Shown: positions 1 to 64,000 of the stretch, piece after piece | How the letters are laid out: every line of letters begins with the position of its first letter | How positions within the stretch are numbered: position 1 is the stretch's first letter | Source: an uncultured Clostridium sp. | GTDB lineage: Bacteria > Bacillota > Clostridia > TANB77 > CAG-508 | Length of the DNA stretch: 64,000 nucleotides | Assembly: GCA_900553985.1 (NCBI GenBank) | Contig: USFW01000003.1 | Coordinates: 31,492 to 95,491, forward strand | Direction: 5' to 3' | Translations under genes and position numbers: made by a program | The notes under the pieces: model-generated | The model's input: only the letters and a program-made list of their open reading frames with translations | Told to the model about the DNA's origin: nothing | The model's database searches: none

Positions 1-1045
1 CAATTCCTCCTAATTCAAGGCATAGAGTTCCAAAAAAATAAATTAATTGTTTGTTGGAACTCATATCACACCATAAGTTATTTCCAGGGATATATCCATA
101 AGAATAAGGTATTTCAGAAAAAGAACAATTAGCCTTTGAGCCTTTACCCCAATAGTTATAATCAAAAACTCTAGATTTTAGAAATGACTTATCGATATTG
201 CCTTCTGTTGTAACCATAAGAGCTTCTGTTTTCTTTATGGAATTATCAATAATAGCCTGTTTACCTGAAATTTTACCTCCTGTTTGAAAACTAGTATCAG
301 GATAAGAATTATAGTTACAATATTTTATTAAAATATTAGTAGCTTTTTCTATTGATACAAAAACCTCAGAAGAATTTTCAGCATAATCTGTTATATTTAA
401 AGGATAATATATTGGAGAAGTAAAAACTTTACTTAAGCTAGTTGAAGAACCATTTAAATTCCAACCAGACAAAGGCCTAAGATTTTCATTAGAATTAATT
501 ATTGCATTAGATTTTTTATCTTGAATAAGATTTTCAGAAAATGTGAATTCAGGAGCAATATTGTCTATAATAATTCCAGTATCAAATGTTTTTTCAGAAT
601 TAACTTGATTAGAAGAATCTATTAAAATACCTTTTGGAAAAAACATATTTAATTTGCCATTTCCTTCGACATTTGTAATAGTAATTTTATAGGTTTTATC
701 AATAGGATTATCAGAAATTAATTTTAAATCTAAAATTTGAGGATAAATAAATTGATTATCAATTTTAAATTTAATAGTTTGCTTATTTATATTATTTATA
801 AGTAGATTTTTTTCAGTAATTTTAAAAGTAAATGATAATGTATGAGTTTTATTAGCATATTTTTCGTAACCTTTATTGGTATTAGTGCTATTAATAAATT
901 GTATATAAGGCTTAAGAATATCTATATTAATATTTGCTACAACGGTAGTATCATCAAAGATATACTTGGCAAAAGAAATATTTGATATAAAAGGTAAGAA
1001 AAATAGAATGAAAAATGTTATTATAAAAAAATAGAATTTTTTCAA
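1..1045 (-). CDS. secreted protein, N-terminal part only (gene runs off the left edge)
   Basis: My manual reverse-complement translation is open from 1045 to position 1. TTG start at 1045, 7 nt after GGAGG (1053-1057). N-terminus LKKFYFFIITFFILFFLPFISNISFA looks like a signal peptide. Later segments (IIDNIAPEF, ITDYAENSS) resemble bacterial Ig-like surface domains. Not in the supplied ORF track because it is truncated. Confidence 0.6.
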   Translation of the reverse strand, partial: MKKFYFFIITFFILFFLPFISNISFAKYIFDDTTVVANINIDILKPYIQFINSTNTNKGYEKYANKTHTLSFTFKITEKNLLINNINKQTIKFKIDNQFIYPQILDLKLISDNPIDKTYKITITNVEGNGKLNMFFPKGILIDSSNQVNSEKTFDTGIIIDNIAPEFTFSENLIQDKKSNAIINSNENLRPLSGWNLNGSSTSLSKVFTSPIYYPLNITDYAENSSEVFVSIEKATNILIKYCNYNSYPDTSFQTGGKISGKQAIIDNSIKKTEALMVTTEGNIDKSFLKSRVFDYNYWGKGSKANCSFSEIPYSYGYIPGNNLWCDMSSNKQLIYFFGTLCLELGGI

Positions 1046-1313
1046 AAAAATACCTCCTAAAATTAATTTTGAATAAAAATATAAAAATAAAGAATATGAA
1101 ATATAATTTTATTATAATTACAAAAATTGTAAATGTCAAGAATATAATATTTTATATTGAAAGTTTTTTATTGGTTTGTTGCTAATTTGTTTTTAATATA
1201 ATGGAGAAGTCGTTAATAAATAATTGAAAAAAAGTAATTGCTTAAATATAGGGCATTTGAAAACTCTTTGTCGAATTTTGCGATGAAAAAATGTAGAAAA
1301 TAATTAAAAAATA

Positions 1314-1342
1314 TTGACAATTACAAAAAATGGAATTAAAAT
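1314..1342 (+). promoter_or_regulatory. sigma-A-type promoter candidate for the sipW/TasA-like operon
   Basis: TTGACA (1314-1319), 17-nt spacer, TAAAAT (1337-1342). About 125 nt upstream of the first gene. Confidence 0.4.
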
Positions 1343-1467
1343 GTAATTAATTTCAAATTTCTTAATAATTCAAAATTTTTAAAGTCAATTTAACTTAAAT
1401 CAAAGTTTTTAATCAAATTAATCAGATTAAAGCAAACCAAAATTTAATAAAAAGGAGGAATGAATAT

Positions 1468-2052
1468 TTGAGTAAAAAGAAAAAAATAATAATTATAGTT
1501 TCAGTTTTACTTGCAATATTATTATCATTCATAGGAGGAAAAACATTTTCTAAATATTTAACACAAGTCAAAGGTGAAGGAGTTGCAGAGATAGCAAGTT
1601 GGGATTTTAAAGTTAATGGAAAAACAGATGAAGTTCAAACTATAAATTTATCTTCAACTTTTGATAATGAAACTTTGATAGGAAATAAAATAGCACCTGG
1701 AACAAAGGGAAGCTTTAATATAAATTTAGATGCAACAGGTTCTGAAGTAGGAATAAACTATAAAGTTACATTTGATGGAGAAACACAAAAACCAACTAAC
1801 TTAAAATTCAAATATAATGATACAAGCTATAATTCTATTAAAGAATTAGAAAGTGCATTAACTGGAACAATTAATGCAAATGATTCTGAAAAAACAAAAA
1901 CATTTACAATAAATTGGGAATGGCCTTTTGAAACAGGTTCTAATACAAGTGAAATTAATCAAAATGACAAAATAGATACACAAGAAGCACAAACGATTTC
2001 AAATTACACATTTAATGTAAATGTACAAGGTGTACAAGTTTCACCTAAATAA
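1468..2052 (+). CDS. TasA/camelysin-like secreted protein with a SipW-type signal peptide
   Basis: TTG start 9 nt after GGAGG. N-terminal K-rich segment, hydrophobic helix, then GGKTFSKY, resembling the GGGTWAAF SipW-cognate motif of TasA. Directly upstream of a SipW-type peptidase gene. Shares the IAPGTKG(S/H)F motif with ORF 3147-3767. Confidence 0.6.
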   Translation: MSKKKKIIIIVSVLLAILLSFIGGKTFSKYLTQVKGEGVAEIASWDFKVNGKTDEVQTINLSSTFDNETLIGNKIAPGTKGSFNINLDATGSEVGINYKVTFDGETQKPTNLKFKYNDTSYNSIKELESALTGTINANDSEKTKTFTINWEWPFETGSNTSEINQNDKIDTQEAQTISNYTFNVNVQGVQVSPK

Positions 2053-2075
2053 TAAGTGAATAAGAAATAAGGAAT

Positions 2076-2447
2076 ATGAATAAAAAAAATATATATAATA
2101 TAGTTTTAATAATATCAATAATTTCAATCATAAGTTTAATTTATATCAAATTTTTTTCTAAAAATATTAATATCAAGCCATTCGGCATAGAAATTTTAAG
2201 GGTAGAATCAGATAGTATGAAACCAGAATTTAGTAAAGGAGATATCATAATAATTCAAGAAAAAAAGGAATATGAGGTAAATGATATTATTACATTTCAA
2301 TTGACTGATACTGAAAAGATAACTCATAGAATTATTGAGAAAAATGAAAATACATATTATACAAAAGGAGACAATAATAATGCAAAAGATGAAACTGGAA
2401 TCCAAAAAGATGATATTCTAGGGAAAGTAATATATATTTTCAATTAA
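2076..2447 (+). CDS. sipW: signal peptidase I, SipW (archaeal/ER) type
   Basis: Single N-terminal TM helix. SDSMKPEF catalytic-Ser box, GDIIII, THRII and TKGDNN motifs typical of SipW-type peptidases. Confidence 0.8.
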   Translation: MNKKNIYNIVLIISIISIISLIYIKFFSKNINIKPFGIEILRVESDSMKPEFSKGDIIIIQEKKEYEVNDIITFQLTDTEKITHRIIEKNENTYYTKGDNNNAKDETGIQKDDILGKVIYIFN

Positions 2448-2477
2448 AAGGAGGATGAGTTACAATATTGTTTTCAT

Positions 2478-3134
2478 ATGAATAAAAAAATTACAGATAA
2501 ATTAAAAAAGATAAAAAACATAAAAAAAGAAAAAATTTTTAATAAAATTCCCAAAAATAATTCTCCCAATAATATAGCTAAAATTAATAAAGCTAAAATA
2601 AATAAATCTGAATTCAATATAGCTAAGACAATATTTTCTAACAAGGCAATCAATAAAAAGTACATACTTTTATTTCTATTATTTATAATCTTAATCATAT
2701 TTTTATTTTCAAAAAATAGTTTAGGAAAGCAAATGTCTAATACTAAAATAAATACAAATTCAGAAATAGCAAAACCAATATTAATAGTCGAAAATAATCC
2801 AGCAATAGATATAACAAATAAAAACAATAAAGGATATTATGACTTTAAAATAAAAAATTATAATGAACTAGGCGAGATTAATGAAATTGAATTAAGATAT
2901 AATATAGAAATATTGAATGAAGAAAATAAAGCAATTAAATTTAAACTGTATAAAGGTGAAGAGGAATTACTATTAGAAAAAAATAAAACAAAAGATATGA
3001 TTATTAAGAAGAATGAAAAACAAGAAGAAAATTATAAACTAGAAATTACATATGATAAAAATTTAGTAAGCTCATTAGAAGATATAATCCAAAATGTACA
3101 AATAAAAGTACACTCTGAACAACTAAAATCATAA
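2478..3134 (+). CDS. membrane-anchored protein of the sipW operon, unknown function
   Basis: About 60 aa Lys/Asn-rich cytoplasmic N-terminus, one TM helix (YILLFLLFIILIIFLF), then a beta-rich extracytoplasmic domain. Tightly packed with neighbouring genes. Confidence 0.55.
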   Translation: MNKKITDKLKKIKNIKKEKIFNKIPKNNSPNNIAKINKAKINKSEFNIAKTIFSNKAINKKYILLFLLFIILIIFLFSKNSLGKQMSNTKINTNSEIAKPILIVENNPAIDITNKNNKGYYDFKIKNYNELGEINEIELRYNIEILNEENKAIKFKLYKGEEELLLEKNKTKDMIIKKNEKQEENYKLEITYDKNLVSSLEDIIQNVQIKVHSEQLKS

Positions 3135-3146
3135 ATGGAGGCACTA

Positions 3147-3767
3147 ATGAAAAATAAGAGAAATAAAAAAATAATAAGTTTAATAATCGTAATTTTAATA
3201 GTAATAATTTTGATATTTTGTATTCTACAAAAAAGTAATTTCTTTCAAGATAATTTAATATTTTTTAAAATTTTAAATTCAAGTAATATTAATGAAAATT
3301 CACAAAATGACCATATATTTTATAATAATATAGCTGAATATAAAGAACAAAATAATCCATTGTTTTTCTATGTGACATATAATGAAACAAAGTTTAAAAG
3401 TATAAATTTACTGGATACAATAGATAAAAAAACATTAGTAAAAGAAAAAATAGCACCAGGAACAAAAGGTCATTTTGAGATAGTTTTAATCAGTAATAGA
3501 GATATAAATTATAAAATTATTTTTGAAAATCTAAATGAAAAGCCCCAAAATTTAGTATTTTCAATTAAAGGAAGTGATAGAGAATATAATAATCTAAATG
3601 AATTACAACAAGAATTAATAGGAAATTTAGAAAAAAATAAAGTAAAAAGAATAGATGTAAATTGGAGATGGAAATATGAAAATAATTTAGCAGATAATTT
3701 ACAAGATACAAAAGATGGAACAAGTTTAGATATGTATAAATTTAATATATATACAGTGTCATATTAA
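3147..3767 (+). CDS. TasA-like paralogue (secreted or anchored)
   Basis: The ATG at 3147 lies 5 nt after GGAGG (3137-3141). The ORF-track start at 3135 has no SD. N-terminal TM/signal segment. IAPGTKGHF and NW.W.YE motifs are shared with ORF 1468-2052. Confidence 0.55.
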   Translation: MKNKRNKKIISLIIVILIVIILIFCILQKSNFFQDNLIFFKILNSSNINENSQNDHIFYNNIAEYKEQNNPLFFYVTYNETKFKSINLLDTIDKKTLVKEKIAPGTKGHFEIVLISNRDINYKIIFENLNEKPQNLVFSIKGSDREYNNLNELQQELIGNLEKNKVKRIDVNWRWKYENNLADNLQDTKDGTSLDMYKFNIYTVSY

Positions 3768-3816
3768 AAAATTGATTTTAAAGAGTAAGATTAAAAAGTT
3801 AATATAAAAGATAAAG

Positions 3817-3855
3817 ACAAGATAAAATGTTTAAAAGCATTTTATCTTGTTTTTA
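3817..3855 (+). terminator. intrinsic terminator of the sipW operon
   Basis: ACAAGATAAAATG / CATTTTATCTTGT stem followed by a T-run. Confidence 0.6.
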
Positions 3856-3930
3856 TTGAGAAAAAATTATAAAACTATTTAATTTATTCTTCAAATATGC
3901 TAATATAAATAAAATTAAAGGAGGAAAAAG

Positions 3931-4371
3931 ATGAATAGAATAAGAGTCGCAGGAATAGTACCATTAAAAAATGGATTTGCATTTATGCACAGAAAAGATG
4001 TTATAAAAAGAAAAGATTTTCAAGACTATTATACATTCCCAGGAGGAGGACTAGAAGAAGGAGAAACATTAGAAGAAGGAACAATTAGAGAAATAAAAGA
4101 AGAATTTGGAATAAATGTAAAAATAGTAAAAAAACTTTATGAAATGAAGTCAGGAAAACTAAATCAAGAAGAATACTTTTTTCTTTGTGAGTATATAGAT
4201 GGAGAATTTGGAACAGGAAATGGACCAGAATATAATAATGACCCTAAATATATTGATAGTGGAAAATATATACCTGAAATAATTAATAGAGAAGATGTAG
4301 AAAAAATATTATTGCTACCAATAGAAATAAAAGAAAAATTGGTAGAAGACATAAAAAGAAAAAATATTTAA
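3931..4371 (+). CDS. NUDIX hydrolase
   Basis: Nudix box GGGLEEGETLEEGTIREIKEEFG (GX5EX7REUXEEXGU). Confidence 0.85.
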   Translation: MNRIRVAGIVPLKNGFAFMHRKDVIKRKDFQDYYTFPGGGLEEGETLEEGTIREIKEEFGINVKIVKKLYEMKSGKLNQEEYFFLCEYIDGEFGTGNGPEYNNDPKYIDSGKYIPEIINREDVEKILLLPIEIKEKLVEDIKRKNI

Positions 4372-4408
4372 ACAATTGTTTGACATTTATTTGTTTGTAT
4401 GATATTAT
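4370..4408 (+). promoter_or_regulatory. lexA promoter with a candidate LexA (Cheo-type) operator
   Basis: 12-bp perfect palindrome AAACAATTGTTT (4370-4381) overlaps the -35 TTGACA (4380-4385). 17-nt spacer, then TATTAT (4403-4408). Resembles GAAC-N4-GTTC with outer G/C replaced by A/T. Confidence 0.45.
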
Positions 4409-4438
4409 GTAGGAAAATATGAGAATGGAGTGAATAAA

Positions 4439-5089
4439 ATGCCAAAAAAGAAACCTGAATTAAATAGGAGAGAAAAGTCAATATTAAATTTTATTGAAAA
4501 ACAAATAATGACACAAGGTTATCCACCATCAGTAAGAGAAATTGGAAAAGCTGTTGGACTAAGCTCAACAGCAACAGTTCATGGATATTTAGCAAAATTA
4601 GAGGAAAAAGGGTATATAAAGAAAAAGGATAAAAAAGGAAGAACTTTAAGATTGTTAAAAGGTTCATCAGGAGAAGAGAAAGTAATGTCTAGTAAAGACT
4701 TTTATACTCAAAAAGAATTAGTAGAAGTTCCAATTATAGGAAGAATAACAGCAGGAGAGCCAATTTTGGCAGTAGAAAATGTAACAGATACATTTCCAAT
4801 TCCAATAGACTTTGTTGGAAATTCAGAAAGTTTTATGCTAACTGTTAGAGGAGAAAGCATGATAGAAGCTGGTATTTTAGACGGTGATTATATTTTGGTA
4901 AAAAAACAAAATTCTGCACAAAATGGAGAGATTGTTGTTGCTCTAATAGGAGATGAAGCGACGGTAAAGACATTTTATAAAGAAAAAGACCATATTAGAT
5001 TACAACCAGAAAATTCTACAATGGACCCTATTATAGTACCAAACTGTGAAATTCTTGGAAAAGTTGCAGGTGTATTTAGAAAGATGTAA
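4439..5089 (+). CDS. lexA: LexA repressor
   Basis: Winged-HTH N-terminus ([34 protein letters not shown]), an AG cleavage region, and an S24 peptidase C-terminus (GESM...K). The ATG at 4439 is 8 nt after GGAG. Confidence 0.95.
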
Positions 5090-5115
5090 TTCACAGAAAA
5101 TTCACAATTAAATTA

Positions 5116-5163
5116 TTGACAAATGACACTGTGTCACATATAATTATGAGTACAGTGTCATTT
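5116..5163 (+). promoter_or_regulatory. promoter with a palindromic operator in the spacer; also a possible lexA terminator hairpin
   Basis: TTGACA (5116-5121), 17 nt, TATAAT (5139-5144). The spacer holds the 13-bp palindrome TGACACTGTGTCA (5124-5136). AAATGACACTGT (5121-5132) also pairs with ACAGTGTCATTT (5152-5163), which is followed by T-rich sequence. Confidence 0.4.
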
Positions 5164-5333
5164 TATTTATTGTTATAGCAAAACGAATTTAATATTAGAA
5201 ATATGTGATTTATAGTCATATAAATTAGTTGATAAAACAAGATGAAATCTCATAATTAAAAAAAGTTAAATAAAAATTATAAGGTTTATAGGTAGCCATT
5301 AAAAACCTAAATATATTATAAAAGGAGAAGAAA

Positions 5334-7601
5334 ATGCTAAAAGTCTTAAAAAATTTAAAGAAAACTTTAGGTTCTGTAATTGCAATAGTAATATTACTTT
5401 GTATCCAAGCAACTACTGATTTAGCATTACCAGATTATACATCAAAAATAGTTAATATCGGAATACAAGCAGGTGGAATTGAAAATGCAGTACCAAAATT
5501 AATTTCTAAGGCAGATATGGAAAAAACACTGCTATTTACAGAAAATGATGAGGAAATTTTAAGTAATTATACATTATTAGGAGAAGAAAAGAATAAAGAG
5601 CAAGAAAAAATCCTAAACAAATATTTAGGAAAAGATTATAATGTAGAACCAAATACAATTTATGTTTTAAATGATGTAAATGAAGAAACTGAGAATAACT
5701 TAGAAAAGGATTTAGCTGGTGCTTTAATGGGAGCAACTGCAATTTCTAATGAAGAAACAGCAAATCAAATAAAACAAAAAATATTAGAAAATGTTCAAGA
5801 ACCACAAAAAACATATATGCAAAATAAGAGTTTAGTAGAGTTAATATCTAATATGCCAGAAGAACAAAAAAATCAAGTTTTACAAGAATTTACTAAAAAA
5901 ATAGATGAAATGAATGATTCGATAAAAGAGCAAGGAGCAGTTTCAGCAGTAAAGCAATTATACAAAGATTTAGGTGTTAATACAGATAAACTTCAAAATG
6001 ATTATATATTATTAGCAGGATTACAAATGCTAGGAGTAGCATCAATAACAATGATCTCAGCAGTATCAATTATGCTTTTATCAGCAAGAGTTGCTGCTAT
6101 GTTAGGAAAAACTTTAAGAGAAAAAGTATTCAAAAAAGTTTCTCAATTTTCAAATGCAGAATTAAATGAATTTTCAACAGCATCGTTGATAACAAGAAGT
6201 ACAAATGATGTGCAACAAATTCAACAATTAATAACTTTATTATTTAGAGTAGTTGTTTATGCACCAATTATTGGTATAGGTGGATTTGTAAAAGTACTTA
6301 CAGAAACAGATAATTCAATGGCTTGGATTATAGGAATAGCAATATTTGCAATTTTAGTAATTGTTGCAACATTATTTGCAGTAGCAATGCCAAAATTCAA
6401 AAAATTACAAGAATTAACAGATAAATTAAATGAGGTTACAAGAGAAATATTAACAGGAATTCCAGTAATAAGAGCTTTCCATAAAGAAAAAAAAGAAGAA
6501 AAAAGATTTGATGATGCAAATAAAGATTTAATGAAAACAAATGTCTTTGTAAATAGAGCAATGTCACTAATGATGCCTTTATTGATGTTTGTTATGAATG
6601 CAATAATGATTTTAATAGTTTGGGTTGGAGGTCACAAAATAGACGAAGGAATTATGCAAGTTGGAGATATGATGGCATTTATACAATATACAATGCAAAT
6701 CGTAATGTCATTCTTGATGATTTCAATGGTTTCAATTATGCTTCCAAGAGCATCAGTTTCAGCAAAACGTATAAATCAAGTTCTTGAAACAGAGCCTTTA
6801 ATTAAGGATAAAAAAGAAACAAAGAAATTAGACCCAAGCAAAAAAGGATTAGTAGAATTTAAAAATGTTTCATTCAGATATCCAGATGCTGATACAGAAA
6901 TATTAGAAGATATAGATTTTATAGCAGAGCCTGGAAAAACTACTGCAATAATAGGAAGTACAGGTAGTGGAAAATCAACAGTAGTAAATTTAATACCAAG
7001 ATTTTATGATGTAACAGAAGGAGAATTATATGTTGACGGTGTAAATGTAAAGGATGTATCACAAAAAGAATTAAGAGATGCCATAGGATTTGTACCACAA
7101 AAAGGAACATTATTTTCTGGAACAATAGAATCAAATATTAAATATTCAGATGAAAATATGTCAGATGAACAAATGATAAGCGCTGCAGAAATTGCCCAAG
7201 CAACAGAATTTATAGAGAATAAAGAAGAAAAATACAAATCACCAATTTCACAAGGTGGTGGAAATGTATCAGGAGGTCAAAAGCAAAGAATATCTATTGC
7301 AAGAGCCATTGCAAAGAATCCAGAAATATTTGTATTTGATGATAGTTTTTCTGCATTAGACTTCAAAACTGATAGTAAATTAAGAGAAGCTTTAGCAGAA
7401 AAAACAGAAAATAAGACTGTAATAATCGTAGCTCAAAGAATAAGCACAATATTAAATGCAGATAAAATTATAGTATTAGAAGAAGGTAAAATGGTAGGAG
7501 AAGGAACTCACGAAGAACTTATGAAAAATAATGAAACATATAGACAAATTGCACTATCACAATTATCTGAAGAAGAATTAGGACAGAAAGGAGGAGAATA
7601 A
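5334..7601 (+). CDS. ABC exporter, fused permease/ATPase, with a large insertion between TM1 and TM2
   Basis: Walker A GSTGSGKST, signature VSGGQKQR, Walker B IFVFDD. Six-TM exporter core. About 165 aa of polar sequence lie between TM1 and the next hydrophobic helix. Confidence 0.9.
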   Translation: MLKVLKNLKKTLGSVIAIVILLCIQATTDLALPDYTSKIVNIGIQAGGIENAVPKLISKADMEKTLLFTENDEEILSNYTLLGEEKNKEQEKILNKYLGKDYNVEPNTIYVLNDVNEETENNLEKDLAGALMGATAISNEETANQIKQKILENVQEPQKTYMQNKSLVELISNMPEEQKNQVLQEFTKKIDEMNDSIKEQGAVSAVKQLYKDLGVNTDKLQNDYILLAGLQMLGVASITMISAVSIMLLSARVAAMLGKTLREKVFKKVSQFSNAELNEFSTASLITRSTNDVQQIQQLITLLFRVVVYAPIIGIGGFVKVLTETDNSMAWIIGIAIFAILVIVATLFAVAMPKFKKLQELTDKLNEVTREILTGIPVIRAFHKEKKEEKRFDDANKDLMKTNVFVNRAMSLMMPLLMFVMNAIMILIVWVGGHKIDEGIMQVGDMMAFIQYTMQIVMSFLMISMVSIMLPRASVSAKRINQVLETEPLIKDKKETKKLDPSKKGLVEFKNVSFRYPDADTEILEDIDFIAEPGKTTAIIGSTGSGKSTVVNLIPRFYDVTEGELYVDGVNVKDVSQKELRDAIGFVPQKGTLFSGTIESNIKYSDENMSDEQMISAAEIAQATEFIENKEEKYKSPISQGGGNVSGGQKQRISIARAIAKNPEIFVFDDSFSALDFKTDSKLREALAEKTENKTVIIVAQRISTILNADKIIVLEEGKMVGEGTHEELMKNNETYRQIALSQLSEEELGQKGGE

Positions 7602-9432
7602 ATGCCAGGACCAATGGGAGGACCTATGGGAAAAGGTCATAGAAGTACAGAAAAAGCCAAAGACTTTAAGAAAACTACAAAAAAATTAATAAAATCTTAT
7701 CTTTCAAAATATAAAGCAGCAATATTTTTTGTAATACTATTTGCGATAGGAAGTACGATATTTACTATTGTAGGGCCAAAAATATTAGGAAATGCAACAA
7801 CAGAAATATTCAATGGTTTAATGGGGAAGATAAATGGTGGAGCAGGAATTGATTTTGGAAAAATAGGACAAATAGCATTAATTTTATTAGGACTATATAT
7901 AATAAGCACTATATTTTCAATTATACAAGGTTTTGCAATGACTACAGTATCACAAAAAATTACATATAAATTAAGAAATGATATAGCAATAAAAATAAAT
8001 AAATTACCTATGAAATATTTTGATAAAAGAACTAATGGAGAAGTTTTATCAGTAATAACAAATGATATTGACACATTAAGCATGAACTTAAATCAAAGTA
8101 TAACACAAATTATTACATCAATTTGCACAATAATAGGAATACTTGTAATGATGTTTTCAATAAGTTGGCAGATGACATTGATATCATTAATAATATTCCC
8201 AATAGCAGGTTTTTTAATAAAATCAATAGTTGAAAAATCACAAAAATACTTCAAAAATCAACAAGACTACTTAGGTCATGTTAATGGTCAAGTAGAAGAA
8301 GTATATAGTGGATTAAATATAGTAAAAGTATTTAATGCAGAAAAAAAGGTAACAGATGAATTTGAAAAAGCAAATAATGAATTATACAGGTCTGCTTGGA
8401 AATCTCAATTCCTTTCAGGATTAATGTTTCCAGTAATGAACTTTATATCTAACATAGGATATGTGGGAGTAGCAGTAGCAGGAGGATATTTAGCAATAAG
8501 AGGGACAATAACAGTAGGAAATATACAAAGTTTTATACAATATAATAAACAATTTACTCGGGCCAATTAATCAACTTGCACAAATATCAAGTATGTTACA
8601 AGCAATGGCAGCCTCAGCAGAAAGAATTTTTGAATTTTTAGAAGAACCAGAAGAAGTGGTAACTTCAAAAGGAAATATAGATACTTTTAAATTACAAGGT
8701 AATGTAGAATTTAGAAATGTAAAATTTGGATATGACGAAAATAAAACAATAATTAATAATTTTAATGCTAAAGTAAAAGAAGGACAAAAGATAGCAATAG
8801 TAGGGCCAACAGGAGCAGGAAAAACAACAATGGTAAAATTATTAATGAGATTTTATGATGTAACAGAAGGTGAAATATTAGTAGATGGACATAATGTAAA
8901 AGATTTTGATAGAGGAGAACTTCGTAAGATGTTCGGAATGGTACTACAAGATACATGGCTATTTGGAGGAACAGTAAAAGACAATATAAAATATAGTAAA
9001 GAAGAAGCAACAGATACAGAAGTAATCGGAGCAGCTAAAGCAGCTCACGTTCACCACTTTATAAAAACATTGCCTAATGGATATAATTCATTGATAAATG
9101 AAGAATCAACTAATATATCAGCAGGTCAAAAACAATTATTAACAATAGCGAGAGTAATATTAGCAGATCCAAAGATATTAATATTAGATGAGGCGACAAG
9201 TTCAATAGATACAAGAACAGAAATACAAATTCAATCAGCAATGGATAACTTAATGAAAGGAAGAACAAGCTTCATAATTGCACATAGATTATCAACAATA
9301 AAAAATGCAGATTTAATATTAGTAATGAACCATGGAGATATAGTAGAACAAGGAACACATGAAGAATTATTAGCTAAAAATGGATTTTATGCTGATTTAT
9401 ATAATAGTCAATTTGATGAAGGGGAAGAGTAG
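7602..9432 (+). pseudogene. ABC exporter permease/ATPase (partner subunit) split by a 1-nt frameshift
   Basis: ORF 7602-8570 encodes the TMD and ORF 8593-9432 encodes the NBD (GPTGAGKTT, SAGQKQL, ILILDEATS). Deleting one base in CGGGCC (8559-8564) restores ...QFTRPINQLAQISSMLQAMAASAERIF..., the normal TMD-NBD linker. Confidence 0.8.
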
Positions 9433-9463
9433 AAAATCTTAATAAAATTTAAAAATAAAGATG

Positions 9464-9511
9464 AATAGGCAGTCTCAGAAATATTTTTATATTCTAGGAC
9501 CGCCTATTTTT
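9464..9511. terminator. bidirectional terminator hairpin between convergent genes
   Basis: AATAGGCAGTCTCAGAA / TTCTAGGACCGCCTATT imperfect stem with flanking T/A runs. Confidence 0.5.
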
Positions 9512-9543
9512 AAATTAAATATTTAATTTAAAAATTTCTATGA

Positions 9544-10212
9544 TTAATCTTTTCTTTTTCCAAAGATAGATAATATTCTTAAGAAAATATTTACAAAATC
9601 AAGATACAATTGCATTGCACAATAAATATGAATTTTTTCTTTATCAATACCCTCTACACTTTGTAATAATTTAACTTTATTAATATCATAAATTGTTACC
9701 CCTAAGAAGATTGCTAGTATAATCCAATCTAAAATTATATCAAAAGTTCCATTTTTTAAAATAAATAAATTTATAATTGTAAGTACTAAACCAGCAATTA
9801 AAAATACAGTTAAATAAGGTCCCCATTTACTTAAATCTTTATTAGTTTTATAACCTATTAAAGCTAAAACAGCAAATATCAAAGCTGAAATGACAAATAG
9901 ATATATAATAGAACTTAACTCGAAAACAGCAAAAATTACTGCAAGTGTTACACCATTTATCATCGAATATACAAAATATAGAATACCAACTAGAATAGGA
10001 GGTAATTTTCTATATAGAAAACTAAACAATAGAACAGCTACTACTTCAATTATTAGTAAAATTGAAAAAGAATCTTCTATCAAGATTTTAAAATATAAAC
10101 CTGAAGAATAAGTGTACCAAGCAATAATTCCTGAACCAAGTAATCCTAGGAACATCCAAAAAAATGTCTTTCCAAATAATTTGTTTTGTACTGAAATATT
10201 TTCTTCTTCCAT
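9544..10212 (-). CDS. Bax inhibitor-1/YccA family membrane protein
   Basis: Seven predicted TM helices. N-terminal ...FGKTFFWMFLGLLGSGIIAWY and overall layout typical of the BI-1/YccA family. Confidence 0.75.
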   Translation of the reverse strand: MEEENISVQNKLFGKTFFWMFLGLLGSGIIAWYTYSSGLYFKILIEDSFSILLIIEVVAVLLFSFLYRKLPPILVGILYFVYSMINGVTLAVIFAVFELSSIIYLFVISALIFAVLALIGYKTNKDLSKWGPYLTVFLIAGLVLTIINLFILKNGTFDIILDWIILAIFLGVTIYDINKVKLLQSVEGIDKEKIHIYCAMQLYLDFVNIFLRILSIFGKRKD

Positions 10213-10344
10213 AAAATCTCCTTTCTTTCATTATATTAATACAAGTATATAAATAATAAAAAAAATATGCAATAATTTTGAAAAAAATATATGATAATAT
10301 TTTAAGATTAGTTCACAATAAAATAATATTTAGAAGTTATTTAA

Positions 10345-10620
10345 TTACTGGATAATGGTTTTAAAAATTAACCGCTGAAAATAGTTGATAATTATAATTT
10401 TTTTAGATTTTGACTACTTATTTCATTCAGAAAGAATTGGTAAGGCTTCCTAATGAGCCTCTCTCACTCAGACCCTTTCATACTTCAAGTACCGTGAGCA
10501 TTCCTCATTAGAAAGCCTAACCAATTCTAATCTTCATTCCAGTCGAACATCAAAATCTAAAAAAATTATAATTATTAACTATTTCCAGCTTCTCTACAAT
10601 AAAAACTATTATCATGTAAC
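10345..10620 (+). repeat. foldback element, copy 1 (family of four in this window)
   Basis: Whole-length imperfect hairpin centred near 10481. Outer arms are 10374-10414 and 10549-10589. The GC-enriched core is shared almost exactly with 24358-24635 and 50905-51175. Confidence 0.9.
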
Positions 10621-10730
10621 GTTATTTATATTAATTTTAAAAAATATATTGACAAAGATTTAAAAAAGTTATAATATTAAATCAATATATGAACATATAA
10701 TCATACAATTATATAAAAGGAGAAAAAATA

Positions 10731-11084
10731 ATGGATGAAAATTTATGTGAAATTACTATAATTCATGAAGATGTAGTAAAAAAAGTGAAGAAAATAATGC
10801 CAGAAGATGATGAAATATATGACTTAGCAGAGTTTTTCAAAGTATTTGCAGATTCTACAAGGATGAAAATAATATATGCTTTAATGGAAAATGAGTTATG
10901 CGTATGTGATTTAGCAAATATAGTAAATACAACTCAATCAGCAATCTCACATCAACTAAAAATATTAAGGCAATCAAAATTAGTTAAATTTAGAAAAGAA
11001 GGAAAAGTAGTATATTATAGCTTAGATGATGAACATATAAGCCAAATAGTAAAGAAAGGTCGTGAACATATTGAAGAGTTATAG
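10731..11084 (+). CDS. ArsR/SmtB-family metalloregulator (CadC-like)
   Basis: ELCVCDL metal-sensing motif and a winged HTH (QSAISHQLKILRQSKLV). Overlaps a downstream P1B-ATPase gene. Confidence 0.85.
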   Translation: MDENLCEITIIHEDVVKKVKKIMPEDDEIYDLAEFFKVFADSTRMKIIYALMENELCVCDLANIVNTTQSAISHQLKILRQSKLVKFRKEGKVVYYSLDDEHISQIVKKGREHIEEL

Positions 11085-13158
11085 ATATAAGTTAGAAGGA
11101 CTAGATTGTGCAGCCTGTGCTAAAAAAGTTGAAGAAAAATTAGCAAGTACAAGTGGATTTGAAGATGTAAATGTCAATTTTTCAACTTTGAAATTATCAT
11201 TTAAAACAGAAAAATATGAAAATGACAAAAACTTGACCAAAATGGTTGAAGAGATTGTTAAGAAAGTAGAACCAGATGTAAATGTTATAGAAAATTCAAA
11301 TAAAGAAATAAATGAAAAATCAGAACGAAGCAATGTAGATATTATTAGAATTATTATTGGAGTTTTAATTTATTTTATAGGAATGAAATCAAACTTGGAA
11401 AAAGAATTTTCATTAATATTTTTAATTATTTCTTTAATAATATTACTTTATAAAATAGTACCCAAAGCAATAAAACAAATAGTAAAGAATAAATCTTTAG
11501 ATGAAAATGCATTAATAGCAATATCAGCAATAGGTGCATGTTTTGTAGATAAAGCAATGGAAGGAATAATGGTTATAACATTATATGAAATAGGAAAAAT
11601 ATTAGAATCAAAAGCAATAAGCAAAACAAGAAATTCAATTTCAAGTTTAATGGATATAAGACCAGAATATGCAAATATAAAAGATAAAGAAGAAATAAGA
11701 AAAGTAAACCCAGAAGAAGTAAAAATAGGAGATATAATAGTAATAAAAAGTGGAGAAAAAATTCCACTAGATGGAATTATTATAAAAGGAGAAGCAGAAA
11801 TAGATAACTCAGCCTTAACAGGAGAAAGTGAGTTAATAAATGTTAAAGAAGACTCAAAAGTACTATCAGGAGGAATTAATGTTCAAGGATTAATTGAAGT
11901 AAAAGTTGAAAAACTATATGAAGACAGTACAGTAAGTCAAATTTTAAATTTAGTAGAAAATGCAACAGATAAAAAAGCAAAAACAGAAAATTTTGTTTCA
12001 AAAGCTGCAAAAATTTATACACCAATAGTGTTAGGGTTAGCAGTACTTGTAGCAATATTTATGCCAATATTTTTTAAAGGAGTAACATATCAAGAAAGTA
12101 TATATAAAGCATTAATATTTTTAGTAATATCATGTCCTTGCTCAATAGCAATATCAGTACCATTAAGTTATTTTAGTGGAATAGGTAAAGCTTCTAAAAG
12201 AGGAATTTTAGTAAAAGGAAGTGATTACTTAGATGGTTTAAAAGACATTAAACAAATAGTATTTGACAAAACAGGAACAATAACAACAGGAAATTTTAAA
12301 TTAAGTGAAATTAAGTCATTTAATGAAAAATATAATGAAAAAGAAATTTTAAAATACTTTGCAATGGGAGAAAGCTATTCAAATCATCCAATAGCAAAAT
12401 CAATATTAAATGAAGTAAAAAATGAAGATATAGATATAAAACAAGTAAGAGATTTTGAAGAAATTGCAGGTAAAGGTCTAAAATATAAAATACAAGATAA
12501 GGAAATCATTATTGGAAATAAATCAATAATGAATGATAATAAAATCACTTCAAATCAAGAAGAAGGAACTATATTATTTTTAAAAATAAATGACGAAGTA
12601 GTAGGAAGTATTAAATTAATAGACGAAATAAAACCAGATGTAAAAACTACAATGAAAAAGCTAAGTGATTTAGGAATAAAAACTAAAATGTTTACAGGAG
12701 ATAAAAAGGAAATTGCACAAAAAATAGCAAAAGAAGTAGGAATAAAAGAAGTAAAATACGAAATGTTACCACAAAATAAATATGAAGAATTAGAAAAAGT
12801 TTTACAAGGTAAAAAGCCAAGCGAAAAGGTAGCATATGTAGGAGATGGAATTAATGATAGTCCAGTACTAGCAAGAGCAGATATTGGAATATCAATGGGT
12901 GGAGTAGGATCTAGCTCAGCAATAGAAGCCTCAGATATTGTAATAATGACAGACGAATTATCAAAAGTTATAGAAGGTATTGAAATTTCTAAAAAGACTA
13001 ATAAAATAATAATGCAAAATTTAGTTATATCAATAGGAATAAAATTATTGGTTTTTGCATTAACTCTATTTGGACTTTCAGATATGTGGGAAGCAGTATT
13101 TGCAGATGTGGGAGTAACATTAATTACAGTATTTAATACATTGAGAATATTGAAGTAG
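11062..13158 (+). CDS. heavy-metal translocating P1B-type ATPase (CadA/ZntA-like)
   Basis: N-terminal HMA domain with GLDCAACA, TM CPC motif (SCPCSIAIS), DKTGTIT phosphorylation site and GDGINDSP hinge. The true start may be the TTG at 11071. Confidence 0.9.
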   Translation: MNILKSYRYKLEGLDCAACAKKVEEKLASTSGFEDVNVNFSTLKLSFKTEKYENDKNLTKMVEEIVKKVEPDVNVIENSNKEINEKSERSNVDIIRIIIGVLIYFIGMKSNLEKEFSLIFLIISLIILLYKIVPKAIKQIVKNKSLDENALIAISAIGACFVDKAMEGIMVITLYEIGKILESKAISKTRNSISSLMDIRPEYANIKDKEEIRKVNPEEVKIGDIIVIKSGEKIPLDGIIIKGEAEIDNSALTGESELINVKEDSKVLSGGINVQGLIEVKVEKLYEDSTVSQILNLVENATDKKAKTENFVSKAAKIYTPIVLGLAVLVAIFMPIFFKGVTYQESIYKALIFLVISCPCSIAISVPLSYFSGIGKASKRGILVKGSDYLDGLKDIKQIVFDKTGTITTGNFKLSEIKSFNEKYNEKEILKYFAMGESYSNHPIAKSILNEVKNEDIDIKQVRDFEEIAGKGLKYKIQDKEIIIGNKSIMNDNKITSNQEEGTILFLKINDEVVGSIKLIDEIKPDVKTTMKKLSDLGIKTKMFTGDKKEIAQKIAKEVGIKEVKYEMLPQNKYEELEKVLQGKKPSEKVAYVGDGINDSPVLARADIGISMGGVGSSSAIEASDIVIMTDELSKVIEGIEISKKTNKIIMQNLVISIGIKLLVFALTLFGLSDMWEAVFADVGVTLITVFNTLRILK

Positions 13159-13240
13159 GATTTAAATAATATAAAAATAATAAAAGAGATTTGTATAATA
13201 GACTTCTTAAAAGGTGTTGATTAATTAGATAAAAGTGTGA

Positions 13241-13325
13241 ATTCAAAAGAATACAAGAAAATAGTCAAAATTTGCACAATGAAGTGGTCAAAAAATGCAC
13301 AACAAAACAGTTAAAATTTGTACAA
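13241..13325 (+). repeat. tandem direct repeats, 23-bp period (3 good units plus 1 degenerate)
   Basis: GTCAAAATTTGCACAA (13264), GTCAAAAAATGCACAA (13287) and GTTAAAATTTGTACAA (13310). A degenerate unit ATTCAAAAGAATACAA sits at 13241. The array ends 35 nt before the next start codon. Confidence 0.7.
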
Positions 13326-13359
13326 TAGCATTGAAAGAATAAAAATATAGGAGTTAAAA

Positions 13360-14061
13360 ATGGAAAATTTAAAAGAAGAGGTAAAAGAAAAATTACACAA
13401 ATTATCAGACGAAAAATATAAAAAATTCCATACAGGTTTATGTCCAGGGGTAGATAATATTTTAGGAATAAGAGTGCCGATACTTAGAAATTATGCAAAA
13501 GAATTAAAGAAGGAATATAACTTGGAAGATTTAATTCAAAATATCGATGAACAATATTATGAAGAAATAATGCTAAAAGGAATGATAATAGGACTAGAGA
13601 ATAAGAAAGATTTTGATACAATTAAAGGTTATATAAAAAACTTTTTACCTAAAATAGATAATTGGGCAATATGTGACACATTTTGTGCAGGATTAAAAAT
13701 TACTAAAAAATACGAAAAAGAAATGTGGGAATTTATAAAAATATACTTAAAATCAAAAAATGAATTTGAAGTAAGATTTGCAATAGTAATGATTTTAGAC
13801 TATTATATAAAAAAAGAATATATACCAGAAGATTTTAAAATATTTGAAAATACAAAAAGTGATAAATATTATATACAAATGGCAGTAGCTTGGGCTATAT
13901 CAATATGTTTTATAAAATTTTATGATGAAACAAAAGAATTTATGAAAAAATCAAATATTGAGAAATTTACATATAATAAAGCAATACAAAAAGCTATAGA
14001 GTCATACAGAATTACAGAAGAGCAAAAAGAAGAATTAAGAAAGTTAAAAAAGAATATGTAA
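13360..14061 (+). CDS. DNA alkylation repair protein (AlkD/HEAT-repeat family)
   Basis: Length and motifs (GIRVP.LR..AK; NWAICD.FC) are typical of the DNA alkylation repair enzyme family. Confidence 0.65.
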   Translation: MENLKEEVKEKLHKLSDEKYKKFHTGLCPGVDNILGIRVPILRNYAKELKKEYNLEDLIQNIDEQYYEEIMLKGMIIGLENKKDFDTIKGYIKNFLPKIDNWAICDTFCAGLKITKKYEKEMWEFIKIYLKSKNEFEVRFAIVMILDYYIKKEYIPEDFKIFENTKSDKYYIQMAVAWAISICFIKFYDETKEFMKKSNIEKFTYNKAIQKAIESYRITEEQKEELRKLKKNM

Positions 14062-14072
14062 GAAAAAAGGGC

Positions 14073-14126
14073 TATCCTAGATATAAGAATATTTCTGTGG
14101 GATAGTCTTTTTATATCTAGGATAGT
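14073..14126 (+). terminator. terminator region with alternative hairpins
   Basis: CTATCCTAGATAT (14075-14087) can pair with GGGATAG (14100-14106, followed by TCTTTTT). It can also pair with the perfect complement ATATCTAGGATAG (14114-14126). Confidence 0.5.
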
Positions 14127-14222
14127 CTATTTCAAAATTATTAATTTTTTATAAATTTTACTTGATAAAACATAAATTTATGATATTATTATGTAATAAA
14201 AAATAAACAAAAGGAGAAGTTT

Positions 14223-15959
14223 ATGGAAAAACAAAATAAAAAAGTAAAAAGGGAAAAAAGGGGAAAAAGAAAGTTAACAGCAGAAGAAGTTAATAAAAAG
14301 AAAAAAATGATAACTAGAATTTTTATACTAATAGTAGTATTGATAGTTTTATTTGGGATTGCAATGTTTGCAAGTGATTTTATAATTTTGGATAAAAATA
14401 AAACAACAAATTTAATAATAAATAATAAGAATGTAACATCAAACTTAAAAAATGATATTTATATAGAAGATGGGATTATATATTTATCAAAAAGTGATGT
14501 AGCTAATTTCTTTGACAAATATATATATGAAGAAAAAGAATCAAATAAAATAATAACAACATATGATAAAAAAATAGCTGAAATAGGATTTGAAGATAAT
14601 GTAATAAATATAAATGGAGCAAATAAAAAAATATATGCTCATGCAATAGAGAAAAATAATACAATTTATTTACCAGTTTCAGAAATGAAAGAAGTATATA
14701 ATATAGAAGTTCAAAATATAGAAGATACAAAAGTTATAACAATGGATTCATTAAATAAAGAACAAAAAAAGGCAGTAGTAACTTCAGATTTATCAATAAA
14801 ATCATCAACAAGAATGATTGCAAAAACAGTTGATAGAATAAAAAAAGGCTCAACAGTTGTAGTTATTTCATCAGACAAAGGATATTCAAGAGTAAGAACA
14901 GAAAGTGGAAAAATAGGATATATAAAAACTAAAAAATTAGCAAATGAATATAATGTAAGAGAAAATATGGAAGAAGAAAAACAAATAGAAGGAAAAGTTA
15001 ATTTAACTTGGGACTATTATTCAGAAACAGCTTCAGCACCTGATAGAATAGGTACAAAAATAGATGGAGTAAATGTTGTTTCACCTTCATTTTTCTATAT
15101 AGATGAAAAAGGAAGATTTGTTGAAAATGTAGGAGATAAAGGAATAAGTTATATAGAATGGGCACATGAAAATGGATATAAAGTATGGCCAATGGTATCA
15201 AATGCACCAGCAGCTTCATCTAGTTTAGAAATTACATCTAAAATTATGAATGATTATGAAATAAGACAAAAATTAATTGATGCAATAGTAAAATCATGTG
15301 TAGAATATGATTTAGATGGAATAAATATAGATTTTGAAAATATGAAACAAGAAGACAAAGATATGTTCTCAAGATTTATAATAGAATTAGTACCAAGAAT
15401 GAAAGAAATAGGACTAGTTACAAGTGTAGATGTTACAGCACCAGATGGAGGAGAAACTTGGTCAATGTGCTTTGACAGACATGTTATAGGTGATGTAGCA
15501 GATTATACAATATTTATGGCATATGATCAAAACGGTATTTCTAGTAATAAAGCAGGAACAAATGCAGGATATGATTGGATAAAATTAAATTTAACTAAAT
15601 TCCTAAAAACAGAAGAAATTGAACCAGAAAAATTAATATTAGCAGTTCCATTTTACACAAGATTATGGACAGAAAATCCAAATGGAGAAATAATAAAAAA
15701 ATCAACAGTAGCAATGAATAAAATAGAAAATGTTATACCAGATGATGTAGAAAAACAATGGAAAGATGATGTTAAACAAAATTATGTTGAATATAAAGAA
15801 GGAGAAAACACTAAAAAAATGTGGATAGAAGATGTAGAATCCTTAAAAGCAAAAATGTCATTGATAAAAGAAAACAACTTAGCTGGTGTAGCATCTTGGC
15901 AAAAGGGAATGGAAACTGATGATGTTTGGGAAATGATGAATAATGAATTAAATAAGTAA
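14223..15959 (+). CDS. GH18 glycoside hydrolase, YaaH/YdhD-like spore peptidoglycan hydrolase
   Basis: GH18 catalytic motif DGINIDFE. N-terminal TM anchor followed by stalk and SH3-like segments. Confidence 0.8.
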   Translation: MEKQNKKVKREKRGKRKLTAEEVNKKKKMITRIFILIVVLIVLFGIAMFASDFIILDKNKTTNLIINNKNVTSNLKNDIYIEDGIIYLSKSDVANFFDKYIYEEKESNKIITTYDKKIAEIGFEDNVININGANKKIYAHAIEKNNTIYLPVSEMKEVYNIEVQNIEDTKVITMDSLNKEQKKAVVTSDLSIKSSTRMIAKTVDRIKKGSTVVVISSDKGYSRVRTESGKIGYIKTKKLANEYNVRENMEEEKQIEGKVNLTWDYYSETASAPDRIGTKIDGVNVVSPSFFYIDEKGRFVENVGDKGISYIEWAHENGYKVWPMVSNAPAASSSLEITSKIMNDYEIRQKLIDAIVKSCVEYDLDGINIDFENMKQEDKDMFSRFIIELVPRMKEIGLVTSVDVTAPDGGETWSMCFDRHVIGDVADYTIFMAYDQNGISSNKAGTNAGYDWIKLNLTKFLKTEEIEPEKLILAVPFYTRLWTENPNGEIIKKSTVAMNKIENVIPDDVEKQWKDDVKQNYVEYKEGENTKKMWIEDVESLKAKMSLIKENNLAGVASWQKGMETDDVWEMMNNELNK

Positions 15960-16000
15960 AATAAAAATCATTTTAGACTGTATAAGTTTAAAATGATTTT

Positions 16001-16237
16001 TTATTCTGAAATAACATCATCAAAAAGAGGATCATTAAAAAATTCTTGCAATGTAATGTTAAAACCTTCACAAATATGTAACATAGTATCCATTCTTAAA
16101 TTTTTAGTATCATTTTTTAAGAAATCTGAAATTGTGGGTAAAGATACACCAGCAGATTTTGATAAATCAAAAAGTTTCATATTATTTTCTTTTAATAAGT
16201 TGTAAATTCTTTTACGAGTAGCATCTGAAAGTTGCAT
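16001..16237 (-). CDS. XRE-family HTH transcriptional regulator
   Basis: HTH_3-like segment (LFDLSKSAGVSLPTISDFLKN). Divergent from gene 16429. Confidence 0.8.
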   Translation of the reverse strand: MQLSDATRKRIYNLLKENNMKLFDLSKSAGVSLPTISDFLKNDTKNLRMDTMLHICEGFNITLQEFFNDPLFDDVISE

Positions 16238-16296
16238 TATTACACCTCTTTCTTAATTTAATATAAAAATTATATCAAAGTAAGAAATCAAACCAC

Positions 16297-16393
16297 TAAG
16301 GAAAACCTTAAAACAAAGTTAAAAAACTAAGGAATTTCTTAATTCGGGTTGAAAAAAATAATAATATATGATATTTTGTTAAGGAATTCCTTA
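16297..16393. promoter_or_regulatory. three palindromic operator sites and an extended -10 promoter
   Basis: TAAGGAAAACCTTA (16297-16310), TAAGGAATTTCTTA (16328-16341) and the perfect palindrome TAAGGAATTCCTTA (16380-16393). Promoter: TTGAAA (16349-16354), 17 nt, TGaTATTTT (-10 at 16372-16377). The third site sits at about +1. Confidence 0.6.
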
Positions 16394-16428
16394 ACAAAAA
16401 CGAATGATAAAGAGGAGGTAAATAATAA

Positions 16429-18360
16429 ATGAAACAAATTAGAGAAAAAAGAGGAATAACACTAATTTCATTGGTGATTACAATTATAGTATTGTTAATA
16501 TTAGCAGGAGTAAGCATAGCAATGTTAACAAGTGATAATGGAATAATAACAAATGCAAAAAAATCAAAAATATCAACAACATTTTCAACATATAAAGAAG
16601 AGGTAGAATTATATAAAAACAATAAAATTGCGGAAAATACAAATTTTTTAGAAAATACACTAGAAGCAAGTAAAATAAGTTTATCATATAATACTAAAAA
16701 AGAAGAGGAAAAAGGAAATATAAAAAGTATAATAACTACTATAAATGACAAAGACTTAGAAAAGTTTGAAATAATAAAAGGAAAATTATTAATTAATACT
16801 AAAGATATAAATGAAATAAAAGTAGCACAAAGTTTAGGAATACAAGTAAATCCGTATGATATAACAGAAGAAGGAGAGCTATTATCATCAGATGGAAATT
16901 TATTACTTGTGGATGAAAATGGATATTTAAAGATTCCAGATAATGTAACAAAAATAGGAGAAGGTGCATTTGCAAATTTGAAAGGACTAAAAACAATTAT
17001 AATACCAGGAAGTGTAAAAGAAATAGGTAAAAATGCATTTACACGAAATTCAGAATTGCAAACAGTTATAATGGAAGAAGGGGTTGAAAGTATTGGACAA
17101 TCAGCATTTTCAGGATGTGAAAAATTAAAAAATGTTTCAATGCCAGAAAGTTTAAAGGAAATGAAGAGTTCAGCTTTTCAAAGTGATCCTACAATAGAAG
17201 AAATACAAATACCATCTAAAATTAGAAAAATAGATGCATATACTTTTTCTGGAAATGCAAAACTAAAAAAAATTATATTACCAGAAAGTTTAGAAATTAT
17301 AAATGTAGGAGCTTTTTCCTATACAGGTTTTGAAGAAATAGTAATTCCTGAAAAAATAAATAAAATTGAAGTAGGTGCATTTGAAGGAAACTTTGAATTA
17401 AATAATATAATAATAAGAGGTGAAAATCCACAATATATATATGAAAATGGAATGTTAATGACAAGAAATAAAGATGATATTTTATTTATATCTGATAAAT
17501 ACTTAAAGACTATAAATACCTTTAAAATTCCTGATGGAATAACAAGATTTAATATAAACTTAAATAAATATACAAATATTACAAAAATAATTATTCCTGA
17601 AAAAATAGAAAATATAGCTGCACATAATTTTCCAGACACAATTAATGAAATAGAATTATCAAATACAAGTAATATATATGATATAAATGAAAGTAAGAAA
17701 ATATTATATAGAAAAGATACAAAAGAAATAATAAATTGTTATTCAAAAGAAGAAAATATAAATTTAAAAGAAGAAGATATTTTAAAAATAGGAAATCATG
17801 CTTTTAAGCAAGCAGTTAATGCCAAAAATATAATATTGCCTGATTCATTAAAAATTATAGGTTCAGAAGCATTTACTAATTGTAAAAAAATTGATGAAAT
17901 AAAAATAGGGGTAAATGTAGATAATATAAATCCACTTTTTAAATATGGAAATTATAGTGGAAAGGTAACAATAGATAAAGGAAACCCTAACTATATTATA
18001 GAAAACGATATTTTATATAATATAAATAAAACTAAATTATATACTGTATTATATAATATAGAAGGAGAATTCTATATTGATGAAAATGTAGAAAAAATTG
18101 ATCAATTAGCATTTCATAATCAATATAGAATGACTAAAGTTAATATACCTAAGAGTGTAAAAGAAATAGAGAATAGTTTTAACTATTGTAATGGATTGAC
18201 AGAAATTAATATTCCTAATACAGTTGAAAAGATTAATAATAGTGCTTTTCAGCAATGCAAAAACCTGAATAGAATTAATATAAACAAAAATAAAGATTCA
18301 ATATCAGGAGCACCATGGGGAGCTATAAAAGGAATGAAAGTTGTAAAATGGAAAGAATAG
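16429..18360 (+). CDS. BspA-type leucine-rich-repeat surface protein with a type IV pilin-like N-terminus
   Basis: N-terminus MKQIREKRG|ITLISLVITIIVLLILAGVSIAML resembles a prepilin leader plus hydrophobic helix, but lacks Glu5. The rest is repeated LRR_5-like units (IP..V..IG..AF..C..L..I). Confidence 0.75.
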   Translation: MKQIREKRGITLISLVITIIVLLILAGVSIAMLTSDNGIITNAKKSKISTTFSTYKEEVELYKNNKIAENTNFLENTLEASKISLSYNTKKEEEKGNIKSIITTINDKDLEKFEIIKGKLLINTKDINEIKVAQSLGIQVNPYDITEEGELLSSDGNLLLVDENGYLKIPDNVTKIGEGAFANLKGLKTIIIPGSVKEIGKNAFTRNSELQTVIMEEGVESIGQSAFSGCEKLKNVSMPESLKEMKSSAFQSDPTIEEIQIPSKIRKIDAYTFSGNAKLKKIILPESLEIINVGAFSYTGFEEIVIPEKINKIEVGAFEGNFELNNIIIRGENPQYIYENGMLMTRNKDDILFISDKYLKTINTFKIPDGITRFNINLNKYTNITKIIIPEKIENIAAHNFPDTINEIELSNTSNIYDINESKKILYRKDTKEIINCYSKEENINLKEEDILKIGNHAFKQAVNAKNIILPDSLKIIGSEAFTNCKKIDEIKIGVNVDNINPLFKYGNYSGKVTIDKGNPNYIIENDILYNINKTKLYTVLYNIEGEFYIDENVEKIDQLAFHNQYRMTKVNIPKSVKEIENSFNYCNGLTEINIPNTVEKINNSAFQQCKNLNRININKNKDSISGAPWGAIKGMKVVKWKE

Positions 18361-18416
18361 TACAAATAAGTTGGATAAAACTATAATACAAATTCAATAA
18401 TACAAGTATAAATTCC

Positions 18417-18464
18417 TTGACATTACCCACTCTAGCATATATAATACATACAAATGTACATTTG
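18417..18464 (+). promoter_or_regulatory. sigH promoter and a downstream palindrome
   Basis: TTGACA (18417-18422), 17 nt, TATAAT (18440-18445). The 14-bp perfect palindrome CAAATGTACATTTG (18451-18464) lies between the -10 and the SD. Confidence 0.55.
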
Positions 18465-18479
18465 GAGGTATTTTGACGA

Positions 18480-19127
18480 ATGCAAGAAGAAAATGTGTTT
18501 TTTTCAATAAACGAATATAGCAAAATGACAGATGAAGAAATAATTAAAGAAATAAGAAATGGAGACAAACAAGCTCTTACATATTTAATGAACAAATATA
18601 AAGAAATTGTTAACTTAAAAGTTGGAAAATACTATATGGTGGGAGCTGAAAAAGAAGATATAATTCAAGAAGGTTTAATTGGATTATTTAAAGCAATAAA
18701 GACATTTAATGCAGAAAAAAATAACACATTTAAGACTTTTGCAAATATGTGTATAGAAAGGCAATTAATAACAGCAATAAAATCATCAAATAGACAAAAA
18801 CATATGCCATTAAATTCATACTTATCTTTAAATATGTCAGCATATGATAATGAAGAAGAAAATGGTGCAGAATTAATGGATACATTTGATAGTAAAACAA
18901 TAGAAGACCCATTAGAAACAATTATTAACAAAGAATATTATGACGAGATAGAAAAATCAATAGATAAAACATTAAGCCAATTTGAAAAACAAGTTTTAGA
19001 TAGATATATGAAAGGTGAAAGCTATGTCACAATAGCAAAAAGACTAGATTCACCAGTAAAATCAGTAGATAATGCAATACAAAGAATAAGGAAAAAGGCG
19101 ATGAAAAATTTGCCAAATGAAATTTAA
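18480..19127 (+). CDS. sigH: RNA polymerase sigma-H (Spo0H)
   Basis: Sigma-70 regions 2 and 4. Text is characteristic of SigH (IIQEGLIGLFKAIKTFNAEKNNTFKTFANMCIERQLITAIK..NRQKH.PLNSYLSL). Confidence 0.9.
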   Translation: MQEENVFFSINEYSKMTDEEIIKEIRNGDKQALTYLMNKYKEIVNLKVGKYYMVGAEKEDIIQEGLIGLFKAIKTFNAEKNNTFKTFANMCIERQLITAIKSSNRQKHMPLNSYLSLNMSAYDNEEENGAELMDTFDSKTIEDPLETIINKEYYDEIEKSIDKTLSQFEKQVLDRYMKGESYVTIAKRLDSPVKSVDNAIQRIRKKAMKNLPNEI

Positions 19128-19267
19128 AAAAATTGAAAATAAATAAAGTTTTTATTTGATAATTGAAAACAAAAAAGATTAATTGGAGGTTTAATGTTTA
19201 AAATAAATGTAGATTTAATTTGTTAGAATTTTACAAAATTAAATCCACATTATTTTTTATTAATTGT

Positions 19268-19343
19268 TGGGGCTTCCAACGGGAATTGAACCCGTGACCT
19301 CCACCTTACCAAGGTGGCACTCTACCTACTGAGCTATGGAAGC
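19268..19343 (-). tRNA. tRNA-Thr (anticodon GGU), CCA encoded
   Basis: Reverse complement GCTTCCATAGCTCAGTAGGTAGAGTGCCACCTTGGTAAGGTGGAGGTCACGGGTTCAATTCCCGTTGGAAGCCCCA folds as a cloverleaf. Anticodon loop is TTGGTAA. Confidence 0.9.
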
Positions 19344-19397
19344 AAAATAAACCAAAGCAATTATACAATAAGAGAATATAAAAGTAAATAATTTCTA

Positions 19398-19426
19398 TTG
19401 ACTTTTTTAAAAAAATATAATAAAAT
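19398..19426 (+). promoter_or_regulatory. promoter of the thrS leader
   Basis: TTGACT (19398-19403), 17 nt, TAAAAT (19421-19426). Confidence 0.45.
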
Positions 19427-19432
19427 TAAAGT

Positions 19433-19661
19433 CATAAGTAAAAGGCAAATAAGAGAAGAGTAAAATAAAGGTTACCAAAAGAGAGAGTTAGTCAAAGGCT
19501 GAAAGCTAACTTTGGAAAACATATTTGAAAACTAACTCTTTAAGTTTTTGGTGAATAAGCCAAACGAGTAAGATACGTTATAATCTTTAATAAAGTGAAA
19601 TTTAGGATGGAACCGTGTAAATAGCACTCCTATGGATATTAAATATCTATGGGAGTTTTTT
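19433..19661 (+). promoter_or_regulatory. T-box riboswitch leader (Thr specifier) with terminator
   Basis: Stem I elements AGAGAGAG and GGCTGAAAG. Candidate specifier ACU followed by A (19531-19534). T-box sequence AAATTTAGGATGGAACCGTG (19598-19617). Terminator is a 13-bp stem (19626-19638 with 19644-19656) plus a T-run. Lies upstream of thrS. Confidence 0.8.
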
Positions 19662-19826
19662 GTATGTATATGAAATTCTTATAAAATTTGGTATGAAAAT
19701 AAAGAGTAAGAAAGTGTATTAAAAATAAAAAATTAATCATACCTAATTAGTTCTATTTTAAATAAAAATTAGTACAAAATTAAAAAATTAATATAATATA
19801 TTTTATAAAAATAAGGGGGTTATCTT

Positions 19827-21761
19827 ATGATAAAAATTACATTAAAAGATGGTTCTAATTTAGAAGTAGAATCAGGAGCAAAAATCATTGACATTGCAAA
19901 AAAAATAAGTGAAGGATTAGCAAGAAATGCAACTTGTGGAGAAATAGATGGAGAAATAAAAGACTTAAGATATGAAATAAAAGAAGATAGTAATTTAATA
20001 ATACACACATTTAATGAAGACGATTTAGAAGGAAAAAAAGCATATTGGCATACAACATCACACATAATGGCACAAGCAGTAAAAAGATTATTTCCAGATG
20101 TTAAATTTGCAATAGGACCAAGTATAGATGAAGGTTTCTATTATGATTTTGATGTTGAAAAACCATTTACAGATGAAGATAAAGCAAAAATAGAAGAAGA
20201 AATGAAAAAAATAATAAAAGAAAATATAGAAATAGAAAGATTTTCATTACCAAAAGATGAAGCTTTAGAATTAATGAAAGAACAACCATATAAAGTAGAA
20301 TTAATTGAAGAATTACCAGAAGATGAAGAAATCAGTTTCTATAAACAAGGTGACTTTACAGATTTATGTGCAGGACCACATCTAATGAGTACTGGAAAAG
20401 TAAAAGCAGTAAAAATATTATCATCATCAGGAGCATATTGGAGAGGTAGCGAAAAAAATAAAATGTTACAAAGAATATATGCAATATCTTTCCCAAAAGC
20501 TAGTCAATTACAAGAACATTTAGACTTTTTAGAAGAAGCAAAACAAAGAGACCATAGAAAAATAGGGAAAGACTTAGACATTTTTATGACACATAAATTA
20601 GTAGGTTCAGGACTTCCAATGTATTTACCAAATGGTGCAACTATTAGAAGAATTTTAGAAAGATATATTCAAGACAAGGAAATTCAATTAGGATATGCAC
20701 ATGTATATACACCATCATTAGCAAATGTAGACTTATATAAAACAAGTGGACATTGGGATCACTATAAAGATGATATGTTTCCAGTAATGAAAATGGATAA
20801 TGAAGAAATGGTATTAAGGCCAATGAACTGTCCACATCATATGCTAATTTATAAAAATAAAATGCATTCTTATAGAGATTTACCAATTCGTATAGGAGAA
20901 TTAGCTCATGATTTCAGATATGAATCAAGTGGTAGTGTTTGTGGATTAGAAAGAGTTCGTCAAATGTGCCAAAATGATGCGCATTTATTTGTAAGACCAG
21001 ACCAAATAAAAGAAGAAGTAGGAAGAGTTTTAACTTTAATAAAGGAAGTATATCAAAAAGATTTTGGATTTCCAGCTTCAGCCTTTAAATATAGATTATC
21101 TTTAAGAGATAAGAAAAATAAAGAAAAATATATTGATAATGACGAAATGTGGGAAACAGCAGAAAGTCAATTAAGAGAAATATTAAAAGAATTAAATATT
21201 GAATTTTATGAAGCAGAAGGAGAAGCAGCATTTTATGGACCAAAAATTGATATTCAAATCAAAACAGCATTAAATCATGATGTAACAATACCAACATGTC
21301 AATTAGACTTTGCATTACCAGAAAGATTTGAATTAGAATATATAGGAGAAGACGGAAAAGCACATAGACCAGTAGTAATTCATAGAGCAATTTTAGGTTC
21401 ATCAGATAGATTTATATCTTTCTTACTAGAAGAAACAAAAGGAAATCTACCAGTATGGGTAGCACCAGTACAAGTAAAAATATTGCCAATTACAGATAAT
21501 CAACATGATTATGCTTACAAGGTAAAAGAAAAATTACAAGTAAAAGGAATTCGTGTAGAAGTAGATGATAGAAATGAAAAAACAGGTTATAAAATTCGTG
21601 AAGCACAATTGCAAAAAATTCCGTATATGTTGATTGTTGGTGAAAAAGAAGTTGAAGGAAATACAGTATCTATTCGTTCAAGAGAAGAGGGGGATATTGG
21701 CGTAAAGGTAGTAGATGATTTTGTTGAAGAAATATTGGAGAAAGTAGAGAATAAAAAATAG
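19827..21761 (+). CDS. thrS: threonyl-tRNA synthetase
   Basis: TGS domain, editing-domain HxxxH (HTTSHIMAQAV), class II core and anticodon-binding domain. Length 644 aa. Confidence 0.95.
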   Translation: MIKITLKDGSNLEVESGAKIIDIAKKISEGLARNATCGEIDGEIKDLRYEIKEDSNLIIHTFNEDDLEGKKAYWHTTSHIMAQAVKRLFPDVKFAIGPSIDEGFYYDFDVEKPFTDEDKAKIEEEMKKIIKENIEIERFSLPKDEALELMKEQPYKVELIEELPEDEEISFYKQGDFTDLCAGPHLMSTGKVKAVKILSSSGAYWRGSEKNKMLQRIYAISFPKASQLQEHLDFLEEAKQRDHRKIGKDLDIFMTHKLVGSGLPMYLPNGATIRRILERYIQDKEIQLGYAHVYTPSLANVDLYKTSGHWDHYKDDMFPVMKMDNEEMVLRPMNCPHHMLIYKNKMHSYRDLPIRIGELAHDFRYESSGSVCGLERVRQMCQNDAHLFVRPDQIKEEVGRVLTLIKEVYQKDFGFPASAFKYRLSLRDKKNKEKYIDNDEMWETAESQLREILKELNIEFYEAEGEAAFYGPKIDIQIKTALNHDVTIPTCQLDFALPERFELEYIGEDGKAHRPVVIHRAILGSSDRFISFLLEETKGNLPVWVAPVQVKILPITDNQHDYAYKVKEKLQVKGIRVEVDDRNEKTGYKIREAQLQKIPYMLIVGEKEVEGNTVSIRSREEGDIGVKVVDDFVEEILEKVENKK

Positions 21762-21771
21762 AATTCTTTAA

Positions 21772-21808
21772 TTTCAAAAGCCTCTAAATTATTTAGAGGC
21801 TTTTGAAA
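21772..21808. terminator. thrS terminator (near-perfect palindrome)
   Basis: TTTCAAAAGCCTCTAAAT / ATTTAGAGGCTTTTGAAA. Confidence 0.7.
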
Positions 21809-21940
21809 TTATGATTTGATAGAATTACAAGAAATATAATGGTGAATTGTAAAACGTAAATATATTAATTAAAAATAAAAGCGGATTTTATTTTTACAAT
21901 TTACCAGAAATACTAATTTGATAAAAATTCGACAGAATAG

Positions 21941-22071
21941 TTGACACAAATAGTATTTTATGGTAAAATAAGTAACTGTAATCCGCTTAGTCAAGGTTAG
22001 AAAACACTATGTAATGATAGTTACCTTTTTTAAGGATTAGCGAGTATACAAATAAGGGAGGTGCATTTTAA
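21941..22071 (+). promoter_or_regulatory. rplU promoter and structured 5' leader (possible L21 leader)
   Basis: TTGACA (21941-21946), 17 nt, TGgTAAAAT (-10 at 21964-21969). A leader of about 100 nt contains AATCC/GGATT pairing. The L21-leader assignment rests on position only. Confidence 0.35.
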
Positions 22072-22431
22072 ATGTACGCAATAATTGAAAGCTGTGGAAA
22101 ACAATACAAAGTAGCAGAAGGAGATGTTGTATTTTTCGAAAAACTAAATGCAGAAGAAGGTAAAAAAGTTACTTTCGATAGTGTTGTATTAGTTTCAGAT
22201 GAAGGAAAAGTACAAGTAGGAAATCCTTATGTTAAAGGTGTTAAAGTAGAAGGAAAAGTAGTTTCTCATGGTAAAGGTAAAAAAATCATTGTTTTCAAAA
22301 TGAAAGCTAAAAAGAATTATAGAAGAAAACAAGGACACAGACAACCATATACAAAAGTAGAAATTACATCAATAAAAACAGCTGCTAAAAAAGCAGAAAC
22401 AAAAAAAGCTACTGAAAAAGTAGAAGCATAA
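22072..22431 (+). CDS. rplU: 50S ribosomal protein L21
   Basis: [14 protein letters not shown]... is canonical L21, with a Lys/Ala-rich C-terminal tail. Confidence 0.95.
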
Positions 22432-22486
22432 TTAATGTATAAATTAATTGGAAATATATATATTGAACCGAAAGGAGTGAAAAAAC

Positions 22487-22747
22487 ATGGCTCATAAAAA
22501 AGGTCAAGGTAGTAGCCACAATGGTAGAGAGAGTGAATCAAAGCGTCTTGGAGTAAAAAGAGCTGATGGTCAATTTGTTTTAGCAGGAAATATCCTAGTA
22601 AGACAAAGAGGTACAAACGTACATCCTGGAACTAATGTAGGAAAAGGTAGCGACGATACTTTATATGCATTAGTAGATGGAAAAGTTAAATTTGAAAGAA
22701 AAGGTAGAGATAAAAAACAAGTAAGTGTTTATCCAGTAGAAAACTAA
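22487..22747 (+). CDS. rpmA: 50S ribosomal protein L27 (no N-terminal propeptide)
   Basis: [24 protein letters not shown]... begins directly with the mature-type AHKK sequence. Confidence 0.95.
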
Positions 22748-22978
22748 TAGAAAATAATTTATAAAAAGATTTGGTTAAAAGTTATGTGAAAATATAAACA
22801 TAATATAAAACTAAATCTTTTTTTGTAAAATAAAGCAAATAAAAATGCGAATTTTGAAAAATAAATAGGATTTTTGTAAAAAAGCATTTACATTTTTGAA
22901 AAAGTTGTATAGAATATACTAAATTGTGTATAAAATTACAAAAACAAAAGAAAACAAAAAATGAAAGGAAGTATATCA

Positions 22979-24271
22979 ATGAAAATATTGATGTTAACAT
23001 GGGAATATCCACCAAGAGTAGTAGGAGGAATAGCAAGAGTTGTATATGATTTGTCAAGAACTTTATTAAAAGATGGTCATGATGTAACAGTTGTTACATA
23101 TAAAGAAGGAGATGCACCATATTTTGAAGATGATAAAGGAGTAAAAGTATACAGAGTAGATAATTATATGATAAATCCTAATAACTTTATCGATTGGATT
23201 ATGCAATTAAACTTTAATTTAGTTGCAAAAGCAAATGAGATAATAGCAAAAGAAGGAAATTTTGATGTAATTCATGCACATGATTGGTTAGTAGCATATG
23301 CAGCAAAAACATTAAAAAATTCATATAATATTCCAATAGTTGCAACAATACATGCAACAGAAGCAGGAAGAAATAGTGGAATACATGACGAAACACAAAG
23401 ATATATAAATGACACAGAATGGATGCTTACATATGAAGCTTCAGAAGTTATAGTTAATAGTAATTATATGAAAAATGAATTACAAAGACTATTTGGTTTA
23501 CCATATGAAAAGATAAATGTAGTTCCAAATGGAGTTAATTTAAACTTATTTAATGGTGTAGAAAGAGATTATAACTTTAGAAGAAGATTTGCTATGGATA
23601 ATGAGAAAATTATATTATTTATGGGAAGATTAGTATATGAAAAAGGAATTCAACATTTAATTTCAGCTATGCCTAAAATTTTAAATGGATACCATGATTC
23701 TAAACTTGTTATTTGTGGAAAAGGTGGAATGATAGACGAGCTAAAAGCACAAGTAAATGCTATGGGAATATCAAATAAAGTATATTTTGCAGGATATATG
23801 AATGGAAAAGATGTGCAAAAAATGTATAAAGCAGCTGATGTTGCAGTATTTCCAAGTACATATGAGCCATTTGGAATAGTTGCATTAGAAGCAATGCTAT
23901 CAGAAAATCCAATAGTTGTATCGGATATTGGAGGCTTAAATGAAATTGTGCAACATAGAGAAAATGGAATGAAAAGTTACGCAGGAAATCCAAATTCAAT
24001 AGCAGATTCAATATTAGAATTGTTATATGACCATAAATTATGTGCAGACATAACAAAAAAAGCTAAAAATAAAGTTAGAAATGAATATAACTGGAATAAG
24101 ATAGCACAAGATACTCACTTCACATACCAAAAAGCAATTTGCCAATCAATGGCAGAAAAACAAAAAAGAGAGCTTGAACAAGAAAGAGCTAAGAAAACTA
24201 AAAAAGTAGTTAAGGGAGATAACGAAATTACTAATTTACTTAACTTTAGAAAACGTCAAGCGTATGCATAG
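22979..24271 (+). CDS. family 4 glycosyltransferase (GT-B, group 1)
   Basis: MKILMLTWEYPPRVVGGIARVV N-terminus and a C-terminal E..G....EAM motif region (YEPFGIVALEAM). The ATG at 22979 is 7 nt after AAGGAAG. Confidence 0.8.
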   Translation: MKILMLTWEYPPRVVGGIARVVYDLSRTLLKDGHDVTVVTYKEGDAPYFEDDKGVKVYRVDNYMINPNNFIDWIMQLNFNLVAKANEIIAKEGNFDVIHAHDWLVAYAAKTLKNSYNIPIVATIHATEAGRNSGIHDETQRYINDTEWMLTYEASEVIVNSNYMKNELQRLFGLPYEKINVVPNGVNLNLFNGVERDYNFRRRFAMDNEKIILFMGRLVYEKGIQHLISAMPKILNGYHDSKLVICGKGGMIDELKAQVNAMGISNKVYFAGYMNGKDVQKMYKAADVAVFPSTYEPFGIVALEAMLSENPIVVSDIGGLNEIVQHRENGMKSYAGNPNSIADSILELLYDHKLCADITKKAKNKVRNEYNWNKIAQDTHFTYQKAICQSMAEKQKRELEQERAKKTKKVVKGDNEITNLLNFRKRQAYA

Positions 24272-24297
24272 GAAATATAGAATAATATATAAAATGA

Positions 24298-24340
24298 AGA
24301 CTGTCATAAATATAGGAATATATTTATAGGCAGTCTTTAA
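24298..24340 (+). terminator. intrinsic terminator
   Basis: AAGACTG..ATAAATA / TATTTAT..CAGTCTT stem followed by TTT. Confidence 0.6.
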
Positions 24341-24357
24341 TGATTTTAAAAAAATAA

Positions 24358-24635
24358 GTTACTGGGTAATGTTTTTTAAATTAGTCGCTGTGAATAGGTG
24401 ATACTTATAACTTTTTTTAATTTTTGACTACTTATTCCATTCAGAAAGAATTGGTAAGGCTTTCTAATGAGCCTCTCTCACTCAGACCCTTTCATACTTC
24501 AAGTACCGTGAGCATTCCTCATTAGAAAGCCTAACCAATTCTAATCTTCATTCCAGGCGAACGTCAAAAATTAAAAAAAGTTATAAGTATCACCCATTCA
24601 CAGCTTTTCTATAATAAAAATTGTTATACTATAAT
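24358..24635 (+). repeat. foldback element, copy 2
   Basis: Same core as copy 1. The outer arms differ from copy 1 at about 8 positions, but the two arms still match each other at 41 of 42 positions. Confidence 0.9.
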
Positions 24636-24751
24636 GAAAAAAATTGAAAAATTTTCTTAAATTCTACAAATTTAGCATAAAAATGGTGTATAATATAAAA
24701 GTAATGTACTTAAAAATATAATCAAAAAACAAAATAGAAAGAGGAATTATT

Positions 24752-25654
24752 ATGGCAAACTTTAAGTCAGGATTTGTAACATTAATAGGAAGAACAAATG
24801 TAGGAAAATCAACATTAATAAATTTATTAGTAGGAGAAAAAGTTGCAGCAATAGCAAATAAAGTTCAAACAACAAGAACAGCAATAAGAGGTATAGTAAA
24901 TAGAGAAAATGCACAAATAATATTTACAGATACACCGGGAATACATAAACCAAAGCACAAGCTAAATGAAACAATGGTTGAGACTTCATTTTCAACTATA
25001 CCTGATGCAGATATAGTGTTATTTTTAATAGAAGCAACAAGTGAAGATATTGGAAAAGGAGATAGAATAATACTAGAAAAAATAAAAGAATCTAAAAGAA
25101 AAACTATATTGATAATAAATAAAATAGATTTAGTAAAAAGAGAAACTCTTTTAAAACTAATTGAAATATATAGTAAAGAATATAGTTTTGAAGCAGTAAT
25201 ACCAATTTCAGCAACAAATTCTAAATATAGAGAAATAATATTGGATGAAATTGAAAAAAATTTACAAGAAGGACCAGCATATTATGATACAGAAGAATAT
25301 ACAGACCAAACTTTAAGACAATTAGCAGAAGAAACAATAAGAGAAAAAGCACTAAAATTACTACAAGATGAAGTACCGCATGGAATTTATGTAGAAATAG
25401 AAAAAATGAAACTAAGAAAAAATAAGCAAAAAGAAGAAATATATGATATAGAAGCAACGATTTACTGTTTAAGAGAATCTCATAAAGGAATAATAATAGG
25501 AAAAAATGGAGAAATGCTAAAAAGAATAGGAAGAGCAGCAAGGATAGATATGGAAGAAAATTTTGGCACAAAAATAAATTTAAAAACTTGGGTAAAAGTA
25601 AAAGAAGATTGGCTTGATAATCAATCAATAGTTAATAAGTTCAAATTACAATAA
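24752..25654 (+). CDS. era: GTPase Era
   Basis: G1 GRTNVGKST, G3 DTPG, G4 NKID and a C-terminal KH domain. Confidence 0.95.
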   Translation: MANFKSGFVTLIGRTNVGKSTLINLLVGEKVAAIANKVQTTRTAIRGIVNRENAQIIFTDTPGIHKPKHKLNETMVETSFSTIPDADIVLFLIEATSEDIGKGDRIILEKIKESKRKTILIINKIDLVKRETLLKLIEIYSKEYSFEAVIPISATNSKYREIILDEIEKNLQEGPAYYDTEEYTDQTLRQLAEETIREKALKLLQDEVPHGIYVEIEKMKLRKNKQKEEIYDIEATIYCLRESHKGIIIGKNGEMLKRIGRAARIDMEENFGTKINLKTWVKVKEDWLDNQSIVNKFKLQ

Positions 25655-25748
25655 TAAACTATTAACAAAAAGATAAAAATTGTATAAAATATATAAAAAT
25701 GCAAAAGATAATATTAAAGGTAAAACTTTAAGAATGGAGATGAAATGT

Positions 25749-25940
25749 ATGATTAAACAAATTGCTTGGGATGCCTTTAAAAAAACAGGAGACATAGAAA
25801 CATTTTTGGAGTTAAAACAATTTGAAAATACGGAAAATAATATAAAAGATATGACTATAACCCCAATGGGTATGTCAGAAAAAACAAATCAAATTAATGA
25901 AAATGGAAAAGATATAAATCAAAAACCAAATATATTTTAG
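25749..25940 (+). CDS. YqzL-like small protein
   Basis: MIKQIAWDAFKKTGDIETFLELKQFE resembles the YqzL family. Conserved position between era and recO. The ATG at 25749 is 8 nt after GGAGA. Confidence 0.5.
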   Translation: MIKQIAWDAFKKTGDIETFLELKQFENTENNIKDMTITPMGMSEKTNQINENGKDINQKPNIF

Positions 25941-26009
25941 TAATAAAGTAGAATATGGAATAAATAAAAATAAAGTTATATTAACAGAAATGGTAAAGGG
26001 AGAATAAAA

Positions 26010-26738
26010 ATGGCAACAACAAAAGTAAAAGGGATAATTTTATCAGAAAATAATATGGGCGATTATGATAAAATGCTTACAATATTAACTCCAAATTTTG
26101 GTAAAATTTCGTGTGCAGCAAAAGGGGCTAGACGACCTAAAAGTGCTTTACTTGCTGGTACACAACTCTTTTGCTTTGGAGAATATTTGATGTATAAAGG
26201 AACAAGTACATATCATATAAATTCGTGTGAAACAATAGAAATGTTTTATAATATAAGAACAGATTTAGATAAATTAAAATATGCAATTCATTTAAATAAA
26301 ATAGTGCAAGATATAACAGAAGAAAATGAAAATTGCTATAATATTTTACAATTATACTTAAATGCTTTATATACAATATCAGAAACAGACAAAGATATGG
26401 ATTTGGTAGTTAGTATATTTAAGTTAAGAATTTTATGTATATTAGGTTTTACTCCTAGAATTATGTCATGCGTAAATTGTAAAGAAAAAGAAAAGTTGCA
26501 ATATTTTAGTATAAGAGATAATGGTTTAAAATGTGAAGCATGTAGCAAACAAGATAAGTCAGCATTATATATGTCAGAGAGTACATTAAATGCAATAAAA
26601 TATACAGTAACAGCACCAGCAAAGAAATTATTCTCATTTAACTTGAAAAATGAAGCACTAGAAGAATTTAAGTTGATAACGAAAATATATTTTAATGAAA
26701 AATTAGAAAAAGAATATAAATTGGAGGAAATATTTTAA
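26010..26738 (+). CDS. recO: DNA repair protein RecO
   Basis: OB-fold N-terminus and a CxxC...CxxC zinc motif (CVNCKE...CEAC). Follows era as in other Firmicutes. Confidence 0.9.
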   Translation: MATTKVKGIILSENNMGDYDKMLTILTPNFGKISCAAKGARRPKSALLAGTQLFCFGEYLMYKGTSTYHINSCETIEMFYNIRTDLDKLKYAIHLNKIVQDITEENENCYNILQLYLNALYTISETDKDMDLVVSIFKLRILCILGFTPRIMSCVNCKEKEKLQYFSIRDNGLKCEACSKQDKSALYMSESTLNAIKYTVTAPAKKLFSFNLKNEALEEFKLITKIYFNEKLEKEYKLEEIF

Positions 26739-26750
26739 AATAATTAATAT

Positions 26751-26784
26751 AACTCGAACTTATGAAAAATGATAAGTTCGAGTT
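26751..26784 (+). terminator. recO terminator
   Basis: AACTCGAACTTA / TAAGTTCGAGTT 12-bp stem. Confidence 0.7.
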
Positions 26785-27069
26785 ATTCATTTTTAAAGTC
26801 ATTTCCTTGACCTATATAATTCTTATTTAATTTACATACTATTATATCATAGGCTATCTAAAAATGTTATAATATAAAATTAATAAAATAGAAAATATAT
26901 GAAACAACAATACAAAGTGAAAATAAATTTAGGATTGAAATTTATTTTCAAGAGATAAGTATTATTAGTTAAAAAAAGGCAAAAAATAGTTGAAAAAAAA
27001 TAAAATAACATATATAATAAAAATATATCATAAAAAAACAAAACATAAAAGAAGAAGGGAGCGATTTTT

Positions 27070-27597
27070 ATGAAAATAAAAATAATAGGTAAGGAACTAA
27101 AGATAACAGAAGCAATGAACGATTATGTAGAAAAAAAATTAGACAGAATCGATAAATATTTTGAAGATGCAGAAGCAGATGTTACTTTAAAAACAGAAAA
27201 AAATGAACAAATAGCAGAAATATGTGTTTTAGCAAACGGAGAAAAATATAGAGCCGTAACTGAAGACAAAGACTTATATGCATCAATAGATAAAGATATT
27301 GATATATTAGAAGGTCAAATTAGAAAAATGAAAACTAAAAAAGAAAAAATGATGAGAGAAGGAAGTTTAAAAACAATGGAAGTTTCAGATGATAAAATAG
27401 CTGAGATATCTAATGAAATAATAAAAACTTCTTACTATGAAATAAAACCAATAACACCAGAAGATGCAGTTCTTGAATTAAAAGAAAAACCAACACATAA
27501 TTTTTTAACATTCATAAATGTTGAAACAGGAAAAGTTAATGTTATACATAAATTAAAAGATGGAAAAAATTATGGTTTAGTAGAACCAGAAGCATAA
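27070..27597 (+). CDS. hpf: ribosome hibernation promoting factor (long HPF)
   Basis: YfiA/HPF N-terminal domain (ITEAMNDYVEKKLDRIDKYF) plus the C-terminal dimerisation domain of long HPFs. Confidence 0.9.
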   Translation: MKIKIIGKELKITEAMNDYVEKKLDRIDKYFEDAEADVTLKTEKNEQIAEICVLANGEKYRAVTEDKDLYASIDKDIDILEGQIRKMKTKKEKMMREGSLKTMEVSDDKIAEISNEIIKTSYYEIKPITPEDAVLELKEKPTHNFLTFINVETGKVNVIHKLKDGKNYGLVEPEA

Positions 27598-27601
27598 GTA
27601 A

Positions 27602-27628
27602 AAAGGCAGGAAATCAAATCCTGCCTTT
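27602..27628 (+). terminator. hpf terminator
   Basis: AAAGGCAGGA / TCCTGCCTTT stem. Confidence 0.7.
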
Positions 27629-27797
27629 ATGTATTTTGTAAAAAATATATAAAAACAAAATTTAACTTTCTGCCAAATTAATTATATTTTACAGTATAAT
27701 TAGTGAATAATAATATTACTATAAAGTATATTTTAAAATTCTAAGCTAATCATAACTAATTTATATAATTAATAAACTAACAAATCTGTGAAAATAA

Positions 27798-27995
27798 CTA
27801 TTTCATTTGTTGTTCAGCTTGTTGTATTAATTTTCTTACCATGTTTCCACCTATTCTACCAGCATCTCTAGCAGAAATGTCACCATTGTAACCATCTTTT
27901 AAATTAACACCAACTTCACTAGCTACTTCATATTTGAATTTATCTAATGCATCCATAGCTTCTGGAACTAATTTTTTATTACTGTTGTTTGCCAT
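27798..27995 (-). CDS. alpha/beta-type small acid-soluble spore protein
   Basis: Canonical SASP motifs: KFKYEVASEVGV and G..GG.MVRKLI. Confidence 0.95.
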   Translation of the reverse strand: MANNSNKKLVPEAMDALDKFKYEVASEVGVNLKDGYNGDISARDAGRIGGNMVRKLIQQAEQQMK

Positions 27996-28384
27996 GTTAT
28001 TTCACCTCCGTATATATACTTTTTATGAAAAAACTATTGTCTTTTCTAATACTATCATTTGCAATTTTGAAAAAAATAAACAGGAAATTTTTACTAAAAA
28101 TAAAATGATTATAATTTGTATGTAATTTGTAAATTTAATAAAAAAATTAATTATAGTTTACAATAGGAATGTAAAAAATATACTATCAATATACTTGACA
28201 TTTATTTATATATAAATATATAATGAATAATCAGTGATTTAACTAAAGAAAAAACTAAATAATCAACAATAAAAGTAAATTACTAATGCTGATTTGTAAA
28301 TGGCATAATAATGTTATTTATATAATTAAAAATATAAATTATTTATGTTTGTTTGCAACTTTAAGAAAGGAATGGAAAACAAAA

Positions 28385-29266
28385 ATGTATAAATTAGTAG
28401 CAATAGATTTAGATGGTACAATGTTAAACAGTTATGGAGTTGTAACTGAAAAAACAAGAAATACAATAAAAAAGTGTATTGAAAGAGGAACAGATGTAAT
28501 AATTGCCTCAGGGAGACCAATAGATTCAATAAAAACAATAGCAAAAGAAATAGGAAGTGAAAAATATTTTATAGCTGGAAATGGTGCAATGATATATGAT
28601 ATACAAAAAGATGAAGTGATATATGAAAAATATATGAGTAAAGAAAAGGTATTAGAAATAATTAAAATATGTGAAGAAAATAGCATTTCATATAATGTAT
28701 ATACAGATAAAACAATTTTAGCTACAAGTTTAAAATATAATGTTTTATATTATCATAAAGAGAACTTGAAAAAAGAAGATAATAAGAAAACTAATATTAG
28801 TATTGTTGAAAATATGTACGAATATGTAAAAAATATGAAAGAAGAAAAATTTTTAAAGGTGACAGTTTGTGATGAAAGTAAGACAATATTTAATTCTATC
28901 ATAAGAAAATTAAGACAAATAGAAGAGATTGAAGTTTTAGATGTATTACATATGTCAAGAAAAATAATAAAGCAAGGAACAGAAGATATTCCAATAGAAT
29001 ATCATTATACAGAAATATCTCGTGCAAATGTTGATAAATGGAATGCACTAGAATTTTTAATGGAAAAAACAAACTTGAAGAGAGAAGAGATAATAGCAAT
29101 TGGAGATAATATAAATGATAAAAAAATGATAGAAAATTCTGGATTAGGAATAGTTATGAAAGGTAGTACACCAGTGGTTTGTGAGATTGCAGATTATATA
29201 ACGGAAAGTAATAATGATGATGGTGTAGCAATAGCATTAGAAAAATTTTGCTTAGAGAATAATTAA
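28385..29266 (+). CDS. Cof-type HAD-IIB phosphatase
   Basis: Motif I AIDLDGTML, motif IV GDNINDKKM, and a cap domain typical of the Cof subfamily. The internal ATG at 28385 gives the usual N-terminus. Confidence 0.85.
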   Translation: MYKLVAIDLDGTMLNSYGVVTEKTRNTIKKCIERGTDVIIASGRPIDSIKTIAKEIGSEKYFIAGNGAMIYDIQKDEVIYEKYMSKEKVLEIIKICEENSISYNVYTDKTILATSLKYNVLYYHKENLKKEDNKKTNISIVENMYEYVKNMKEEKFLKVTVCDESKTIFNSIIRKLRQIEEIEVLDVLHMSRKIIKQGTEDIPIEYHYTEISRANVDKWNALEFLMEKTNLKREEIIAIGDNINDKKMIENSGLGIVMKGSTPVVCEIADYITESNNDDGVAIALEKFCLENN

Positions 29267-29488
29267 AATGAAAATTTAATGAAAAATTAGCAATAAAATC
29301 GACTTAAAAATTAAAAAAACATATGAAATTACTAGCACATCTGCAATGTTACAAAAATATTACAGATGTGTTATTTTTATGTTACAGAGAAGGAATAAGA
29401 TTGATTTTTATTTACAGTTGATGTAAAATAAAATAAAGTTTATTTGTAAAAAAATATATAAAAATAAATATAAAGGGAGGAATTTGTA

Positions 29489-30454
29489 ATGGCAACAAAT
29501 CCAATGCAAAGAAAAGCAAGAAATTCATTTTTATTAGGAATGTTAGTTATGCTTATAATAACAGGAATAATAATAGCAATTTTATTTATACAATTAACAA
29601 ATATTAAAAAAGCAGAAAAACAAGAAAAATTAGCAATGGTAACAGTTTATACATTAAATAGAGATGTTGATGCAGGAGAAGAAGTAAGTGAAACAGATTT
29701 TACAATTACATCAGTAAATAAGGATATAGCTCCTAAAGATTATTTAACACCAACAGATTTAAAAGAAAAAAATATAGCAAAAATAGCTATGACAGCAGGA
29801 ACAGTTTTATCAAAAGAGATGATTTATGAAGATGAATCAGAACAAGGAAATGATGTAAGAAAACAAGAATATAACATGTTTGTATTACCAACAGACTTAC
29901 AAAATGGTGATTACATAGATATAAGATTAATGTTGCCTTCAGGAACAGATTATATTGTAGCATCTAAAAAGAGAGTTGAAATACCACAAATTGCACAGGT
30001 AGATGCAACTGATACAATTTCAGTTAACTTATCAGAAGAAGAAACATTATTAGTTAGTAATGCAATAATAGATGCTTATAAAATAGTAGGCTCAAAATTA
30101 TATGTTACAAGATATACTGAACCAGGACTTCAAAAAGCTTCAGAACCAACATTCCCAGCTAATAAAGATGTAATGTCTTTAATAAATGCAAATCCAAATA
30201 TTGTGGAAGAGGCAAGACAAGCATTATGGGCAAGATATAATGATGGAGATGGTGTAAACCAAAGAAACAATGTTATAAATTCATCAATAACAAATGCAGG
30301 TGATCAAGCAACACAAAATCTTCAAACAAAAATGGAAGACAGTATTACGAATTCACAAACAAGAAGAAAAGAATATTTAGATTCTTTATCAGCAACAGCA
30401 CCAACTACACCAGAAGCAACAACTACAACTACTACAAATACAACATCAAAATAA
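29489..30454 (+). CDS. CpaB/RcpC-like Flp pilus assembly protein (SAF domain)
   Basis: N-terminal TM helix. SAF-like segment VTVYTLNRDVDAGEEVSETDF. Thr-rich low-complexity C-terminus. Confidence 0.65.
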   Translation: MATNPMQRKARNSFLLGMLVMLIITGIIIAILFIQLTNIKKAEKQEKLAMVTVYTLNRDVDAGEEVSETDFTITSVNKDIAPKDYLTPTDLKEKNIAKIAMTAGTVLSKEMIYEDESEQGNDVRKQEYNMFVLPTDLQNGDYIDIRLMLPSGTDYIVASKKRVEIPQIAQVDATDTISVNLSEEETLLVSNAIIDAYKIVGSKLYVTRYTEPGLQKASEPTFPANKDVMSLINANPNIVEEARQALWARYNDGDGVNQRNNVINSSITNAGDQATQNLQTKMEDSITNSQTRRKEYLDSLSATAPTTPEATTTTTTNTTSK

Positions 30455-30469
30455 AAGAAAGGAATTAAT

Positions 30470-31168
30470 ATGAAAAAGATAGGATTTATAGGAGCGTATG
30501 ATAAAACAGATTTGCTATTAAATTTAGCCAAGATATTAACAGTAATGAATAATAGGGTATTAATAATAGATTCAAGTTTGATGCAAAAAGCCAAATATGT
30601 TGTACCTGTTATAAATCCTACTGTTACATATATAACAACATTTGAAGATTTCGATGTTGCAGTTGGATTTAACAGCTTAAAACAAATAAAAGGATATTTA
30701 GGATATTCTGAAAACGAAGATCTACCATATGATATTGTTTTGGTGGATTCAGATACAGAAGAAAGCATAGAAAATTTTGAGTTAATAAATGCAGAAAAAA
30801 ATTATTTTGTAACAGCTTTTGACTTATATTCATTAAAAAAAGGACTAGAGATATTAAGTGGGCTAAGAGAACCAATGGCTTTAACAAAAATATTATTTTC
30901 AAAAGATATGACAAAAGAAGAAGATGATTATTTGAATTTTTTGTCACTAGGATATAAAGCATTGTGGAATGATTATAGAATATATTTTATATTAAATGAA
31001 GAAGATACAAATGCATTAATAGAAAATCAGAGAGTTTCAAAAATAAGATTTAAAAAAATAAGTTCACAATATAAGGATAGTTTGATATATATAGTTCAAG
31101 AAATATTAAAAGATACAAGTGAAAGTAATATTAGAAAAGTTGTTAAAATAATAGAAAGAGGAGTATAA
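30470..31168 (+). CDS. ParA/MinD-fold protein with degenerate P-loop (TadZ/CpaE-like)
   Basis: MKKIGFIGAYDKTD occupies the Walker A position but has no GKT/S. A later VLVDSD Walker B-like strand is present. Confidence 0.5.
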   Translation: MKKIGFIGAYDKTDLLLNLAKILTVMNNRVLIIDSSLMQKAKYVVPVINPTVTYITTFEDFDVAVGFNSLKQIKGYLGYSENEDLPYDIVLVDSDTEESIENFELINAEKNYFVTAFDLYSLKKGLEILSGLREPMALTKILFSKDMTKEEDDYLNFLSLGYKALWNDYRIYFILNEEDTNALIENQRVSKIRFKKISSQYKDSLIYIVQEILKDTSESNIRKVVKIIERGV

Positions 31169-31169
31169 T

Positions 31170-32018
31170 ATGTCAATTGTAACATTTTACAATAATAATA
31201 TAGAACAGACTGGAAAAACAATGTCAATAACAGCAATTGCTACATTTATGTCAATTGAACATAATTACAGAATTCTTATAATATCTACAACAAATAAAGA
31301 AGATAATTTAAAAAATTGTTTTTGGGAAGAAAAGAAAAAAAGAAGAAATTTAGGAATATTTGGACCAAATGCAAATCTTGAAGTACAAAATGGTGTAGAA
31401 GGGTTAACAAGAATAATTAGAAGCAATAAAATAACACCAGATATAATTACAAATTATACAAAAGTTGTGTTTAAAGATAGACTAGAAGTTTTATTAGGAA
31501 GTAATCAAGTTGAGCGTAATAGTCCAGAATTGCAAAATATAGAAAAAACATATCCAGAAATAATAAAATCAGCAAATAAATATTATGATTTAGTATTTGT
31601 AGATTTAGATGAAAATGTAGATGAAGAAACAAAAACTTCAATATTAGATATGTCAGACGTAACAGTGGTTAACTTGAGTCAAAGATTAAGAAGTATAAAT
31701 AAATTTGCTGAAACTAAAGTAAATACAAATAGATTGAAAGATAGAAAAAAATTAATTTTAATAGGAAGATATGATAAGTATTCAAAATATAATTCTAAGA
31801 ATATAACTAGATATTTAGGAGAAAAAAATCAAGTATTGACAGTACCATATAATACATTATTTATGGAAGCTAGTGAAGAAGCTGGAGTACCAGATTTATT
31901 TTTGAGATTCAGAAAAATGGCAGAGACAGAAGATGTTAATGGATTTTTTATATCAGAGATAAGAAGAGCTAGTGAAAATATAATTTATAGATTACAAGAT
32001 TTACAAATGAAATTGTAA
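31170..32018 (+). CDS. ParA/MinD-fold protein (TadZ/CpaE-like), deviant P-loop
   Basis: FYNNNIEQTGKTMS (partial Walker A) and LVFVDLDE (Walker B-like). Start is 2 nt after the upstream stop. Confidence 0.5.
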   Translation: MSIVTFYNNNIEQTGKTMSITAIATFMSIEHNYRILIISTTNKEDNLKNCFWEEKKKRRNLGIFGPNANLEVQNGVEGLTRIIRSNKITPDIITNYTKVVFKDRLEVLLGSNQVERNSPELQNIEKTYPEIIKSANKYYDLVFVDLDENVDEETKTSILDMSDVTVVNLSQRLRSINKFAETKVNTNRLKDRKKLILIGRYDKYSKYNSKNITRYLGEKNQVLTVPYNTLFMEASEEAGVPDLFLRFRKMAETEDVNGFFISEIRRASENIIYRLQDLQMKL

Positions 32019-32035
32019 AAGAAAGGAGACCTTAA

Positions 32036-33982
32036 ATGACTATAACAAATATAATATTATCTCTAATTGTATTACTAATAACAGCATTTGCAGTATATTA
32101 TTTCATTAAAAAGAAAAAAGAAGAACCAGTAGAAGAAACAATAAATGTGGATGATAAAACATATACATTGGATGCAATGAGAGATTTTGTAAAGAGAAGA
32201 TTAGATGAAATAACAAAAGTCAATTTATATGATATAGGTCTTTCAGAAGAAGAATTAAAAAGAAGAAAAAATAAAAAATATGAGCTAAAAAAAGCATTAA
32301 AAGGATGTACATATGGAGATGTTAATGATAAAAAATATGTTAAGGAATTAATATATGATTTATTAGCACAAGAATATGGAGTTGATGAAACAAATATATC
32401 TAAAGCAATACCATTTGATATTCCATCACTTCTAACTGCTAGAGACAAATTTGATATTTTAATATATGTATATAAAAAAGAATTTGGATACGAAGCTTTA
32501 ACAGAAATGATAAAAAAATATGATTTAGCTGAGTTAAAATATATAGAAGGAGAAACAAAACCTTCATATGTAATTACTGAACAAGAAATTGAAGATATAT
32601 ATGAAAAGGAAAATATAACATTAACATTTGCAGATAAATTAGCAATAGTAGTACAAAGAATTTATCAACATTATAAAGGATATAGTTCAATTGATGAAGT
32701 AAGAGATATGAATATAGATGGAGTTTCTGGAGGAGTATCAGGTCTGCCAGAAAGTTTTTTAAGTCAAGTAGCACAAACAGATGGAGATTATTTAAATCAA
32801 ATAGCAGAACATAAAGTACCAAGAGCTTGTGATAGCATATGGATATTCTTCCAAGGTAAATCTATAAGATTAGCATTCTTATCATTTGAAACAGAAGCTG
32901 AGTTAAAAAGAGTATGTCAAAATATATATAAATACAATAACCCAGGACAATTATCAGACACAAATGGATATAAAATTAATGAAATGAAAGACGGTTCTCG
33001 TGTTGTTGTAGTAAGACCAAGTTTCTCAGAAACATGGGCATTTTTTGTAAGAAAATTCGATGTTAAAAGAGCAACTTTAGAACAATTAGTAAGGGATCCA
33101 GGAAAAGAAGATGCAATACAATTGTTAAAATTTCTAGTAAAAGGAGCAAGGATTACTTCAATAACAGGAGAGCAAGGTTCGGGTAAAACAACACTATTAA
33201 TGGGAATGATAGAAAATATATATGAAACAATGAATATAAGGGTTCAAGAAACAGCATTCGAGTTACATTTAAGAAAAATATATCCAACAAGAAATATTTT
33301 AACATTCCGTGAAACAGACACAATTTCAGGACAAGAAGGTTTAGATGTTCAAAAGAAAACGGATGGTTCTGTAAATATCATTGGAGAGGTTGCAACAGAC
33401 CCTGTAGCATCTTGGATGATACAAGCAGCCCAAGTAGCATCTAAATTCACATTATTTACTCACCATGCTAAAACATTTCCAAACTTAGTAACAGCATTAA
33501 GAAACTCAATGTTAAGAACAGGAGTATTCACAGACGAAAAAACAGCAGAAGAACAAGTTGTACAAGTTTTAAATTTTGACATTCACCAAGTAAAAGATTT
33601 TAGAGGAAAAAGATATATAGAAAGAATTACAGAATGTATACCAGTAGAAGACAAAAATGAATATACATTTGACCATAGAAAAGAAAAAACATTAGAAGGA
33701 AAATTTGATAAGTTTTTTGATAATGCAACACATTTTTTTACAAAAACAACAGATAAACAATTATATACATATAGAAACATAATGGAATATATTGATGGAG
33801 AATATGTAATAACAAATCCAATAACAGATGAAAATATAAAAGAAATGAGAAATAATATGGATGAAACAGATGTAGAAGCATTTGATAAATTTATAGAAAA
33901 ACATTGGGCAAAAAAATCAAATGAAACAGTAAATAGTGAAGCAGAAAAACCAAAAAGAGGAAGAAAAGCAAAACAATCATAG
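32036..33982 (+). CDS. CpaF/TadA-family secretion ATPase with an N-terminal TM anchor
   Basis: Walker A GEQGSGKTTLL. Downstream ETAFEL and IIGEV...THHA boxes sit in the positions of the Asp and His boxes of VirB11/CpaF ATPases. N-terminal hydrophobic helix ILSLIVLLITAFAVYYF. Confidence 0.7.
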   Translation: MTITNIILSLIVLLITAFAVYYFIKKKKEEPVEETINVDDKTYTLDAMRDFVKRRLDEITKVNLYDIGLSEEELKRRKNKKYELKKALKGCTYGDVNDKKYVKELIYDLLAQEYGVDETNISKAIPFDIPSLLTARDKFDILIYVYKKEFGYEALTEMIKKYDLAELKYIEGETKPSYVITEQEIEDIYEKENITLTFADKLAIVVQRIYQHYKGYSSIDEVRDMNIDGVSGGVSGLPESFLSQVAQTDGDYLNQIAEHKVPRACDSIWIFFQGKSIRLAFLSFETEAELKRVCQNIYKYNNPGQLSDTNGYKINEMKDGSRVVVVRPSFSETWAFFVRKFDVKRATLEQLVRDPGKEDAIQLLKFLVKGARITSITGEQGSGKTTLLMGMIENIYETMNIRVQETAFELHLRKIYPTRNILTFRETDTISGQEGLDVQKKTDGSVNIIGEVATDPVASWMIQAAQVASKFTLFTHHAKTFPNLVTALRNSMLRTGVFTDEKTAEEQVVQVLNFDIHQVKDFRGKRYIERITECIPVEDKNEYTFDHRKEKTLEGKFDKFFDNATHFFTKTTDKQLYTYRNIMEYIDGEYVITNPITDENIKEMRNNMDETDVEAFDKFIEKHWAKKSNETVNSEAEKPKRGRKAKQS

Positions 33983-34018
33983 TATCATGATAAAGCTAAA
34001 AGGAGGTGCGATATAAGA

Positions 34019-36097
34019 GTGTCTAATCAAATAATATTTTACATAATGGGTGGAGCAGCAGGACTATTAGTAATAATGATAATTGCATATTTTATATTAG
34101 CAAAGAGAATGCAAAAATCAGAATATAGACAGATAAAAAGACTACAGCAAGGCACAAAAGAAAAATCATTTTCTTCAGAAGTTCTTTTTCAAAAACTATA
34201 TATAATGTATGTAAGAGTTCCATTCTTAAAAAGATATATATTAAAATTGCGTAGAAGATTAGAGATTATAAATATTGATGATGAGTATAGCACAAGAAGA
34301 GATTCAGCAAAAATTTTAACTAAAGCACTAGCCTTAATTATACCAATAGTTATTGTGACAATTTTACTAACAAAAAGTAATTATCTAATAATGACAATAT
34401 TACTTATATTTGAATTATTCATGATAGATACATTAATAGATGGATCAGTAGATAAAAAAGATTCAATGCTATTAAAAGAACAATTAGATTTCTTTTCTGA
34501 AATAAGACATGCATATCACGAATTTAATATGGTAGAAGAAGCAATATATCAAGTATCACAAGATGACGAAATGGATGTATCAAGGCAAGGAGAAAAAATC
34601 TATGAAATATTAATTTCTGATGATCCAGAAATGGAATTAGAAAAATATTATGATATAGCACCAAATATATTCTTAAAAGAATTTGCGGGAGTATCATATT
34701 TAACAAAAGAATTTGGTGATAGAAAAGTAGATGGTGCATCATTGTACTTAAAAAATATAAATAACATATCAAAAGAAATGCAATTGGAAATTTTAAAAAG
34801 GGATAAGCTAAACTATGTATTTCAAAGCTTATCACTAATTGCAATAACACCAATATTATTACTAGAGCCATTAAAAAACTGGTCAATATCAAACTTCTCA
34901 TTTACAGCAAGTTGGTATAATGGAAAACCAGGAATGATAGTTCAAATACTAATATTAATCTTAACATTTATATCATATACCTTGGTAAGAAGATTAAAAG
35001 ATAATGGTTCAACAGGAATAAATACAAAAAATACAGAAAATCCATGGCAAGCAAAATTATATAAAAACAAAATAATAAAAAAAATTGTTGACTTATTTAT
35101 CCCAAAAGAAGGAACAAAAGAATACAGAAAAGTACAACAACAATTAAAAGATGCCGCATCACATTTAAAGATGGAATGGTTATATATAAATAGAATAACT
35201 TTGGCAATAACCACTTGTGTTGTGTCAATAATAGTATTTACATATTTGCATAAATTAGCTATAGACTATGTATACACAGAACCAACTACAAGTTATAATC
35301 TGATGGGAGAACTAGACGAAAAAGATAAAGCAAAAGCTATGGAAATAACAGAACAAGACAATATAATATTAAATATGTTTAGAGGAAAGTTGGATACAAC
35401 AGAAAAGCAAATTCAAATAGAAGTAAAAAGACAAAAGTTTTATGAAGATGCAGAAGATAAAGAGATAGAAGTAGCAGTAGAAAGAATTTATAAAAAATTA
35501 AAAATTGTAAATAGTGAATATATAAAATGGTTTGAAATATTATTATCTTTTGTATTTGCAATAATAGGATATATGGCACCAATGGCATTACTTATGTTCC
35601 AAATAAAAATGAGACAAATAGAAATGGAAGATGAGGTAATGCAGTTTCAAACAATAATTTTAATGTTAATGCAAATTGAAAGGGTAAATGTTGAAATTAT
35701 ATTGGAATGGCTAGAAAGGTATGCAAATATCTTTAAAGAACCAATATCAAAATGTGTAAATAACTATGAATCAGGAGCATGGGAAGCTTTAGAGGAAATG
35801 AAAGAAGAAGTAAGTTATATGCCACTAGTAAGAATCATAGAAAGCTTGCAAGCAGCAGTAGAAAAAATTCCTATCAAAGATGCCTTTGATGAATTAGACT
35901 CTGAAAGAGACTACTATCAAGAAAAAAGAAAAGAATCGAATGATAGATTAATAAAAAGAAAAGGTATGATAGGAAAAGCAATAGGATTCGCACCGATGGT
36001 ATGTATGTTTGTTGGATATTTAATTGTACCATTAGTATTCATAGGATTAACAAGTATGTCAGATACAATGGCAGGAATGATGTCACAAACGATGTAA
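34019..36097 (+). CDS. polytopic membrane protein, TadB/TadC (GspF-like) platform candidate
   Basis: 692 aa with multiple TM helices. The C-terminal part (ESGAWEALEEMKEEVSYMPLVRIIESLQAAVEKIPIKDAFDELD) resembles the T2SS-F repeat. Confidence 0.55.
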   Translation: MSNQIIFYIMGGAAGLLVIMIIAYFILAKRMQKSEYRQIKRLQQGTKEKSFSSEVLFQKLYIMYVRVPFLKRYILKLRRRLEIINIDDEYSTRRDSAKILTKALALIIPIVIVTILLTKSNYLIMTILLIFELFMIDTLIDGSVDKKDSMLLKEQLDFFSEIRHAYHEFNMVEEAIYQVSQDDEMDVSRQGEKIYEILISDDPEMELEKYYDIAPNIFLKEFAGVSYLTKEFGDRKVDGASLYLKNINNISKEMQLEILKRDKLNYVFQSLSLIAITPILLLEPLKNWSISNFSFTASWYNGKPGMIVQILILILTFISYTLVRRLKDNGSTGINTKNTENPWQAKLYKNKIIKKIVDLFIPKEGTKEYRKVQQQLKDAASHLKMEWLYINRITLAITTCVVSIIVFTYLHKLAIDYVYTEPTTSYNLMGELDEKDKAKAMEITEQDNIILNMFRGKLDTTEKQIQIEVKRQKFYEDAEDKEIEVAVERIYKKLKIVNSEYIKWFEILLSFVFAIIGYMAPMALLMFQIKMRQIEMEDEVMQFQTIILMLMQIERVNVEIILEWLERYANIFKEPISKCVNNYESGAWEALEEMKEEVSYMPLVRIIESLQAAVEKIPIKDAFDELDSERDYYQEKRKESNDRLIKRKGMIGKAIGFAPMVCMFVGYLIVPLVFIGLTSMSDTMAGMMSQTM

Positions 36098-36112
36098 AGG
36101 AGATGAAGTTTA

Positions 36113-36826
36113 ATGGAGAATGCATCAAAAGCATTAATAATAGCAGGTAGTGTGTTATTAGCACTAATAGTAATTGGTGCATTCATGTTAATGTTATCGA
36201 ATCTTACTGATTATAAGGATAAAAATGATACAAGAGTACAACAACAACAAATAGTCGAATTTAATAATCAATTTTCAACATATGATAGAATAGGTCTAAG
36301 AGGAACTGATATGCTATCTTTAATGAATAGAATAATAGACTATAATGTAAGAAAAACAGCAGAAGAAGTAGGTTTTCAAAAGATGAAAATGACTATAAAG
36401 GGAATTGATAAAAATATACTACAAGCAGTGAGATATGAGCCATCAGGACCAAACTTATTAATAAAGAAAAATGCTTATACGCAAGAAGATTTATCAGAAA
36501 TAGTAACAAAACCTCAAAATTTAGAAAATAAATATCAGAAAAAATATATTACACAATTAGTAAGTAACGTTTCATCTTTTATGGATATTTATAGCAGTAG
36601 TTTATCAATAAATCAAAAGATACAAGAAATAAATGATAAAAAATGGTTGCCCAAAAGTATAACAACATATGGGAGCTTAGATAGTGTGAAAAATGACATT
36701 TTAATATATTATGAGTATTCACAATTTAAGAGAACATACTTTGATTCTACAGGAGAGACTAAATATGATAAAAATACAGGAAGAATTACGGAAATGAATT
36801 TTAATTGTGTAGGAATAGGAGAGTAA
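36113..36826 (+). CDS. pilin-like protein, MENASKAL class (237 aa)
   Basis: N-terminus MENASKALIIAGSVLLALIVIGAFMLMLS. One of four paralogous N-termini in the locus. Confidence 0.6.
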   Translation: MENASKALIIAGSVLLALIVIGAFMLMLSNLTDYKDKNDTRVQQQQIVEFNNQFSTYDRIGLRGTDMLSLMNRIIDYNVRKTAEEVGFQKMKMTIKGIDKNILQAVRYEPSGPNLLIKKNAYTQEDLSEIVTKPQNLENKYQKKYITQLVSNVSSFMDIYSSSLSINQKIQEINDKKWLPKSITTYGSLDSVKNDILIYYEYSQFKRTYFDSTGETKYDKNTGRITEMNFNCVGIGE

Positions 36827-36827
36827 T

Positions 36828-37316
36828 ATGGAGAATGCATCAAAAGCATTATTAATGGCAGCAGGCGTACTAATTGGGGTATTGATATTATCTTTAGCAG
36901 TATTTTTATTTGTGAATTTTGGAGGAACATCAGCTAGGATACATGATACAGTACAAAAAAACCAATTAGCTAAATTTAATACACAATTCACTAATTATGA
37001 AACAAAAGAAAGTGTAACAATTTATGATATTGTTTCAGTAGCTAATTTAGCAACTGAAAATAATAGAGAAAATCAATTACAAAAGAAAACAGCATCAACT
37101 AATGGAATAGATAATTATATAACTGTAAAATTAAAAGGAAGATGTATAGAAGGTGGAGAAAACACAGATATAAAGCAACTAGAGGATGATTATAATAAAA
37201 AAATAATAGAAGATATCAATAGACAAAATAATGGAGAATTAAAAAAATATAAAGCAAAGACATATGTAAGTACAGAAACGGGCAGAGTTTATTTAATAGA
37301 ATTTAGTGAAATTTAA
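36828..37316 (+). CDS. pilin-like protein, MENASKAL class (162 aa)
   Basis: N-terminus MENASKALLMAAGVLIGVLILSLAVFLFV. Confidence 0.6.
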   Translation: MENASKALLMAAGVLIGVLILSLAVFLFVNFGGTSARIHDTVQKNQLAKFNTQFTNYETKESVTIYDIVSVANLATENNRENQLQKKTASTNGIDNYITVKLKGRCIEGGENTDIKQLEDDYNKKIIEDINRQNNGELKKYKAKTYVSTETGRVYLIEFSEI

Positions 37317-37357
37317 TAAAAAAATTTTATATATGGAATATATTAGACAGGTGAAAA

Positions 37358-37789
37358 ATGAAGAAATTTATAATTTTTTTAGTAGTTATTTTAATGATAA
37401 TTGCAACAATATCATATCTTTATTTGAATTATAAAGCTAATTACAACATAGCCCAAAAAGAAAATTTTCAATTTGAAAGTTACTATAATCAAGAAATATT
37501 TGGACCAGATGTTGCAACTGTAATAAATAAAGCAATTGATAAAAATTCAAACAACAATATAAAGAAAGATAATAAAGGCAATTACATAGAAGATAATACT
37601 AATTCGATAAAAATAGATATAAAATTTATAGATGATGATAAAATACACAACATGGAAGAAATCTTTAACAAAGGTATAGGCACATTTATGCAATATTATA
37701 GCCAGATAAAATTCAAATGCACAAAAATTGATTATCATAAATCTAGTAAAAAAGTTAAATATATGTTATTTGAACAAATAACAAAATAA
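37358..37789 (+). CDS. small N-terminally anchored protein of the pilus locus
   Basis: MKKFIIFLVVILMIIATISYLYL anchor followed by a polar domain. Confidence 0.5.
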   Translation: MKKFIIFLVVILMIIATISYLYLNYKANYNIAQKENFQFESYYNQEIFGPDVATVINKAIDKNSNNNIKKDNKGNYIEDNTNSIKIDIKFIDDDKIHNMEEIFNKGIGTFMQYYSQIKFKCTKIDYHKSSKKVKYMLFEQITK

Positions 37790-37859
37790 TAAAGTTATTT
37801 AAGTTACTAAAGAAATTTAGTATATATAGCAAAAGTAAAATTTAAAGGAGGAATTTTTT

Positions 37860-38282
37860 ATGGAAAATGCATCAAAAGCATTAATTATTGCAGGAGCAAT
37901 ACTATTAGCAATTTTAATTATAACATTAGGAATTGTAATTTACAATCAAGCACAAGGAGTAGTAAATAATAGTTCGATGAATCAAGTTGAAGTAACACAA
38001 TTTAATACACAATTTACACAATATGAAGGTAAACAAAGAGGTTCAGTTGTAAAATCTCTATTCCAAACAGTATTAGCAAATAATGTATCACAAGATAGTG
38101 AGGATAGACAAGTTAAAATTGAATGTACAGTAACAGGAAATTTAGAAAAAAATGCTACATCATTACCTGCAAATATGTCAAAAATAGCAACAGGTGCATC
38201 ATATGAAATAAGTATTAAATATGGTACAGGTAAAGGTAATGCTGGATTGGTTGATGTAATTACAGTTGCACCAGCAAATTAA
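37860..38282 (+). CDS. pilin-like protein, MENASKAL class (140 aa); major subunit candidate
   Basis: N-terminus MENASKALIIAGAILLAILIITLGIVIY. Strongest SD in the locus (AAAGGAGGA), preceded by a 70-nt spacer, and the smallest globular domain. Confidence 0.6.
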   Translation: MENASKALIIAGAILLAILIITLGIVIYNQAQGVVNNSSMNQVEVTQFNTQFTQYEGKQRGSVVKSLFQTVLANNVSQDSEDRQVKIECTVTGNLEKNATSLPANMSKIATGASYEISIKYGTGKGNAGLVDVITVAPAN

Positions 38283-38308
38283 AAAGTACAAAGAAAGGAT
38301 GATATATT

Positions 38309-38950
38309 ATGGAAAATGCAGCAGACGCATTAAAAATGGCAGCAGCCGTATTAGCTTTTGTTCTAGCATTAGGAATTAGTATGTCATCTTTTTCCGAAGT
38401 TAGAGAAGTTTCTGAAATAATTTTAAATTATAAAGACAAAGAATATAATTACAATTATATTCCAGAAAATGGAGATACTACTAGAAAAGTAAGTGTAGAG
38501 ACAATAGTTCAAGCAATTTATAGAGCGTACAATGAAAATTATAAAATTTATTTTTATGAAAATGGTAATGAATCAGACCCATTAACTATATTTCAAAAAG
38601 GAACAAATCAAAAAGAAGAAATTAATTATATTGATTTAAGAGGACAAGCACTAGTAAGTGTTGAAAAGAGAAATCAGTTTATAGGTTGCATTTTATATGG
38701 AAGTTCATATAGAGATCCTAATGGAAAATCATTTAATGATATAAAAAATGAATTTAAAGAACTAGGAATTATATTGCAAGATCAAGGATTATATGATAAA
38801 ATATTAAGTAGTGGAGGAGCTGAAGAAAAATTTGGAGTGTATTATGAAGATGATGAGATAGTAGATAACTCAAATCCAGATGATTCTGAATCAAACGTAC
38901 CACAAGCAAACAGAGTAAAGAAAAGGGTTATTACATATATTTTGCAATAA
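38309..38950 (+). CDS. pilin-like protein, MENAADAL variant (213 aa)
   Basis: N-terminus MENAADALKMAAAVLAFVLALGISM. Confidence 0.55.
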   Translation: MENAADALKMAAAVLAFVLALGISMSSFSEVREVSEIILNYKDKEYNYNYIPENGDTTRKVSVETIVQAIYRAYNENYKIYFYENGNESDPLTIFQKGTNQKEEINYIDLRGQALVSVEKRNQFIGCILYGSSYRDPNGKSFNDIKNEFKELGIILQDQGLYDKILSSGGAEEKFGVYYEDDEIVDNSNPDDSESNVPQANRVKKRVITYILQ

Positions 38951-38985
38951 TAAAAAGGAGAATTTATTATTAGAAGGAGGAAGTT

Positions 38986-39519
38986 ATGGGAGATTCATTG
39001 ATAACAATAATTGCAATAATTTTAGCAGCAGTTTTAATGTTTGTATTTCCATTAATGACTATGTCGGATAGAACAGATGATGTTACACAACTAGCAGTAA
39101 AAACAGCTACAACTGATTTTGTAGACACAGTAAGAACAACAGGAAAATTAACATCAGATAATTACAGTAAATTCGTAGAAAGTATTAATTCAACAGGAAA
39201 TACATATGATGTAGAAATGGAAGTAAAAGTTCTAGATGAAAATCCAGGAAAGAAAACATCACAAACAGCAACAGAAAAAATAGGTGAAAATGTATATTAT
39301 TCAATGTATACATCACAAATTCTAGAAGCATTAGGAAAAAATAATAATAATGCAGTATTAGCACTTAAAGAAGGTGATTATTTCATAGCAAGTGTAAAAA
39401 ACACTAATACAACATTATCACAACAACTAAAGAACTTTTTCTATACAGTAACAGGAAACGACACTTATACTATTGCAGCATCACATGGAGGAATAGTATC
39501 AACTAATGGAGTAAAATAA
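38986..39519 (+). CDS. N-terminally anchored pseudopilin-like protein (TadE-like position)
   Basis: MGDSLITIIAIILAAVLMFVFPLMTM hydrophobic N-terminus followed by a beta-rich domain. Confidence 0.5.
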   Translation: MGDSLITIIAIILAAVLMFVFPLMTMSDRTDDVTQLAVKTATTDFVDTVRTTGKLTSDNYSKFVESINSTGNTYDVEMEVKVLDENPGKKTSQTATEKIGENVYYSMYTSQILEALGKNNNNAVLALKEGDYFIASVKNTNTTLSQQLKNFFYTVTGNDTYTIAASHGGIVSTNGVK

Positions 39520-39539
39520 TGCTAGAAAAATAGAATTTT

Positions 39540-39571
39540 AAGGGGCGTCATATAAAATTACGTCCTTTTTT
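39540..39571 (+). terminator. internal terminator in the pilus locus
   Basis: AAGGGGCGT / ACGTCCTTT stem (with G-U pairs) and a T-run. Confidence 0.5.
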
Positions 39572-39604
39572 CAAATTTTAAATATAAACGAAGGAAATAA
39601 ATTT

Positions 39605-41224
39605 ATGAAAATACAATATTTAGCAGTAATTTTTATAATCATAATATTACCAATATCACTAATATTATCAGCCTATACTCAAAATCATATATCAACATTA
39701 AATTTACAAGAACTATATGATTCAAAACTTGATACAGCAACATACGATGCGGTAAAAGCTTTTCAATTAAATACTATAAATAATAGTACATCAGACATAC
39801 AAAATTCAAAAATTAGAGATATAGAAGCAGCAGTAAATACTTTTTTCAATTCAATAGCATCTAATTTTAATATGGTAGGATACAATAGTGATGTATTAAA
39901 TAAATATGTACCAGCATTAGTATTTACAATGTATGATGGTATATATATATATACATCATACACAAACGATTTAAGTGATGTTAAACAAGGCGAAAACTCA
40001 ACATATAAAGATGGAGAAAACTTAGCTGGATTAAAACCATATATTTTTTATAGTTGTAGGTATAAAACAGGTGCAACTGATGTAGTAATAACATATTCCT
40101 TAGACAATTACATACAAATTGATGGAAAAGTTAACAGTGAATATATTCATAAAGATGGATATTTATATAATCCAAGTGACATTCAAATAAATGGAAACAA
40201 TGTAACATATAGAGGAATACCAATAAACCAAGAAGAAGCATTAAAAGAAATATTACCAGATGGAAATGAATATACATATTTAAAATTAAATGGAGTAAAA
40301 TACTATAAAGATATAAATTCAGATAAATGGTTTTCTATATTAAATGGACAAAAAAAGCTACAAGGAAAATTTTCATCAAAATATGAAACTACAAATGACT
40401 TAGCAATAAAATTCTTTAAAGAAGCCAAAGAATTTAGCGATTGGTTCTATAATCAATCAGGACTTAGTGATTTAAAAGCTTCAAATGCAGTAGATGAAAA
40501 GGGACAACCACTAAAAAAATTAGTGGATGAGAGAACTTCAGTAGTGTATGAATTCGCATCAAATCAAAGAATTTTTGATAATAGTGGACATATAGAAGAT
40601 CCAGCTTCACAATTTAATAACCACAGATTGGCAGTAATAAGATATACAATAGAAAAAAATCTATCAATAGCAATAGCAAACTACAATAACTTTACACAAG
40701 GAGCATCGATAAATTTTCAAATGCCAAATTTAACAGAAGAAGAATGGGCACAAATAATGAATAATATGTCAATGATAAGCTTTTTGGAAGGTTTAAGTAT
40801 TGGTGGTAAAGTTTATAATGGATATTCAATTATAAATAATAACAAAAATCAAGAAGTTGTATCAGAAAATTCAATATATATTGTAGGAAATGATAATAAT
40901 TATCATATGGTAACAGATAAAGATTTAGTAACTATGATTACACCAGAAGTAGGTTATTTAAACATAGACTTTGAGAGAAAAAGTATAATAGGAATAGAAG
41001 ATACTACAAAATATTATTATCCAAGAAGAGAATTGGGATGCTATGGAAGCATAGTTGCTCATACTAATTTAGATGTAGAATCTGATAGTATATATGAATA
41101 TTTAGGAAAATCTACTAATAATAAAGTAGCAAGTGTATATTATACGGCTTTGGCAAGAGAAAGATATAGTAGCTATAAGGCAAGTAGGACATATGATACT
41201 TATACAGAGCAATTTAAGGAATAA
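39605..41224 (+). CDS. large N-terminally anchored protein (539 aa), pilus-associated or tip candidate
   Basis: MKIQYLAVIFIIIILPISLILSAY anchor followed by about 510 aa of extracytoplasmic sequence. Last gene of the cluster. Confidence 0.5.
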   Translation: MKIQYLAVIFIIIILPISLILSAYTQNHISTLNLQELYDSKLDTATYDAVKAFQLNTINNSTSDIQNSKIRDIEAAVNTFFNSIASNFNMVGYNSDVLNKYVPALVFTMYDGIYIYTSYTNDLSDVKQGENSTYKDGENLAGLKPYIFYSCRYKTGATDVVITYSLDNYIQIDGKVNSEYIHKDGYLYNPSDIQINGNNVTYRGIPINQEEALKEILPDGNEYTYLKLNGVKYYKDINSDKWFSILNGQKKLQGKFSSKYETTNDLAIKFFKEAKEFSDWFYNQSGLSDLKASNAVDEKGQPLKKLVDERTSVVYEFASNQRIFDNSGHIEDPASQFNNHRLAVIRYTIEKNLSIAIANYNNFTQGASINFQMPNLTEEEWAQIMNNMSMISFLEGLSIGGKVYNGYSIINNNKNQEVVSENSIYIVGNDNNYHMVTDKDLVTMITPEVGYLNIDFERKSIIGIEDTTKYYYPRRELGCYGSIVAHTNLDVESDSIYEYLGKSTNNKVASVYYTALARERYSSYKASRTYDTYTEQFKE

Positions 41225-41360
41225 TAATTGTGCTTGCTTATACTATATTTCAAATATAATTTATTATTAAACTGGTAATTATAATATAAAAAATGATAAG
41301 GTATAATATAAAATAAAAAGTTAATAATATTAAAGAGAACTTAAAAAAAAGGAGAAAAAA

Positions 41361-42591
41361 ATGCAAAAGAAAACAAAATCTTTAATATTATTGACTTTTT
41401 TAATTATAATATACATGTATACATTAGTGATAACATCAATACCAGGTAAAATGGTAGTATTTGAGGGAGAAGAAATAAACATAAAAACATTATTAGGACT
41501 GAATTTAATGGAAAAAAACGATAGCATGGAAGTATCATCAAATGTAAATAATCAGAAAATAAATGAAGTAGGAGTAAAAAAGCTTACATTAAATTTGTTT
41601 GAAAAATTACCATTAAAATCCATAAATGTATCAGTATTGCCAAGAACTAAAGTAATACCGGTTGGAAACATTGCAGGAGTAAAACTATATACAAGTGGAG
41701 TTTTGGTGGTAGGAATGTCTGAAATAGAAGGGAAAGATAATAAAATATATAAGCCATATGAAAATACAGGAATAAAAGAAGGAGATACAATAACTAAAAT
41801 AAATAATAAATATATATCTTCAACTGATGATCTAATAGATAATGTAAATAAATCAAATGGAGATACAATTGAAGTAACATATATTCAAAATGAACAAACA
41901 AAAGAATGTAGTATAACCCCAGTAAAAACTGATGAAGATGAATATAAAATTGGACTTTGGGTAAGAGATAGTGCAGCAGGAGTGGGAACAGTAACATTTT
42001 ATGAACCTGATACAAAAACATTTGGAGCACTAGGACATGGGATAGCAGATATAGATACAGGTGAGTTATTAAATATAGCATCAGGAGAGTTTGTAACGAC
42101 TAGAGTTTTAAATATAACAAAAGGAGAAAAAGGAAATCCAGGGAAAATTCAGGGAACAATTGAAAATCAACAAACAATAGGAGAAATATCAAAAAATACA
42201 GGTTTTGGGATATATGGCAAAGTAGATAATATATCAAGTTTAGATATAGATGCATCCAAAGAAATGGAAGTAGCATTAAGAGATGAAATAAAATTAGGAA
42301 AGGCAAAGATACTATGTAACTTAGATAATAAAAATGTACAAGAGTATGAAATAGAAATAAAGAAAATATATAAGGAAAATAATTATAATAACAAAAGCAT
42401 GGAAATAGAAATAACAGATGAAAGGCTAATAAACAAAACAGGAGGAATAATACAAGGAATGAGCCGGATCACCAATAATTCAAAATGGAAAATTTGTAGG
42501 TGCAGTAACACATGTATTAGTTAATAATCCAAAAGAAGGATATGCTGTGTTTGGAGATTTAATGCTAAAACAAACAAAAGAAATAAAATGA
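41361..42591 (+). pseudogene. spoIVB: SpoIVB peptidase (S55) interrupted by a 1-nt frameshift at the catalytic-Ser motif
   Basis: PDZ plus S55 domains. The frame breaks after GGIIQGMS (extra C at 42464/42465 in AGCCGGA). The +1 frame continues [34 protein letters not shown] to the TGA at 42589-42591. This matches the conserved GMSGSPI...GAVTHV region. Confidence 0.85.
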
Positions 42592-42706
42592 TTTTGGGGT
42601 CGGAGACAAAAATCATGTAAGAATTTGAAAAAGATAATAATAATAAATTTTTAAATAAAAAATGGGGTATCAGAGATGCTGATTTTTGTCTCCGACCCCA
42701 AAATCA
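42589..42706. repeat. 27-bp perfect inverted repeat between convergent spoIVB and murC
   Basis: TGATTTTGGGGTCGGAGACAAAAATCA occupies 42589-42615. Its exact reverse complement occupies 42680-42706. Loop of 64 nt. The arms abut both stop codons. Confidence 0.9.
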
Positions 42707-44089
42707 TTATTTAATTAACAGAGTTCCAATATCAGTCACAGTACCAGCTCCTAAAGTCATAACAATATCATTTTCTTTAACATTATCTTTAATATACTTT
42801 ACACATTCGTCAAAATCAGGAATATATAAAGCTTTTTTACCAAGAGAATTAATTTTATCAACTAAATCTTTAGAAGATATACCATAAGTATTAGTTTCTC
42901 TTGCTGCATAGATATCTAAAACAATAATATTATCAAAATTTAGTAAAGCTTTTGCAAAATCATTTAATAAATTTTTTGTTCTGCTATAAGTATGAGGTTG
43001 GAAAATAACCCAAGACTTATTATATTTTTTATTCATTAAAGATTTAGCTGTTGCAATAATTTCAGTAGGATGATGACCATAATCATCATATACACTTGCT
43101 ATTCCATTTACTTTTCCTTTAAATTCAAATCTTCTATGAGCACCAGTGAATTTTAATAATCCTTTTTTAATAGATTGATTATCAATACCATATGCATTGC
43201 AAAGAGCAATACAAGCCAAAGCATTTAAAACATTGTGCATTCCAGGAACCGATAACTTAATTCTTTCAAAAAATTCATCATTATGATATACATCAAATTC
43301 AGCAAAACCATCATTGTCAAAAACAATATTTACAGCAAAGAAATTTGTATTTTTATTAGTAATACCATAAGTAACAACTTTTGAAGAGGTATATTGACGT
43401 AAATCTAAACAATTATTATCATCACCATTTAAAATTAGTAGACCATCATCAGGTAGGAGTTTTACATATTTTACAAAAGCATTTTTTATGTTTTCAAAAG
43501 TTTTGAAATAATCTAAATGGTCATTATCAATATTTAAAATAATTTCAGCTTTAGGGAGGAATTTTAGGAAACTTTCAACATATTCACAAGCTTCAATTAT
43601 AAAATACTCACTATTTCCTACTCTATAATTACCATCAAGTTGTTTTAAATAAGCACCAACTTGAATACTAGGGTCTTTCATAGCTTCAACAAAGCAAAGA
43701 GAAATCATAGAAGTAGTAGTTGTTTTTCCATGAGTACCAGAAACACAAATAGTATCTTTATAACATTTTGTTAGTTCTCCTAAAAAATCAGCTCTTTCAA
43801 TAGTTGGAATATTATTTTCCTTAGCAATTACCATTTCAGGATCATCTTGCCTAATTGCAGCAGAATAAACAACTACATCTGAATTTTTAACATCTTCACT
43901 ATTATGTCCAATAGTTACTTTAATTCCTTTTTTAGTTAAAGTTTCAACAGTTTCAGAATTATAACAATCAGAACCAGTAATGTTAAAGCCCCAATTAAGT
44001 AAAATTTCAGCAATTCCACTCATACTAACCCCACCGATTCCAATCATATGTATATTTTTATATTTTTTTATATTATCTATATTAGGCAT
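42707..44089 (-). CDS. murC: UDP-N-acetylmuramate--L-alanine ligase
   Basis: IHMIGIGGVSMSGIAEIL Rossmann N-terminus and GTHGKTTTTSM P-loop. Mur ligase middle and C-terminal domains. Confidence 0.95.
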   Translation of the reverse strand: MPNIDNIKKYKNIHMIGIGGVSMSGIAEILLNWGFNITGSDCYNSETVETLTKKGIKVTIGHNSEDVKNSDVVVYSAAIRQDDPEMVIAKENNIPTIERADFLGELTKCYKDTICVSGTHGKTTTTSMISLCFVEAMKDPSIQVGAYLKQLDGNYRVGNSEYFIIEACEYVESFLKFLPKAEIILNIDNDHLDYFKTFENIKNAFVKYVKLLPDDGLLILNGDDNNCLDLRQYTSSKVVTYGITNKNTNFFAVNIVFDNDGFAEFDVYHNDEFFERIKLSVPGMHNVLNALACIALCNAYGIDNQSIKKGLLKFTGAHRRFEFKGKVNGIASVYDDYGHHPTEIIATAKSLMNKKYNKSWVIFQPHTYSRTKNLLNDFAKALLNFDNIIVLDIYAARETNTYGISSKDLVDKINSLGKKALYIPDFDECVKYIKDNVKENDIVMTLGAGTVTDIGTLLIK

Positions 44090-44266
44090 TAATCAACACT
44101 CCTTTTTAACAGATAGATTATACAATTTTATATGTAAAAATTCAATAGTTTAAAGGAAATTTCATTATATTGTATGTTATAAAATTTTATAAGTTACAAT
44201 TTTTAGTTTATCTATAATAAAATAGTTACATAGTAACAAATAAAATTTAAAAAATTGTAAAAAAAA

Positions 44267-44330
44267 GAAGGAAAAAGATTTTTTATGAAGAATAATATAA
44301 TTGTACATAAGATATAAATAATATGTACAA
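44267..44330 (+). promoter_or_regulatory. sigma-H-type promoter of spoVG plus a downstream inverted repeat
   Basis: GAAGGAAAA (44267-44275), 11 nt, GAAGAATAA (44287-44295). This fits RNAGGAWWW-N11/12-RNNGAATWW. TTGTACATA (44301-44309) pairs with TATGTACAA (44322-44330). Confidence 0.5.
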
Positions 44331-44366
44331 AATATTTTTAAAACTTAAGGAAGGCAGGTGCACAAA

Positions 44367-44639
44367 ATGCAAATAACAGATGTACGTTTAAGAAAAGTTA
44401 ATTCAGAGAACAGAATGAAAGCTGTTGCTTCTGTAACATTCGATAATGAATTCGTAATTCACGATATCAAAGTTATCGAAAGCCAAAATGGATTATTTAT
44501 AGCTATGCCAAGTAGAAAAACTCCAAACGGAGAATTCAAAGATATAGCTCATCCAATCAATGCTGAAACTAGAGAGAAAATTCAAAAAGCTATATTAGAA
44601 GCTTATGAAGCTCCAGAAACAGAAGAATCAGCAGAATAA
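44367..44639 (+). CDS. spoVG: septation/sporulation regulator SpoVG
   Basis: [11 protein letters not shown]...[44 protein letters not shown] is canonical SpoVG. Confidence 0.95.
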
Positions 44640-44653
44640 TTATAAATAAAAGA

Positions 44654-44693
44654 AACTGTCCTAAAATAAATATATTTATAGGACAGTTTTTTT
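44654..44693 (+). terminator. spoVG terminator
   Basis: AAACTGTCCTA / TAGGACAGTTT stem and a T-run. Confidence 0.7.
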
Positions 44694-44851
44694 GATCTAA
44701 TTTTCTTAGTTTTAAGTAATATAAATATAATTTTAAGTTATGTAAATGTTTTTTACTATAAAAGACTTGAAAAAAAGGCAAAAAACAGGTAAAATATAAA
44801 GGAATTTCAATAAAGAGATAAATTAAAAATTTAATAAAGGAATGATTTTAA

Positions 44852-45409
44852 ATGTACTTAATAGTAGGTTTAGGAAACCCAGAAGAAGAATATTCAAATA
44901 CAAGACATAATATGGGGTTTGATACAATTAATAAAATAGCAAAAGAATATAACATTGAAATAAATAAAAATAAATTTAAGGGGATATATGGAACAGAAAC
45001 GATAGAAAATGAAAAAGTTATTCTATTAAAACCACAAACATATATGAACTTAAGTGGAGATAGCATAATAGAGGCTATAAAATTTTATAAAATTGATATA
45101 AGTAAAATAATAGTAATATATGATGATATGGATGTAAAACCAGGGAAAATAAAGATAAGAAAGAAAGGTGGACCTGGTTCTCATAATGGAATGAAATCTG
45201 TAATAAGTTGTTTAGGAAGTCAAGACTTTTCAAGAATAAGAGTAGGAATTGGAACACCTGAACATAAAAACGATATGATAAATTATGTAATAGGAAAAGT
45301 TCCTAGTGAAGAATTGGAAAAGCTAGAGGAAGGAACAGAAATTGCAAAAGAAGCTGTTGTAGAAATAATAAAAAATGGAATAGATATTGCAATGAATAAA
45401 TTTAATTAA
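44852..45409 (+). CDS. pth: peptidyl-tRNA hydrolase
   Basis: MYLIVGLGNPEEEYSNTRHNMGF and GHNG motifs. Confidence 0.95.
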   Translation: MYLIVGLGNPEEEYSNTRHNMGFDTINKIAKEYNIEINKNKFKGIYGTETIENEKVILLKPQTYMNLSGDSIIEAIKFYKIDISKIIVIYDDMDVKPGKIKIRKKGGPGSHNGMKSVISCLGSQDFSRIRVGIGTPEHKNDMINYVIGKVPSEELEKLEEGTEIAKEAVVEIIKNGIDIAMNKFN

Positions 45410-45537
45410 AACATTTGTATAAAAAGAAAATAGAAATTTAACAATGTCAATGTAAATTATATTTCATTTAGATATAAAAAATGGTTTATAGGTAAAGCCA
45501 ATAAAAAAACCTAAATATATTATACAAGGAAAATAAA

Positions 45538-46725
45538 ATGCTAGAGTTAATGATAAAAAGAACATTAGAAAATAAAGAAATAGCACTTATAGAAGATGGA
45601 AAATTAATCGAATATTATATAGAAGAAAATAAAGACGAAAGAAAAGAAGGAAATATATATATTGGTATAGTAAAAGACATAGTAAAAGGAATGCAGGCTG
45701 CTTTTGTCGATATAGGTACAGAGAAAAATAGTTTTATACATTTAGAAGATATAATGCCTCAAGTAGATAGAAAAGATGGAATTAAACAAAATAAAAAACG
45801 AGACATTAATGAAATTGTAAAAAGAGATCAAAAATTATTAGTACAAGTAAAAAAAGATAGTAATGACAAAAAAGGTGCAAGAATATCAACACATATAAAT
45901 TTACCGAGTAAATATATAGTATTAATGCCGAATACAAATATAATAACAATATCACAAAAAATCGAAGATAAAAAAGAACAAGAAAGACTATTAAAGATAG
46001 TAAAAGAAAATATTTCAGAAGGAAATGGAGCAGTTATTAGAACATCAGCAGAAGGAAAAGATAAAGAACTAATAGAAGATATAAAATATATTGAGACTAA
46101 ATGGGAAGATATAATATCAACAAATATCGACATAAATAAAAATAAAGCACAACTATTATATACAAGCCAAGATATAGTAGAAAAAATGTTATTAGATTTA
46201 GTGGAGAAAAAATTAGAAAAAATTACGGTATGTGATAATAGAGATTATAATACAGTAATTAGAATGAAAAAAGAAAATGCTGAATATAAAAACATACAAG
46301 TTGCTATAAAAGGTGAGGATTCAATATTTAAAACATATGATTTAGAAAAACAAATTGAAAAAAGTAAAAATAGAAAGATATGGCTAAAATGTGGAGGTTT
46401 TATCACAATAGACAAAACTGAAGCTTTGACTGCAATAGATGTAAATACTGGAAAGTATACTGGAAAAGATAATGTAAGTGATACAGTATATAAAGTAAAT
46501 GAAGAAGCAACAAAAGAAATTGCAAAACAATTAAGATTAAGAGATATTGGTGGAATAATAATAATTGATTATATAGACATGAAGAATGAAGAAAATAAAC
46601 AAAAAATAGAGGAATTATTAAAGCAAGAATTGAAAAAAGATAGAACAAAGACACAAGTTGAAGGATTTTCTAGATTAGAATTAATGGAATTAACAAGGAA
46701 ACATATTTGTAGTCATAAAAATTAG
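45538..46725 (+). CDS. rng: ribonuclease G/E-family endoribonuclease (short form)
   Basis: S1 domain (GNIYIGIVKDIVKGMQAAFVDIG), DNase I-like core (ALTAIDVNTGKY) and LMELTRK near the C-terminus. Confidence 0.85.
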   Translation: MLELMIKRTLENKEIALIEDGKLIEYYIEENKDERKEGNIYIGIVKDIVKGMQAAFVDIGTEKNSFIHLEDIMPQVDRKDGIKQNKKRDINEIVKRDQKLLVQVKKDSNDKKGARISTHINLPSKYIVLMPNTNIITISQKIEDKKEQERLLKIVKENISEGNGAVIRTSAEGKDKELIEDIKYIETKWEDIISTNIDINKNKAQLLYTSQDIVEKMLLDLVEKKLEKITVCDNRDYNTVIRMKKENAEYKNIQVAIKGEDSIFKTYDLEKQIEKSKNRKIWLKCGGFITIDKTEALTAIDVNTGKYTGKDNVSDTVYKVNEEATKEIAKQLRLRDIGGIIIIDYIDMKNEENKQKIEELLKQELKKDRTKTQVEGFSRLELMELTRKHICSHKN

Positions 46726-46895
46726 AAATATACAAAATAGATTTAATATATAAAAGAATACTTATTTTATATGGTGTTCTGGTATATGTAAAAGCAGATA
46801 GTTATTATGATAATGCTATATAAAGACAAAGAAAATAAATTTCAAAATAGAGTTTGATTATATTTGTGCAAAAAGAGAAAGGAATTAAAGTAAAA

Positions 46896-48263
46896 ATGAA
46901 CGTAGGTTTTATATCTTTAGGATGTAGTAAAAATTTAATAGATACAGAAGCAACAATTGGTATTTTTAAAGAACATAAATTTAATATAGTAAATGATGAA
47001 GAAAAAGCAGATATTTTAGTAATAAATACATGTGGTTTTATAGAATCAGCTAAAGAAGAAGCAATAAATACAATATTAGAAATGGCAGAATATAAAAATA
47101 AAAGATGTAAATATTTAATTGTAATGGGGTGTCTAGTACAAAGATATTATGAGGAATTGATAAAAGCAATTCCAGAAGTAGACTTGTTCTTGAAAATTGA
47201 TGAATATGATGAAATTTGGGAAAAGATAGAAGATTTAATAAAAAGAGATATTGTTCAAAAATCAAAAAAGAAAACAAGTAAGAAAATTTCTGAAATTCCT
47301 GCAATGCCAATGTTGAAACAAGAAGAATTTTTGAATAGGGTTATAACAACAGGTAAAAATTTTGCATATTTAAAAATAGGTGAAGGCTGTAGTAATAGAT
47401 GTACATATTGTGCAATTCCATATATTAGAGGTCCATTTATAAGTAGAAAAATGGAAGATATTTTAGAAGAGGCAAAAGGTTTAGCGAAAAATGGAATTAG
47501 AGAATTAATTGTAATAGCACAAGATACAACTAAATATGGAGAAGATATATATGGTGAAACAAAACTTGCTGAGTTATTACAAGAATTATCAAAAATAGAA
47601 GAAATAAAATGGATTAGATTTTTGTATTCTTATCCTGAAGGAATTACAGATGAGTTGATAGATGTTGTGGCAAGCAATTCTAAAATAGCAAAGTATTTTG
47701 ATATACCAATTCAACATATTTCAAACGATGTGCTTAAAAAAATGAATAGGAGAACTAATAAGGAACAGATAACTGGTTTGATAGAAAAAATAAGAAGTAA
47801 AATACCAGATGTGACTTTAAGGACGAGTTTAATTGTGGGATTTCCTGGGGAAACAGAGCAAAACTTTAAAGAATTACAAGAGTTCATAAAATTTGCTAGA
47901 TTTGATAAATTAGGTGCTTTTATGTATTCAAGGGAAGAGGGAACTCCTGCTGAGAAATTACCAAATCAAGTGCATGGGAATACAAAGAAGGCTAGATATA
48001 ATAGAATTATGCAAGAACAAAAGGAGATTTCAATATGTAACCAAGAGAAAAAGCTTGGAAAGAAACTTTCTGTTTTGGTAGAGGATATGTCTTTTGATGC
48101 TAATTATTTTGTTGGTAGAAGTTTTCAAGATGTTCCAGAGATAGATGGTGTTGTGTATATTAAGAATGAGGGGAATAGGAAACTTGAGGAAGTTTTGAAT
48201 AATTTTGTTGAGTGTGAAGTGGTAGAAGTTAGTGAGTATGATTTAATTGCAAAATTTATTTAA
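46896..48263 (+). CDS. rimO: ribosomal protein S12 methylthiotransferase RimO
   Basis: UPF0004 N-terminus (ISLGCSKNLIDTE), radical SAM CSNRCTYC and a TRAM C-terminus. Confidence 0.85.
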   Translation: MNVGFISLGCSKNLIDTEATIGIFKEHKFNIVNDEEKADILVINTCGFIESAKEEAINTILEMAEYKNKRCKYLIVMGCLVQRYYEELIKAIPEVDLFLKIDEYDEIWEKIEDLIKRDIVQKSKKKTSKKISEIPAMPMLKQEEFLNRVITTGKNFAYLKIGEGCSNRCTYCAIPYIRGPFISRKMEDILEEAKGLAKNGIRELIVIAQDTTKYGEDIYGETKLAELLQELSKIEEIKWIRFLYSYPEGITDELIDVVASNSKIAKYFDIPIQHISNDVLKKMNRRTNKEQITGLIEKIRSKIPDVTLRTSLIVGFPGETEQNFKELQEFIKFARFDKLGAFMYSREEGTPAEKLPNQVHGNTKKARYNRIMQEQKEISICNQEKKLGKKLSVLVEDMSFDANYFVGRSFQDVPEIDGVVYIKNEGNRKLEEVLNNFVECEVVEVSEYDLIAKFI

Positions 48264-48285
48264 GTGTGGTGCTTTTGAGGGGAAC

Positions 48286-48525
48286 GTTAAAATATAGCCG
48301 TTAGAAACTAGTAGTATAAATAATTTTTTTATATTAACGGCTTCTTTCATAATTTAAGAAATTCTATTGCAAAATTTTTGGTGCCCTTTCTGTGTTGGTC
48401 TCTTTTTGGAAAAGCGACCACACGAACATTACCCCAAAATTTTGCAAAGATTTTCTAAAATTATTCCAGTCACACATTAATATAAAAAAATTATTTACAC
48501 TACTACTTTCTAACTACTCTACAGT
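48286..48525 (+). repeat. foldback element, divergent fourth member
   Basis: Nested inverted repeats 48300-48338 / 48476-48514, 48351-48381 / 48433-48461 and 48391-48399 / 48415-48423, centred near 48407. Flanks and internal loops are homologous to copies 1-3, but the core differs. Confidence 0.85.
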
Positions 48526-48578
48526 GTTGAAAAAGTGCATTTTTTATGATTTAATATTGGAAGGATGGATGATGTGAT

Positions 48579-49592
48579 ATGAAGAAGAGAATTTTGACAG
48601 GTGATAGACCAACGGGAAGATTGCATATTGGACATTATTTTGGGTCTTTGAAGAAGAGGGTTGAGATGCAAAATAGTGGTGAGTATGATATGTATATTTT
48701 GATTGCTGATGTTCAAGCTTTGACTGATAATTTTAATAATCCAGAGAAGGTTAGAAATAATGTGAGACAACTTGCTATGGATTATTTGGCTTGTGGTATT
48801 GACCCTAGTAAAACTACTATATATATACAGTCTATGATACCTGAGACTGCTGAGCTTACTGTTTATTATTCTAATTTGGTTTCAATTGCAAGATTGGAGA
48901 GAAATCCAACTGTTAAGACTGAAATTGCTCAGAAAAGAGAGGTTTTCGGCGAGAGTGTTACTTATGGATTTTTAGGATATCCAGTTAGTCAAGCAGCTGA
49001 TATAACAACTTTTGAAGGTGAGTTAGTTCCAGCAGGAGAAGATCAAGAGCCTTTAATAGAACAAGCAAGAGAGATTGTTAGAAAATTTAATAGTATTTAT
49101 GGAGATGTTTTAGTTGAACCTAAAATTGTATTGTCAGAAGGTAAAAGAATAAAAGGCCTTGATGGTAATGAAAAGATGGGTAAATCTTTAGGAAATGCTA
49201 TTTATTTATCTGATACTGAAGAAGAAATTACAAAAAAAGTTATGAGTGCTGTAACAGACCCTAATAGAATAAAAAAAGATGATTTAGGAAATCCTGATAT
49301 ATGTATGGTTGCATATTATCATAATCTATTTACAGATTCAGAAGATGTGAAAAAAATATGTGAAGAATGTAGAGCTGGAAAAAGAGGTTGTGTTGCTTGC
49401 AAAAAACAATTGGCGAAAAATATAATTGAGTATTTAAGACCGATAAGAGAAAAAAGAAAATATTATGAAGAGAATATAGAACTTGTAGATGAGATCCTTA
49501 AAGAGGGAACTGAAAAAGCAAGAAAGACAGCGAAGGAAACAATGAAGAAAGTAAAGAGTGCTATGAAATTAGATTATTTTGATGAAATATAA
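48579..49592 (+). CDS. trpS: tryptophanyl-tRNA synthetase
   Basis: HIGH motif (GRLHIGHYFG), KMSKS variant KMGKS, and length 337 aa. Confidence 0.95.
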   Translation: MKKRILTGDRPTGRLHIGHYFGSLKKRVEMQNSGEYDMYILIADVQALTDNFNNPEKVRNNVRQLAMDYLACGIDPSKTTIYIQSMIPETAELTVYYSNLVSIARLERNPTVKTEIAQKREVFGESVTYGFLGYPVSQAADITTFEGELVPAGEDQEPLIEQAREIVRKFNSIYGDVLVEPKIVLSEGKRIKGLDGNEKMGKSLGNAIYLSDTEEEITKKVMSAVTDPNRIKKDDLGNPDICMVAYYHNLFTDSEDVKKICEECRAGKRGCVACKKQLAKNIIEYLRPIREKRKYYEENIELVDEILKEGTEKARKTAKETMKKVKSAMKLDYFDEI

Positions 49593-49600
49593 AAAGTTAA

Positions 49601-50887
<1,287 letters not shown>

Positions 50888-50904
50888 CATATAAATTTTT
50901 GTTG

Positions 50905-51175
50905 TAATAGATATAGCTTTTACAAATTAACCGCTGAAAATAGTTGATAATTATAATTTTTTGGGCTTTTGACTACTTATTTCATTCAGAAAGAATTGGT
51001 AAGGCTTCCTCATGAGCCTCTCTCACTCAGACCCCTTCATACTTCAGGTACCATGAGCATTCCTCATTCGAAAGCCTAACCAATTCTAATCTTCATTCCA
51101 TGCGAACGTCAAAATCCAAAAAATTATAATTATCAACTATTTTCAGCTACTTTATAATAAAAGATTTTTAGTAAT
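50905..51175 (+). repeat. foldback element, copy 3
   Basis: Same core as copies 1 and 2, with five substitutions. Outer arms 50933-50973 / 51108-51147. Begins 18 nt after the obg stop codon. Confidence 0.9.
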
Positions 51176-51188
51176 TTTACAATATGAG

Positions 51189-51217
51189 TTGACTAAAATA
51201 GAATTTAGTGGTATAAA
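51189..51217 (+). promoter_or_regulatory. tRNA-Glu promoter
   Basis: TTGACT (51189-51194), 17 nt, TGgTATAAA (-10 at 51212-51217). Confidence 0.55.
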
Positions 51218-51234
51218 TAATAAGTAAAATTTAA

Positions 51235-51309
51235 GGCCCCTTGGTCAAGCGGTTAAGACGCCACCCTCTCAAGGTGGAATCATGGGTTCGATTCCCGTAG
51301 GGGTCACCA
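51235..51309 (+). tRNA. tRNA-Glu (anticodon CUC), CCA encoded
   Basis: GGCCCCTTGGTCAAGCGGTTAAGACGCCACCCTCTCAAGGTGGAATCATGGGTTCGATTCCCGTAGGGGTCACCA. The body is tRNA-Glu-like and the anticodon loop is CTCTCAA. Confidence 0.85.
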
Positions 51310-51394
51310 AATGTATATTTGAATTAAAAAATAAAGTCAATAGTTAAAATCGATAATTAAATTTTAGCTATTGGCTTTATTTTGTTTTAAAAAT

Positions 51395-51814
51395 CTATTT
51401 TTTAAATCCATCACTAATATCATAATAATAATCTAAGCATCTAGCAATATAATCAGAATTTACATTAAAATAATTTGCTATTTCAGTTGCAGTAGATATA
51501 CCATTATTAATTAATTGTTTAACTTCTTGATATGGAAAAAATTCGTTCCAAGCTGCAATATCAGCAGACTGCTCCATATCATTTATTGTTTCATAAGGGT
51601 CATTAGATTTATAATATGAATGAGCTAAATAATGACCAAATTCTTGAATTATAATTGTATTTTCATGTGTAGAATTTTTAATTTGCTCTTTATCAACAAC
51701 TATTGCAGTAATATTTTCATAATGTACAATTGCACCAGGTGTCAAAAAAAGTTTTTTATTTATATAGTGTATATTTTCTTGTTGTAATCTTTTGTATAAA
51801 TCATCAGTATTCAT
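51395..51814 (-). CDS. ImmA/IrrE-family metallopeptidase-like protein with a variant motif (QEFGH)
   Basis: Small protein directly downstream of an XRE repressor. IIIQEFGHYLAH sits where the HExxH motif is expected. Confidence 0.6.
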   Translation of the reverse strand: MNTDDLYKRLQQENIHYINKKLFLTPGAIVHYENITAIVVDKEQIKNSTHENTIIIQEFGHYLAHSYYKSNDPYETINDMEQSADIAAWNEFFPYQEVKQLINNGISTATEIANYFNVNSDYIARCLDYYYDISDGFKK

Positions 51815-51816
51815 TT

Positions 51817-52149
51817 TTAATTTTTATTTTGTTTTTTTAATAAATCCTCCATAATTTCTCGTAAAATTTCCTGATTTTCTTTATTTAATCCCTTTATGCC
51901 ATTTGCAAAAGCAATTTCTATATCATCAAGTTCTAAACTGTTATTTTTAACATCACTTTTACAGAGAATATAATCTATACTACAACCAAATATTTCAGAT
52001 AATCTTATTAAAATTTCTATACTAGGTTTGCGTGATTCATTTTCGTACATTGCAATAGTGCTTTTTGCACCATTAATTTTATCAGCAAGTTCTTGTTGGG
52101 TATATCCAAATTGTTTACGCAATTCTTTTATCCTATTCATTGCAATCAC
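51817..52149 (-). CDS. XRE-family HTH repressor (ImmR-like)
   Basis: MNRIKELRKQFGYTQQELADKINGAKSTIAMYENESRKPSIEIL is a canonical HTH_3 domain. Confidence 0.85.
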   Translation of the reverse strand: MIAMNRIKELRKQFGYTQQELADKINGAKSTIAMYENESRKPSIEILIRLSEIFGCSIDYILCKSDVKNNSLELDDIEIAFANGIKGLNKENQEILREIMEDLLKKQNKN

Positions 52150-52227
52150 TCCTCATCAACAATTATAACATGCATATATAACATATTTCAACAAATAAAT
52201 ACAAAGTTCTTTAATAAATCAAAAAGA

Positions 52228-52265
52228 TTGACAGTTCACTTAAAGTATATTATACTTAAAGTGAA
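52228..52265 (+). promoter_or_regulatory. promoter overlapped by a 15-bp inverted repeat operator
   Basis: TTGACA (52228-52233), 17 nt, TATACT (52251-52256). TTCACTTAAAGTATA (52235-52249) pairs with TATACTTAAAGTGAA (52251-52265) with one mismatch. Confidence 0.55.
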
Positions 52266-52416
52266 TTTAAAGGAAAGGAGATAATGTAATGAAAAAAAGA
52301 AAATATTATTTAATAATCTAGTATAAGAACAAATAATTTTACAAAGAAAAAAATATGAAAACAAAGATGTATTTTTTATCCAAAAGCATAATGCTAAAAT
52401 AATAAAGGTGATAATA

Positions 52417-52791
52417 ATGAGCGAAGTAATAAAAAATTTAAAAACTATAAGGAAAAAATTAGATAAAAGTATAAGAAAATATGGAATATATTCAGAAAAC
52501 TCACAAATAATTAGTAAAGAATTTGATGATTTATTAAATGTGTATTATAAATCCATAAAAGAAGTAGAATTTCCTGAAAGCTCAATGATGATAATTTATT
52601 ATAGGATATCATATAATGCATTAAAAGAATTAACACAAAAAAATAAAAAGTTTCCATTAGTAAAAGAATGGAACAAATATGCTAAAGAAAATAAATTTAT
52701 GTCACATATTTCTTTAGAATACATATCGAAATTAGATTGGAATTATATACAAATAAAAGTTGAAAGAGAAATAAATTTAGAAATATTATAG
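52417..52791 (+). CDS. protein with a Spo0E-like N-terminal domain
   Basis: LKTIRKKLDKSIRKYGIYSENSQIISKEFDDLLNVY resembles the Spo0E aspartyl-phosphate phosphatase helix-hairpin (SQELD.LI). The ATG at 52417 is 6 nt after AGGTG. Confidence 0.45.
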   Translation: MSEVIKNLKTIRKKLDKSIRKYGIYSENSQIISKEFDDLLNVYYKSIKEVEFPESSMMIIYYRISYNALKELTQKNKKFPLVKEWNKYAKENKFMSHISLEYISKLDWNYIQIKVEREINLEIL

Positions 52792-52987
52792 GAGATTTTG
52801 TCGAAAATGATTGCAAAAAACTTGACAAGATATTTTAATTTTATAAAATAGATAAAAGAGATAGAAGACCGCGAAATCTATTACTATCTCTTTTATAACA
52901 ACACTCAATAAAGAGGTGTTACTATCAGTATAACCTCTTTATATACAAAAGTCAAATGTATTTTATACGAAAGAGAGGTTTTAATTT

Positions 52988-53146
52988 ATGAAAAAGATGA
53001 AATTAGAAGATTTTATAAGAAAAAGGATATTTGAGAATAGAAAAATGTTTTCTAAAAAAGAATTGACAAAAATAGATGAAAATATTATACTTATAAAAAA
53101 GATATATATATTGGCATTAAAAGATAGTTGGAATATGTATAAATAG
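52988..53146 (+). CDS. hypothetical small protein (52 aa)
   Basis: ATG 9 nt after AGAGAGG. Encodes MKKMKLEDFIRKRIFENRKMFSKKELTKIDENIILIKKIYILALKDSWNMYK. Below the ORF-track length cut-off. I recognise no homology. Confidence 0.3.
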   Translation: MKKMKLEDFIRKRIFENRKMFSKKELTKIDENIILIKKIYILALKDSWNMYK

Positions 53147-53149
53147 ATT

Positions 53150-53272
53150 TAAAAGGGAGTAGCTTTAATTTACTAATCAACAGTCGCGATAATTATTATC
53201 TGGTTAGTAAGCTTTTGGAAATGAGCAAGCGAGACTTTTAAAAGGAAAACAATACCTTTTAAAGGTCTTTTT
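53150..53272 (+). promoter_or_regulatory. yybP-ykoY-like (Mn2+) riboswitch candidate with terminator
   Basis: 5' AAAAGGGAGTAGC (53151-53163) and 3' GAGCAAGCGAGACTTTT (53223-53239) resemble the conserved GGGGAGUAGC / AGCAAGAC strands. Terminator: AGACTTTTAAAAGG (53232-53245) pairs with CCTTTTAAAGGTCT (53255-53268), followed by a T-run. The terminator shares GACTTTT with P1. Confidence 0.5.
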
Positions 53273-53338
53273 ATATGTTTATTTTATGTCATAAAAAACT
53301 AAAATAATGCCAAAATAATTACAAAAGGAGGAAGAACA

Positions 53339-56068
53339 TTGGAAAATCATAACTGGTTTAACAAGAAAGTAGAGGATGTAGAAAAAGAGCTACACACAAA
53401 TATTGAAACAGGACTAACAGACGAAGAAGTAAAGCAAAGAAGAGAAAAATATGGTCTAAATCAATTGAAAGAAAAAAAGAAAAAATCAATGTTAAAAAGA
53501 TTTTTAGACCAATTCAAAGACTTTTCAATCATAATTTTAATAATAGCAGCAATAGTATCTGGAGTAGTTGGTGTAGCAGAAGGGGAAGGAATTACTGATA
53601 CAATAATTATATTGATAGTAGTTCTTGTAAATGCAATAATAGGAGTAACACAAGAGTCTAAAGCTGAGAAGTCATTAGAAGCATTACAAAAATTAACAGA
53701 CCATGCATCTAAAGTTATTAGAAACGGACATATTACTGTTGTCCCAGCAAAGGAATTAGTACCTGGAGATATTGTTGTATTAGATACAGGTGATTATATC
53801 CCAGCAGATTTAAGAATTACAGAAGCAGTAAACTTAAAATCACAAGAAGCATCACTTACAGGAGAATCTGTTCCAGTAGAAAAAACAATAGAAAAAATAG
53901 ATGATGCAGAAATTGGAATAGGAGATAGAACAAATATGCTATTTTCTTCTAGCTTAGTAACATATGGTAGAGGAAAAGGAATTGTAGTAGAAACAGGAAT
54001 GACGACAGAAGTTGGTAAAATAGCAGAAATGATAAACCAAACAGAAGAACAAATAACACCACTACAACAAAAATTAAATAAACTAGGAAAGACTTTAGGA
54101 ATAGCAGCCTTAGCTATATGTGTATTTATATTCATAATAGGATTATTGCAACATAAAGAACCAATTCATATGTTTATGACAGCAGTATCACTAGCAGTTG
54201 CAGCAATACCAGAAGGATTAGTTGCAGTTTCTACGATTGTTTTAGCAATTGGTGTTCAAAAAATGGTAAAGAAAAATGCGATAGTAAAAAGATTACCAGC
54301 AGTAGAAACATTAGGAAGTGCAACAGTTATATGTTCTGATAAAACAGGAACATTAACTCAAAATAAAATGACAGTAGAAAAAGTATTTTTAAATAAAGAA
54401 ATAAAAGATTTTTCAGAAATTGATAAAAACAATGTAAATGAAGATATGACAAAATTAGTATATGCAAATATGCTATGTAATGACACAAAAATTTCTAAAG
54501 ATGGAACATTAACAGGAGACCCAACAGAAACAGCATTAGTAGACATGGCATTTAATCTTAATTTTGACCCATCAATATATGATAGAATGGTTCGTGTTGC
54601 AGAAGTTCCATTTGATTCAGATAGAAAATTAATGACAACAGTCAACAAAGTTAATGATAAATATATTGCATATACAAAAGGTGGAGTAGACGAATTACTA
54701 AGAATATGTAAAGCATATTTATTAAACAACGAAATTAAAGAAGATTTAGAAAATTATGCTGTAACAATCAGAGAAAAAAATGAAGAAATGGCAAAAGAAG
54801 CATTAAGAGTTTTAGCTTGTGGATATAAAGAATTTGACTATGAACCAACAGAAGAAGAAATAAAAAATATTGAAAGTGATTTAATATTTGTCGGAATGGT
54901 TGGAATGATTGACCCACCAAGAGAAGAAGCTAAAAAAGCAGTAGAAAAATGTAAAACAGCAGGAATAAAAACTGTAATGATTACGGGAGACCATAAAATT
55001 ACAGCAACAGCAATAGCCAAAAAATTAGGAATATTAGAAAATGAAAACGAAGCAATAACAGGTCAAGAACTTGAAAAAATGAGTGATGAGGAATTACAAA
55101 AAAATGTAAGACATTATTCAGTATATGCAAGAGTTTCACCAGAACATAAAGTAAGAATAGTAAAAGCATGGCAAAAAAATGGAGAAATAGTTGCAATGAC
55201 AGGTGATGGAGTAAATGATAGTCCAGCACTAAAAACATCAGATATAGGATGTGCAATGGGAGTTGTAGGAACAGATGTAGCAAAAGAAGCAGCAGATGTA
55301 ATTTTAACAGATGACAACTTTGCAACAATAGTATCAGCAGTAGAAGAAGGAAGAAGAATATATGATAATATATTAAAAGTTATTCAATTCTTATTATCAA
55401 GTAATATAGGAGAAATAGTAGTACTATTTTTAGCAACACTATGTACACCATTATTTGCAAGTTGGTTTGGAATAACAGACATAGCACACTTAGAAATATT
55501 ATTACCAATTCACATATTATGGATTAACTTAGTAACAGACTCATTACCAGCATTAGCATTAGCATTTGACCCAGCAAATTCTGATATAATGAAAAGAAAA
55601 CCAAATAAACCTGAAAAGGGAGTATTTACAAAAGGAATGACTTGGAGAGTTATATACCAAGGTGTAATGATAGGATTATTAACACTAGCAGCATTTATGA
55701 TAGGACTTGCAACAACAACAGAACCACTAGATGGATTAACATTAGACGAATCAAAAATAGAAGTAGGTCAAACAATGGCGTTTGTCACACTAGCATTTTC
55801 AGAGTTAGTTCATGTATTTAATATTAGAAATAATAAAAAATCAATATTTAAAACTAAGGTATTTAATAATAGCAAATTGATATGGGCAATATTAGCATCA
55901 GCAGCTTTAATGATAGGAATATTAGCAATACCACCATTAAGAGCAGCATTTAGTATTCCAGTATTACCAAGTCAAAATATATTAGAATTAGTGGGATTAG
56001 CACTTGCACCACTTGTAATTGTTGAATTGTTCAAATTATTTAGAATAAATTCATTTAAAGATGAGTAA
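53339..56068 (+). CDS. P2-type cation-transporting ATPase (Ca2+/Mn2+ type)
   Basis: TTG start. Motifs TGES, CSDKTGTLT, TGDGVNDSPALK. Ten-TM architecture with N-terminal Cation_ATPase_N text (GLTDEEVKQRREKYGLN). Confidence 0.9.
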   Translation: MENHNWFNKKVEDVEKELHTNIETGLTDEEVKQRREKYGLNQLKEKKKKSMLKRFLDQFKDFSIIILIIAAIVSGVVGVAEGEGITDTIIILIVVLVNAIIGVTQESKAEKSLEALQKLTDHASKVIRNGHITVVPAKELVPGDIVVLDTGDYIPADLRITEAVNLKSQEASLTGESVPVEKTIEKIDDAEIGIGDRTNMLFSSSLVTYGRGKGIVVETGMTTEVGKIAEMINQTEEQITPLQQKLNKLGKTLGIAALAICVFIFIIGLLQHKEPIHMFMTAVSLAVAAIPEGLVAVSTIVLAIGVQKMVKKNAIVKRLPAVETLGSATVICSDKTGTLTQNKMTVEKVFLNKEIKDFSEIDKNNVNEDMTKLVYANMLCNDTKISKDGTLTGDPTETALVDMAFNLNFDPSIYDRMVRVAEVPFDSDRKLMTTVNKVNDKYIAYTKGGVDELLRICKAYLLNNEIKEDLENYAVTIREKNEEMAKEALRVLACGYKEFDYEPTEEEIKNIESDLIFVGMVGMIDPPREEAKKAVEKCKTAGIKTVMITGDHKITATAIAKKLGILENENEAITGQELEKMSDEELQKNVRHYSVYARVSPEHKVRIVKAWQKNGEIVAMTGDGVNDSPALKTSDIGCAMGVVGTDVAKEAADVILTDDNFATIVSAVEEGRRIYDNILKVIQFLLSSNIGEIVVLFLATLCTPLFASWFGITDIAHLEILLPIHILWINLVTDSLPALALAFDPANSDIMKRKPNKPEKGVFTKGMTWRVIYQGVMIGLLTLAAFMIGLATTTEPLDGLTLDESKIEVGQTMAFVTLAFSELVHVFNIRNNKKSIFKTKVFNNSKLIWAILASAALMIGILAIPPLRAAFSIPVLPSQNILELVGLALAPLVIVELFKLFRINSFKDE

Positions 56069-56160
56069 AAAATGAAGTTTTAGAATATGATTTTATATAG
56101 AAAAATAGTATTTAAAGTTAAGATTAAATCTAAAATTTAAAATATTAATTTAAAAAGTAA

Positions 56161-56207
56161 AATGACTGTCTTAGAATATGAAAATATTTCTAAGATAGTC
56201 ATTTTTT
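56161..56207 (+). terminator. ATPase terminator
   Basis: AATGACTGTCTTAGAA / TTCTAAGATAGTCATT stem and a T-run. Confidence 0.7.
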
Positions 56208-56290
56208 CTATACAACAAGTAAAAGCATCTTAAAAAAGACCCGCGATAGCTTTACTACTGTAGTTTCGATACTTTTCTTATAGATGAAGG

Positions 56291-56473
56291 CTAATTATAT
56301 AAATTTCGTTCATATAAATCATCAATAAAAACATCTTTTTCTTCAAAATTATCAATAAATCCAACTTTTGCAATGTTTTCATTTACACCTTGAATCCATA
56401 CAGGTCTATCATCATAAAAAATATCACATTTTTCTTTATTATCTAAAATAGAATATACTCTTTTTAAATCCAT
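56291..56473 (-). CDS. sspH: H-type small acid-soluble spore protein
   Basis: 60 aa. The pattern M..KR...IL......I.Y...PVWIQ.VNE is typical of the SspH family. Confidence 0.6.
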   Translation of the reverse strand: MDLKRVYSILDNKEKCDIFYDDRPVWIQGVNENIAKVGFIDNFEEKDVFIDDLYERNLYN

Positions 56474-56584
56474 AAAATCACGCTCCCTAAAAAATATATT
56501 TATTTAAAGTATATCCTTTGAAATGGATAAATATTCATAATAAGTCGATTTAAATTTTAAGATTTTATAAATATTTTATGAAAT

Positions 56585-56702
56585 TTGACATATAATAAAA
56601 TATGAGTTATAATACACTCAAGACGTCGATAAGTAGTTCTAAATAAAAAAACGTAAAAAGACTAGGAAGTCTCTCAAAACTTTTCCTAGTCTTTTCCTTT
56701 TT
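56585..56702 (+). ncRNA. candidate antitoxin sRNA (RNA II-like) with its promoter and shared terminator
   Basis: TTGACA (56585-56590), 17 nt, TATAAT (56608-56613). The transcript would carry TAAGTAGTTCT..ATAAAAAAACG (56630-56653). It ends at hairpin AAAAGACTAGGAA / TTCCTAGTCTTTT (56656-56695) plus a T-run. Confidence 0.5.
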
Positions 56703-56704
56703 GT

Positions 56705-56773
56705 TTAATCCTTTAAGTGCTTTACTATTAAGTAAATTAAATAAAGTTTCAACACTTTAAGTAGTTCTTTCAT
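56705..56773 (-). CDS. candidate type I toxin peptide (22 aa)
   Basis: Encodes MKELLKVLKLYLIYLIVKHLKD. GGAGG lies 11 nt upstream. Own promoter: TTGACA (56843-56838), 17 nt, TATATT (56820-56815). The terminator hairpin is read from the opposite side. Confidence 0.45.
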   Translation of the reverse strand: MKELLKVLKLYLIYLIVKHLKD

Positions 56774-56940
56774 AAAAAAACGATCCTCCTTTCTACCTTG
56801 AGAAAGGTAAGAACAATATATAGTATATAATGTGTTTTGTCAAATATAATTTATATTAATAAAATAAAAAATAAATTTGACTTATAAAATCAAATCATAT
56901 AAAATATATTAATAATATACAAAAAATAAGGAGGAATTTT

Positions 56941-58581
56941 ATGAAGATACAATATAAAGATAAAATAAAAGAAATAAAAGAACCAATGAAAATTAGTGAT
57001 TTATTCAAAGAAGAAATAGAAGAAAGTAAATACCCAGTTATAGCAGGAATATTCAACAATGAATATGTAAATTTAGATTATAAAATAGAAAAAGATGGAA
57101 AAGTAGAGTTAATAGACATCTCATCAAAAGAAGGGCAAAAAGTATATAGAAGAACATTAATATACATAGTTGGAAAAGCATTTGAAAAACTTTATCCAAA
57201 TGAAAGAATGGAAGTAAACTATCAATTAGCAAATTCAATGTTTTGTGATTTCATAGGAAAAGAAGTTACAGAAGAGTTTGTTAAAAAATTAACTGAAGAA
57301 GTAAAAAATATAATAGAACAAGATTTACCAATAAAACAAGTAATAATGAATATGAAAGAAGCAAAAGCTTTCTTTGAAAAAGAACATACTTCAAAAGGAA
57401 GATTGCAAATTGACTTAGAAAATAATGATGAAGTTTTTATGTATTTTTGTGAAGATTATTATAACTACTGTTATGGAACTTTAGCAAATAGAACAGGAAT
57501 AGTAAAAATATTTGAAATTGTAAAATATAATGATGGATTTTTAATTAGATATCCAAGTCAAAAAAATCCAGAGGTATTACCAGAACTTGCTGAAACTAAA
57601 AAGCTTGCATGGGCAATGGAAGAATATGATGATATTCATAAAATTTTAAATATAGAAAGAACATATAAAATAAATGAAGCAATAAAAGAAAAAAGAGTAA
57701 ATGATATAATAATGTTAGCAGAAGCATTACATGAAAAGAAAATAGCAAAAATAGCTGATAATATAGCACAAAATAAAAACATAAAAATGATTTTAATAGC
57801 AGGTCCATCTTCATCAGGAAAGACAACATTTGCACAAAGGCTAGGAATACAATTAAGATTAAATAGAATAAAACCAGTAACAATTTCAGTGGATAATTAT
57901 TTTGTTGAAAGACAAGATACACCAAGAGATGCAAATGGAGAATACAATTTTGAATGTATAGAAGCAATAGATTTAGAGCTATTTAATGAACATTTGACAA
58001 AGTTATTAAATGGCGAAGAAATCGAAATGCCAGAATTTGATTTCCATGAAGGAACAAAAAAATATAATGGAAAGATGGTAAGATTAGAAAAAGATGAAGT
58101 ATTAGTAATTGAAGGAATACACTGCTTAAATGATAAATTAACAAGTAAAATACCAGCAGAACAAAAATATAAAATATATATAAGTGCATTAACAGTATTG
58201 AATTTAGACAGATTTAATAGAATATCAACAACAGATACAAGATTAGTAAGAAGAATAGTAAGAGATTATCAATTCAGAGGATATTCAGCACAAAGTACAA
58301 TACGTACATGGAATAAGGTAAATGAGGGAGAGGAAAAAAATATATTCCCATTCCAAGAAGGAGCAGATTTCGTATTTAATACATCTTTAGTATATGAATT
58401 AGGAGCATTAAAGCCAATAGTAATGCCTTTATTAGAACAAATAACGAATAAAGAACCAGAATATGCAGAAGCAAGAAGAATAATGAATATGTTAAAATAT
58501 TTTGAAGAAATTCCAAAAGAATACATACCAAATAATTCATTGCTAAAAGAATTTTTAGGTGGAGGAAACTTTAAATATTAA
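56941..58581 (+). CDS. TGS-domain / uridine kinase-like nucleoside kinase
   Basis: N-terminal TGS-like region. P-loop AGPSSSGKTTFAQRL. The C-terminal half belongs to the PRK/uridine kinase family. Confidence 0.75.
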   Translation: MKIQYKDKIKEIKEPMKISDLFKEEIEESKYPVIAGIFNNEYVNLDYKIEKDGKVELIDISSKEGQKVYRRTLIYIVGKAFEKLYPNERMEVNYQLANSMFCDFIGKEVTEEFVKKLTEEVKNIIEQDLPIKQVIMNMKEAKAFFEKEHTSKGRLQIDLENNDEVFMYFCEDYYNYCYGTLANRTGIVKIFEIVKYNDGFLIRYPSQKNPEVLPELAETKKLAWAMEEYDDIHKILNIERTYKINEAIKEKRVNDIIMLAEALHEKKIAKIADNIAQNKNIKMILIAGPSSSGKTTFAQRLGIQLRLNRIKPVTISVDNYFVERQDTPRDANGEYNFECIEAIDLELFNEHLTKLLNGEEIEMPEFDFHEGTKKYNGKMVRLEKDEVLVIEGIHCLNDKLTSKIPAEQKYKIYISALTVLNLDRFNRISTTDTRLVRRIVRDYQFRGYSAQSTIRTWNKVNEGEEKNIFPFQEGADFVFNTSLVYELGALKPIVMPLLEQITNKEPEYAEARRIMNMLKYFEEIPKEYIPNNSLLKEFLGGGNFKY

Positions 58582-58705
58582 AATGTTATAAATGATAAAG
58601 AATTTATAACGAAGACTGATTCAAAAAGAGACTAAGTTGAAATACATGAATCTTTTATTAACATGTGTTCATTTTGAGTAAAACGAGAAAGGAAAAGAAG
58701 TTTAT

Positions 58706-59023
58706 ATGGAAAATAGTAGAAGATTTACAGAAATAGATGAAGAGTTTATATGTGAAAATTGTGGAAAAAAAGTAACAAAACTAGGTTATTCTTGTAGAGA
58801 CCATTGTCCTTTTTGTTTACACTCAAAACATGTAGATAAAAATCCGGGAGATAGAGCAGAAGAATGCCATGGTGACTTAGAACCAGTTAGTTTAGAGATT
58901 CATAGCAAAAAAGGTTATGTTATTATTTACAGATGTAAAAAATGTGGTGCAATTAGAAAAAATAAGTCAGCAAAAGATGATAATATGGATTTAATAATTG
59001 ACTTAAGTAGTAAGCAGATATAA
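58706..59023 (+). CDS. RNHCP domain protein
   Basis: CENCGK...RDHCPFCLHSKHVD..PGDR...CHG motif set typical of the RNHCP family. Confidence 0.7.
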   Translation: MENSRRFTEIDEEFICENCGKKVTKLGYSCRDHCPFCLHSKHVDKNPGDRAEECHGDLEPVSLEIHSKKGYVIIYRCKKCGAIRKNKSAKDDNMDLIIDLSSKQI

Positions 59024-59073
59024 AATAAATAAAAATGAATTGAAAATTAAACATTAAAATGTATAATTTCAAT

Positions 59074-59310
59074 TCATTTTTTATTTGGAATATAATCAAT
59101 AATATCAGTAATTTTGCAATTTAAATAATCACATAATCTTGCTATAACAAATATATCAAATCGGACTAATTCACCTGATATTATTCTTTTTAATACTTTA
59201 AAATCTGTATTTGTATCTTTCATTAATTTATTTATACTAATTTTTTTCTTTCTTAGAATATCATCTAGTTTAAATAAATATTCTCCTTTTTCTATATTCA
59301 ATTTTACCAT
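59074..59310 (-). CDS. XRE-family HTH transcriptional regulator
   Basis: 78 aa. The HTH-like centre (ISINKLMKDTNTDFKVLKRIISGE) and the C-terminus (LCDYLNCKITDII) are typical of short Cro/CI-type regulators. Divergent from gene 59431. Confidence 0.7.
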   Translation of the reverse strand: MVKLNIEKGEYLFKLDDILRKKKISINKLMKDTNTDFKVLKRIISGELVRFDIFVIARLCDYLNCKITDIIDYIPNKK

Positions 59311-59318
59311 ATTTATCT

Positions 59319-59388
59319 CCTAAAAAACTATAAAAACATTATATAGTTTTTTAGGTTACTTGACTATTGGTTATATAACCAGTATAAT
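59319..59388. promoter_or_regulatory. divergent control region: 14-bp inverted repeat and a promoter with a palindromic spacer
   Basis: CCTAAAAAACTATA (59319-59332) pairs perfectly with TATAGTTTTTTAGG (59342-59355) and overlaps the XRE SD. Promoter: TTGACT (59360-59365), 17 nt, TATAAT (59383-59388). The spacer holds the palindrome TGGTTATATAACCA (59368-59381). Confidence 0.6.
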
Positions 59389-59430
59389 GTGTATGGATTA
59401 ATTTTTGAGAAAAAAGGAGAAATAAAATAA

Positions 59431-60585
59431 ATGAAAAAACTAAAAAAAGAAAATAAAGTTAAAATTGAAAGAAAAAATGAGATTGGAATTACATTAATAG
59501 CATTAGTAATTACAATTATTGTATTATTAATTTTAACAGGAGTATCAATAGCGATGCTAACAGGGGATAATGGAATATTAAAACAAGCAACTGAAGCTAA
59601 AGTACAAACAGATATAGGAGAACAAACAGAAAAAATAAAATTAGCAGTAACAGATGCTAAAATAACAAACGAAGAGTATCAAGAGTTAAATTTTGAAAAT
59701 TTACGAAATGCAATAGCTAAACAATTTGGAAATGTGGCAGAAGTAACAGCCAATGCAGATGGAACATTTTTAGTAAAAATTAGGGATAGAACTTATAATA
59801 TTTTTTCTGATGGAACAGTATATTTAAAAGATCCAAGTAATTTTGCTAGTTTAATAACTCCACAAAACTATGGAGAAAAAGTAAAATATAGTGCTAATGG
59901 AGTAACTGATTGGAAAATTTTTTATAATGACGGAAATAATGTATTTTTAATTGCATCTGATTATTTAGAAAATACAAAGATACCTTCTGATTTAGGGATT
60001 GTAGGAGAAGGAACATATAAGGTTAGTTGGAACGAATTGATATATAGTGGAGCAGAAGATGTGAAACAAGAAATAGCTAATAAATATAAGTTAAAATGTT
60101 ATCCGGACAATAAAAATAGTATGAAGGCAGTAGCTAGTTTAATGGATATAGAAAAGTGGAAGGTTTTCGTAGACACTAATGTAGCAGATTCTGCTATTGG
60201 CAGTCCAACAATAGAAATGTTTTGTGATAGTTGGAATCAAAAAGGATATACACAATTATATTGTAATAATTATGATAGTAGAGGATATTTTGTAGGGGGG
60301 AATGACAAACCATCTACTATGAAATATGATATTTCAAGTAATGCTGGATATAATGATAAATTATATTATCCACATAAGGAATTAACGGAAGATGGATGTA
60401 TGGGATATTTTTTAGCTTCAACAGTAGCTAATGATAGTGGAAATTTAATGAGAATTAGTTCAGCAGGAAATATAAATTATAGGCATCAAAGTGTTGCACT
60501 TGAAGGATTACGTCCAGTCGTATGTTTGAAAACTTCAATAAATGGTGAATGGGATAAGAATAAAAATGAATGGATATTAAAATAA
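59431..60585 (+). CDS. secreted/anchored protein with a type IV pilin-like N-terminus, unknown C-terminal domain
   Basis: ...ERKNEIG|ITLIALVITIIVLLILTGVSIAMLTGDNGIL is nearly identical to the N-terminus of ORF 16429. The C-terminal ~330 aa are unrelated to that protein. Confidence 0.7.
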   Translation: MKKLKKENKVKIERKNEIGITLIALVITIIVLLILTGVSIAMLTGDNGILKQATEAKVQTDIGEQTEKIKLAVTDAKITNEEYQELNFENLRNAIAKQFGNVAEVTANADGTFLVKIRDRTYNIFSDGTVYLKDPSNFASLITPQNYGEKVKYSANGVTDWKIFYNDGNNVFLIASDYLENTKIPSDLGIVGEGTYKVSWNELIYSGAEDVKQEIANKYKLKCYPDNKNSMKAVASLMDIEKWKVFVDTNVADSAIGSPTIEMFCDSWNQKGYTQLYCNNYDSRGYFVGGNDKPSTMKYDISSNAGYNDKLYYPHKELTEDGCMGYFLASTVANDSGNLMRISSAGNINYRHQSVALEGLRPVVCLKTSINGEWDKNKNEWILK

Positions 60586-60703
60586 AAAAGTTTATAAATA
60601 GGTACGAATTTATTATTGGTTTTATAGTAAGAATAAACATAAAAAGGATAATGGGAATTTATAATTTCACAAAAACTAAGATAATTTTTATTGAAAATTA
60701 GAA

Positions 60704-60748
60704 AGTTAAAATGAAATAGGGACATAAAAAATTTCATTTTATGTTCCT
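60704..60748. terminator. bidirectional terminator
   Basis: AAATAGGGACATAAAA / TTTTATGTTCCTATTT stem between convergent genes. Confidence 0.65.
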
Positions 60749-60757
60749 ATTTTATTT

Positions 60758-63340
60758 TTAAATCTCACGATTCAAATTCCCATTAGTATAATTTTTTCCC
60801 TCTAATCTTTCACCATTTCTAACTTTTGAAACAATATTATTAATCTCATCAATATTTTCCTCTAAAATATCAACCCTAGCAAAATTAATATTAAAATCAG
60901 AAGGAGAAATTGAAGTTATTTTACTATTATAAATAGTTGTAACAGTTTGAATGTTATCAGGTGAAATTTGAAAAGTCATATTAAGTCTATCTTTCAGAAG
61001 ATAAGAATTTTTACTATTACACTTTTGTTTACAAGTAGGATAACATTTATCAGTTTCACCAAGCAAGCAATAATTCATATTAAGAACTGGAGTTTTCCCA
61101 TATACAATTAATTCATTATCTAAAGTATTACAAATTGATAAAGAATTAATGGTAGTTTTATCTAATTCGGGAGAAATAGTATATCTAATTGCTCCTAATT
61201 CTTTTAACTCTGAAATAGTATAGTTATTATACACATTAAATGTATAGTTGGTAATTATTTCAAAATTTTTATTAAATTCTTTAGATAAAGATTCTAATAA
61301 TTTAAAATTGCATATATTAGAAATCACAAAACCTTGTATCTTATAATTTTGCAAAGTATTTTCTATATTAGATAAAAGTAAATTTTTATAATTTGACTTT
61401 ATAATAGTTGGCATATAAATATATATATTAAATTTACTATCTAAAATATGTAATATATCAGCAAAAGTTCTGTTAGTAAAATACTTAAGAGGTATATAAA
61501 CATTTTTTATTTTATCACTTAACTTTGAATAATCATAATCTAAATTCAAAATATTTAGTAATACTGAAATATCAAAATTTTTAGAGTTACTATTAAAAAC
61601 TAGATTACCTTTAATAGCTTTAGTAAGTCCAATATTTTCATAGTTACAATTTGAGTTTAAGCTGTTTTCAATATTTTCAGGATTACAGTTCAAATTTAAT
61701 TTATTATCTTCAGTTTTATTATTTACATTTGATTCATTGCATGGTAAATTATAGCCATCTAAATTAAAATAATTGTTTCTCTTAATTTTTTTAAGAGCAT
61801 AATCTTCAACTAAGGCTAAAACTTTTCTTCTTAAATCATTTAAAAGACTTAATTTAGGAATAAACAATCCGGCATCTAAATCTATATTAAAATGTTTAAA
61901 CTCAAAAGGAGTAGAAGCTGTTTTTGAAAATTGACTTATTATAGTTTCTTCACTTAAAGGTCTATTTTTAGCTTCTAATGGAATTAAATCAGAAACATAA
62001 TTTATAAATAAATCTTTATATAATTCTATATTAGAAGATGAGGATACTGAAACTACAATAGGTTTACCTTCTTTTATAGAAATATTGCAATTAAGAGCAA
62101 CTTTTCTATATTCTTTAGAATAACTTGATTTTGCTAAATCGCTTAATTCTTTTGAACTCATTTTATAAACATTATTACCTAATTTAATATTTCCCTTCAT
62201 TCTACCAATAATTACAGTATCTCCAACATTAGTTTCAGTAATATTTTTATTATTACAATTCATCAACTCAGAAACAGTATAAGAACCTTGCTCATAATCA
62301 ACAGAAATTGTATCACCAATCTTAATAGGTTCGTTTAGTTTTATTGTAATTAATCCTTTTTTTTCATTATATTTTTGAATCTTTCCTAAGTAAAGACCCA
62401 TATTATTAGGCTTTTCCTTATAAACTAAATCTTTATTCCCAGAATTAGATAAATGCCCAGAAGAAGACATGCCTCTATTAAAAACTTGTAATAGTTCTTT
62501 TCTATCATTTTCATCGATAATATATTCTTCATTAGAATATGCTAAATCTATATATTTTCTATAAATTCTAGTTACAGTAGCAACATATTCAGGATTTTTC
62601 ATTCTACCTTCAATTTTAAAACATTTAACACCTGATTCTATTAACTTAGGAATATAATCTAAACCACATAAATCACGAGTACTTAAAAGATATCCTGAAT
62701 TTATTTTTTTATCATTTTCTAATAACTCAAAAGGTAATCTACAAGGACCAGCACATTTGCCTCTGTTGCCAGAACGGCCACCTATCATACTAGAAAAAAG
62801 ACATTGACCAGAATAAGAAATACATAAAGCTCCATGGATAAAAGTTTCAATTTCTACATCAGTATTTTTACAAATAAAATCAATATCATTTACAGAAAGT
62901 TCTCTTGAAAGAACAATTCTTTTAAAACCTAAATCTTGTAACTCTAAAGCTCCATTTAAATTATGAACAGTCATTTGAGTACTAGCATGAACTGGTAAAT
63001 CAGGAAAAGTTTTTATTAATTTCATTGCTAAACCTAAATCCTGAACAATAATTGCATCAATTCCAAATTTATAAGCTTTTTTAGCTAAGTTTAGAGCTGA
63101 TTCAAGTTCATTATTTTTTATTAATGTATTTAATGTAAGATTTGTCTTAACTCCTCTTATTTTTGCATATTCAATAACCTTCTCTAAGGTTTCGTCATCA
63201 AAATTAGTAGCAAAAGCTCTAGCGCTAAAAATATCAGCACCAAAATATACACTATTTGCACCATTTTGAACGGCAGCTTTTAAACATTCAAAATCACCAA
63301 CAGGTGAAAGTAATTCAACCATAATTTTATATATAACCAA
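60758..63340 (-). CDS. U32-family peptidase (long form)
   Basis: VELLSPVGDFECLKAAVQNGANSVYFG N-terminus and E.F.HGALC..YSG.C motif typical of peptidase U32. Long C-terminal extension. The exact start is uncertain (TTG 63340 or ATG 63322). Confidence 0.85.
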   Translation of the reverse strand: MVIYKIMVELLSPVGDFECLKAAVQNGANSVYFGADIFSARAFATNFDDETLEKVIEYAKIRGVKTNLTLNTLIKNNELESALNLAKKAYKFGIDAIIVQDLGLAMKLIKTFPDLPVHASTQMTVHNLNGALELQDLGFKRIVLSRELSVNDIDFICKNTDVEIETFIHGALCISYSGQCLFSSMIGGRSGNRGKCAGPCRLPFELLENDKKINSGYLLSTRDLCGLDYIPKLIESGVKCFKIEGRMKNPEYVATVTRIYRKYIDLAYSNEEYIIDENDRKELLQVFNRGMSSSGHLSNSGNKDLVYKEKPNNMGLYLGKIQKYNEKKGLITIKLNEPIKIGDTISVDYEQGSYTVSELMNCNNKNITETNVGDTVIIGRMKGNIKLGNNVYKMSSKELSDLAKSSYSKEYRKVALNCNISIKEGKPIVVSVSSSSNIELYKDLFINYVSDLIPLEAKNRPLSEETIISQFSKTASTPFEFKHFNIDLDAGLFIPKLSLLNDLRRKVLALVEDYALKKIKRNNYFNLDGYNLPCNESNVNNKTEDNKLNLNCNPENIENSLNSNCNYENIGLTKAIKGNLVFNSNSKNFDISVLLNILNLDYDYSKLSDKIKNVYIPLKYFTNRTFADILHILDSKFNIYIYMPTIIKSNYKNLLLSNIENTLQNYKIQGFVISNICNFKLLESLSKEFNKNFEIITNYTFNVYNNYTISELKELGAIRYTISPELDKTTINSLSICNTLDNELIVYGKTPVLNMNYCLLGETDKCYPTCKQKCNSKNSYLLKDRLNMTFQISPDNIQTVTTIYNSKITSISPSDFNINFARVDILEENIDEINNIVSKVRNGERLEGKNYTNGNLNREI

Positions 63341-63632
63341 TTCCTTTCATTTATTTTTTAGTATTTTGAGTATATATCTATTAACTAAATTCGACATTAT
63401 TATATCATTTTCAATCTTTTTTGTAAAATTTTATTAAATATTAATTTTAAAACCAGTATTTTCATTGTATTTAAAAAATCTATGGTAATTTCAAGTAAAA
63501 ATGTGCTATAATATTAAATAGAAAATAAAATTTAAAATACATTTTAATTGTTAATGTTTATTTTGACTTTCACAATTAAAATGCAAATTAAAGTAAATAA
63601 TGTATAACAATTATAAAAAGGAGAGTGAATAT

Positions 63633-63908
63633 ATGGTATATACACTTTGCAAATATCCAGATGAAACAGAGGTAGTTTTTTCAGATATTCGTAAAAAAGA
63701 CAATGGAGAAGAATATATTAGAGTTTCTTTTGAACGACCTACTGAACATGGATTTGATACAGTTGTTTTTGAACTTCCTAGCTATAAAATAGTAGAGAGG
63801 GATGGACAGTATTCAGATGAAGAGGTAGAAGAATTTAGAAAAATAGTTGAAAGAGGAGCACATCTATTTTTTAAGTATGCGCGTGAAGGAGGTCTTAAAT
63901 TTGCCTAA
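63633..63908 (+). CDS. hypothetical protein (91 aa)
   Basis: The ATG at 63633 is 7 nt after AGGAGAG. I recognise no family. Confidence 0.45.
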   Translation: MVYTLCKYPDETEVVFSDIRKKDNGEEYIRVSFERPTEHGFDTVVFELPSYKIVERDGQYSDEEVEEFRKIVERGAHLFFKYAREGGLKFA

Positions 63909-63916
63909 TTTATTAG

Positions 63917-64000
63917 AAACAATGCGGTTATAAAATTTATTTTTGGTCTAATGAGAACGATGAACCTATTCATGTGCATGTTTCAAAAGGTAAACCAAAT
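63917..64000 (+). CDS. DUF4160-like protein fragment (runs off the window); start codon out of frame
   Basis: The frame reads ...GYKIYFWSNENDEPIHVHVSKGKPN, similar to the F.FYSNE..EP.H.HV motif of DUF4160. The only nearby ATG (63922) is displaced by one base (ATG C GGT TAT...). Confidence 0.35.

Follow-up and report, generated by a model that had tools for sequence, protein, structure and literature searches.

A foldback element of about 277 bp, of which four copies lie in the window (the whole stretch of DNA analyzed here, 64,000 nucleotides), very likely represents a family of MITEs, that is, non-autonomous DNA transposons. It is shorter than about 400 bp and has no transposase gene, it has terminal inverted repeats and target-site duplications, and its dispersed copies differ in presence and absence. 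MITEs classically have terminal inverted repeats and target duplications, carry no transposase gene and fold into long stem-loops (PMC3184786). In addition, at many independent insertion sites the end of the element lies at a constant distance from a landmark, the −35 box of a sigma-70-type promoter. Whether transposition actively targets promoters seems to us an evenly balanced question; the full proposal of a MITE family with an 8-bp staggered cut and targeting of promoter edges is one that we favor somewhat. Its most specific form, a family of DNA transposons that homes with a precision of about 1 bp to the upstream edge of sigma-70-type promoters, is put forward tentatively.

Anatomy and copies of the element

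The ends of the element were defined from an alignment of 27 copies, which are non-coding and range from 271 to 288 bp in length. From the outside inwards, the element consists of imperfect 13-bp terminal inverted repeats, asymmetric subterminal loops, a 40-bp AT-rich stem and a highly conserved core, as listed in Table 1. All four copies in the window fold as one long imperfect hairpin. The arms are complementary over 40 nt (95%) in copy 1, 42 nt (98%) in copy 2, 37 nt (95%) in copy 3 and 45 nt (89%) in copy 4. These results bear out an earlier note on this DNA, which had described inverted-repeat arms of about 40 nt in each copy, pairing of the inner segments, and a single long hairpin with its apex closed by CTCAC/GTGAG. 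The RNA fold of copy 1 has an energy of −93.4 kcal/mol, compared to −34.6 ± 3.9 kcal/mol in dinucleotide shuffles (z = −15.2); the corresponding z values are −15.3 for copy 2 and −9.9 for the divergent copy.

Table 1. Features of the element in the window, with the flanking duplications and promoter of copy 1
Feature	Position	Strand	Remarks
Copy 1, complete element	10344..10620	+	277 bp from terminal repeat to terminal repeat; covariance model match, 309 bits; ends from 27-copy alignment
Left target-site duplication of copy 1, GTTATTTA	10336..10343	.	8/8 identical to 10621-10628
Left terminal inverted repeat, ATTACTGGATAAT	10344..10356	+	13 bp; family consensus GTTACTGGATAAT
Left arm, outer 40-bp AT-rich stem	10374..10413	+	Sequence varies among copies, changes compensated
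Conserved core	10414..10549	+	Asymmetric internal loops ..TTTCATTCAG.. (left) and ..TTCATTCCAGTCGAAC.. (right)
Inner 25-bp stem of the copy 1 core	10433-10457 with 10504-10528	+	25-nt stem, 96% paired
CTCAC/GTGAG stem	10463-10467 with 10494-10498	+	Closes apex of copy 1
Apical 3-bp helix in the core	within 10414..10549	+	One covarying pair, from pair counts
Right arm, outer stem	10550..10589	+	Pairs with left arm
Outward promoter-like motif, right end	10572..10600	+	TTATTA (mostly TTATCA), 17 nt, TACAAT; from sequence and alignment
Right terminal inverted repeat, ATTATCATGTAAC	10608..10620	+	Family consensus ATTATCCAGTAAC
Right target-site duplication of copy 1, GTTATTTA	10621..10628	.	Near-empty site L084 has TATATTTA here
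Resident promoter, arsR-type/P-type ATPase operon	10649..10677	+	−35 box TTGACA begins 28 nt past the final base of the element
Copy 2	24358..24636	+	Arms 24387-24428 and 24563-24604; covariance model match
Copy 4, divergent subfamily	48271..48547	+	Arms 48293-48337 and 48477-48521; covariance model match, 80 bits
Copy 3	50904..51180	+	Arms 50933-50969 and 51111-51147; covariance model match

Copies 1–3 are mutually 82–89% identical over 234 nt in a repeat search of the window and 89–91% identical over 254–270 nt by BLAST, in agreement with the near-exact recurrence described in the earlier note. That note also placed a divergent fourth member at 48286, and this assignment proved correct. A covariance model built from the close family alone finds copy 4 with E = 6e-19, on the plus strand only and with no further match in the window, and copy 4 is therefore a true homologue. 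Copy 4 keeps the loops; every one of its stems pairs through a different sequence, and it no longer has the terminal repeats. Its relatives at loci L056 and L063 keep intact terminal repeats.

All four copies fall between genes. Copy 1 has Bax1-I on its left and an arsR-type/P-type ATPase operon on its right, with the two gene starts diverging. Copy 2 is downstream of the terminator of a glycosyltransferase gene and upstream of the era promoter; copy 3, which has decayed terminal repeats and an ortholog at locus L008, is between obg and a tRNA gene; and copy 4 is directly upstream of the trpS promoter TTGAAA (48527–48532). The longest ORF overlapping copy 1 encodes 33 amino acids, consistent with the earlier description of the copies as intergenic and lacking an ORF. 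A 14-residue ORF in the core (MSLSHSDPFILQVP) seemed to be constrained, in that the two sites with the most variation both fall at third codon positions. It was rejected because both sites form a covarying base pair and because the divergent copy does not have the ORF.

Insertion footprints and distribution

The terminal inverted repeats have 0–4 mismatches in most copies. They are absent or decayed in copies common to several species (copy 3/L008, L006/L034, L012/L027 and L094), which keep the interior. The flanking 8-bp duplications match at 8/8 positions at three independent loci (copy 1/L015, L018 and L023), at 7/8 in L036 and L033, and at 6/8 in L002, L009 and L056, while a control set of 182 mismatched flank pairs gave one match at 7/8 and none at 8/8. 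At two loci the duplications are apparently longer than 8 bp (about 13 in L025 and about 11 in L031).

The Bax1-I/arsR intergenic region is 518 nt long in the window, as against 151–193 nt in sister species, and the arsR-type protein at the compared sister-species loci is 90–97% identical. Locus L084 is a near-empty counterpart of the copy 1 site and not a clean pair with it, the window having 31 extra nucleotides to the left of the left duplication. In L098 the element is missing from the era locus. A search with the joined flanks of every copy against all loci gave no empty site beyond the copy 1/L084 pair. The MITE-like identity offered in the earlier note as one of several is thus supported: this non-coding, multi-copy element has terminal repeats and 8-bp duplications and is absent from the same loci in sister species, and both the empty sites and the target-site duplications by which that note proposed to check for insertion were found (L084 near-empty, L098 empty). 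The note itself had overlooked where the element ends, its flanking duplications and its fixed distance to promoters.

In roughly 600 kb of compared loci we found no transposase gene with matching ends and no parent insertion sequence (the terminal repeat was found at the elements alone), so it is from footprints only that we infer transposase-mediated mobility. Every sampled strain of the species to which the window belongs carries copies 1 and 2, which are thus fixed and give no sign of current activity.

An exact 19-mer from the core matches 4–13 contigs in each of four related MAGs, giving 32 loci overall. These copy numbers are lower bounds, and the high genomic copy number anticipated in the earlier note is borne out. 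Many matching contigs terminate inside the element. The elements thereby break metagenome assemblies. The hosts form a genus-level group of uncultured gut Clostridia of low GC content (about 25% GC), with genomes of roughly 1.6 Mb. Plasmid and phage collections gave no BLAST match to the element. One viral contig contains the core 19-mer, within an apparent coding sequence; the covariance model does not recognize this hit, and it is considered a chance match; so are occurrences of the 19-mer in an archaeon, Litoreibacter, a Nitrospirales MAG and Gordoniibacillus, which have no wider similarity. Four sequence strings from the core were absent from papers in a full-text literature search.

After insertion, copies would persist through speciation, shed their terminal repeats and swap sequence among themselves. 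When L094 is compared to copy 2, the entire interior differs whereas the flanks agree at about 97% on visual inspection, which suggests that one copy was replaced or converted by another. The elements serve as recombination substrates, and a rearrangement breakpoint is marked by one chimeric copy. The whole-interior swap in L094 weakens the idea that compensated arm changes between orthologs reflect point-wise selection, and the pattern of compensated stems is probably due in part to exchange between copies.

Position relative to promoters

Promoters are treated here as consensus matches in the sequence. On a strict promoter rule, a sigma-70-type −35 box starts 28–29 nt past the end of the element at 11 of 28 non-redundant loci, for which the chance expectation is about 0.17 loci; the count rises to 13 if L056 (divergent subfamily) and L016 are included, which have TTGAAA at 29 nt and 28 nt respectively. 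Over the 28 loci, the distance is 28 nt at six, 29 nt at five, 27 nt at two and 24–25 nt at three. The other −35 matches are isolated singles over the rest of the roughly 90 nt scanned, and there is no long-distance tail. The −10-like hexamers peak at 51–52 nt from the end of the element; the −10 hexamer of the era promoter (24689–24694) is 53 nt from the end of copy 2. The tRNA promoter beside copy 3 consists of TTGACT (51189–51194), 17 nt and TATAAA. At three loci with divergent genes (L009, L010 and L017), the left end of the element is also 28–29 nt from a leftward promoter. About half of the loci have no recognizable sigma-70 promoter at 28–29 nt; the exceptions to the spacing are old copies with decayed ends, together with L013/L035 and the right side of L017.

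Among loci, the 28-nt spacers show no relationship to one another, with a flank identity of 0.36, which by our own estimate is about that expected for unrelated AT-rich sequence of such composition. Relatives that do not have the element nevertheless keep the arsR promoter with its operator, and likewise the era promoter; judged by this conservation, these two promoters are older than their insertions. We found no fixed feature of the left flank across loci, such as a terminator at a set distance. The downstream genes seen include an arsR-type metal operon, era, a tRNA gene, trpS and a pilin-like gene, with no obvious common theme. At L010 and L011/L033, the outward motif of the element itself is the sole candidate promoter for the downstream genes.

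No copy is oriented against its neighbors among about 20 independent tandem-gene loci, and no copies were seen between convergent genes among the loci examined. Some copies lie between divergent promoters, and some lie downstream of the terminator of the upstream gene. The orientation is uniform, with the strand of the element corresponding to the lagging-strand template. GC skew is positive in the orientation of the element at every locus, so that it does not separate the polarity of transcription from that of replication.

We propose that a transposase acting in trans would make an 8-bp staggered cut and insert the element. The 8-bp target would be about 20 bp upstream of the resident −35 hexamer, at roughly −63 to −56 from the transcription start, and because of this position either end of the element would come to lie 28–29 bp from an outward-facing −35 box. 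The transposition machinery may read the promoter either through the −35 sequence itself or through promoter-bound RNA polymerase, the edge of whose upstream footprint would coincide with the target. Orientation, which is uniform with respect to the leading-strand direction of the genes, would be set separately from the choice of end, the likely cause being replication polarity or selection against antisense firing of TTATCA-17-TACAAT.

The fixed distance could in principle come from selection instead of targeting. On such an account the element would be a domesticated module, formerly mobile and now kept by the host at the DNA level as an upstream accessory of promoters, its spacing and orientation arising from functional selection. 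We think this unlikely, and equally doubt the roles that such a module might have, as a cruciform or supercoil buffer, an insulator separating transcription units, or a platform to which a regulator centered near −70 to −90 would bind. A distance sharp to 1 bp at 13 or more unrelated promoters is hard to produce by filtering random insertions, as is a duplication that sits inside the 28-nt spacer, and neither a tail at larger distances nor copies between convergent genes turned up. The absence of an obvious theme among the downstream genes seen may also speak against domestication. In favor of domestication is the conservation of the interior: paralogous copies are on average 94.6% identical over the core, compared to 82% over the arms and 59–72% at the ends, copies shared between species retain the interior as their terminal repeats decay, and the loops are kept even in the divergent subfamily. 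Conservation of the core could, however, equally well reflect the needs of transposition or homogenization between copies. The fixation of copies 1 and 2, and the downstream genes at L010 and L011/L033 with no candidate promoter but that of the element, also fit a domesticated module.

The covariation of the element bears on a further explanation, which we consider improbable: that transcripts of the plus strand, arising by read-through or at an internal promoter, function as a structured RNA in which the hairpin is an intergenic site for RNase III processing or for stabilization, or the core yields an sRNA. Complementarity of the arms persists on aligning more copies, with compensated changes across the family; 98.3% of the cells are paired, and two-sided changes occur at 21 pairs compared to 10.6 ± 1.5 in shuffles. 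The covarying pair in the apical loop is U-A in 13 copies, C-G in 12 and A-U in one. Wobble pairs show a slight bias to the plus strand (15 G-U to 8 A-C overall, and 9 to 2 in the inner stem), but the stems are nearly all Watson–Crick and G-U makes up just 0.8%, which is unusual for RNA helices; moreover, compensated differences arise by replacement of whole elements with no need for RNA-level selection. Every copy runs in the same direction as its flanking genes, yet many sit past one gene's terminator and ahead of the following promoter, or in the gap between two divergent promoters, and for this reason would not be transcribed from neighboring genes. Promoter-like motifs are present inside the element on both strands (TTGACT-16-AAGAAT on the plus strand, TTGACG-18-TAGAAT on the minus strand), but the divergent subfamily lacks them; their −35 parts are absent from copy 4 and L056, and convergent internal promoters were for the same reason rejected as the cause of loop conservation. 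No U-tract terminator follows the hairpin.

There is also no match to an Rfam family. At the gathering thresholds of Rfam 15, the window yielded just two tRNAs, neither of them at a copy. In a permissive search by E-value, copy 1 matched no model better than E = 1.6, and copy 4 matches generic long-hairpin microRNA precursor models alone, at 39.6 bits against a threshold of 249. There was thus no hit to a described Rfam family, one of the outcomes that the earlier note had named as removing the novelty. The suggestion of a structured non-coding RNA in that note agrees with the strong covariation, but nothing requires it: most copies are located where no flanking promoter would transcribe them, and the internal promoter-like motifs are unconserved in the divergent subfamily; exchange between copies can also mimic compensation. 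The third suggestion of the note, a REP/ERIC-like 3′-UTR element, finds no support in copies that lie upstream of promoters, between divergent promoters, or past the terminator of the upstream gene.

Very improbable is a single-stranded DNA element of the REP/RAYT or IS200/IS605 (PATE) kind, moved by an HUH enzyme on the lagging-strand template. The orientation matches that template and the entire element folds as single-stranded DNA (z = −11.8 against dinucleotide shuffles for copy 1), but HUH transposition of the IS200/IS605 type yields neither target duplications nor terminal inverted repeats, and the element has both; it is about ten times the length of a REP, and no tnpA or RAYT appears in the Pfam gene tables of the annotated loci. 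Least probable of all is an ordinary, immobile family of long intrinsic or bidirectional terminators, which would suit intergenic copies with a very stable hairpin but not the lack of a terminator-like site in scans of copies 1 and 2 or of a T-run after the stem on the plus strand, the short separate terminators that already precede several copies, the place of copy 1 between divergent gene starts, or the terminal repeats, duplications and empty sites, which point to insertion.

Significance and comparison with known systems

As a MITE alone, the element would be just a new family in an uncultured gut lineage. Hairpins over the whole length and compensated stems are already known for MITE-like repeats, and the significance lies in the promoter spacing. 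If the spacing results from targeting, it would show a way for mobile DNA to multiply in a compact genome of 1.6 Mb while sparing the genes. It would also point to a protein, either the transposase or an accessory factor, that recognizes the −35 box or RNA polymerase and might serve as a tool for promoter-proximal integration. Dozens of promoters would then stand beside a 277-bp palindrome with a promoter facing outward, and both transcription and supercoiling would probably be affected.

Several classes of palindromic element do not accommodate the family. REP/BIME sequences are palindromic units of 20–40 bp that frequently carry a GTAG/CGTC tag and occur in genomes encoding a RAYT, whereas the unit here is 277 bp with terminal repeats and duplications. 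Palindrome-associated elements derived from IS200/IS605 have subterminal hairpins, no terminal inverted repeats or duplication, and insert 3′ of a tetra- or pentanucleotide; the element has terminal repeats and 8-bp duplications. Integron attC sites are imperfect hairpins of 57–141 bp with R″/L″-L′/R′ boxes (RYYYAAC ... GTTRRRY), in cassette arrays near an integrase gene. The element is outside this size range, occurs as dispersed single copies, and has termini GTTAC ... GTAAC in the reverse arrangement. In passing, no integrase gene turned up near the elements.

Closer in kind are Correia/NEMIS of Neisseria and ERIC/IRU of enterobacteria, which are likewise small, non-coding and multi-copy, with terminal inverted repeats, target duplications and one long stem-loop. 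Their sequences are unrelated to that of the element, and Correia and ERIC are about 100–155 bp with a TA duplication, compared to 277 bp and an 8-bp duplication here. For Correia and ERIC we know of no report of a fixed base-pair distance to resident promoters or of uniform orientation. Some of the Correia/NEMIS and ERIC/IRU elements bear outward promoters, and many are 5′ of genes (PMC3184786). The bcr1 repeat of the Bacillus cereus group, which has related interspersed repeats, resembles the element in being a Firmicutes repeat with direct-repeat flanks, compensatory changes that keep the fold and a distribution that differs from strain to strain among relatives. It is about 155 bp long with 5-bp flanking repeats and a two-hairpin, cruciform-like fold, and is transcribed (PMC3184786). 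Compared to bcr1, the salient feature of the element is its position relative to promoters.

Tn7 inserts at attTn7 through TnsD at a fixed distance and orientation, with a 5-bp duplication. Members of the IS1202 family lie 5 bp away from dif/pdif sites, on the XerC side and in a single orientation (PMC10132070). Both resemble the element in their base-pair-precise spacing from end to landmark and their non-random orientation. They differ from it in their ends and duplication length, and they use one or a few special sites per replicon, whereas the landmark of the element would be generic sigma-70-type promoters, at dozens of sites per genome. Precise targeting by Tn7, CRISPR-associated transposons, the IS1202 family and REP-hunting insertion sequences is in each case directed to special sites. 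To our knowledge no bacterial transposable element uses ordinary promoters as landmarks, and a full-text literature search for promoter-targeting bacterial transposons found none. Parallels are found among eukaryotes: Ty3 targets the start sites of RNA polymerase III, Ty1 the region upstream of tRNA genes, and Tf1 the promoters of polymerase II. As with the element, insertion is directly upstream of transcription units and coding sequence is spared. These are LTR retroelements whose integrase is tethered to transcription factors, whereas the element is a bacterial DNA element, for which tethering is a conjecture from the spacing. With that difference in mind, the family may possibly be a prokaryotic counterpart of homing of the Ty3/Tf1 type, whose copies persist as conserved foldback modules.

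Copies of the element and their fold

The repeat sequences described in the earlier note were found at their positions in the window. Repeat searches and BLAST showed copies 1-3 to be 82-91% identical to one another, with AT-rich arms of 37-42 nt that are 95-98% complementary and an inner stem of 25 nt. Every copy forms a single long hairpin, as had been proposed, and this is much stabler than dinucleotide shuffles: z-scores for the RNA fold are -15.2 (copy 1), -15.3 (copy 2) and -11.8 (minus strand of copy 1), with -11.8 also for copy 1 as DNA, and copy 4 forms a hairpin of like form (z = -9.9). Copy 4, the suspected divergent member, was matched on the + strand only (80 bits, E = 6e-19) by a covariance model trained on the close family alone; the same model found nothing else in the window beyond the four copies. 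Rfam gave two tRNAs only in the window and no meaningful match at the copies, plasmid and phage collections searched with the element gave zero matches, and a full-text literature search for core sequence strings returned no paper. No ORF that overlaps copy 1 exceeds 33 amino acids.

Positions of the element copies and of other features discussed; L numbers are loci from related MAGs and metagenomes compared with the window
Feature	Window position	Position in compared locus
Copy 1	10344-10620	
Copy 2	24358-24636	
Copy 3	50904-51180	
Copy 4 (divergent)	48271-48547	
14-codon ORF in core of copy 1	10453-10497	
Unstable stretch upstream of arsR -35 box	10282-10343	L084:1070-1140
Chimeric element, copy 1 locus	10330-10640	L045:2600-2910
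Truncated left half-element	~14120-14150	L015:2405-2498
Re-paired element, era locus	cf. 24255-24770	L094:1040-1515
Unrelated palindrome, era locus		L095:1280-1390
Second right-end fragment		L028:100-170
ORFs sharing an N-terminus	36112-38378	
AT-rich inverted repeat	41301-41414	
Perfect inverted repeat	42587-42708	
Upstream region of trpS-like gene	48271-48581	

The ends of the element were set by where similarity starts and stops in an alignment of 27 full copies with their flanks. The element is bounded by an imperfect 13-bp terminal inverted repeat (left GTTACTGGATAAT, right ATTATCCAGTAAC), inside which lie an outer asymmetric conserved loop (left TTTAAAAATTARCC, right CTWCTCTACAATAAAA), an AT-rich stem of 40 bp, a second conserved asymmetric loop (left ..TTTCATTCAG.., right ..TTCATTCCAGTCGAAC..) and, innermost, the inner stem, the CTCAC/GTGAG stem and the apex. 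Paralogous copies agree best in the core (mean identity 94.6%), less in the arms (82%) and at the ends (59-72%), and least in the flanks (30-36%). The conserved core of copy 1, like the same place in other close copies, holds a 14-codon ORF (MSLSHSDPFILQVP) preceded by AAGG. Its two most variable sites are both third codon positions, yet they covary as a base pair; the ORF is missing from the divergent copy and is probably not coding.

In an independent MAFFT alignment, 98.3% of cells are paired, against 92.9 +/- 0.3% in shuffles, and 21 pairs are changed on both sides, against 10.6 +/- 1.5. Cells changed on both sides number 122; shuffles give 35.8, and sliding the partner column by 1-3 positions leaves no more than 11. 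Nearly all of these changes are in the outer stem. The apical "loop" itself holds one covarying pair (U-A 13, C-G 12, A-U 1), and the divergent subfamily keeps the loops and has all its stems re-paired with other sequence. Mismatches are so rare (15 G-U, 8 A-C and 24 others among ~1,900 cells) that the stems are almost purely Watson-Crick; the slight excess of G-U over A-C is a weak hint that the + strand is the folding strand.

Two further inverted repeats were seen in the window. One, between convergent genes, is a perfect 29-bp repeat (AATGATTTTGGGGTCGGAGACAAAAATCA ... TGATTTTTGTCTCCGACCCCAAAATCATT) with a 64-nt spacer. It could be a long terminator that works in both directions, or else a further palindromic repeat. 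The other is AT-rich (36 nt, 86% complementary, 42-nt spacer), with promoter-like TTGACT and TATAAT inside it.

Distribution, insertion footprints and exchange between copies

An exact 19-mer from the core occurs in 32 contigs from four uncultured Clostridia MAGs; four more matches, in unrelated organisms, are put down to chance. Of the 32 contigs, many terminate within the element, as is typical of a dispersed repeat. A degenerate pattern that also fits copy 4 gave further copies in metagenomes, including two complete members of the divergent subfamily (L056 and L063). The window has a GC content of ~25% and positive GC skew throughout, and its proteins are also encoded on contigs of up to 1.6-1.8 Mb in human-gut-type assemblies labelled Clostridia bacterium or Clostridium sp.

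Direct repeats of 8 bp flank the element, with 8/8 matches at copy 1/L015 (GTTATTTA), L018 (CAAAATAT) and L023 (AAAAAGTT), 7/8 at L036 and L033, and 6/8 at L002, L009 and L056; among 182 mismatched flank pairs, 7/8 was reached in one and 8/8 in none. At L025 and L031 the repeats seem longer (~13 bp and ~11 bp, respectively). Copies 1 and 2 are present in all sampled strains of the window's species. Sister species with an arsR-type protein of 90-97% identity keep the Bax1-I/arsR pair and lack the element, leaving 151-193 nt between the genes versus 518 nt in the window. The near-empty site L084 reads ...TATATTTA-TATTGATTTTAAAAAATATATTGACA, against GTTATTTA-element-GTTATTTA-TATTAATTTTAAAAAATATATTGACA in the window, an imperfect pair in that the window has an additional 31 nt (AGATTAGTTCACAATAAAATAATATTTAGAA) preceding its left duplication. 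Sequence immediately ahead of the arsR -35 box is unstable: compared with L086 and L083, L084 carries a 42-nt tandem duplication of it. Relatives with 90-91% identical Era lack the element at the era locus, and L098 is empty there. Terminal repeats, 8-bp duplications and absence in sister species match the defining features of MITEs listed in PMC3184786, and support the MITE-like option of the earlier note. Across the loci collected, no cognate transposase was found and the terminal repeat is confined to the elements themselves.

Copies common to several species have kept the interior and lost the terminal repeats (copy 3/L008, L006/L034, L012/L027, L094). At L094, the era locus of a sister species, the flanks are ~97% identical by eye to those of copy 2, while the interior differs throughout and every change is compensated (for example, GTGATAC/GTATCAC to GTATTCC/GGAATAC, and the apical pair U-A to A-U), a pattern suggesting that one copy was replaced or converted by another, or that a new insertion hit the same target. 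L045 is chimeric: the core, right arm and right flank match copy 1, and the left arm with its flank derives from a different copy at a different locus. A chromosome rearrangement breakpoint thus lies inside the element, so that copies serve as substrates for homologous recombination; together, L094 and L045 show exchange between copies to be frequent. Template switching within a palindrome is known as quasipalindrome correction. With inter-copy exchange, it can maintain complementarity of the arms without selection on a folded molecule, a caveat on the pairing statistics above.

Partial elements were also observed. A left half-element in a CAUWFY MAG (L015), which opens with the terminal repeat and stops where the core begins, has a terminator on one side and the promoter of the next gene on the other; the window has 32 unrelated nt at this place. 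At L028, a second right-end fragment (..ATTATTAACTATTTTCTGCTACTCTACAATAA..) directly follows a complete element, indicating tandem or nested insertion.

Distance to promoters and orientation

All copies lie upstream of a gene start. Right flanks from 28 non-redundant loci were aligned at the element's last base and ~90 nt were scanned for sigma-70-type promoters (TTGACA, 16-18 nt, TATAAT, at least 9/12 matches). The -35 hexamer starts 28 nt from the element end in 6 loci, 29 nt in 5, 27 nt in 2 and 24-25 nt in 3, with scattered singles elsewhere; the chance expectation at 28-29 nt is ~0.17 loci. L056, of the divergent subfamily and from another metagenome, has TTGAAA-17-TATAAA at 29 nt, and L016 has TTGAAA at 28 nt. 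Hexamers resembling the -10 box peak at 51-52 nt, and the era promoter, with its weak -35, has TATAAT 53 nt from copy 2. The 28-nt spacer is wholly different between loci and starts with the target duplication, and is therefore resident DNA. The promoters at copies 1 and 2 also occur in element-free relatives, as does the arsR operator, so these tested promoters predate the insertions. At L009, L010 and L017, where the element lies between divergent genes, its left end is 28-29 nt from the -35 of a leftward promoter, with the gene start ~90 nt further on; the distance rule is thus valid for both ends. No other fixed feature was found in the left flanks. In the usual promoter numbering, the 8-bp target is at about -63 to -56, which is the upstream limit of the stretch that promoter-bound RNA polymerase covers in footprints.

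Among ~20 independent tandem-gene loci, none is anti-oriented; the remaining loci are between divergent genes, where orientation relative to genes is undefinable. Since the distance rule serves either end, orientation needs a separate cause, and two explanations remain. Insertion may follow the polarity of replication, as that of Tn7 does in its TnsE pathway; read in the direction of the element, every locus has positive GC skew, so that replication and transcription polarity are inseparable in these loci. Alternatively, selection may act against the outward promoter-like TTATCA-17-TACAAT of the right end firing antisense into the upstream gene. This motif is the sole promoter candidate for the downstream genes at L010 and L011/L033, whose start codons are ~23-29 nt past the element.

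L095 and L097 (91% identical Era) have an unrelated perfect palindrome of ~105 nt (GGGGACGTGCCAAATCGTTTCAAAATGATACCAAAAGGGACAGACC ...) upstream of the conserved era promoter, at the position of copy 2 in the window; this palindrome may belong to another foldback family that prefers the same sites. The trpS-like gene, identified by its N-terminal sequence alone, has copy 4 and promoter-like TTGAAA-17-TTTAAT upstream, and no T-box leader by Rfam. T-box control is usual for Firmicutes tryptophanyl-tRNA synthetase genes, and if expected here, its absence would be unusual. At L031 an element is upstream of a gene with a prepilin-type N-terminus. In the window, four nearby ORFs share one N-terminus (MENASKAL..., repeat family D3) and seem to be clustered paralogues encoding pilin-like or secreted proteins.

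Interpretation and comparison with known elements

The best-supported reading of these sequences is a MITE family placed at a fixed distance upstream of promoters by a transposase acting in trans. The transposase would read the -35 sequence or sense promoter-bound polymerase, and after insertion the copies would be long-lived, lose their ends and swap sequence. Selection alone, with the host retaining a functional upstream module, would account for the conserved core and for copy retention; however, it leaves unexplained the 1-bp sharpness of the distance, the lack of a tail of larger distances, and the fact that no copies lie between convergent genes. A role as RNA is not required and is a less probable reading. 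Covariation agrees with the ncRNA option of the earlier note, but many copies have a terminator before them and a promoter after them, or are flanked by divergent promoters, which argues against it. An HUH-type single-strand element, a terminator and an integron attC site were rejected on their defining features.

Correia, ERIC and bcr1 are described as small foldback MITEs with promoters and compensated stems (PMC3184786). The element resembles these, and is therefore a new family of a known kind. Our literature searches turned up no bacterial element described as keeping a constant distance to ordinary promoters, and a true promoter-homing transposon is a substantial but unproven possibility. 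The nearest known parallels for such precise placement are Tn7 and the IS1202 family, the latter lying 5 bp from the XerC side of dif sites (PMC10132070). The landmarks of these systems are special sites, whereas those of the element described here would be ordinary promoters.

Follow-up and report, generated by a model that had tools for sequence, protein, structure and literature searches.

Short non-coding repeats that fold back on themselves along their whole length have been described from several bacterial lineages. Correia/NEMIS elements of Neisseria, ERIC and YPAL of enterobacteria and RUP of pneumococcus are bounded by terminal inverted repeats, duplicate their target and occur in many intergenic copies, and some hairpin MITE families also carry promoters or binding sites (PMC3184786). 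Among Firmicutes, the bcr1 repeat of the Bacillus cereus group is mobile, has flanking direct repeats and maintains a predicted structure through compensatory changes, as far as the account in PMC3184786 goes (citing Klevan 2007, Kristoffersen 2011). Work in E. coli offers a different route to matched arms: template switching at quasi-palindromes copies one arm onto the other, which makes imperfect inverted repeats more perfect and leaves mirrored substitutions, multi-base changes and indels without any selection (PMC7202029).

The repeat described here shares with Correia/NEMIS, ERIC, YPAL and RUP the features listed above. Unlike them, it has no sequence similarity to any of the four, belongs to a clade of gut Clostridia (25.8% GC in the stretch analysed), is better conserved at its centre than at its ends and comes with no parent insertion sequence in the DNA searched; its target duplication is 8 bp, as opposed to the TA of Correia and RUP. 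The bcr1 repeat differs in being ~155 bp long with 5-bp direct repeats and a two-hairpin shape, and in being transcribed, again by the account in PMC3184786; the substitution spectrum of the present element carries no strand signal. Template switching was demonstrated on short (~18 bp) engineered E. coli palindromes (PMC7202029). Its action on a natural 280-bp element of Clostridia is something we infer.

Other classes of palindromic sequence were considered and rejected. REP/BIME sequences are GC-rich palindromes of 20-40 bp with a GTAG/CGTC head, mobilised by RAYTs without target duplication, whereas this element is ~277 bp, AT-rich and flanked by 8-bp duplications. Palindrome-associated elements derived from IS200/IS605 carry a sub-terminal hairpin at each end and likewise make no target duplication, in contrast to the single whole-length foldback and 8-bp duplications found here. 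Integron attC sites are imperfect palindromes in cassette arrays beside an integrase; the present copies lie 2.6-24 kb apart among housekeeping genes (era, obg, trpS) and form no array.

We analysed a 64,000-nucleotide stretch of DNA (the window) from an uncultured Clostridium sp. The region studied is one copy (copy 2) of a ~277-bp non-coding mobile repeat of uncultured human-gut Clostridia, and represents a new MITE-like family confined to a few gut Clostridia MAG species. A literature search returned no described Clostridium MITE with these features. We call the repeat MITE-like because of its terminal inverted repeats, 8-bp target duplications, multiple dispersed copies, empty site and lack of a conserved ORF; the one MITE hallmark not recovered from the DNA searched is a cognate autonomous insertion sequence. 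The original prediction had described a smaller element and had not recognised a mobile repeat with terminal inverted repeats and target duplications. The family adds an undescribed small mobile repeat to a poorly known, uncultured group of the human gut, and explains assembly breaks at these sites in its genomes.

Anatomy of the Repeat

The anatomy of the family was established from an alignment of 24 copies and from the fold of that alignment (Table 1). From the outside in, terminal repeats enclose a bubble, a 40-bp stem, internal loops, an inner stem of ~24 pairs and the apical core. The terminal inverted repeats are imperfect, 15 bp long and of the form GTTAC...GTAAC (GTTACTGGATAATGG ... 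CCATTATCCTGTAAC). The bubble is non-complementary, with TTTTAAAAATTAACC on the left and TTCTCTACAATAAAAA on the right, and the internal loop is asymmetric, with CTACTTATTTCATTC on the left and TCTTCATTCCAGTCGAACG on the right.

Table 1. Positions of the parts of copy 2 and of the other copies in the window.
Feature	Position	Strand	Basis and remarks
Likely terminator upstream of copy 2 (hairpin, then T-rich tail), after the upstream glycosyltransferase gene	24297-24340	+	Read from sequence; a consensus terminator scan made no call
Copy 2, left terminal inverted repeat (GTTACTGGGTAATGT)	24358-24372	+	2 mismatches to family end; aligns with left ends of other copies
Copy 2, asymmetric bubble, left side (TTTTTAAATTAGTC)	24373-24386	+	Not complementary to right side; alignment and consensus fold; 86% conserved, 31 loci
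Copy 2, 40-bp stem, left arm (as in the original prediction)	24387-24428	+	Inverted repeat, 98% complementary; covarying pairs
Copy 2, left internal loop (TACTTATTCCATTC)	24429-24442	+	96-97% conserved; sequence kept even in divergent copy 4
Copy 2, inner stem (~24 pairs) and GC-richer apical core (GAGCCTCTCTCACTCAGACCC...GTGAGCATTCC)	24443-24547	+	Fold; 98-100% conserved, best-conserved part of the family
Copy 2, right internal loop (TTCATTCCAGGCGAAC)	24548-24562	+	Alignment and conservation
Copy 2, 40-bp stem, right arm	24563-24604	+	One A.C mismatch against left arm
Copy 2, bubble, right side (TTTTCTATAATAAAAA)	24605-24620	+	-10-like TATAAT/TACAAT; TACAAG in 6 of 24 copies
Copy 2, degenerate right terminal repeat (TTGTTATACTATAAT)	24621-24635	+	Alignment of copies
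Copy 1, full element	10344-10620	+	Arms 10374-10413 / 10550-10589, 95% complementary
Copy 3	50908-51171	+	Arms 50933-50969 / 51111-51147, 95% complementary; between obg and a tRNA gene; orthologous to the L019 copy
Copy 4, distant relative	48271-48538	+	Arms 48293-48337 / 48477-48521, 89% complementary; directly upstream of trpS

The arms of copy 2, each 42 nt long and 134 nt apart, match exactly the sequences quoted in the original prediction, and we confirmed that they pair at 41 of 42 positions even as the left arm differs from that of copy 1 at about 8. The predicted fold of the copy reaches -98 kcal/mol on the plus strand (z = -16.5 against shuffles) and -112 kcal/mol on the minus strand. 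Positions 24525-24526, in the inner stem, are polymorphic within the species: the window has GA, which pairs perfectly, two strains have GT, and six have TT, with two pairs broken.

Coding capacity amounts to a single 14-codon ORF, and no ORF is conserved; a small peptide product was rejected since this ORF is not kept in copy 4. An outward promoter at the right end (TTATCA-17-TACAAT) was weakened as a candidate by the TACAAG variants (Table 1).

The four copies in the window all lie on the plus strand and are all intergenic. Copy 4 retains the architecture of the main family with stem sequences that are wholly different yet still paired. The loop motifs CTTCTTTCAT and ATTCCAGTC occupy the same structural places in copy 4 as in the main family, and the 12-mer loop motif CTACTCTACAGT is common to copy 4 and the copy at locus L013. 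Searches with copy 4 as query (blastn, nhmmer) matched only copy 4 itself, and no further copies of its kind were present in the related loci examined. Rfam models detected no T-box leader for thrS (19827-21761) or trpS (48579-49592) in a search of the whole window or in a permissive search upstream of trpS. The region upstream of trpS is filled by copy 4, whose right end is overlapped by a promoter-like site (TTGAAA-17-TTTAAT).

Evidence for Mobility

Flanking direct repeats of 8 bp provide a trace of insertion. Across 31 independent loci, the repeats matched at 8/8 positions in three (four if a 1-nt shift is allowed), at 7/8 in four and at 6/8 in four, whereas 930 comparisons of mismatched flanks gave no 8/8 match and reached 6/8 or better in 3.7%. 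The perfect duplications flank copy 1 (GTTATTTA, at 10336-10343 and 10621-10628), L030 (CAAAATAT) and L035 (AAAAAGTT), with L069 added by the one-base shift. The terminal repeats themselves are ~13/15 complementary in the best copies and degenerate in many, with 71% of cells paired.

An empty site was found at L061, where the flanks of the L030 locus are contiguous and the element is missing; L061 is a more distant relative, its flanks being ~80-90% identical. In addition, L024 carries a truncated copy, the left half, at a position where the window has none. We rejected the idea that the window shows the empty site of the L058 copy, as synteny breaks there. An internally deleted mini-copy lies 9 nt upstream of a full copy in L017 (925-1000, minus strand); it has kept both ends and the bubble and has lost the whole hairpin core.

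Searches of the window and ~600 kb of related loci with terminal-repeat patterns recovered no autonomous partner with matching ends, the hits being chance matches in AT-rich sequence, and an all-against-all search for other repeated segments returned only synteny between related contigs. A 1.2-kb insertion between trpS and obg in L019 was considered as a transposase and rejected, as it holds a gene of unknown function; this is a 365-aa ORF (5264-6361, minus strand) with no recognised function, absent from the window at 49592-49613. One strain (L006, 1-35, minus strand) has a gene for a 411-aa HTH_38 protein, which we take to be possibly a transposase, between thrS and rplU, where other strains have none. 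Just after copy 3 and the tRNA gene, ~1.9 kb of the window (51333-53278) is absent from L019, which is otherwise 95-97% identical. This segment encodes an Xre-type HTH protein, an ImmA/IrrE-like Peptidase_M78 protein and a weak Spo0E-like protein, and looks like a small island or prophage remnant beside the tRNA gene.

Distribution in Human-Gut Assemblies

The era protein adjoining copy 2 was found on human-gut metagenome contigs, and copy 2 stands at the same place in all eight strains examined, with 2-4 differences, all in the inner part. When species-representative genomes were scanned with the internal-loop pattern, true matches were limited to four MAG species, all with the label uncultured Clostridium or Clostridia; two of these are 94-97% identical to the window. 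The apical 20-mer added 31 further loci from metagenomes, all in human-gut assemblies, and the core 20-mer occurred in metagenomes only inside copies of the element. In total, we recovered 51 full copies, which represent 31 independent loci; one metagenome assembly accounts for at least 16. We put the number of copies per genome at 16 or more. Eleven metagenome contigs end inside the element, as is expected of a multi-copy repeat. Viral contigs, phage records and plasmid records gave no match to the repeat.

No Rfam 15 family matched the repeat at the gathering score, the window yielding two tRNAs only. In permissive E-value mode the sole matches were generic long-hairpin (miRNA precursor) models, far below threshold. 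Derivation from SRP RNA or 6S RNA, both long hairpins, was rejected for want of a model match.

Covariation of the Arms and Its Origin

The original prediction held that the arms co-evolve, contrary to what simple decay would give, and named a larger alignment as the check on whether arm differences are mirrored. Mirroring extends across both larger samples, which bears out arm co-evolution as opposed to simple decay. In the 24-copy alignment 93.6% of cells pair, and two-sided changes affect 21 pairs and 71 cells, compared with 13.4 pairs and 30.4 cells in shuffles (0 of 500 reach the observed values) and 8-11 pairs and 12-21 cells when partners are slid by 1-3 columns. With one copy per locus (31 loci, terminal repeats left out), 98.4% of cells pair and two-sided changes fall in 21 of 66 pairs and 71 cells, far beyond the 7.0 +/- 1.6 pairs and 15.8 +/- 3.7 cells of shuffles (0 of 1000). 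Copy 4, its stems replaced and still paired, shows the same arm co-evolution over a longer time. Arms that change in step are familiar from small transposable repeats, and even strong covariation, when the foldback is a repeated one, does not in itself count as evidence of a functional RNA.

The mirrored changes comprise 26 distinct variant states, half of them (13) common to non-orthologous loci and half private in this sample. The shared states mark subfamilies that spread after both arms had changed. In copy 2, only the adjacent AA>TG / TT>CA change relative to copy 1 is private to the locus; its other mirrored differences (T>G, A>C, T>C and one additional base in both arms) are common to the subfamily of L014 and L027, and thus were inherited from a source element. 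Mirroring within an element, as originally proposed, therefore stands insofar as the arms do co-evolve, but much of it was inherited from subfamily sources and was not made in each resident copy.

Close orthologues give a different picture, differing by unmirrored changes only (copy 1 against L024, with 4 differences; copy 3 against L019; nine strains with copy 2). Mirrored differences between orthologues number 15 and come mostly from three pairs, L013/L054, L027/L067 and L036/L062, whose members belong to different subfamilies despite standing at one locus, as if a copy had been replaced by another of the family. Genomes have subfamily markers in common, so homogenisation is not species-wide. 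A chimeric copy in L012 (6513-6782) joins a left arm of the copy-2 subfamily to a right arm of the main subfamily, has five arm mismatches and lacks the left terminal repeat, and suggests recombination between copies.

Arm identity might instead reflect youth only, had each copy arisen recently by palindromic duplication of a half-element. Nearly perfect arms in several copies would fit such an origin, to which we give almost no credence. It is excluded by the non-palindromic segments (bubble, internal loops and apical core), which are identical in kind and orientation in every copy. Moreover, orthologous copies occur in species that are 90-96% identical to one another, and copy 2 is fixed in 9 strains.

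Conservation of the Centre and Orientation of Copies

Conservation across the 31 loci rises from the terminal repeats (72%) through the bubble (86-91%), the 40-bp stem (93%) and the internal loops (92-97%) to the inner stem (98%) and the apical region (98-100%). Orthologous pairs repeat the gradient, with 96% conservation in the centre and 93% in the 40-bp stem against 78% in both the element ends and the 150-nt flanks; the exception is copy 1 against L024, where flanks are equally conserved. Either of two causes would give such a gradient: constraint on the centre, or conversion among copies, which works best in the middle of a repeat.

Orientation is biased as well. In tandem gene contexts 18 copies (17 loci, and copy 3 with its tRNA) are co-oriented with neighbouring genes and 3 opposed; divergent gene pairs flank a further 5-7 loci, and convergent pairs flank none. 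Much of this could come from a bias in gene strand combined with a strand preference in insertion. Two promoter-like motifs facing the core, TTGACT-16-AAGAAT and TTGACG-18-TAGAAT, are invariant in the family and degraded in copy 4; both are consensus matches only.

Given the conserved centre and the orientation bias, there is still a modest chance that the repeat has a real function. It is conceivable, though in our judgement quite unlikely, that purifying selection acts on the central 110-135 nt of resident copies, from internal loops to apical core and including the inner stem, for the sake of the structure into which the nucleic acid folds; the family would then be a dispersed regulatory module in fixed orientation upstream of promoters, as opposed to a passive transposon. 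If so, the centre might act either as RNA, transcribed from the promoter-like motifs inside the element, or as folded DNA that a protein recognises.

RNA or DNA as the Cause of Arm Matching

Selection on an RNA hairpin was among the mechanisms originally offered. The element may be a structured RNA, or may have turned into one, whether as a family of small RNAs or as a cis-acting leader; selection on the transcript would then keep the hairpin, and transposition would serve for dispersal only. Several of the above results are consistent with such an RNA: the strong covariation (21/66 pairs), the loops and apical core conserved while stems vary, even in copy 4, the better conservation of the centre than of the flanks in orthologues, the 18:3 orientation bias and the invariant motifs facing the core on both strands. 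The bcr1 repeats, which are transcribed and show compensatory changes in the account of PMC3184786, provide a precedent.

The substitution spectrum argues against selection on a transcript. Half-changed pairs comprise 17 cells of G.U on the plus strand and 15 of A.C, the equivalent of G.U on the minus strand, and this equality means that neither strand is favoured. Mirrored changes are of transition type in 15 cases and of transversion type in 11, close to the 22 and 19 of unmirrored changes, so that transition-type double changes are not enriched and the wobble route is not preferred. Tandem double substitutions that are mirrored (TG/CA in copy 2, CC/GG in L054) and the mirrored one-base insertion argue in the same direction, as does location: copies follow terminator-like hairpins and precede the canonical -35 boxes of the downstream gene by 30-50 nt, which places them outside obvious transcripts. 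Against an RNA stand, too, the close orthologues and within-species polymorphisms that break pairs without compensation, the decay of the promoter-like motifs in copy 4 and the lack of any matching Rfam family. We thus regard a structured RNA as unlikely; the tests run here provide no evidence for a functional RNA from the repeat. DNA-level correction of the arms, or selection for a foldback needed in mobility, is a more likely cause than selection on RNA. Template switching at quasi-palindromes (PMC7202029), which needs no selection, has just the outcome observed in these arms. The RNA part of the original proposal is therefore unsupported, and a process at the DNA level fits better, short of proof.

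A protein such as the mobilising enzyme, a regulator or a protein of the nucleoid could also recognise the foldback as DNA, in cruciform or single-stranded hairpin form; selection on shape would then keep the arms paired, and the conserved loops would act as contact sites. Folding of both strands would fit the symmetric G.U/A.C spectrum, conserved loop and bubble sequences would suit contact sites, and the copies stand a short way upstream of promoters, with none in intergenic regions between convergent genes; other bacterial MITEs have protein-binding sites (PMC3184786). No candidate protein emerged from the present data, however, and resident copies tolerate mismatches. The single-strand transposases of IS200/IS605 make no target duplication, and the 8-bp duplications here point to a staggered double-stranded cut and away from a hairpin-dependent enzyme of that kind. 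Recognition of the foldback as DNA consequently appears rather improbable to us.

The best explanation, and one we consider probable, is a non-autonomous, MITE-like foldback repeat of ~277 bp whose arms were matched by inheritance from source elements and by correction at the DNA level, with overwriting of some copies and later drift. Insertion with 8-bp target duplication would presumably depend on a transposase supplied in trans, and new copies would descend from a few source elements with matched arms. The arms of the long quasi-palindrome may be corrected against each other by hairpin-templated template switching or repair, and/or only well-folded source elements may be mobilised. Resident copies would occasionally be overwritten by another family member, and after insertion copies would mostly drift by unmirrored changes.

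Not all observations favour such a MITE-like origin. Loop motifs survive in copy 4 despite full replacement of the stems, 13 mirrored states are private, and the orientation bias (18:3) and the lead of centre and stem over the flanks in orthologues count the same way. If a transposase recognised the ends, these should be the best-conserved part of the family; instead conservation is lowest in the terminal repeats and highest in the centre. The family nonetheless provides a clean natural case of arm co-evolution in a long quasi-palindrome, and its orthologous copies in several species could allow DNA-level arm correction to be separated from structural selection.

Other Features of the Window

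A separate inverted repeat, unrelated to the foldback family, lies at 41301-41414 and overlaps an ORF start at 41361; its 36-nt arms are 86% complementary and 42 nt apart. Four adjacent genes at 36112-38378 resemble one another over a 71-nt 5' end coding for a hydrophobic N-terminus (MENASKAL...), and form a cluster of paralogous pilin- or pseudopilin-like genes.

Follow-up and report, generated by a model that had tools for sequence, protein, structure and literature searches.

The twelve-gene cluster at positions 29489 to 41224 of the window (the whole 64-kb stretch of DNA analysed) combines Tad-like assembly genes with unfamiliar subunit genes, and raises the question of what kind of filament system it encodes and whether that system is new. 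It was concluded, with a probability of about 75%, that the genes form a chromosomal cluster for a Tad-type (type IVc-like) pilus, and that this cluster is a distinguishing feature of TANB77, an uncultured order of gut Clostridia.

Gene organisation and conservation

ORF analysis confirmed the twelve co-directional genes of the first-pass annotation, together with the one-base gaps at two junctions (31168/31170 and 36826/36828), and a GGAGG/GGAG Shine-Dalgarno-like motif was found upstream of all twelve genes. The products are listed below; protein numbers are those of reference genes 927-938 (HRGM_Genome_2725, CAG-245 sp000435175) of Kim et al. (2024, Nat Commun, PMC11680825).

g1, 29489..30454, + strand, 321 aa: membrane-anchored SAF/CpaB(RcpC)-like protein, equivalent to protein 927
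g2, 30470..31168, + strand, 232 aa: degenerate ParA/MinD-like (TadZ-like) protein, equivalent to protein 928
g3, 31170..32018, + strand, 282 aa: ParA/MinD-fold protein, TadZ/CpaE-position homologue, equivalent to protein 929
g4, 32036..33982, + strand, 648 aa: CpaF/TadA-family secretion ATPase, equivalent to protein 930
g5, 34019..36097, + strand, 692 aa: fused, highly divergent TadB+TadC-like platform protein, equivalent to protein 931
g6, 36113..36826, + strand, 237 aa: pilin-like, MENASKAL start, N-terminal TM helix
g7, 36828..37316, + strand, 162 aa: pilin-like, MENASKAL start, N-terminal TM helix
g8, 37358..37789, + strand, 143 aa: small protein with an MKK-hydrophobic N-terminus, equivalent to protein 934
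g9, 37860..38282, + strand, 140 aa: leading candidate for the major subunit
g10, 38309..38950, + strand, 213 aa: pilin-like, MENA-A-D/E-A-L start with an acidic residue at -2
g11, 38986..39519, + strand, 177 aa: conserved minor-pilin-like protein, N-terminal TM helix, equivalent to protein 937
g12, 39605..41224, + strand, 539 aa: large terminal pilin-like protein, N-terminal TM helix, positional equivalent of pilin 938

The whole locus was syntenic in 76 species-level genomes, including Ca. Merdicola, and the arrangement is therefore not a product of chance. Within this conserved frame the machinery was retained and the subunits evolved rapidly; the median identity of the ATPase, which was the most conserved protein of the locus, was 84%, compared to 35-45% for the pilin-like proteins. 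Nine of the twelve proteins were not recognised by Pfam and NCBIfam, which counts against the pilus reading; most of the twelve were barely detected by ordinary profile searches, and the relations of g5 and g3 described below emerged from profile-profile comparison.

The assembly machinery is related to that of Tad pili

The Walker A motif GEQGSGKTT, previously assigned to the ATPase, was located at residues 378-386 of g4. The protein scored 28.4 bits against T2SSE (cut-off 24.9), and in the PDB only CpaF was matched at E≤0.01 (1.5e-10, residues 269-539). The best NCBIfam match was to the TadA-family model TIGR03819 (9e-9), compared to 1e-4 for ComGA and 0.03 for GspE. In addition, g4 carried an N-terminal TM helix, approximately 240 additional N-terminal residues and a basic C-terminal tail; the helix was predicted in nine of 14 members of the g4 family and in none of three canonical CpaF proteins.

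Sequence searches of Pfam and the PDB with g5, for which about seven to eight membrane helices were predicted, gave no match, even with a 48-member profile. When hhalign was used, residues 131-260 aligned to the T2SSF-domain region of TadB/TadC (Prob 94.3%, E 1e-7) and residues 480-692 aligned moderately to the same region (Prob 55%, E 1.2e-4); the template comprised only six TadB/TadC sequences, three of which match Pfam T2SSF on their own. Judged from these alignments, g5 contains TadB/TadC-type T2SSF modules. The g5 family comprised 1153 clusters at 50% identity, the full-length members of which were nearly all about 640-700 aa. The earlier description of the platform as a single very large polypeptide was thus accurate, the 692-aa protein being a TadB/TadC-like fusion.

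The g1 protein, which has one N-terminal TM helix, scored 21.2 bits against SAF (gathering cut-off 21) and matched the CpaB model TIGR03177 over its N-terminal third only (E 1.4e-8, far under the curated cut-off). Alignment of g1 by hhalign to the proteins at the CpaB position of canonical loci was weak (Prob 12-36%); a plasmid homologue of g1, annotated as "SAF domain-containing protein", matched SAF at 5e-7. For g2, the match to CbiA was marginal (E 0.065), the family profile found MinD (E 0.019) and then Soj/ParA in the PDB over the P-loop region only, and hhalign gave no match to the collected canonical Tad-locus proteins. The assignment of g2 as TadZ-like is marginal; its main grounds are the place of the gene in the cluster and a structural match to TadZ reported by Kim et al. 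The g3 family profile matched the ParA-family ATPase 3ea0 (E 1.6e-4) and MinD (0.02) in the PDB, and g3 aligned over 191 columns (hhalign, Prob 97%, E 1.1e-10) with a 262-aa protein of the Alkaliphilus pB6464 Tad locus, which is encoded directly upstream of the ATPase gene and has a CbiA match above cut-off. This profile match shows that g3 is homologous to a ParA/MinD-like protein found at the TadZ position of a canonical Tad locus in Firmicutes.

The pilin-like proteins carry a short conserved N-terminus

All seven proteins encoded after g5 began with a hydrophobic helix. The MENASKAL start and an F-N-x-Q-F-[ST]-x-Y motif were common to g6, g7 and g9, and median identity between species was 35% for g6 and 43% for g7. 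The g9 gene was preceded by a consensus-like AAAGGAGG motif and a 70-nt gap, and its family contained 7020 proteins. Pairwise identity dropped along g9 from 98% (residues 1-7) to 91% (8-30) and 41% (81-140), and its AF2 model (pLDDT 86.8) consisted of a helix (residues 2-35), a break and an alpha/beta head. With a median identity of 62%, g11 ranked second among the seven downstream proteins; hhalign gave no significant match between g11 and TadE-type proteins. The g8 counterpart, protein 934, was labelled "signal peptide" by Kim et al., who also reported a TadE/PilV-like structure in the N-terminal 25% of pilin 938 and TLR4-dependent activation of dendritic cells by recombinant 938 (PMC11680825).

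Comparison of the AF2 models of g9 and g5 (pLDDT for g5, 85.9) with the PDB using Foldseek returned no match for either, and no solved pilin or platform structure was found to resemble them.

The G/XXXXEY motif of Flp pilins was not found, as had been claimed, and the residue at +5 from the putative cleavage site was not Glu in the pilin-like proteins. A broader claim that there is no recognisable pilin signal would be too strong, since a seven-residue start ending in Ala or Gly lies immediately ahead of the helix, at the point where cleavage by a prepilin peptidase would be expected. In the 76 loci, 284 ORFs began with ME....A[LIVMF], and position 7 was Ala, rarely Gly, in the best match to each of four paralogues. 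PilD cuts after a Gly or Ala that precedes a hydrophobic stretch (Imam et al., PMC3244431). The near-invariant MENASKA/L start looks like a very short class-III-type leader rather than the absence of a signal.

In agreement with the first-pass annotation, no A24 prepilin peptidase was present among the polytopic ORFs of the window, those outside the cluster being ABC transporters, P-type ATPases and a Bax1-I protein; the remaining large ORFs were housekeeping genes. The 10 kb upstream likewise contained no A24 peptidase.

Outside Tad pili, pseudopili of other type IV filament systems are also assembled from an ATPase, a platform and pilin-like subunits, and the present genes could accordingly encode a short pseudopilus or piston, in the style of Com or type II secretion, that moves DNA or proteins through the thick cell wall. 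Taken together, the several pilin paralogues and three more proteins that start with a helix look like a minor pseudopilin set. No filament has been observed in TANB77, an uncultured order, which also counts against the pilus reading. Nevertheless, we consider a pseudopilus unlikely. The ATPase, on its NCBIfam scores, the platform and g3 were nearest to Tad proteins, the fast-diverging subunit heads (41% identity) suit a surface-exposed fibre more than a buried piston, and a CpaB-like collar is a typical feature of Tad pili.

Comparison with canonical and tad-like loci

The Tad-like core that had been proposed was borne out. With the Tad/Flp (type IVc) systems of Aggregatibacter (tad), Caulobacter (cpa) and Rhizobium etli p42e (cpa), the locus shares a single CpaF/TadA-family ATPase gene, T2SSF-type modules, and SAF/CpaB-like and ParA/MinD-like TadZ/CpaE proteins. 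It differs from them in the fusion of TadB and TadC into one 692-aa protein missed by Pfam T2SSF, in the N-terminal TM helix and approximately 240 extra residues of the ATPase, in its 140-240-aa subunits with a folded head (Flp is about 60 aa), and in the absence of TadV from the locus. A secretin is also missing, as expected in a monoderm.

The "no Flp_2" group of Imam et al. (2011, PMC3244431), which includes C. kluyveri, C. cellulolyticum, C. bolteae and D. hafniense, was compared by its published description only. Those Clostridial loci likewise lack any protein with an apparent prepilin signal, and their tadA, tadC, tadZ and rcpC homologues are distant from other tad genes; they were reported to have a tadV peptidase and a recognisable tadC, whereas standard searches found neither here.

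The locus corresponds to a published TANB77 cluster

The suggestion that the locus represents an uncharacterised branch did not hold, since the same cluster, a Tad locus of Firmicutes whose pilins belong to the same family, had already been published as a 12-gene "pilus gene cluster" conserved in approximately 95% of TANB77 species (Kim et al. 2024, PMC11680825). The order of the twelve genes was the same and the sizes were near-identical (358/231/280/640/693/165/170/143/146/237/178/621 aa in Kim et al.; 321/232/282/648/692/237/162/143/140/213/177/539 aa here). The published assignments also matched: CpaB, TadZ, CpaE, TadA/CpaF with one TM, an 8-TM TadC+TadB fusion and seven pilin-like proteins. 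The lineage is shared, as indicated by synteny in Ca. Merdicola, a genus of the TANB77 family CAG-508; the published cluster is from a different TANB77 species, and neither the lengths nor the sequences of its pilin-like proteins are the same as here. The prepilin peptidase and the N-terminal motif were not discussed by Kim et al., who, working with gut genomes and a similarity cut-off of 50% or more, described the cluster as exclusive to TANB77 (PMC11680825). On sequence homology, however, it is not exclusive to the order, as distant full-module relatives exist outside it.

Relatives on plasmids

Homologues of the full module were carried by 35 large plasmids, among them plasmids from Paenibacillus, Lysinibacillus, Clostridium and Butyrivibrio, with platform proteins 28-39% and ATPases 36-59% identical to those of the locus. 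Examples are L. sphaericus pBsph, T. composti pTHECO01, P. polymyxa pPPM1a, A. pseudofirmus pBpOF4-01, C. botulinum type E plasmids such as pFI1111E1, and C. argentinense pRSJ17_1. The gene order was the same, with an SAF protein, two ParA-like proteins, a 583-628-aa ATPase and a 666-696-aa platform, followed by one pilin-like protein (about 140-160 aa) and by counterparts of g11 and g12. As in the TANB77 locus, the pilin-like protein had a short N-terminus in which A, G or K preceded [LI] (mostly x-A/L or x-A/I). A small protein beginning with a hydrophobic helix also stood at the g8 position, after the first pilin; a recognisable g11 homologue occupied the corresponding position in all plasmid and metagenome modules that were inspected; and the g12 relatives (311-597 aa) followed the g11-like genes in frames that usually overlapped or abutted. 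The plasmid modules differed from the TANB77 locus in having only one pilin paralogue and in their plasmid or mobile-element context. Downstream lay giant SLH-domain and DUF5704 proteins, or cell-wall hydrolase and GGDEF/HD genes. Annotations of these modules were restricted to "hypothetical", "SAF domain-containing" or "ATPase, T2SS/T4P/T4SS family".

These relatives allow the proposal that TANB77 has domesticated a pilus which conjugative megaplasmids or ICEs of Firmicutes use for mating or aggregation, and that it still serves cell-cell contact in DNA exchange and not host or substrate adhesion. In addition to the plasmid location itself, the pTHECO01 module adjoins genes for a type IV coupling protein and a relaxase-family protein, the L087 module adjoins ParA/ParB and a giant SNF2 helicase, and the L085 module adjoins an NlpC/P60 hydrolase and a topoisomerase; moreover, pBsph-type plasmids are conjugative (PMC13239906), and an earlier paper placed the pBsph "pilus assembly ATPase" among possible transfer genes (PMC4363355). 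The separate VirB4/VirD4/VirB6 genes of pBsph can, however, account for its transfer (PMC4363355). Across TANB77 the cluster itself has been passed on vertically and keeps the same housekeeping neighbours (hpf, SASP and HAD hydrolase genes, then spoIVB and murC), none of them a transfer gene; its base composition was similar to that of its surroundings. This origin and use must be regarded as very unlikely.

The adjacent spoIVB gene is frameshifted

As originally annotated, the gene immediately downstream was spoIVB (Peptidase_S55, 2.4e-64), an adjacency kept in those TANB77 loci that extended far enough; with the SASP gene upstream of the cluster, it could point to a sporulation-associated apparatus such as a spore appendage or a mother-cell/forespore channel. 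In five independent assemblies of this species, however, spoIVB was frameshifted by a 1-nt insertion in its catalytic GMSGSP motif while all twelve cluster genes were intact, which argues against a sporulation link. The plasmid and metagenome homologues had no sporulation neighbours, no plasmid module adjoined spoIVB, and no match to spoIIIA-type or spore-appendage families was obtained in Pfam or NCBIfam. The spore-former connection drawn in the first-pass annotation was not upheld, and a sporulation role is scarcely credible.

Proposed function of the TANB77 cluster

For the preferred reading, a Tad-type pilus, we infer the following mechanism. The ATPase g4, as a CpaF-like hexamer that its N-terminal helix would anchor in the membrane, would power the fused platform g5, which would pull the pilin-like subunits out of the membrane, with g9 as the putative major subunit and g6, g7 and g10 as variants. 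A prepilin peptidase whose gene lies elsewhere would probably cut off MENASKA behind position 7 (Ala or Gly), and the subunits would pack together by their nearly unvarying N-terminal helices to form a surface filament, with g8, g11 and g12 as possible minor or tip subunits. The CpaB-like g1 may form an envelope-spanning collar, and the ParA-like g2 and g3 may position or scaffold the machine in the manner of TadZ/CpaE. To the cluster already published for TANB77, the present analysis adds the MENASKA/L start, the absence of an A24 peptidase from the window and the 10 kb upstream, the relatives on plasmids and the frameshifted spoIVB.

Organisation of the cluster and its published counterpart

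The pilus locus and the neighbouring genes that were compared with it are as follows:

27070-27597: hibernation factor (HPF) gene, neighbour compared for conservation
28286-29266: HAD hydrolase gene, neighbour compared for conservation
29489-41224, + strand: twelve ORFs, g1 to g12
32036-33982, + strand: g4, ATPase gene compared for conservation
41361-42590: spoIVB

Each of the twelve ORFs was preceded by a GGAGG/GGAG-type motif and the gaps between them ranged from 1 to 85 nt, with exactly 1 nt at 31168/31170 and 36826/36828. The genes encoded, in order, a CpaB-like protein (g1), two ParA-like proteins (g2 and g3), an ATPase (g4), a 692-aa protein (g5) and seven proteins with a single N-terminal TM helix (g6 to g12); TM prediction showed that all seven open with this hydrophobic helix. 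The gene immediately downstream was spoIVB. The first-pass annotation, which had described twelve co-directional, tightly packed genes, hydrophobic N-terminal helices on the seven downstream products and a position directly upstream of spoIVB, was therefore accurate on all of these points. When all 12 proteins were compared with Pfam and NCBIfam, nine gave sub-threshold matches or none.

A hairpin and T-run at 29338-29380, located 3' of the HAD hydrolase gene that precedes the cluster, suggests that the cluster is transcribed from a promoter of its own. A scan for consensus promoters and terminators (114 sites compared to 121 expected) was uninformative at 25% G+C, a composition that was uniform across the window.

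Several other features of the region were recorded. Two genes upstream of the cluster (14223-15959 and 16429-18360) encode likely surface proteins. One is a GH18 protein that also has a copper-amine-oxidase N-terminal (cell-wall-associated) domain, the other a BspA-type leucine-rich-repeat protein of 643 aa. An HTH_3 (Xre/CI-like) repressor and an M78 (ImmA/IrrE-like) metallopeptidase are encoded at 51395-52149 on the minus strand; such pairs control prophages or ICEs, and here the pair stood alone amid housekeeping genes. A full-length LexA gene was preceded by a truncated S24-peptidase-like ORF (123 aa) and by ORFs of 218 and 210 aa with no Pfam match; these features lie at 2076-3767 and 4430-5089 of the window and at 1-552 of the upstream region (L101). 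On the same contig, Cas1 and Cas2 genes were located approximately 10 kb before the window begins.

The cluster has been described previously. Kim et al. (2024; PMC11680825) reported a single-copy cluster of 10-14 genes in 122 of 129 TANB77 species, with assignments that rest on eggNOG, InterPro, DeepTMHMM and AlphaFold/Foldseek. In their 12-gene example (927-938) the first genes were assigned to CpaB, TadZ, CpaE and TadA/CpaF (one TM helix), and were followed by a 693-aa 8-TM protein with one half like TadC and the other like TadB, by six pilin-like proteins and by a protein of 621 aa that is TadE/PilV-like at its N-terminus. The window genes matched their Table 1 gene for gene in order, size and TM predictions. 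Membership of the present genome in the GTDB order TANB77 was indicated indirectly, by the 25% G+C of the window, by near-identical proteins in gut MAGs and by synteny with a Ca. Merdicola genome. Given the gene-for-gene match, and since Ca. Merdicola, which carries the same locus, has been placed in the TANB77 family CAG-508, the locus had already been described and interpreted in the same way and is not new as a discovery. The first-pass annotation had proposed a Tad-like filament locus that could belong to an uncharacterised branch; the feature was real and the outline reading correct, but the system had already been published for TANB77, with the same cluster and interpretation.

The term 'prepilin' occurs 0 times in Kim et al. 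(PMC11680825), which mentions no prepilin peptidase and shows no filament. In that study recombinant 938, the counterpart of the large terminal protein g12, activated dendritic cells via TLR4 and gave better anti-PD-1 responses in mice. Because the protein was obtained from E. coli and acts through TLR4, carry-over of LPS is an obvious confounder.

The ATPase and the platform protein

The g4 protein scored 28.4 bits against Pfam T2SSE (cut-off 24.9), and its only PDB matches at E<=0.01 were CpaF structures (1.5e-10, residues 269-539). The positions of the Walker A motif, the acidic-box Glu, the Walker B GE and the His-box aligned with those of CpaF, and the Walker A sequence GEQGSGKTT, as recorded in the first-pass annotation, was found at residues 378-386. 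The N-terminus of the protein is extended by about 240 residues and carries a membrane helix; this helix was present in 9 of 14 collected g4-family members compared to 0 of 3 canonical CpaF proteins. Judged by its sequence, g4 is a TadA/CpaF-family secretion ATPase, and it was counted as a divergent member because every NCBIfam equivalog cut-off was missed by a wide margin.

No match to g5 was obtained with hmmscan against Pfam or against PDB sequences, a 48-member family profile included, and Foldseek of its confident AF2 model (pLDDT 85.9) against the PDB also returned no match. An hhalign template was then built from six TadB/TadC proteins of the canonical Tad loci of R. etli p42e, C. botulinum pCLJ and Alkaliphilus pB6464, three of which match Pfam T2SSF by themselves. 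In the 48-member g5 family, the T2SSF-domain region was matched twice, by residues 131-260 (Prob 94.3%, E 1e-7) and by residues 480-692 (Prob 55%, E 1.2e-4). No internal repeat was detected in g5 by hhalign (Prob 5% and 0.5%), each half being closer to TadB/TadC than to the other. In view of the two alignments, g5 is most readily interpreted as a TadB+TadC fusion that has diverged strongly, an assignment with which the published Foldseek matches to TadC/TadB agree (Kim et al., PMC11680825). The earlier suggestion of a single, very large GspF/TadBC-like platform polypeptide was thus upheld.

Proteins encoded upstream of the ATPase gene

The first three products gave weaker signals. The g1 protein matched SAF at threshold and CpaB partially (1.4e-8), and its plasmid homologue matched SAF clearly. 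A family profile of g3 matched the ParA-family ATPase 3ea0 in the PDB at 1.6e-4, as well as MinD, and in hhalign g3 aligned with the ParA/MinD-like protein that takes the place of TadZ in the Tad locus of Alkaliphilus (Prob 97%, E 1e-10). The MinD/ParA signals of g2 were marginal, and single-sequence PDB searches with g1, g2 and g3 found nothing. Tad/Flp (type IVc) systems have a CpaB/RcpC (SAF) protein and a ParA-like TadZ/CpaE protein, which correspond here to g1 and g3.

Pilin-like subunits

Four of the downstream products, g6, g7, g9 and g10, were paralogues beginning MENAS(K)AL or MENAA(D/E)AL. The g9 gene (140 aa) had the best ribosome-binding motif, and its product belongs to a family of 7020 proteins with no name or Pfam domain. 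Among 38 members (54-84% identical overall), pairwise identity was 98% over residues 1-7, 91% over residues 8-30 and 41% over residues 81-140. Type IV pilins are expected to show just such a gradient, from a conserved N-terminal helix to a hypervariable head. In the AF2 model of g9 (pLDDT 86.8) a helix at residues 2-35 was separated by a break from a small head of alpha/beta type; Foldseek found no solved relative of this model in the PDB. Because confident AF2 models gave no PDB match, the fold searches with g9 and g5 neither supported nor excluded pilin or T2SSF folds.

Across 76 related loci, 284 ORFs began ME....A[LIVMF], and when the best match was taken for each of the four paralogues, Ala (rarely Gly) stood at position 7. 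More distant members began MSNAQKA|L, MSTNASKA|L, MGENARKA|L or MESPVVKA|I, and that of C. beijerinckii MGENGRKG|LF; the residue equivalent to position 7 in distant members was mostly Ala, with Gly in two and Lys in one. A polar N-terminus of 6-8 residues thus preceded the 91%-conserved helix, and a short polar leader with a small residue before a hydrophobic stretch would fit the class III signal pattern. The pattern is also compatible with the archaeal rule [KR][GA]|[LIFQMVED][ILMVTAS], and in length the leader corresponds to those of type IVa pilins. Cleavage after Gly or Ala has been described by Imam et al. (PMC3244431).

In contrast, the pilin of Tad/Flp (type IVc) systems is about 50-80 aa, with a leader ending in Gly and Glu5-Tyr6, and no such ORF was present in the locus, as the first-pass annotation had stated. 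The subunits (140-237 aa, MENASKAL start, no E/Y at +5/+6) had neither Glu at +5 nor the Flp motif, and Firmicute Flp genes fetched for contrast had the sequence RKG|SSE. Since a small residue closes the polar leader and the Flp motif and Glu+5 are absent, the subunits are probably non-Flp pilins with a putatively cleavable 7-residue leader, rather than proteins devoid of a signal. Profiles of the minor-pilin-like g11 and of g12 gave no significant match to R. etli TadE/TadG or to the small proteins of canonical Firmicute loci.

A separate Tad locus of more canonical Firmicute type is present on both C. botulinum pCLJ and Alkaliphilus pB6464 and served as an internal contrast. These loci encode an ATPase of 468-489 aa, individual proteins of TadB/TadC size and Flp-like products of 57-76 aa (RKG|SSE or KRGG|LS); the pCLJ genes are mostly annotated only as hypothetical.

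Prepilin peptidase

Tad/Flp (type IVc) systems have a TadV-type A24 peptidase, but none was encoded in the locus, elsewhere in the 64-kb window or in the 10 kb upstream. No A24 enzyme was found among the polytopic ORFs of the window, the remaining ORFs being housekeeping genes, and this survey bore out the earlier observation; the 10 kb upstream held CRISPR-Cas and small ORFs. Absence at the locus carries little weight as evidence, since the gene for this enzyme can lie in another part of the genome. A peptidase domain hidden in g5 was also considered and rejected as unlikely, since an A24 site needs two Asp residues, whereas D234, the only invariant Asp of g5, belongs to an E-[FY]-G-D motif on the cytoplasmic side.

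Conservation within TANB77

Near-identical copies of g4 were found in many human-gut assemblies and 'Clostridia bacterium' gut MAGs. When relatives were sought with an ATPase alignment across species-representative genomes, at least 407 were obtained; the best 80 of these were all gut or rumen MAGs of uncultured Clostridia, Clostridium sp. or Bacillota, included Clostridium sp. CAG:389/575/780 and Ca. Merdicola, and were TANB77-like throughout. The Ca. Merdicola locus was syntenic, with an ATPase 83% identical to g4. Gene order was kept in all 76 loci outside this species (76/76), as were the flanking genes where the contig reached them (HAD hydrolase upstream, spoIVB and murC downstream).

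Median identity across TANB77 species was 84% for the ATPase (minimum 79%), 71% for the platform protein, 62% for g11 and 35-45% for the pilin-like proteins, with 78%, 68% and 64% for the neighbouring HPF, HAD hydrolase and SpoIVB, respectively. The higher conservation of g4 than of these neighbours represents unusually strong constraint for the motor of an accessory surface structure.

A strongly constrained motor combined with fast-evolving subunits fits a surface-exposed filament, and we consider it likely (probability approximately 0.75) that the locus encodes a Tad-type filament machine. That it instead encodes a pseudopilus or a secretion machine was considered distinctly improbable.

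Its position beside spoIVB could point to a sporulation apparatus, a link raised in the first-pass annotation. In this species, however, spoIVB carried a 1-nt insertion at approximately 42464-42466 (ATGAGC-C-GGATCACCA), inside the catalytic GMSGSP motif, with the remainder of the S55 domain running on in the next frame. Four further assemblies, from different samples, had the identical insertion; the nearest species had an intact 409-aa gene. Since spoIVB was frameshifted in its catalytic motif while the cluster remained intact, a sporulation apparatus is hardly credible. Shortened spoIVB ORFs (145-350 aa) were also seen at several other TANB77 loci, and may hint at decay of sporulation in these reduced genomes.

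Relatives on plasmids

The platform family comprised 1153 clusters at 50% identity. A tblastn search located the platform protein on 35 large plasmids, from Paenibacillus, Clostridium, Lysinibacillus, Butyrivibrio, Thermobacillus, Alkalihalophilus, Cytobacillus, Sporosarcina and Cohnella; phage genomes yielded no homologue. The plasmid ATPases were 36-59% identical to g4 over >80% of its length, whereas canonical Rhizobium CpaF matched only the core (28% over 42% of the length). In the annotated regions the same module was present on pTHECO01, pBsph, pFI1111E1, pART37, pPPM1a, pBpOF4-01 and others, as hypothetical proteins with a 'SAF domain' protein and an 'ATPase, T2SS/T4P/T4SS family'; the platform and pilin genes were all annotated as hypothetical. 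Distant contigs with the same gene order adjoined either ParA/ParB and a giant SNF2 helicase or an NlpC/P60 hydrolase and topoisomerase. Given the gene order shared with plasmids and mobile-element-like contigs, the TANB77 cluster has relatives on Firmicute mobile elements.

Homologues of the full module were carried by the 35 Firmicute megaplasmids and by mobile-element-like contigs, among them type E botulinum-neurotoxin plasmids (e.g. C. botulinum pFI1111E1) and the mosquitocidal L. sphaericus plasmid pBsph. Downstream of the module on plasmids came genes for giant SLH-domain and DUF5704 proteins or for a cell-wall hydrolase, and often GGDEF/HD genes. The 'tip' conjugation locus of pXO16 was rejected as a relative, there being no Bacillus thuringiensis plasmid among the matches.

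Plasmids of the pBsph type are conjugative (PMC13239906), and an earlier genome paper (PMC4363355) merely lists the pBsph 'pilus assembly ATPase' beside VirB4/VirD4/VirB6 genes. The plasmid-borne relatives would be consistent with a mating pilus, a function that we regard as very improbable for the present locus in view of its fixed housekeeping context in TANB77. A broader proposal, possible but doubtful, is that the TANB77 cluster and the megaplasmid modules form a distinct, unnamed type IV filament clade. Its members would combine a fused TadBC with a CpaF-like ATPase that is anchored in the membrane, and their pilins, of 140-240 aa, would lack Glu5 and have a leader of 6-8 residues, mostly with Ala as the last. 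Assembly would proceed without A24 cleavage or via a non-canonical enzyme, and on plasmids the machine would serve as a Gram-positive mating/aggregation pilus.

Implications for TANB77

The cluster represents the signature feature of TANB77. Its proteins have been called exclusive to that order, at a threshold of >=50% similarity among gut genomes (PMC11680825), a claim that is qualified by the plasmid modules of cultivable Firmicutes (Lysinibacillus, Paenibacillus and Clostridium). The conserved, putatively cleavable leader, the lack of a peptidase gene in the locus and the cultivable plasmid carriers all bear on the making of a filament and on the uniqueness of its subunits, and the plasmid-borne modules are genetically tractable surrogates for assembly tests.

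Follow-up and report, generated by a model that had tools for sequence, protein, structure and literature searches.

A clostridial operon encoding leaderless pilin-like proteins next to a CpaF-like ATPase

Introduction

Processing by a prepilin peptidase is treated as a universal and ancestral feature of type IV filaments, comprising type IV pili, Tad pili, Com systems, type II secretion systems and archaella. The class III signal peptide is a short and usually basic leader that ends in glycine (alanine or serine in some archaea) at position −1 and is removed by an A24 aspartic peptidase. A conserved helix followed by a variable head is the typical signature of a pilin.

Processing has been the rule for every type IV filament subunit characterised, and the prepilin peptidase counts among the core, ancestral components (PMC6668835). 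MSH loci have no prepilin peptidase of their own and use that of another system; for Tad systems an origin from archaeal pili is assumed, and tadV can lie away from the remaining genes (PMC6668835). In characterised archaeal pilins, the processing sites predicted by FlaFind include DA↓VS, KA↓IS, RA↓LS and RA↓VS (PMC4371748, Table 1). Closer to the organism considered here, Imam et al. (2011) described Gram-positive tad-like loci without a prepilin motif in C. kluyveri, C. cellulolyticum, C. bolteae and D. hafniense (PMC3244431). Here we analyse a 64-kb stretch of DNA (the window) that contains an operon reminiscent of such loci.

Results

Four genes of a 12-gene operon (29489–41224; Table 1) encode proteins that begin with M-E-N-A-x-x-A-L and continue in a hydrophobic helix (MENA proteins). 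All four open reading frames described in the initial annotation were recovered, with the N-termini MENASKALIIAGSVLL (36113), MENASKALLMAAGVLI (36828), MENASKALIIAGAILL (37860) and MENAADALKMAAAVLA (38309). Their ATG codons are preceded by the Shine-Dalgarno-like sites AAGGAG, GGAG, AAGGAGG and AAGGA, respectively, and in-frame stop codons are located 2, 3, 7 and 2 codons 5′ of the start, so that an N-terminal extension is impossible and no space is left for a leader. No further open reading frame with the MENA motif was found elsewhere in the 64-kb window.

Table 1. Genes of the operon and their products.
Coordinates	Strand	Product	Remarks
29489–30454	+	SAF-domain single-pass membrane protein, CpaB/RcpC-like	First operon gene; found in 62/80 loci
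30470–31168	+	Conserved cytoplasmic protein, 232 aa	In 63/80 loci, ~61% identity; in most plasmid operons
31170–32018	+	Conserved cytoplasmic protein, 282 aa, weakly ParA/MinD-like	Occupies TadZ/CpaE position
32036–33982	+	Secretion-type ATPase, 648 aa, CpaF/TadA-like	~83% identity across lineage
34019–36097	+	All-helical polytopic membrane protein, 692 aa, ~8 transmembrane helices (hydropathy)	Position and combined size of TadB+TadC
36113–36826	+	MENA pilin-like paralogue 1, 237 aa	Orthogroup in 76/80 loci, median 243 aa, ~37% identity
36828–37316	+	MENA pilin-like paralogue 2, 162 aa	Orthogroup in 76/80 loci, ~46% identity
37358–37789	+	143-aa protein, MKK + hydrophobic N-terminus (ordinary signal anchor or signal peptide)	In 77/80 loci
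37860–38282	+	MENA pilin-like paralogue 3, 140 aa	Strongest Shine-Dalgarno site of the four (AAGGAGG)
38309–38950	+	MENA pilin-like paralogue 4, 213 aa, subtype MENA[AV][DE]AL[KQH]MAA	Orthogroup in 78/80 loci
38986–39519	+	177-aa protein, MGD[ST]LIT + hydrophobic helix, conserved Pro22	Second leaderless N-terminally anchored type
39605–41224	+	539-aa protein, N-terminal hydrophobic segment	Last operon gene; in 75/80 loci

The operon is syntenic in about 60–78 of 80 species-level genomes of uncultured gut Clostridia, and the 80 related genome loci yielded 280 MENA-type open reading frames. A Shine-Dalgarno-like site precedes 274 of the 280, an in-frame stop usually lies 0–8 codons upstream, and no leader can be encoded in these orthologues and paralogues either. 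In the proteins, Met1, Glu2 and Ala7 are invariant, Asn3, Ala4, Leu8 and Ala11 are nearly invariant, position 6 is occupied by Lys, Asp, Glu or Arg, and the segment in front of the helix is of fixed length. In none of the 280 sequences do the first 10 residues carry a positive net side-chain charge; the sum is always 0, −1 or −2. At the nucleotide level, codons 2, 3, 4, 7 and 8 vary synonymously (GAA 172/GAG 108, AAT 236/AAC 42), indicating that selection acts on the protein sequence at this start. The MENA pattern is not a product of chance.

The MENA proteins have the layout of a pilin, with a conserved hydrophobic N-terminal helix of the ~20–25-residue class, placed by hydropathy at residues 8–28, and a variable globular domain. 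Residues 1–28 are almost invariant, whereas the remainder is 37–49% identical. The helix contains small-residue motifs (Ala7, Ala11, Gly12, Ser/Gly22 and Gly24) of a kind that is typical of tightly packed helices. This anatomy, the presence of several paralogues and their location directly after the genes for a CpaF-like ATPase and a large membrane protein bear out the pilin-like character proposed originally. The view that the C-terminal domains differ completely had to be given up: paralogues 1–3 are mutually homologous over ~100–145 residues (E ~1e-12), and paralogue 4 aligns with paralogue 2 across ~79 residues (E 3e-4). A search with paralogue 3 brought up 7,020 homologues, with MENASKALI as the start of 117 of the top 120; this paralogue is probably the major subunit and the other three are probably minor ones.

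The pilin-like family as a whole is unannotated and large, comprising 6,921 clusters at 50% identity. Its members are abundant in human and animal gut metagenomes. The family profile begins at residues 1–3 in most of the best 150 matches, and every representative of the best 148 of the 6,921 clusters has a short, non-basic N-terminus; neither a basic leader nor a G↓FTLxE motif was found among these 148. The lack of a basic leader and of a glycine at position −1, first noted for the four genes, thus holds for the window, for the 280 lineage sequences and for the best 148 of the 6,921 clusters. A second proposal, in which Glu2 stands in for the Glu5 of a processed pilin, finds no support in the relatives. 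Only 56 of 90 other subfamily representatives carry Glu or Asp at position 2, and the acid may occupy position 2 or 3 or be missing, as in MSTNASKAL, MNNASSAL and MSNAQKAL; in 57 of the 90, the side-chain charges of the first 10 residues sum to 0. Nor is an acid found at position +5 in either form of the MENA proteins: residue 5 of the unprocessed chain is Ser, Ala, Val or Thr, and a cut after Ala7 would place Gly12 at +5.

The leader of type IV prepilins is absent from the MENA proteins, and a K/D-A↓L junction is present within them. The segment MENAx[KDE]A could be read as a class III signal peptide, although a very short and non-basic one, that is cut between Ala7 and Leu8 by a peptidase encoded elsewhere or unrecognised. 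The mature N-terminus would then be fully hydrophobic (LIIAGAILL...) and devoid of Glu5, as in many archaeal pilins. The invariance of Ala7, the near invariance of Leu8 and the restriction of position 6 in the 280 proteins are consistent with such a cut. In the set of 12 first pilin-like genes formed by the plasmid operons described below and the window, Ala or Gly precedes Leu/Ile in 11, and the length of the pre-helix segment ranges between 7 and 11 residues, as that of a leader might. The junction also resembles the predicted archaeal sites listed above, and the presence of DA↓VS among them (PMC4371748) removes an argument of the initial annotation, which had cited the Asp-Ala of paralogue 4 against cleavage after Lys-Ala. 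The presumed archaeal ancestry of Tad systems and the separability of tadV (PMC6668835) fit this reading as well.

Several observations argue in the opposite direction. In roughly 40% of the representatives of other, non-MENASKAL subfamilies (an approximate automatic count), the residue preceding the helix is not Gly, Ala or Ser; at the proposed −1 position stands Val, Ile, Met, Phe, Leu, Thr, Pro or Lys, which does not fit the specificity of an A24 peptidase. Clear cases of a bulky residue are MENATKVL, MENSLKML and MENVTKIV, and the C. argentinense protein has a lysine there. Residues on the two sides of the junction moreover covary. An acid at position 6 (−2 relative to A7↓L8) co-occurs with a base at position 9 (+2), as in proteins of the paralogue 4 type: it is paired with Lys/Arg in 53 of 62 lineage proteins and in 8 of 9 plasmid-type proteins, plus one T/R case. 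Lys at −2 is paired with a hydrophobic residue at +2. Such i/i+3 pairing would be pointless unless the two residues remained on one helix, which argues against a cut between them. Taken together, the variable −1 residue and the covariation across the junction make cleavage after Ala7 less likely. An invariant M-E-N-A and a fixed length in four anciently diverged paralogue groups would be unusual for a discarded peptide, many relatives would bear Lys or Arg at position +2 of the mature protein, and the putative leader is not basic. We consider cleavage unlikely.

The claim that the peptidase is missing is overstated. An A24-type GxGD-K open reading frame was found neither in the window nor in 93 related loci (1.68 Mb in total), which speaks against cleavage, and no A24-type peptidase is annotated in 11 plasmid loci. 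Two proteins of the window (16429 and 59431), however, possess canonical prepilin-type N-termini with a leader charge of about +3 to +5 and a weak PpdD-type match. They suggest that a conventional peptidase is probably encoded elsewhere in the genome, and to that extent they favour cleavage.

The genes upstream of the MENA genes provide further clues. The 29489 protein matches Pfam SAF with an E-value of 4.3e-4, at the cut-off, and its best NCBIfam match is CpaB TIGR03177 (E 1.4e-8, residues 18–118, below cut-off); its counterparts are labelled 'SAF domain-containing protein' on 9 of 11 fetched plasmids. The 30470 protein and the window copy of the 31170 protein gave no match in Pfam or the PDB, and comparison of the latter with a Rhizobium CpaE by hhalign was negative. 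Three of 18 members of the 31170 family match AAA_31 (5.5e-4) and CbiA (2.2e-3), the T. composti orthologue is annotated as ParA, and the C. botulinum plasmid version has a clear CbiA/ParA protein upstream. The 32036 ATPase contains an N-terminal transmembrane helix (residues 6–24) and matches Pfam T2SSE above the cut-off (E 8e-7). Its best and only PDB matches are to CpaF (8rkd and 9e24; E 1.5e-10, residues 269–539; Walker A GSGKTT), and its best NCBIfam match is the TadA family conjugal transfer-associated ATPase (9e-9, below cut-off).

The 692-aa membrane protein is ~76% identical within the lineage and 22–37% identical to its plasmid homologues, with an invariant Gly233-Asp234. It showed no Pfam, PDB or hhalign match to T2SSF, TadB or TadC; a T2SSF match was likewise absent when 44 homologues were included, hhalign against Rhizobium TadB and TadC returned probabilities of <1%, and the AF2 model (pLDDT 48) was unusable. 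The 37358 and 39605 proteins have no family match. The 38986 protein starts with MGDSLITIIAI... and is the fifth conserved operon protein with a similarly leaderless N-terminus; homologues are present in 11 of 11 plasmid operons (E 1e-7 to 2e-24), with only a faint DUF4320 signal. The operon contains no Flp-type open reading frame and, beyond the MENA genes, no other candidate filament-subunit gene.

In the AF2 model of the 140-aa paralogue 3 (pLDDT 87), a helix spanning residues 2–38 is followed by a second one (residues 42–53) and an alpha/beta domain, with a low-confidence linker at residues 31–40 between helix and domain. Searches of Pfam and NCBIfam with the MENA proteins, down to E ≤ 1, gave no match to a pilin family such as N_methyl, Flp_Fap, TadE, Class_IIIsignal or T2SSG; 23 diverse family members match none at E ≤ 0.1, and PDB profile matches are lacking. 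A Foldseek search of the PDB with the 140-aa model gave nothing with E < 1; the top matches are NTF2-like and far from significant (E 1.2–5, probability ≤ 0.1, TM about 0.3). Neither in sequence nor in fold was a match to the Flp, TadE, N_methyl or archaeal pilin families found.

Relatives of the operon are located on the Firmicutes megaplasmids pTHECO01, pBsph/pSSII-1, pBpOF4-01, pCY186, pCY360, C. botulinum pFWSKR40E1 and C. argentinense pRSJ17_1. They are true homologues with the same gene order: the ATPases are 36–59% identical over more than 80–90% of their length, and E-values reach 6e-10 for the pilin-like gene and 2e-24 for the homologue of the 177-aa protein. The pilin-like N-termini are again short and non-basic (MSTNASKAL, MGENARKAL, MESPVVKAI...). 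In contrast to the four genes of the window, the plasmid operons contain a single pilin-like gene, which is closest to paralogue 3 (E 6e-10), and its N-terminal segment varies between 7 and 11 aa. A gene for a 308–366-aa protein, most with a similar hydrophobic N-terminus, follows the homologue of the 177-aa gene and is placed like 39605. The plasmid operons often lie near genes for a T4 coupling protein, a relaxase and a cell-wall hydrolase, several of them beside those for the coupling protein and relaxase, and are followed by SLH, DUF5704 and GGDEF/HD genes. As their proteins are annotated 'hypothetical', these operons are relatives and not a characterised system.

VirB8-like components consist of an N-terminal transmembrane helix and an NTF2-like periplasmic domain and are encoded in type IV secretion gene clusters together with VirB4. 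By analogy with such proteins of Gram-positive conjugation systems, or with PilN/PilO, the MENA proteins might be membrane-resident single-pass scaffolds or adaptors of an envelope-spanning transfer or secretion apparatus, and not filament subunits, with their helix docked onto the 692-aa protein. The coupling-protein, relaxase and hydrolase genes next to the plasmid relatives are consistent with this role, and plasmids of the pBsph type are conjugative by experiment (PMC13239906). It also agrees with the NTF2-like character of the sole Foldseek matches, NTF2 being the VirB8 fold class (E ≥ 1.2, far from significant), with the linker of the AF2 model, with the lack of a pilin-family match and with N-termini that resemble ordinary short-tailed signal anchors. 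Near the chromosomal operon of the window lineage, however, no coupling protein or relaxase was found, and a VirB4 is apparently lacking too. The helix and its 7-residue tail are the most conserved part, even between paralogues, and the external domains evolve fast, as in pilins; the small-residue motifs of the helix suit tight packing; and, beside genes for a CpaF-type motor and a CpaB-like protein, the operon contains none for any other possible filament subunit. A scaffold role appears rather improbable to us.

Discussion

The interpretation that we tentatively favour, and that could well be correct, is that the MENA proteins are filament subunits used without cleavage by a prepilin peptidase. 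All four would be building blocks of a filament that lies on the surface or spans the wall. The genes immediately upstream would supply the assembly machine, a strongly diverged Tad-type (type IVc-like) apparatus consisting of the CpaB-like SAF protein, two small cytoplasmic proteins, the membrane-anchored CpaF-like ATPase and the 692-aa polytopic protein as a putative platform. In the membrane, the 6–7-residue N-terminus of the subunit is predicted to be cytoplasmic and the variable domain to lie outside. Lacking a basic leader, the subunit would probably remain uncut by a prepilin peptidase, unlike all characterised type IV pilins. Its short, charge-balanced N-terminus (Glu2/Lys6 or Glu2/Asp6/Lys9) would be kept on the helix and taken into the filament core, and the nearly invariant helix may serve both subunit–subunit packing and recognition by the machine.

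This assembly without cleavage is favoured by the near invariance of the helix as against the divergent heads, along with the high conservation of the ATPase and the membrane protein, and by the Tad-like gene order (SAF/CpaB-like, weakly ParA-like, CpaF-like ATPase, large membrane protein, helix-first proteins). The family-wide non-basic N-termini, the variable −1 residue, the −2/+2 covariation and the absence of an A24-type open reading frame from the searched loci point the same way. It is weakened by the processing of all characterised type IV filament subunits, by the archaeal-like junction of the lineage proteins (Ala7 followed by Leu/Ile) and by the conventional prepilin-type substrates 16429 and 59431. 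Filament formation itself is a prediction; the lack of similarity to known pilins, the lack of detectable T2SSF homology in the 692-aa protein and the need to bury polar or charged residues of the helix tip in a filament core count against this interpretation as a whole.

In a wider perspective, it is possible, though doubtful, that the family represents a large unannotated branch of type IV filaments with at least 6,900 clusters, in which the pilins are leaderless and ready to use, no prepilin peptidase is involved, and assembly relies on a CpaF-like motor together with a platform that has no sequence relationship to T2SSF. This branch would be a constant feature of one lineage of uncultured gut Clostridia, and megaplasmids of Bacillales and Clostridia, some of them conjugative, would carry it too. 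If assembled as made, the MENA proteins would be an exception to the rule that no type IV filament subunit can do without a prepilin peptidase; a family dispensing with the enzyme would alter the prevailing view and explain why PilFind and FlaFind miss it. The plasmid version, if the proposal is true, may represent the mating pilus that has long been missing from Gram-positive conjugation, or more generally could serve adhesion or mating in conjugation systems that are usually described as devoid of pili. Plasmids of medical or applied interest are among the carriers (C. botulinum, C. argentinense, a type G toxin strain, and L. sphaericus pBsph), and several hosts are cultured and genetically tractable, so that the question is directly testable.

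Among known systems, the Tad/Flp (type IVc) pili of Caulobacter (CpaA-H and PilA) and Aggregatibacter (Flp1/TadV) share with the operon an ATPase of the CpaF and TadA type, the succession of ATPase, membrane protein of about TadB+TadC size and small helix-first proteins, and several paralogous subunits. They may also have in common with it a first gene of the SAF/CpaB-like kind and, at the place of TadZ, a weakly ParA-like protein. The present locus, in contrast, has no Flp motif (G↓xTAIEYG), leader or TadV, its subunits carry globular domains of 110–210 aa whereas Flp pilins measure about 50 aa, its membrane protein has no detectable T2SSF domain and its ATPase bears an N-terminal transmembrane helix. 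Of the Tad models in Pfam and NCBIfam, only T2SSE passes its cut-off for this operon.

The loci described by Imam et al. (PMC3244431), likened here by their description, are reported to contain recognisable tadC and tadV, neither of which is seen in the present operon; they too are clostridial tad-like operons that are distant from other tad genes and yielded no candidate carrying a class III signal peptide. The archaeal pilins with [K/R/D]-A processing sites (Sulfolobus AapA/B and UpsA, Haloferax PilA1-6; substrates of PibD) have longer and normally basic leaders and a PibD/FlaK peptidase in their genomes, whereas the pre-helix segment of the MENA proteins is 7 residues long, neutral or acidic and invariant, and the −1 residue is often bulky in the wider family. 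What they have in common with the MENA proteins is a charged residue and an alanine in front of a helix that begins with Leu, Ile or Val, no requirement for Glu at +5, and a helix that is followed by a separate globular domain.

Gene content of the operon

The gene order of the operon at 29489-41224 is the same as that of Tad operons (cpaB, cpaE, cpaF, tadB, tadC), and from its sequence we class it as a putative type IV/Tad-like filament system. Searches of all operon proteins against Pfam and NCBIfam yielded no match for the pilin-like (MENA) proteins or for the 692-, 143-, 177- and 539-aa proteins, and hhalign gave no signal between the ParA-like family and CpaE.

Features of the operon and of other regions of the window
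Feature	Position (strand)	Characteristics
Operon	29489-41224	Single co-directional, closely packed gene block
SAF-domain membrane protein		First in operon; top NCBIfam match CpaB (E 1.4e-8), under cut-off
Two small cytoplasmic proteins		After SAF gene; second weakly ParA/MinD-like in 3/18 family members
ATPase, 648 aa	32036-33982 (+)	T2SSE over Pfam cut-off; sole PDB matches CpaF (E 1.5e-10); N-terminal transmembrane helix
692-aa membrane protein	34019-36097 (+)	All-helical, ~8 transmembrane helices
Four MENA proteins	from 36113, 36828, 37860 (140 aa, to 38282) and 38309 (+)	143-aa protein interposed
143-aa protein	37358-37789	MKK-anchored
177-aa protein	38986-39519	N-terminus MGDSLITIIAI; Pro22 conserved
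539-aa protein	39605-41224	N-terminally anchored
Signal peptidase I, SipW/archaeal type	2076-2447, within 1468-3767 (+)	TIGR02228, E 6e-23
Leucine-rich-repeat protein, 643 aa	16429-18360 (+)	Canonical prepilin-type N-terminus, MKQIREKRG↓ITLISLVITIIVLL
Second prepilin-type protein	59431-60585 (+)	Canonical prepilin-type N-terminus, ...ERKNEIG↓ITLIALVITIIVLL

The transmembrane helix of the CpaF-like ATPase (residues 6-24, MTITNIILSLIVLLITAFAVYYFIKKKKEE) is conserved in the gut lineage and is missing from the homologue on the T. composti plasmid. CpaF/TadA ATPases characterised so far are soluble. Pfam scans of 45 homologues and PDB profile searches detected no T2SSF homology in the 692-aa protein, hhalign comparisons of its family with Rhizobium TadB and TadC were without signal, and the AF2 model, built from a shallow alignment, was unusable (pLDDT 48). 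Residues 231-236 of this protein read EFGDRK; G233 and D234 lie in a non-hydrophobic stretch and are among only ten invariant columns of 20 aligned homologues (identity down to 22%). An A24-like peptidase hidden at this motif was rejected, because the motif is not GxGD-K and the stretch is not hydrophobic.

A G+C content of ~25%, together with genes for spoIVB, spoVG and probably sigH, places the window in a spore-forming Firmicute of low G+C. Elsewhere in the window, the signal peptidase gene is flanked by genes for three secreted ~200-aa proteins, none with a family match. The layout recalls SipW-TasA/camelysin fibre loci.

The MENA genes and their conservation in gut Clostridia

The four MENA ORFs proposed in the initial annotation were borne out, all having ATG starts after a Shine-Dalgarno-like sequence. 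Each start is preceded by an in-frame stop 2-7 codons 5' of it (4/4 ORFs), so that a longer N-terminus is not encodable. Six-frame translation of the whole window revealed no M-E-N-A-x-x-A-L outside these ORFs. The accompanying statement that their C-terminal domains differ completely proved too strong on sequence comparison.

Clustered at 90%, the homologues of the 140-aa protein (paralogue 3) number 7,020; no member is named or carries a Pfam domain, and the N-terminus is MENASKALI in 117 of the 120 best. A one-genome-per-species scan located >471 loci. We fetched 80, all from metagenome-assembled genomes of uncultured gut Clostridia (human, chicken, rabbit, sheep, mouse), including Clostridium sp. 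CAG:389 and CAG:575. Synteny of the whole operon was found in ~60-78 of the 80, often with spoIVB adjoining, and the four MENA genes formed four orthogroups. The gene for the 177-aa type of protein was present in two tandem copies in L078, L049, L038 and L061 (~11100-12200 each). Loci carried 1 to 6 MENA-type ORFs, some being cut by contig ends, from which we infer that the paralogue set is still evolving. The Glu2 codon was GAG in 39% of the 280 MENA genes of this lineage versus 15% for other Glu codons of the same genes, which may be a translation-initiation-region effect.

Identity across the lineage was ~83% for the ATPase, ~76% for the 692-aa membrane protein and only 37-49% for the MENA proteins, whose first 28 residues were nevertheless almost invariant. 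This combination of a retained helix and a rapidly changing head is the classic pilin pattern.

Relatives on megaplasmids

In tblastn searches against plasmids, full-length homologues of the ATPase (36-59% identity) were found on 34 plasmids, with hosts in Thermobacillus, Cohnella, Paenibacillus, Sporosarcina, Alkalihalophilus, Cytobacillus, Lysinibacillus and Butyrivibrio as well as C. botulinum, C. argentinense and C. beijerinckii. The 11 plasmid loci that we read share a common gene order with minor variations: a SAF protein (annotated in 9/11), one or two small proteins, the ATPase, a ~680-aa membrane protein, a single pilin-like gene (137-162 aa), usually a second small helix-first protein, a protein like the 177-aa one with its conserved Pro and, lastly, a ~310-366-aa protein. 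A cell-wall hydrolase gene follows the pilin-like gene instead on the C. botulinum and C. beijerinckii plasmids. All small proteins of these operons are annotated as 'hypothetical'; their pilin-like members are homologues of the window's 140-aa protein, with E values down to 6e-10.

The region 3' of the plasmid operons often encodes an SLH or cell-wall-binding protein, a giant DUF5704 protein and a GGDEF and HD pair, and a T4 coupling protein, a replication-relaxation protein and cell-wall hydrolases are often nearby (e.g. 1-5000 and 19069-25800 of plasmid locus L081). Operon and neighbours may constitute a conjugation-linked surface-structure module under c-di-GMP regulation. Plasmids of the pBsph type are conjugative by experiment (PMC13239906).

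N-termini across the family

The plasmid pilin-like proteins, whose starts have in-frame stops 0-22 codons upstream, begin with MSTNASKA↓L, MEESTNTG↓L, MESPVVKA↓I, MGENARKA↓L, MGGSLSEG↓L, MGENGRKG↓L, MDSPVVKK↓I, MDSVTKA↓I, MKESTSTA↓L, MNNASSA↓L and MDDNATKG↓L (arrows, putative cut); further relatives show, among others, MSAVGNNSSEG↓LKF, MPGQSSSEG↓LKF and MSNPQKA↓LL. When 1.84 billion representatives were searched exhaustively with the profile, 6,921 clusters matched at E <= 1e-3 and 3,650 at E <= 1e-10. Profile position 1 aligned with residues 1-3 in most of the best 150 matches, and none of the 148 N-termini read from the best of the 6,921 clusters had a long basic leader or G↓FTLxE. The family as a whole thus lacks a class III leader, and not just the four window genes. 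In general the N-termini read M-[E/D/S]-N-x-x-K-x, with the helix next. The suggestion that Glu2 mimics Glu5 of mature pilins is not supported as a family rule: relatives carry the acid at position 2 or 3 or lack it. The general trait is instead an N-terminus that is short and neutral and has one interface Lys/Arg.

Processed or unprocessed subunits

We give slightly less than even weight to the reading that the MENA proteins are unprocessed subunits. The alternative, clipping after Ala7, carries a strong prior: all type IV filaments characterised so far depend on a peptidase, which is borrowed where the locus itself has none (PMC6668835). The initial annotation had set cleavage after K-A aside on the ground that paralogue 4 has D-A; this argument fails, since FlaFind predicts DA↓VS, KA↓IS and RA↓LS among the sites at which characterised archaeal pilins are processed (PMC4371748, Table 1). 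Together with the essentially invariant A7 and L8 in the window's lineage, these sites make cleavage a serious rival.

Several observations nevertheless render clipping improbable. The -1 residue is not G/A/S in ~40% of 90 representatives of other subfamilies (an approximate automatic count), with clear examples in MENATKVL, MENSLKML, MENVTKIV and MENGLKVV, and it is K in the C. argentinense type. M-E-N-A is invariant and the segment fixed in length in four paralogue groups whose heads can barely be aligned, while synonymous codons vary within it, so that selection acts on the protein. The segment is charge-balanced rather than basic (side-chain net charge of residues 1-10: 0, n=214; -1, n=53; -2, n=13). 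An acid at -2 pairs with Lys/Arg at +2 in 53/62 lineage and 8/9 plasmid-type proteins, with one additional T/R case, and Lys at -2 pairs with a hydrophobic +2; these positions form a helical i/i+3 pair, and their covariation would have no obvious meaning if cleavage parted them. Finally, a motif scan of the window and 93 related loci found no A24-like ORF. Cleavage of MENASKA by signal peptidase I (A-x-A) was rejected, because the site sits cytoplasmic to the helix and because the -3 residue is R or N in relatives.

Two other proteins of the window, at 16429 and 59431, have strongly basic, Gly-terminated leaders with Ser/Ala, not Glu, at +5, which implies a conventional prepilin peptidase elsewhere in the genome. 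The former is a BspA-type adhesin (LRR_5, E 9e-66) with a weak PpdD-type match.

Filament subunits or scaffold proteins

The MENA proteins could also be membrane-resident scaffold proteins, similar to VirB8 or PilN/O. They match neither pilin families nor pilin structures: for the confident AF2 model of the 140-aa protein, Foldseek found no significant PDB match, its sole, insignificant matches being NTF2-like folds, and searching the PDB by profile returned nothing either. The conjugative plasmid context points the same way. We consider a scaffold role rather doubtful, however, because conservation lies in the helix and tail rather than in the soluble domain, the operon supplies a CpaF-type motor and a CpaB-like protein with no other candidate subunit, and coupling protein and relaxase are absent near the chromosomal version. 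A sporulation (SpoIIIA-like) role, raised by the adjacent spoIVB, was rejected, since no such context surrounds the plasmid relatives and the gene set resembles that of Tad systems.

Comparison with known systems

There is a considerable, though less than even, chance that the putative filament system functions independently of a peptidase, and the cultured plasmid hosts make such independence directly testable. In the literature searched, we found no description of this family, leaderless pilins, the MENASKAL motif or the pilus genes of these plasmids. The nearest published parallel to the MENA family is the remark that a few clostridial tad-like loci are without any prepilin-motif protein, tadC and tadV being reported there (PMC3244431).
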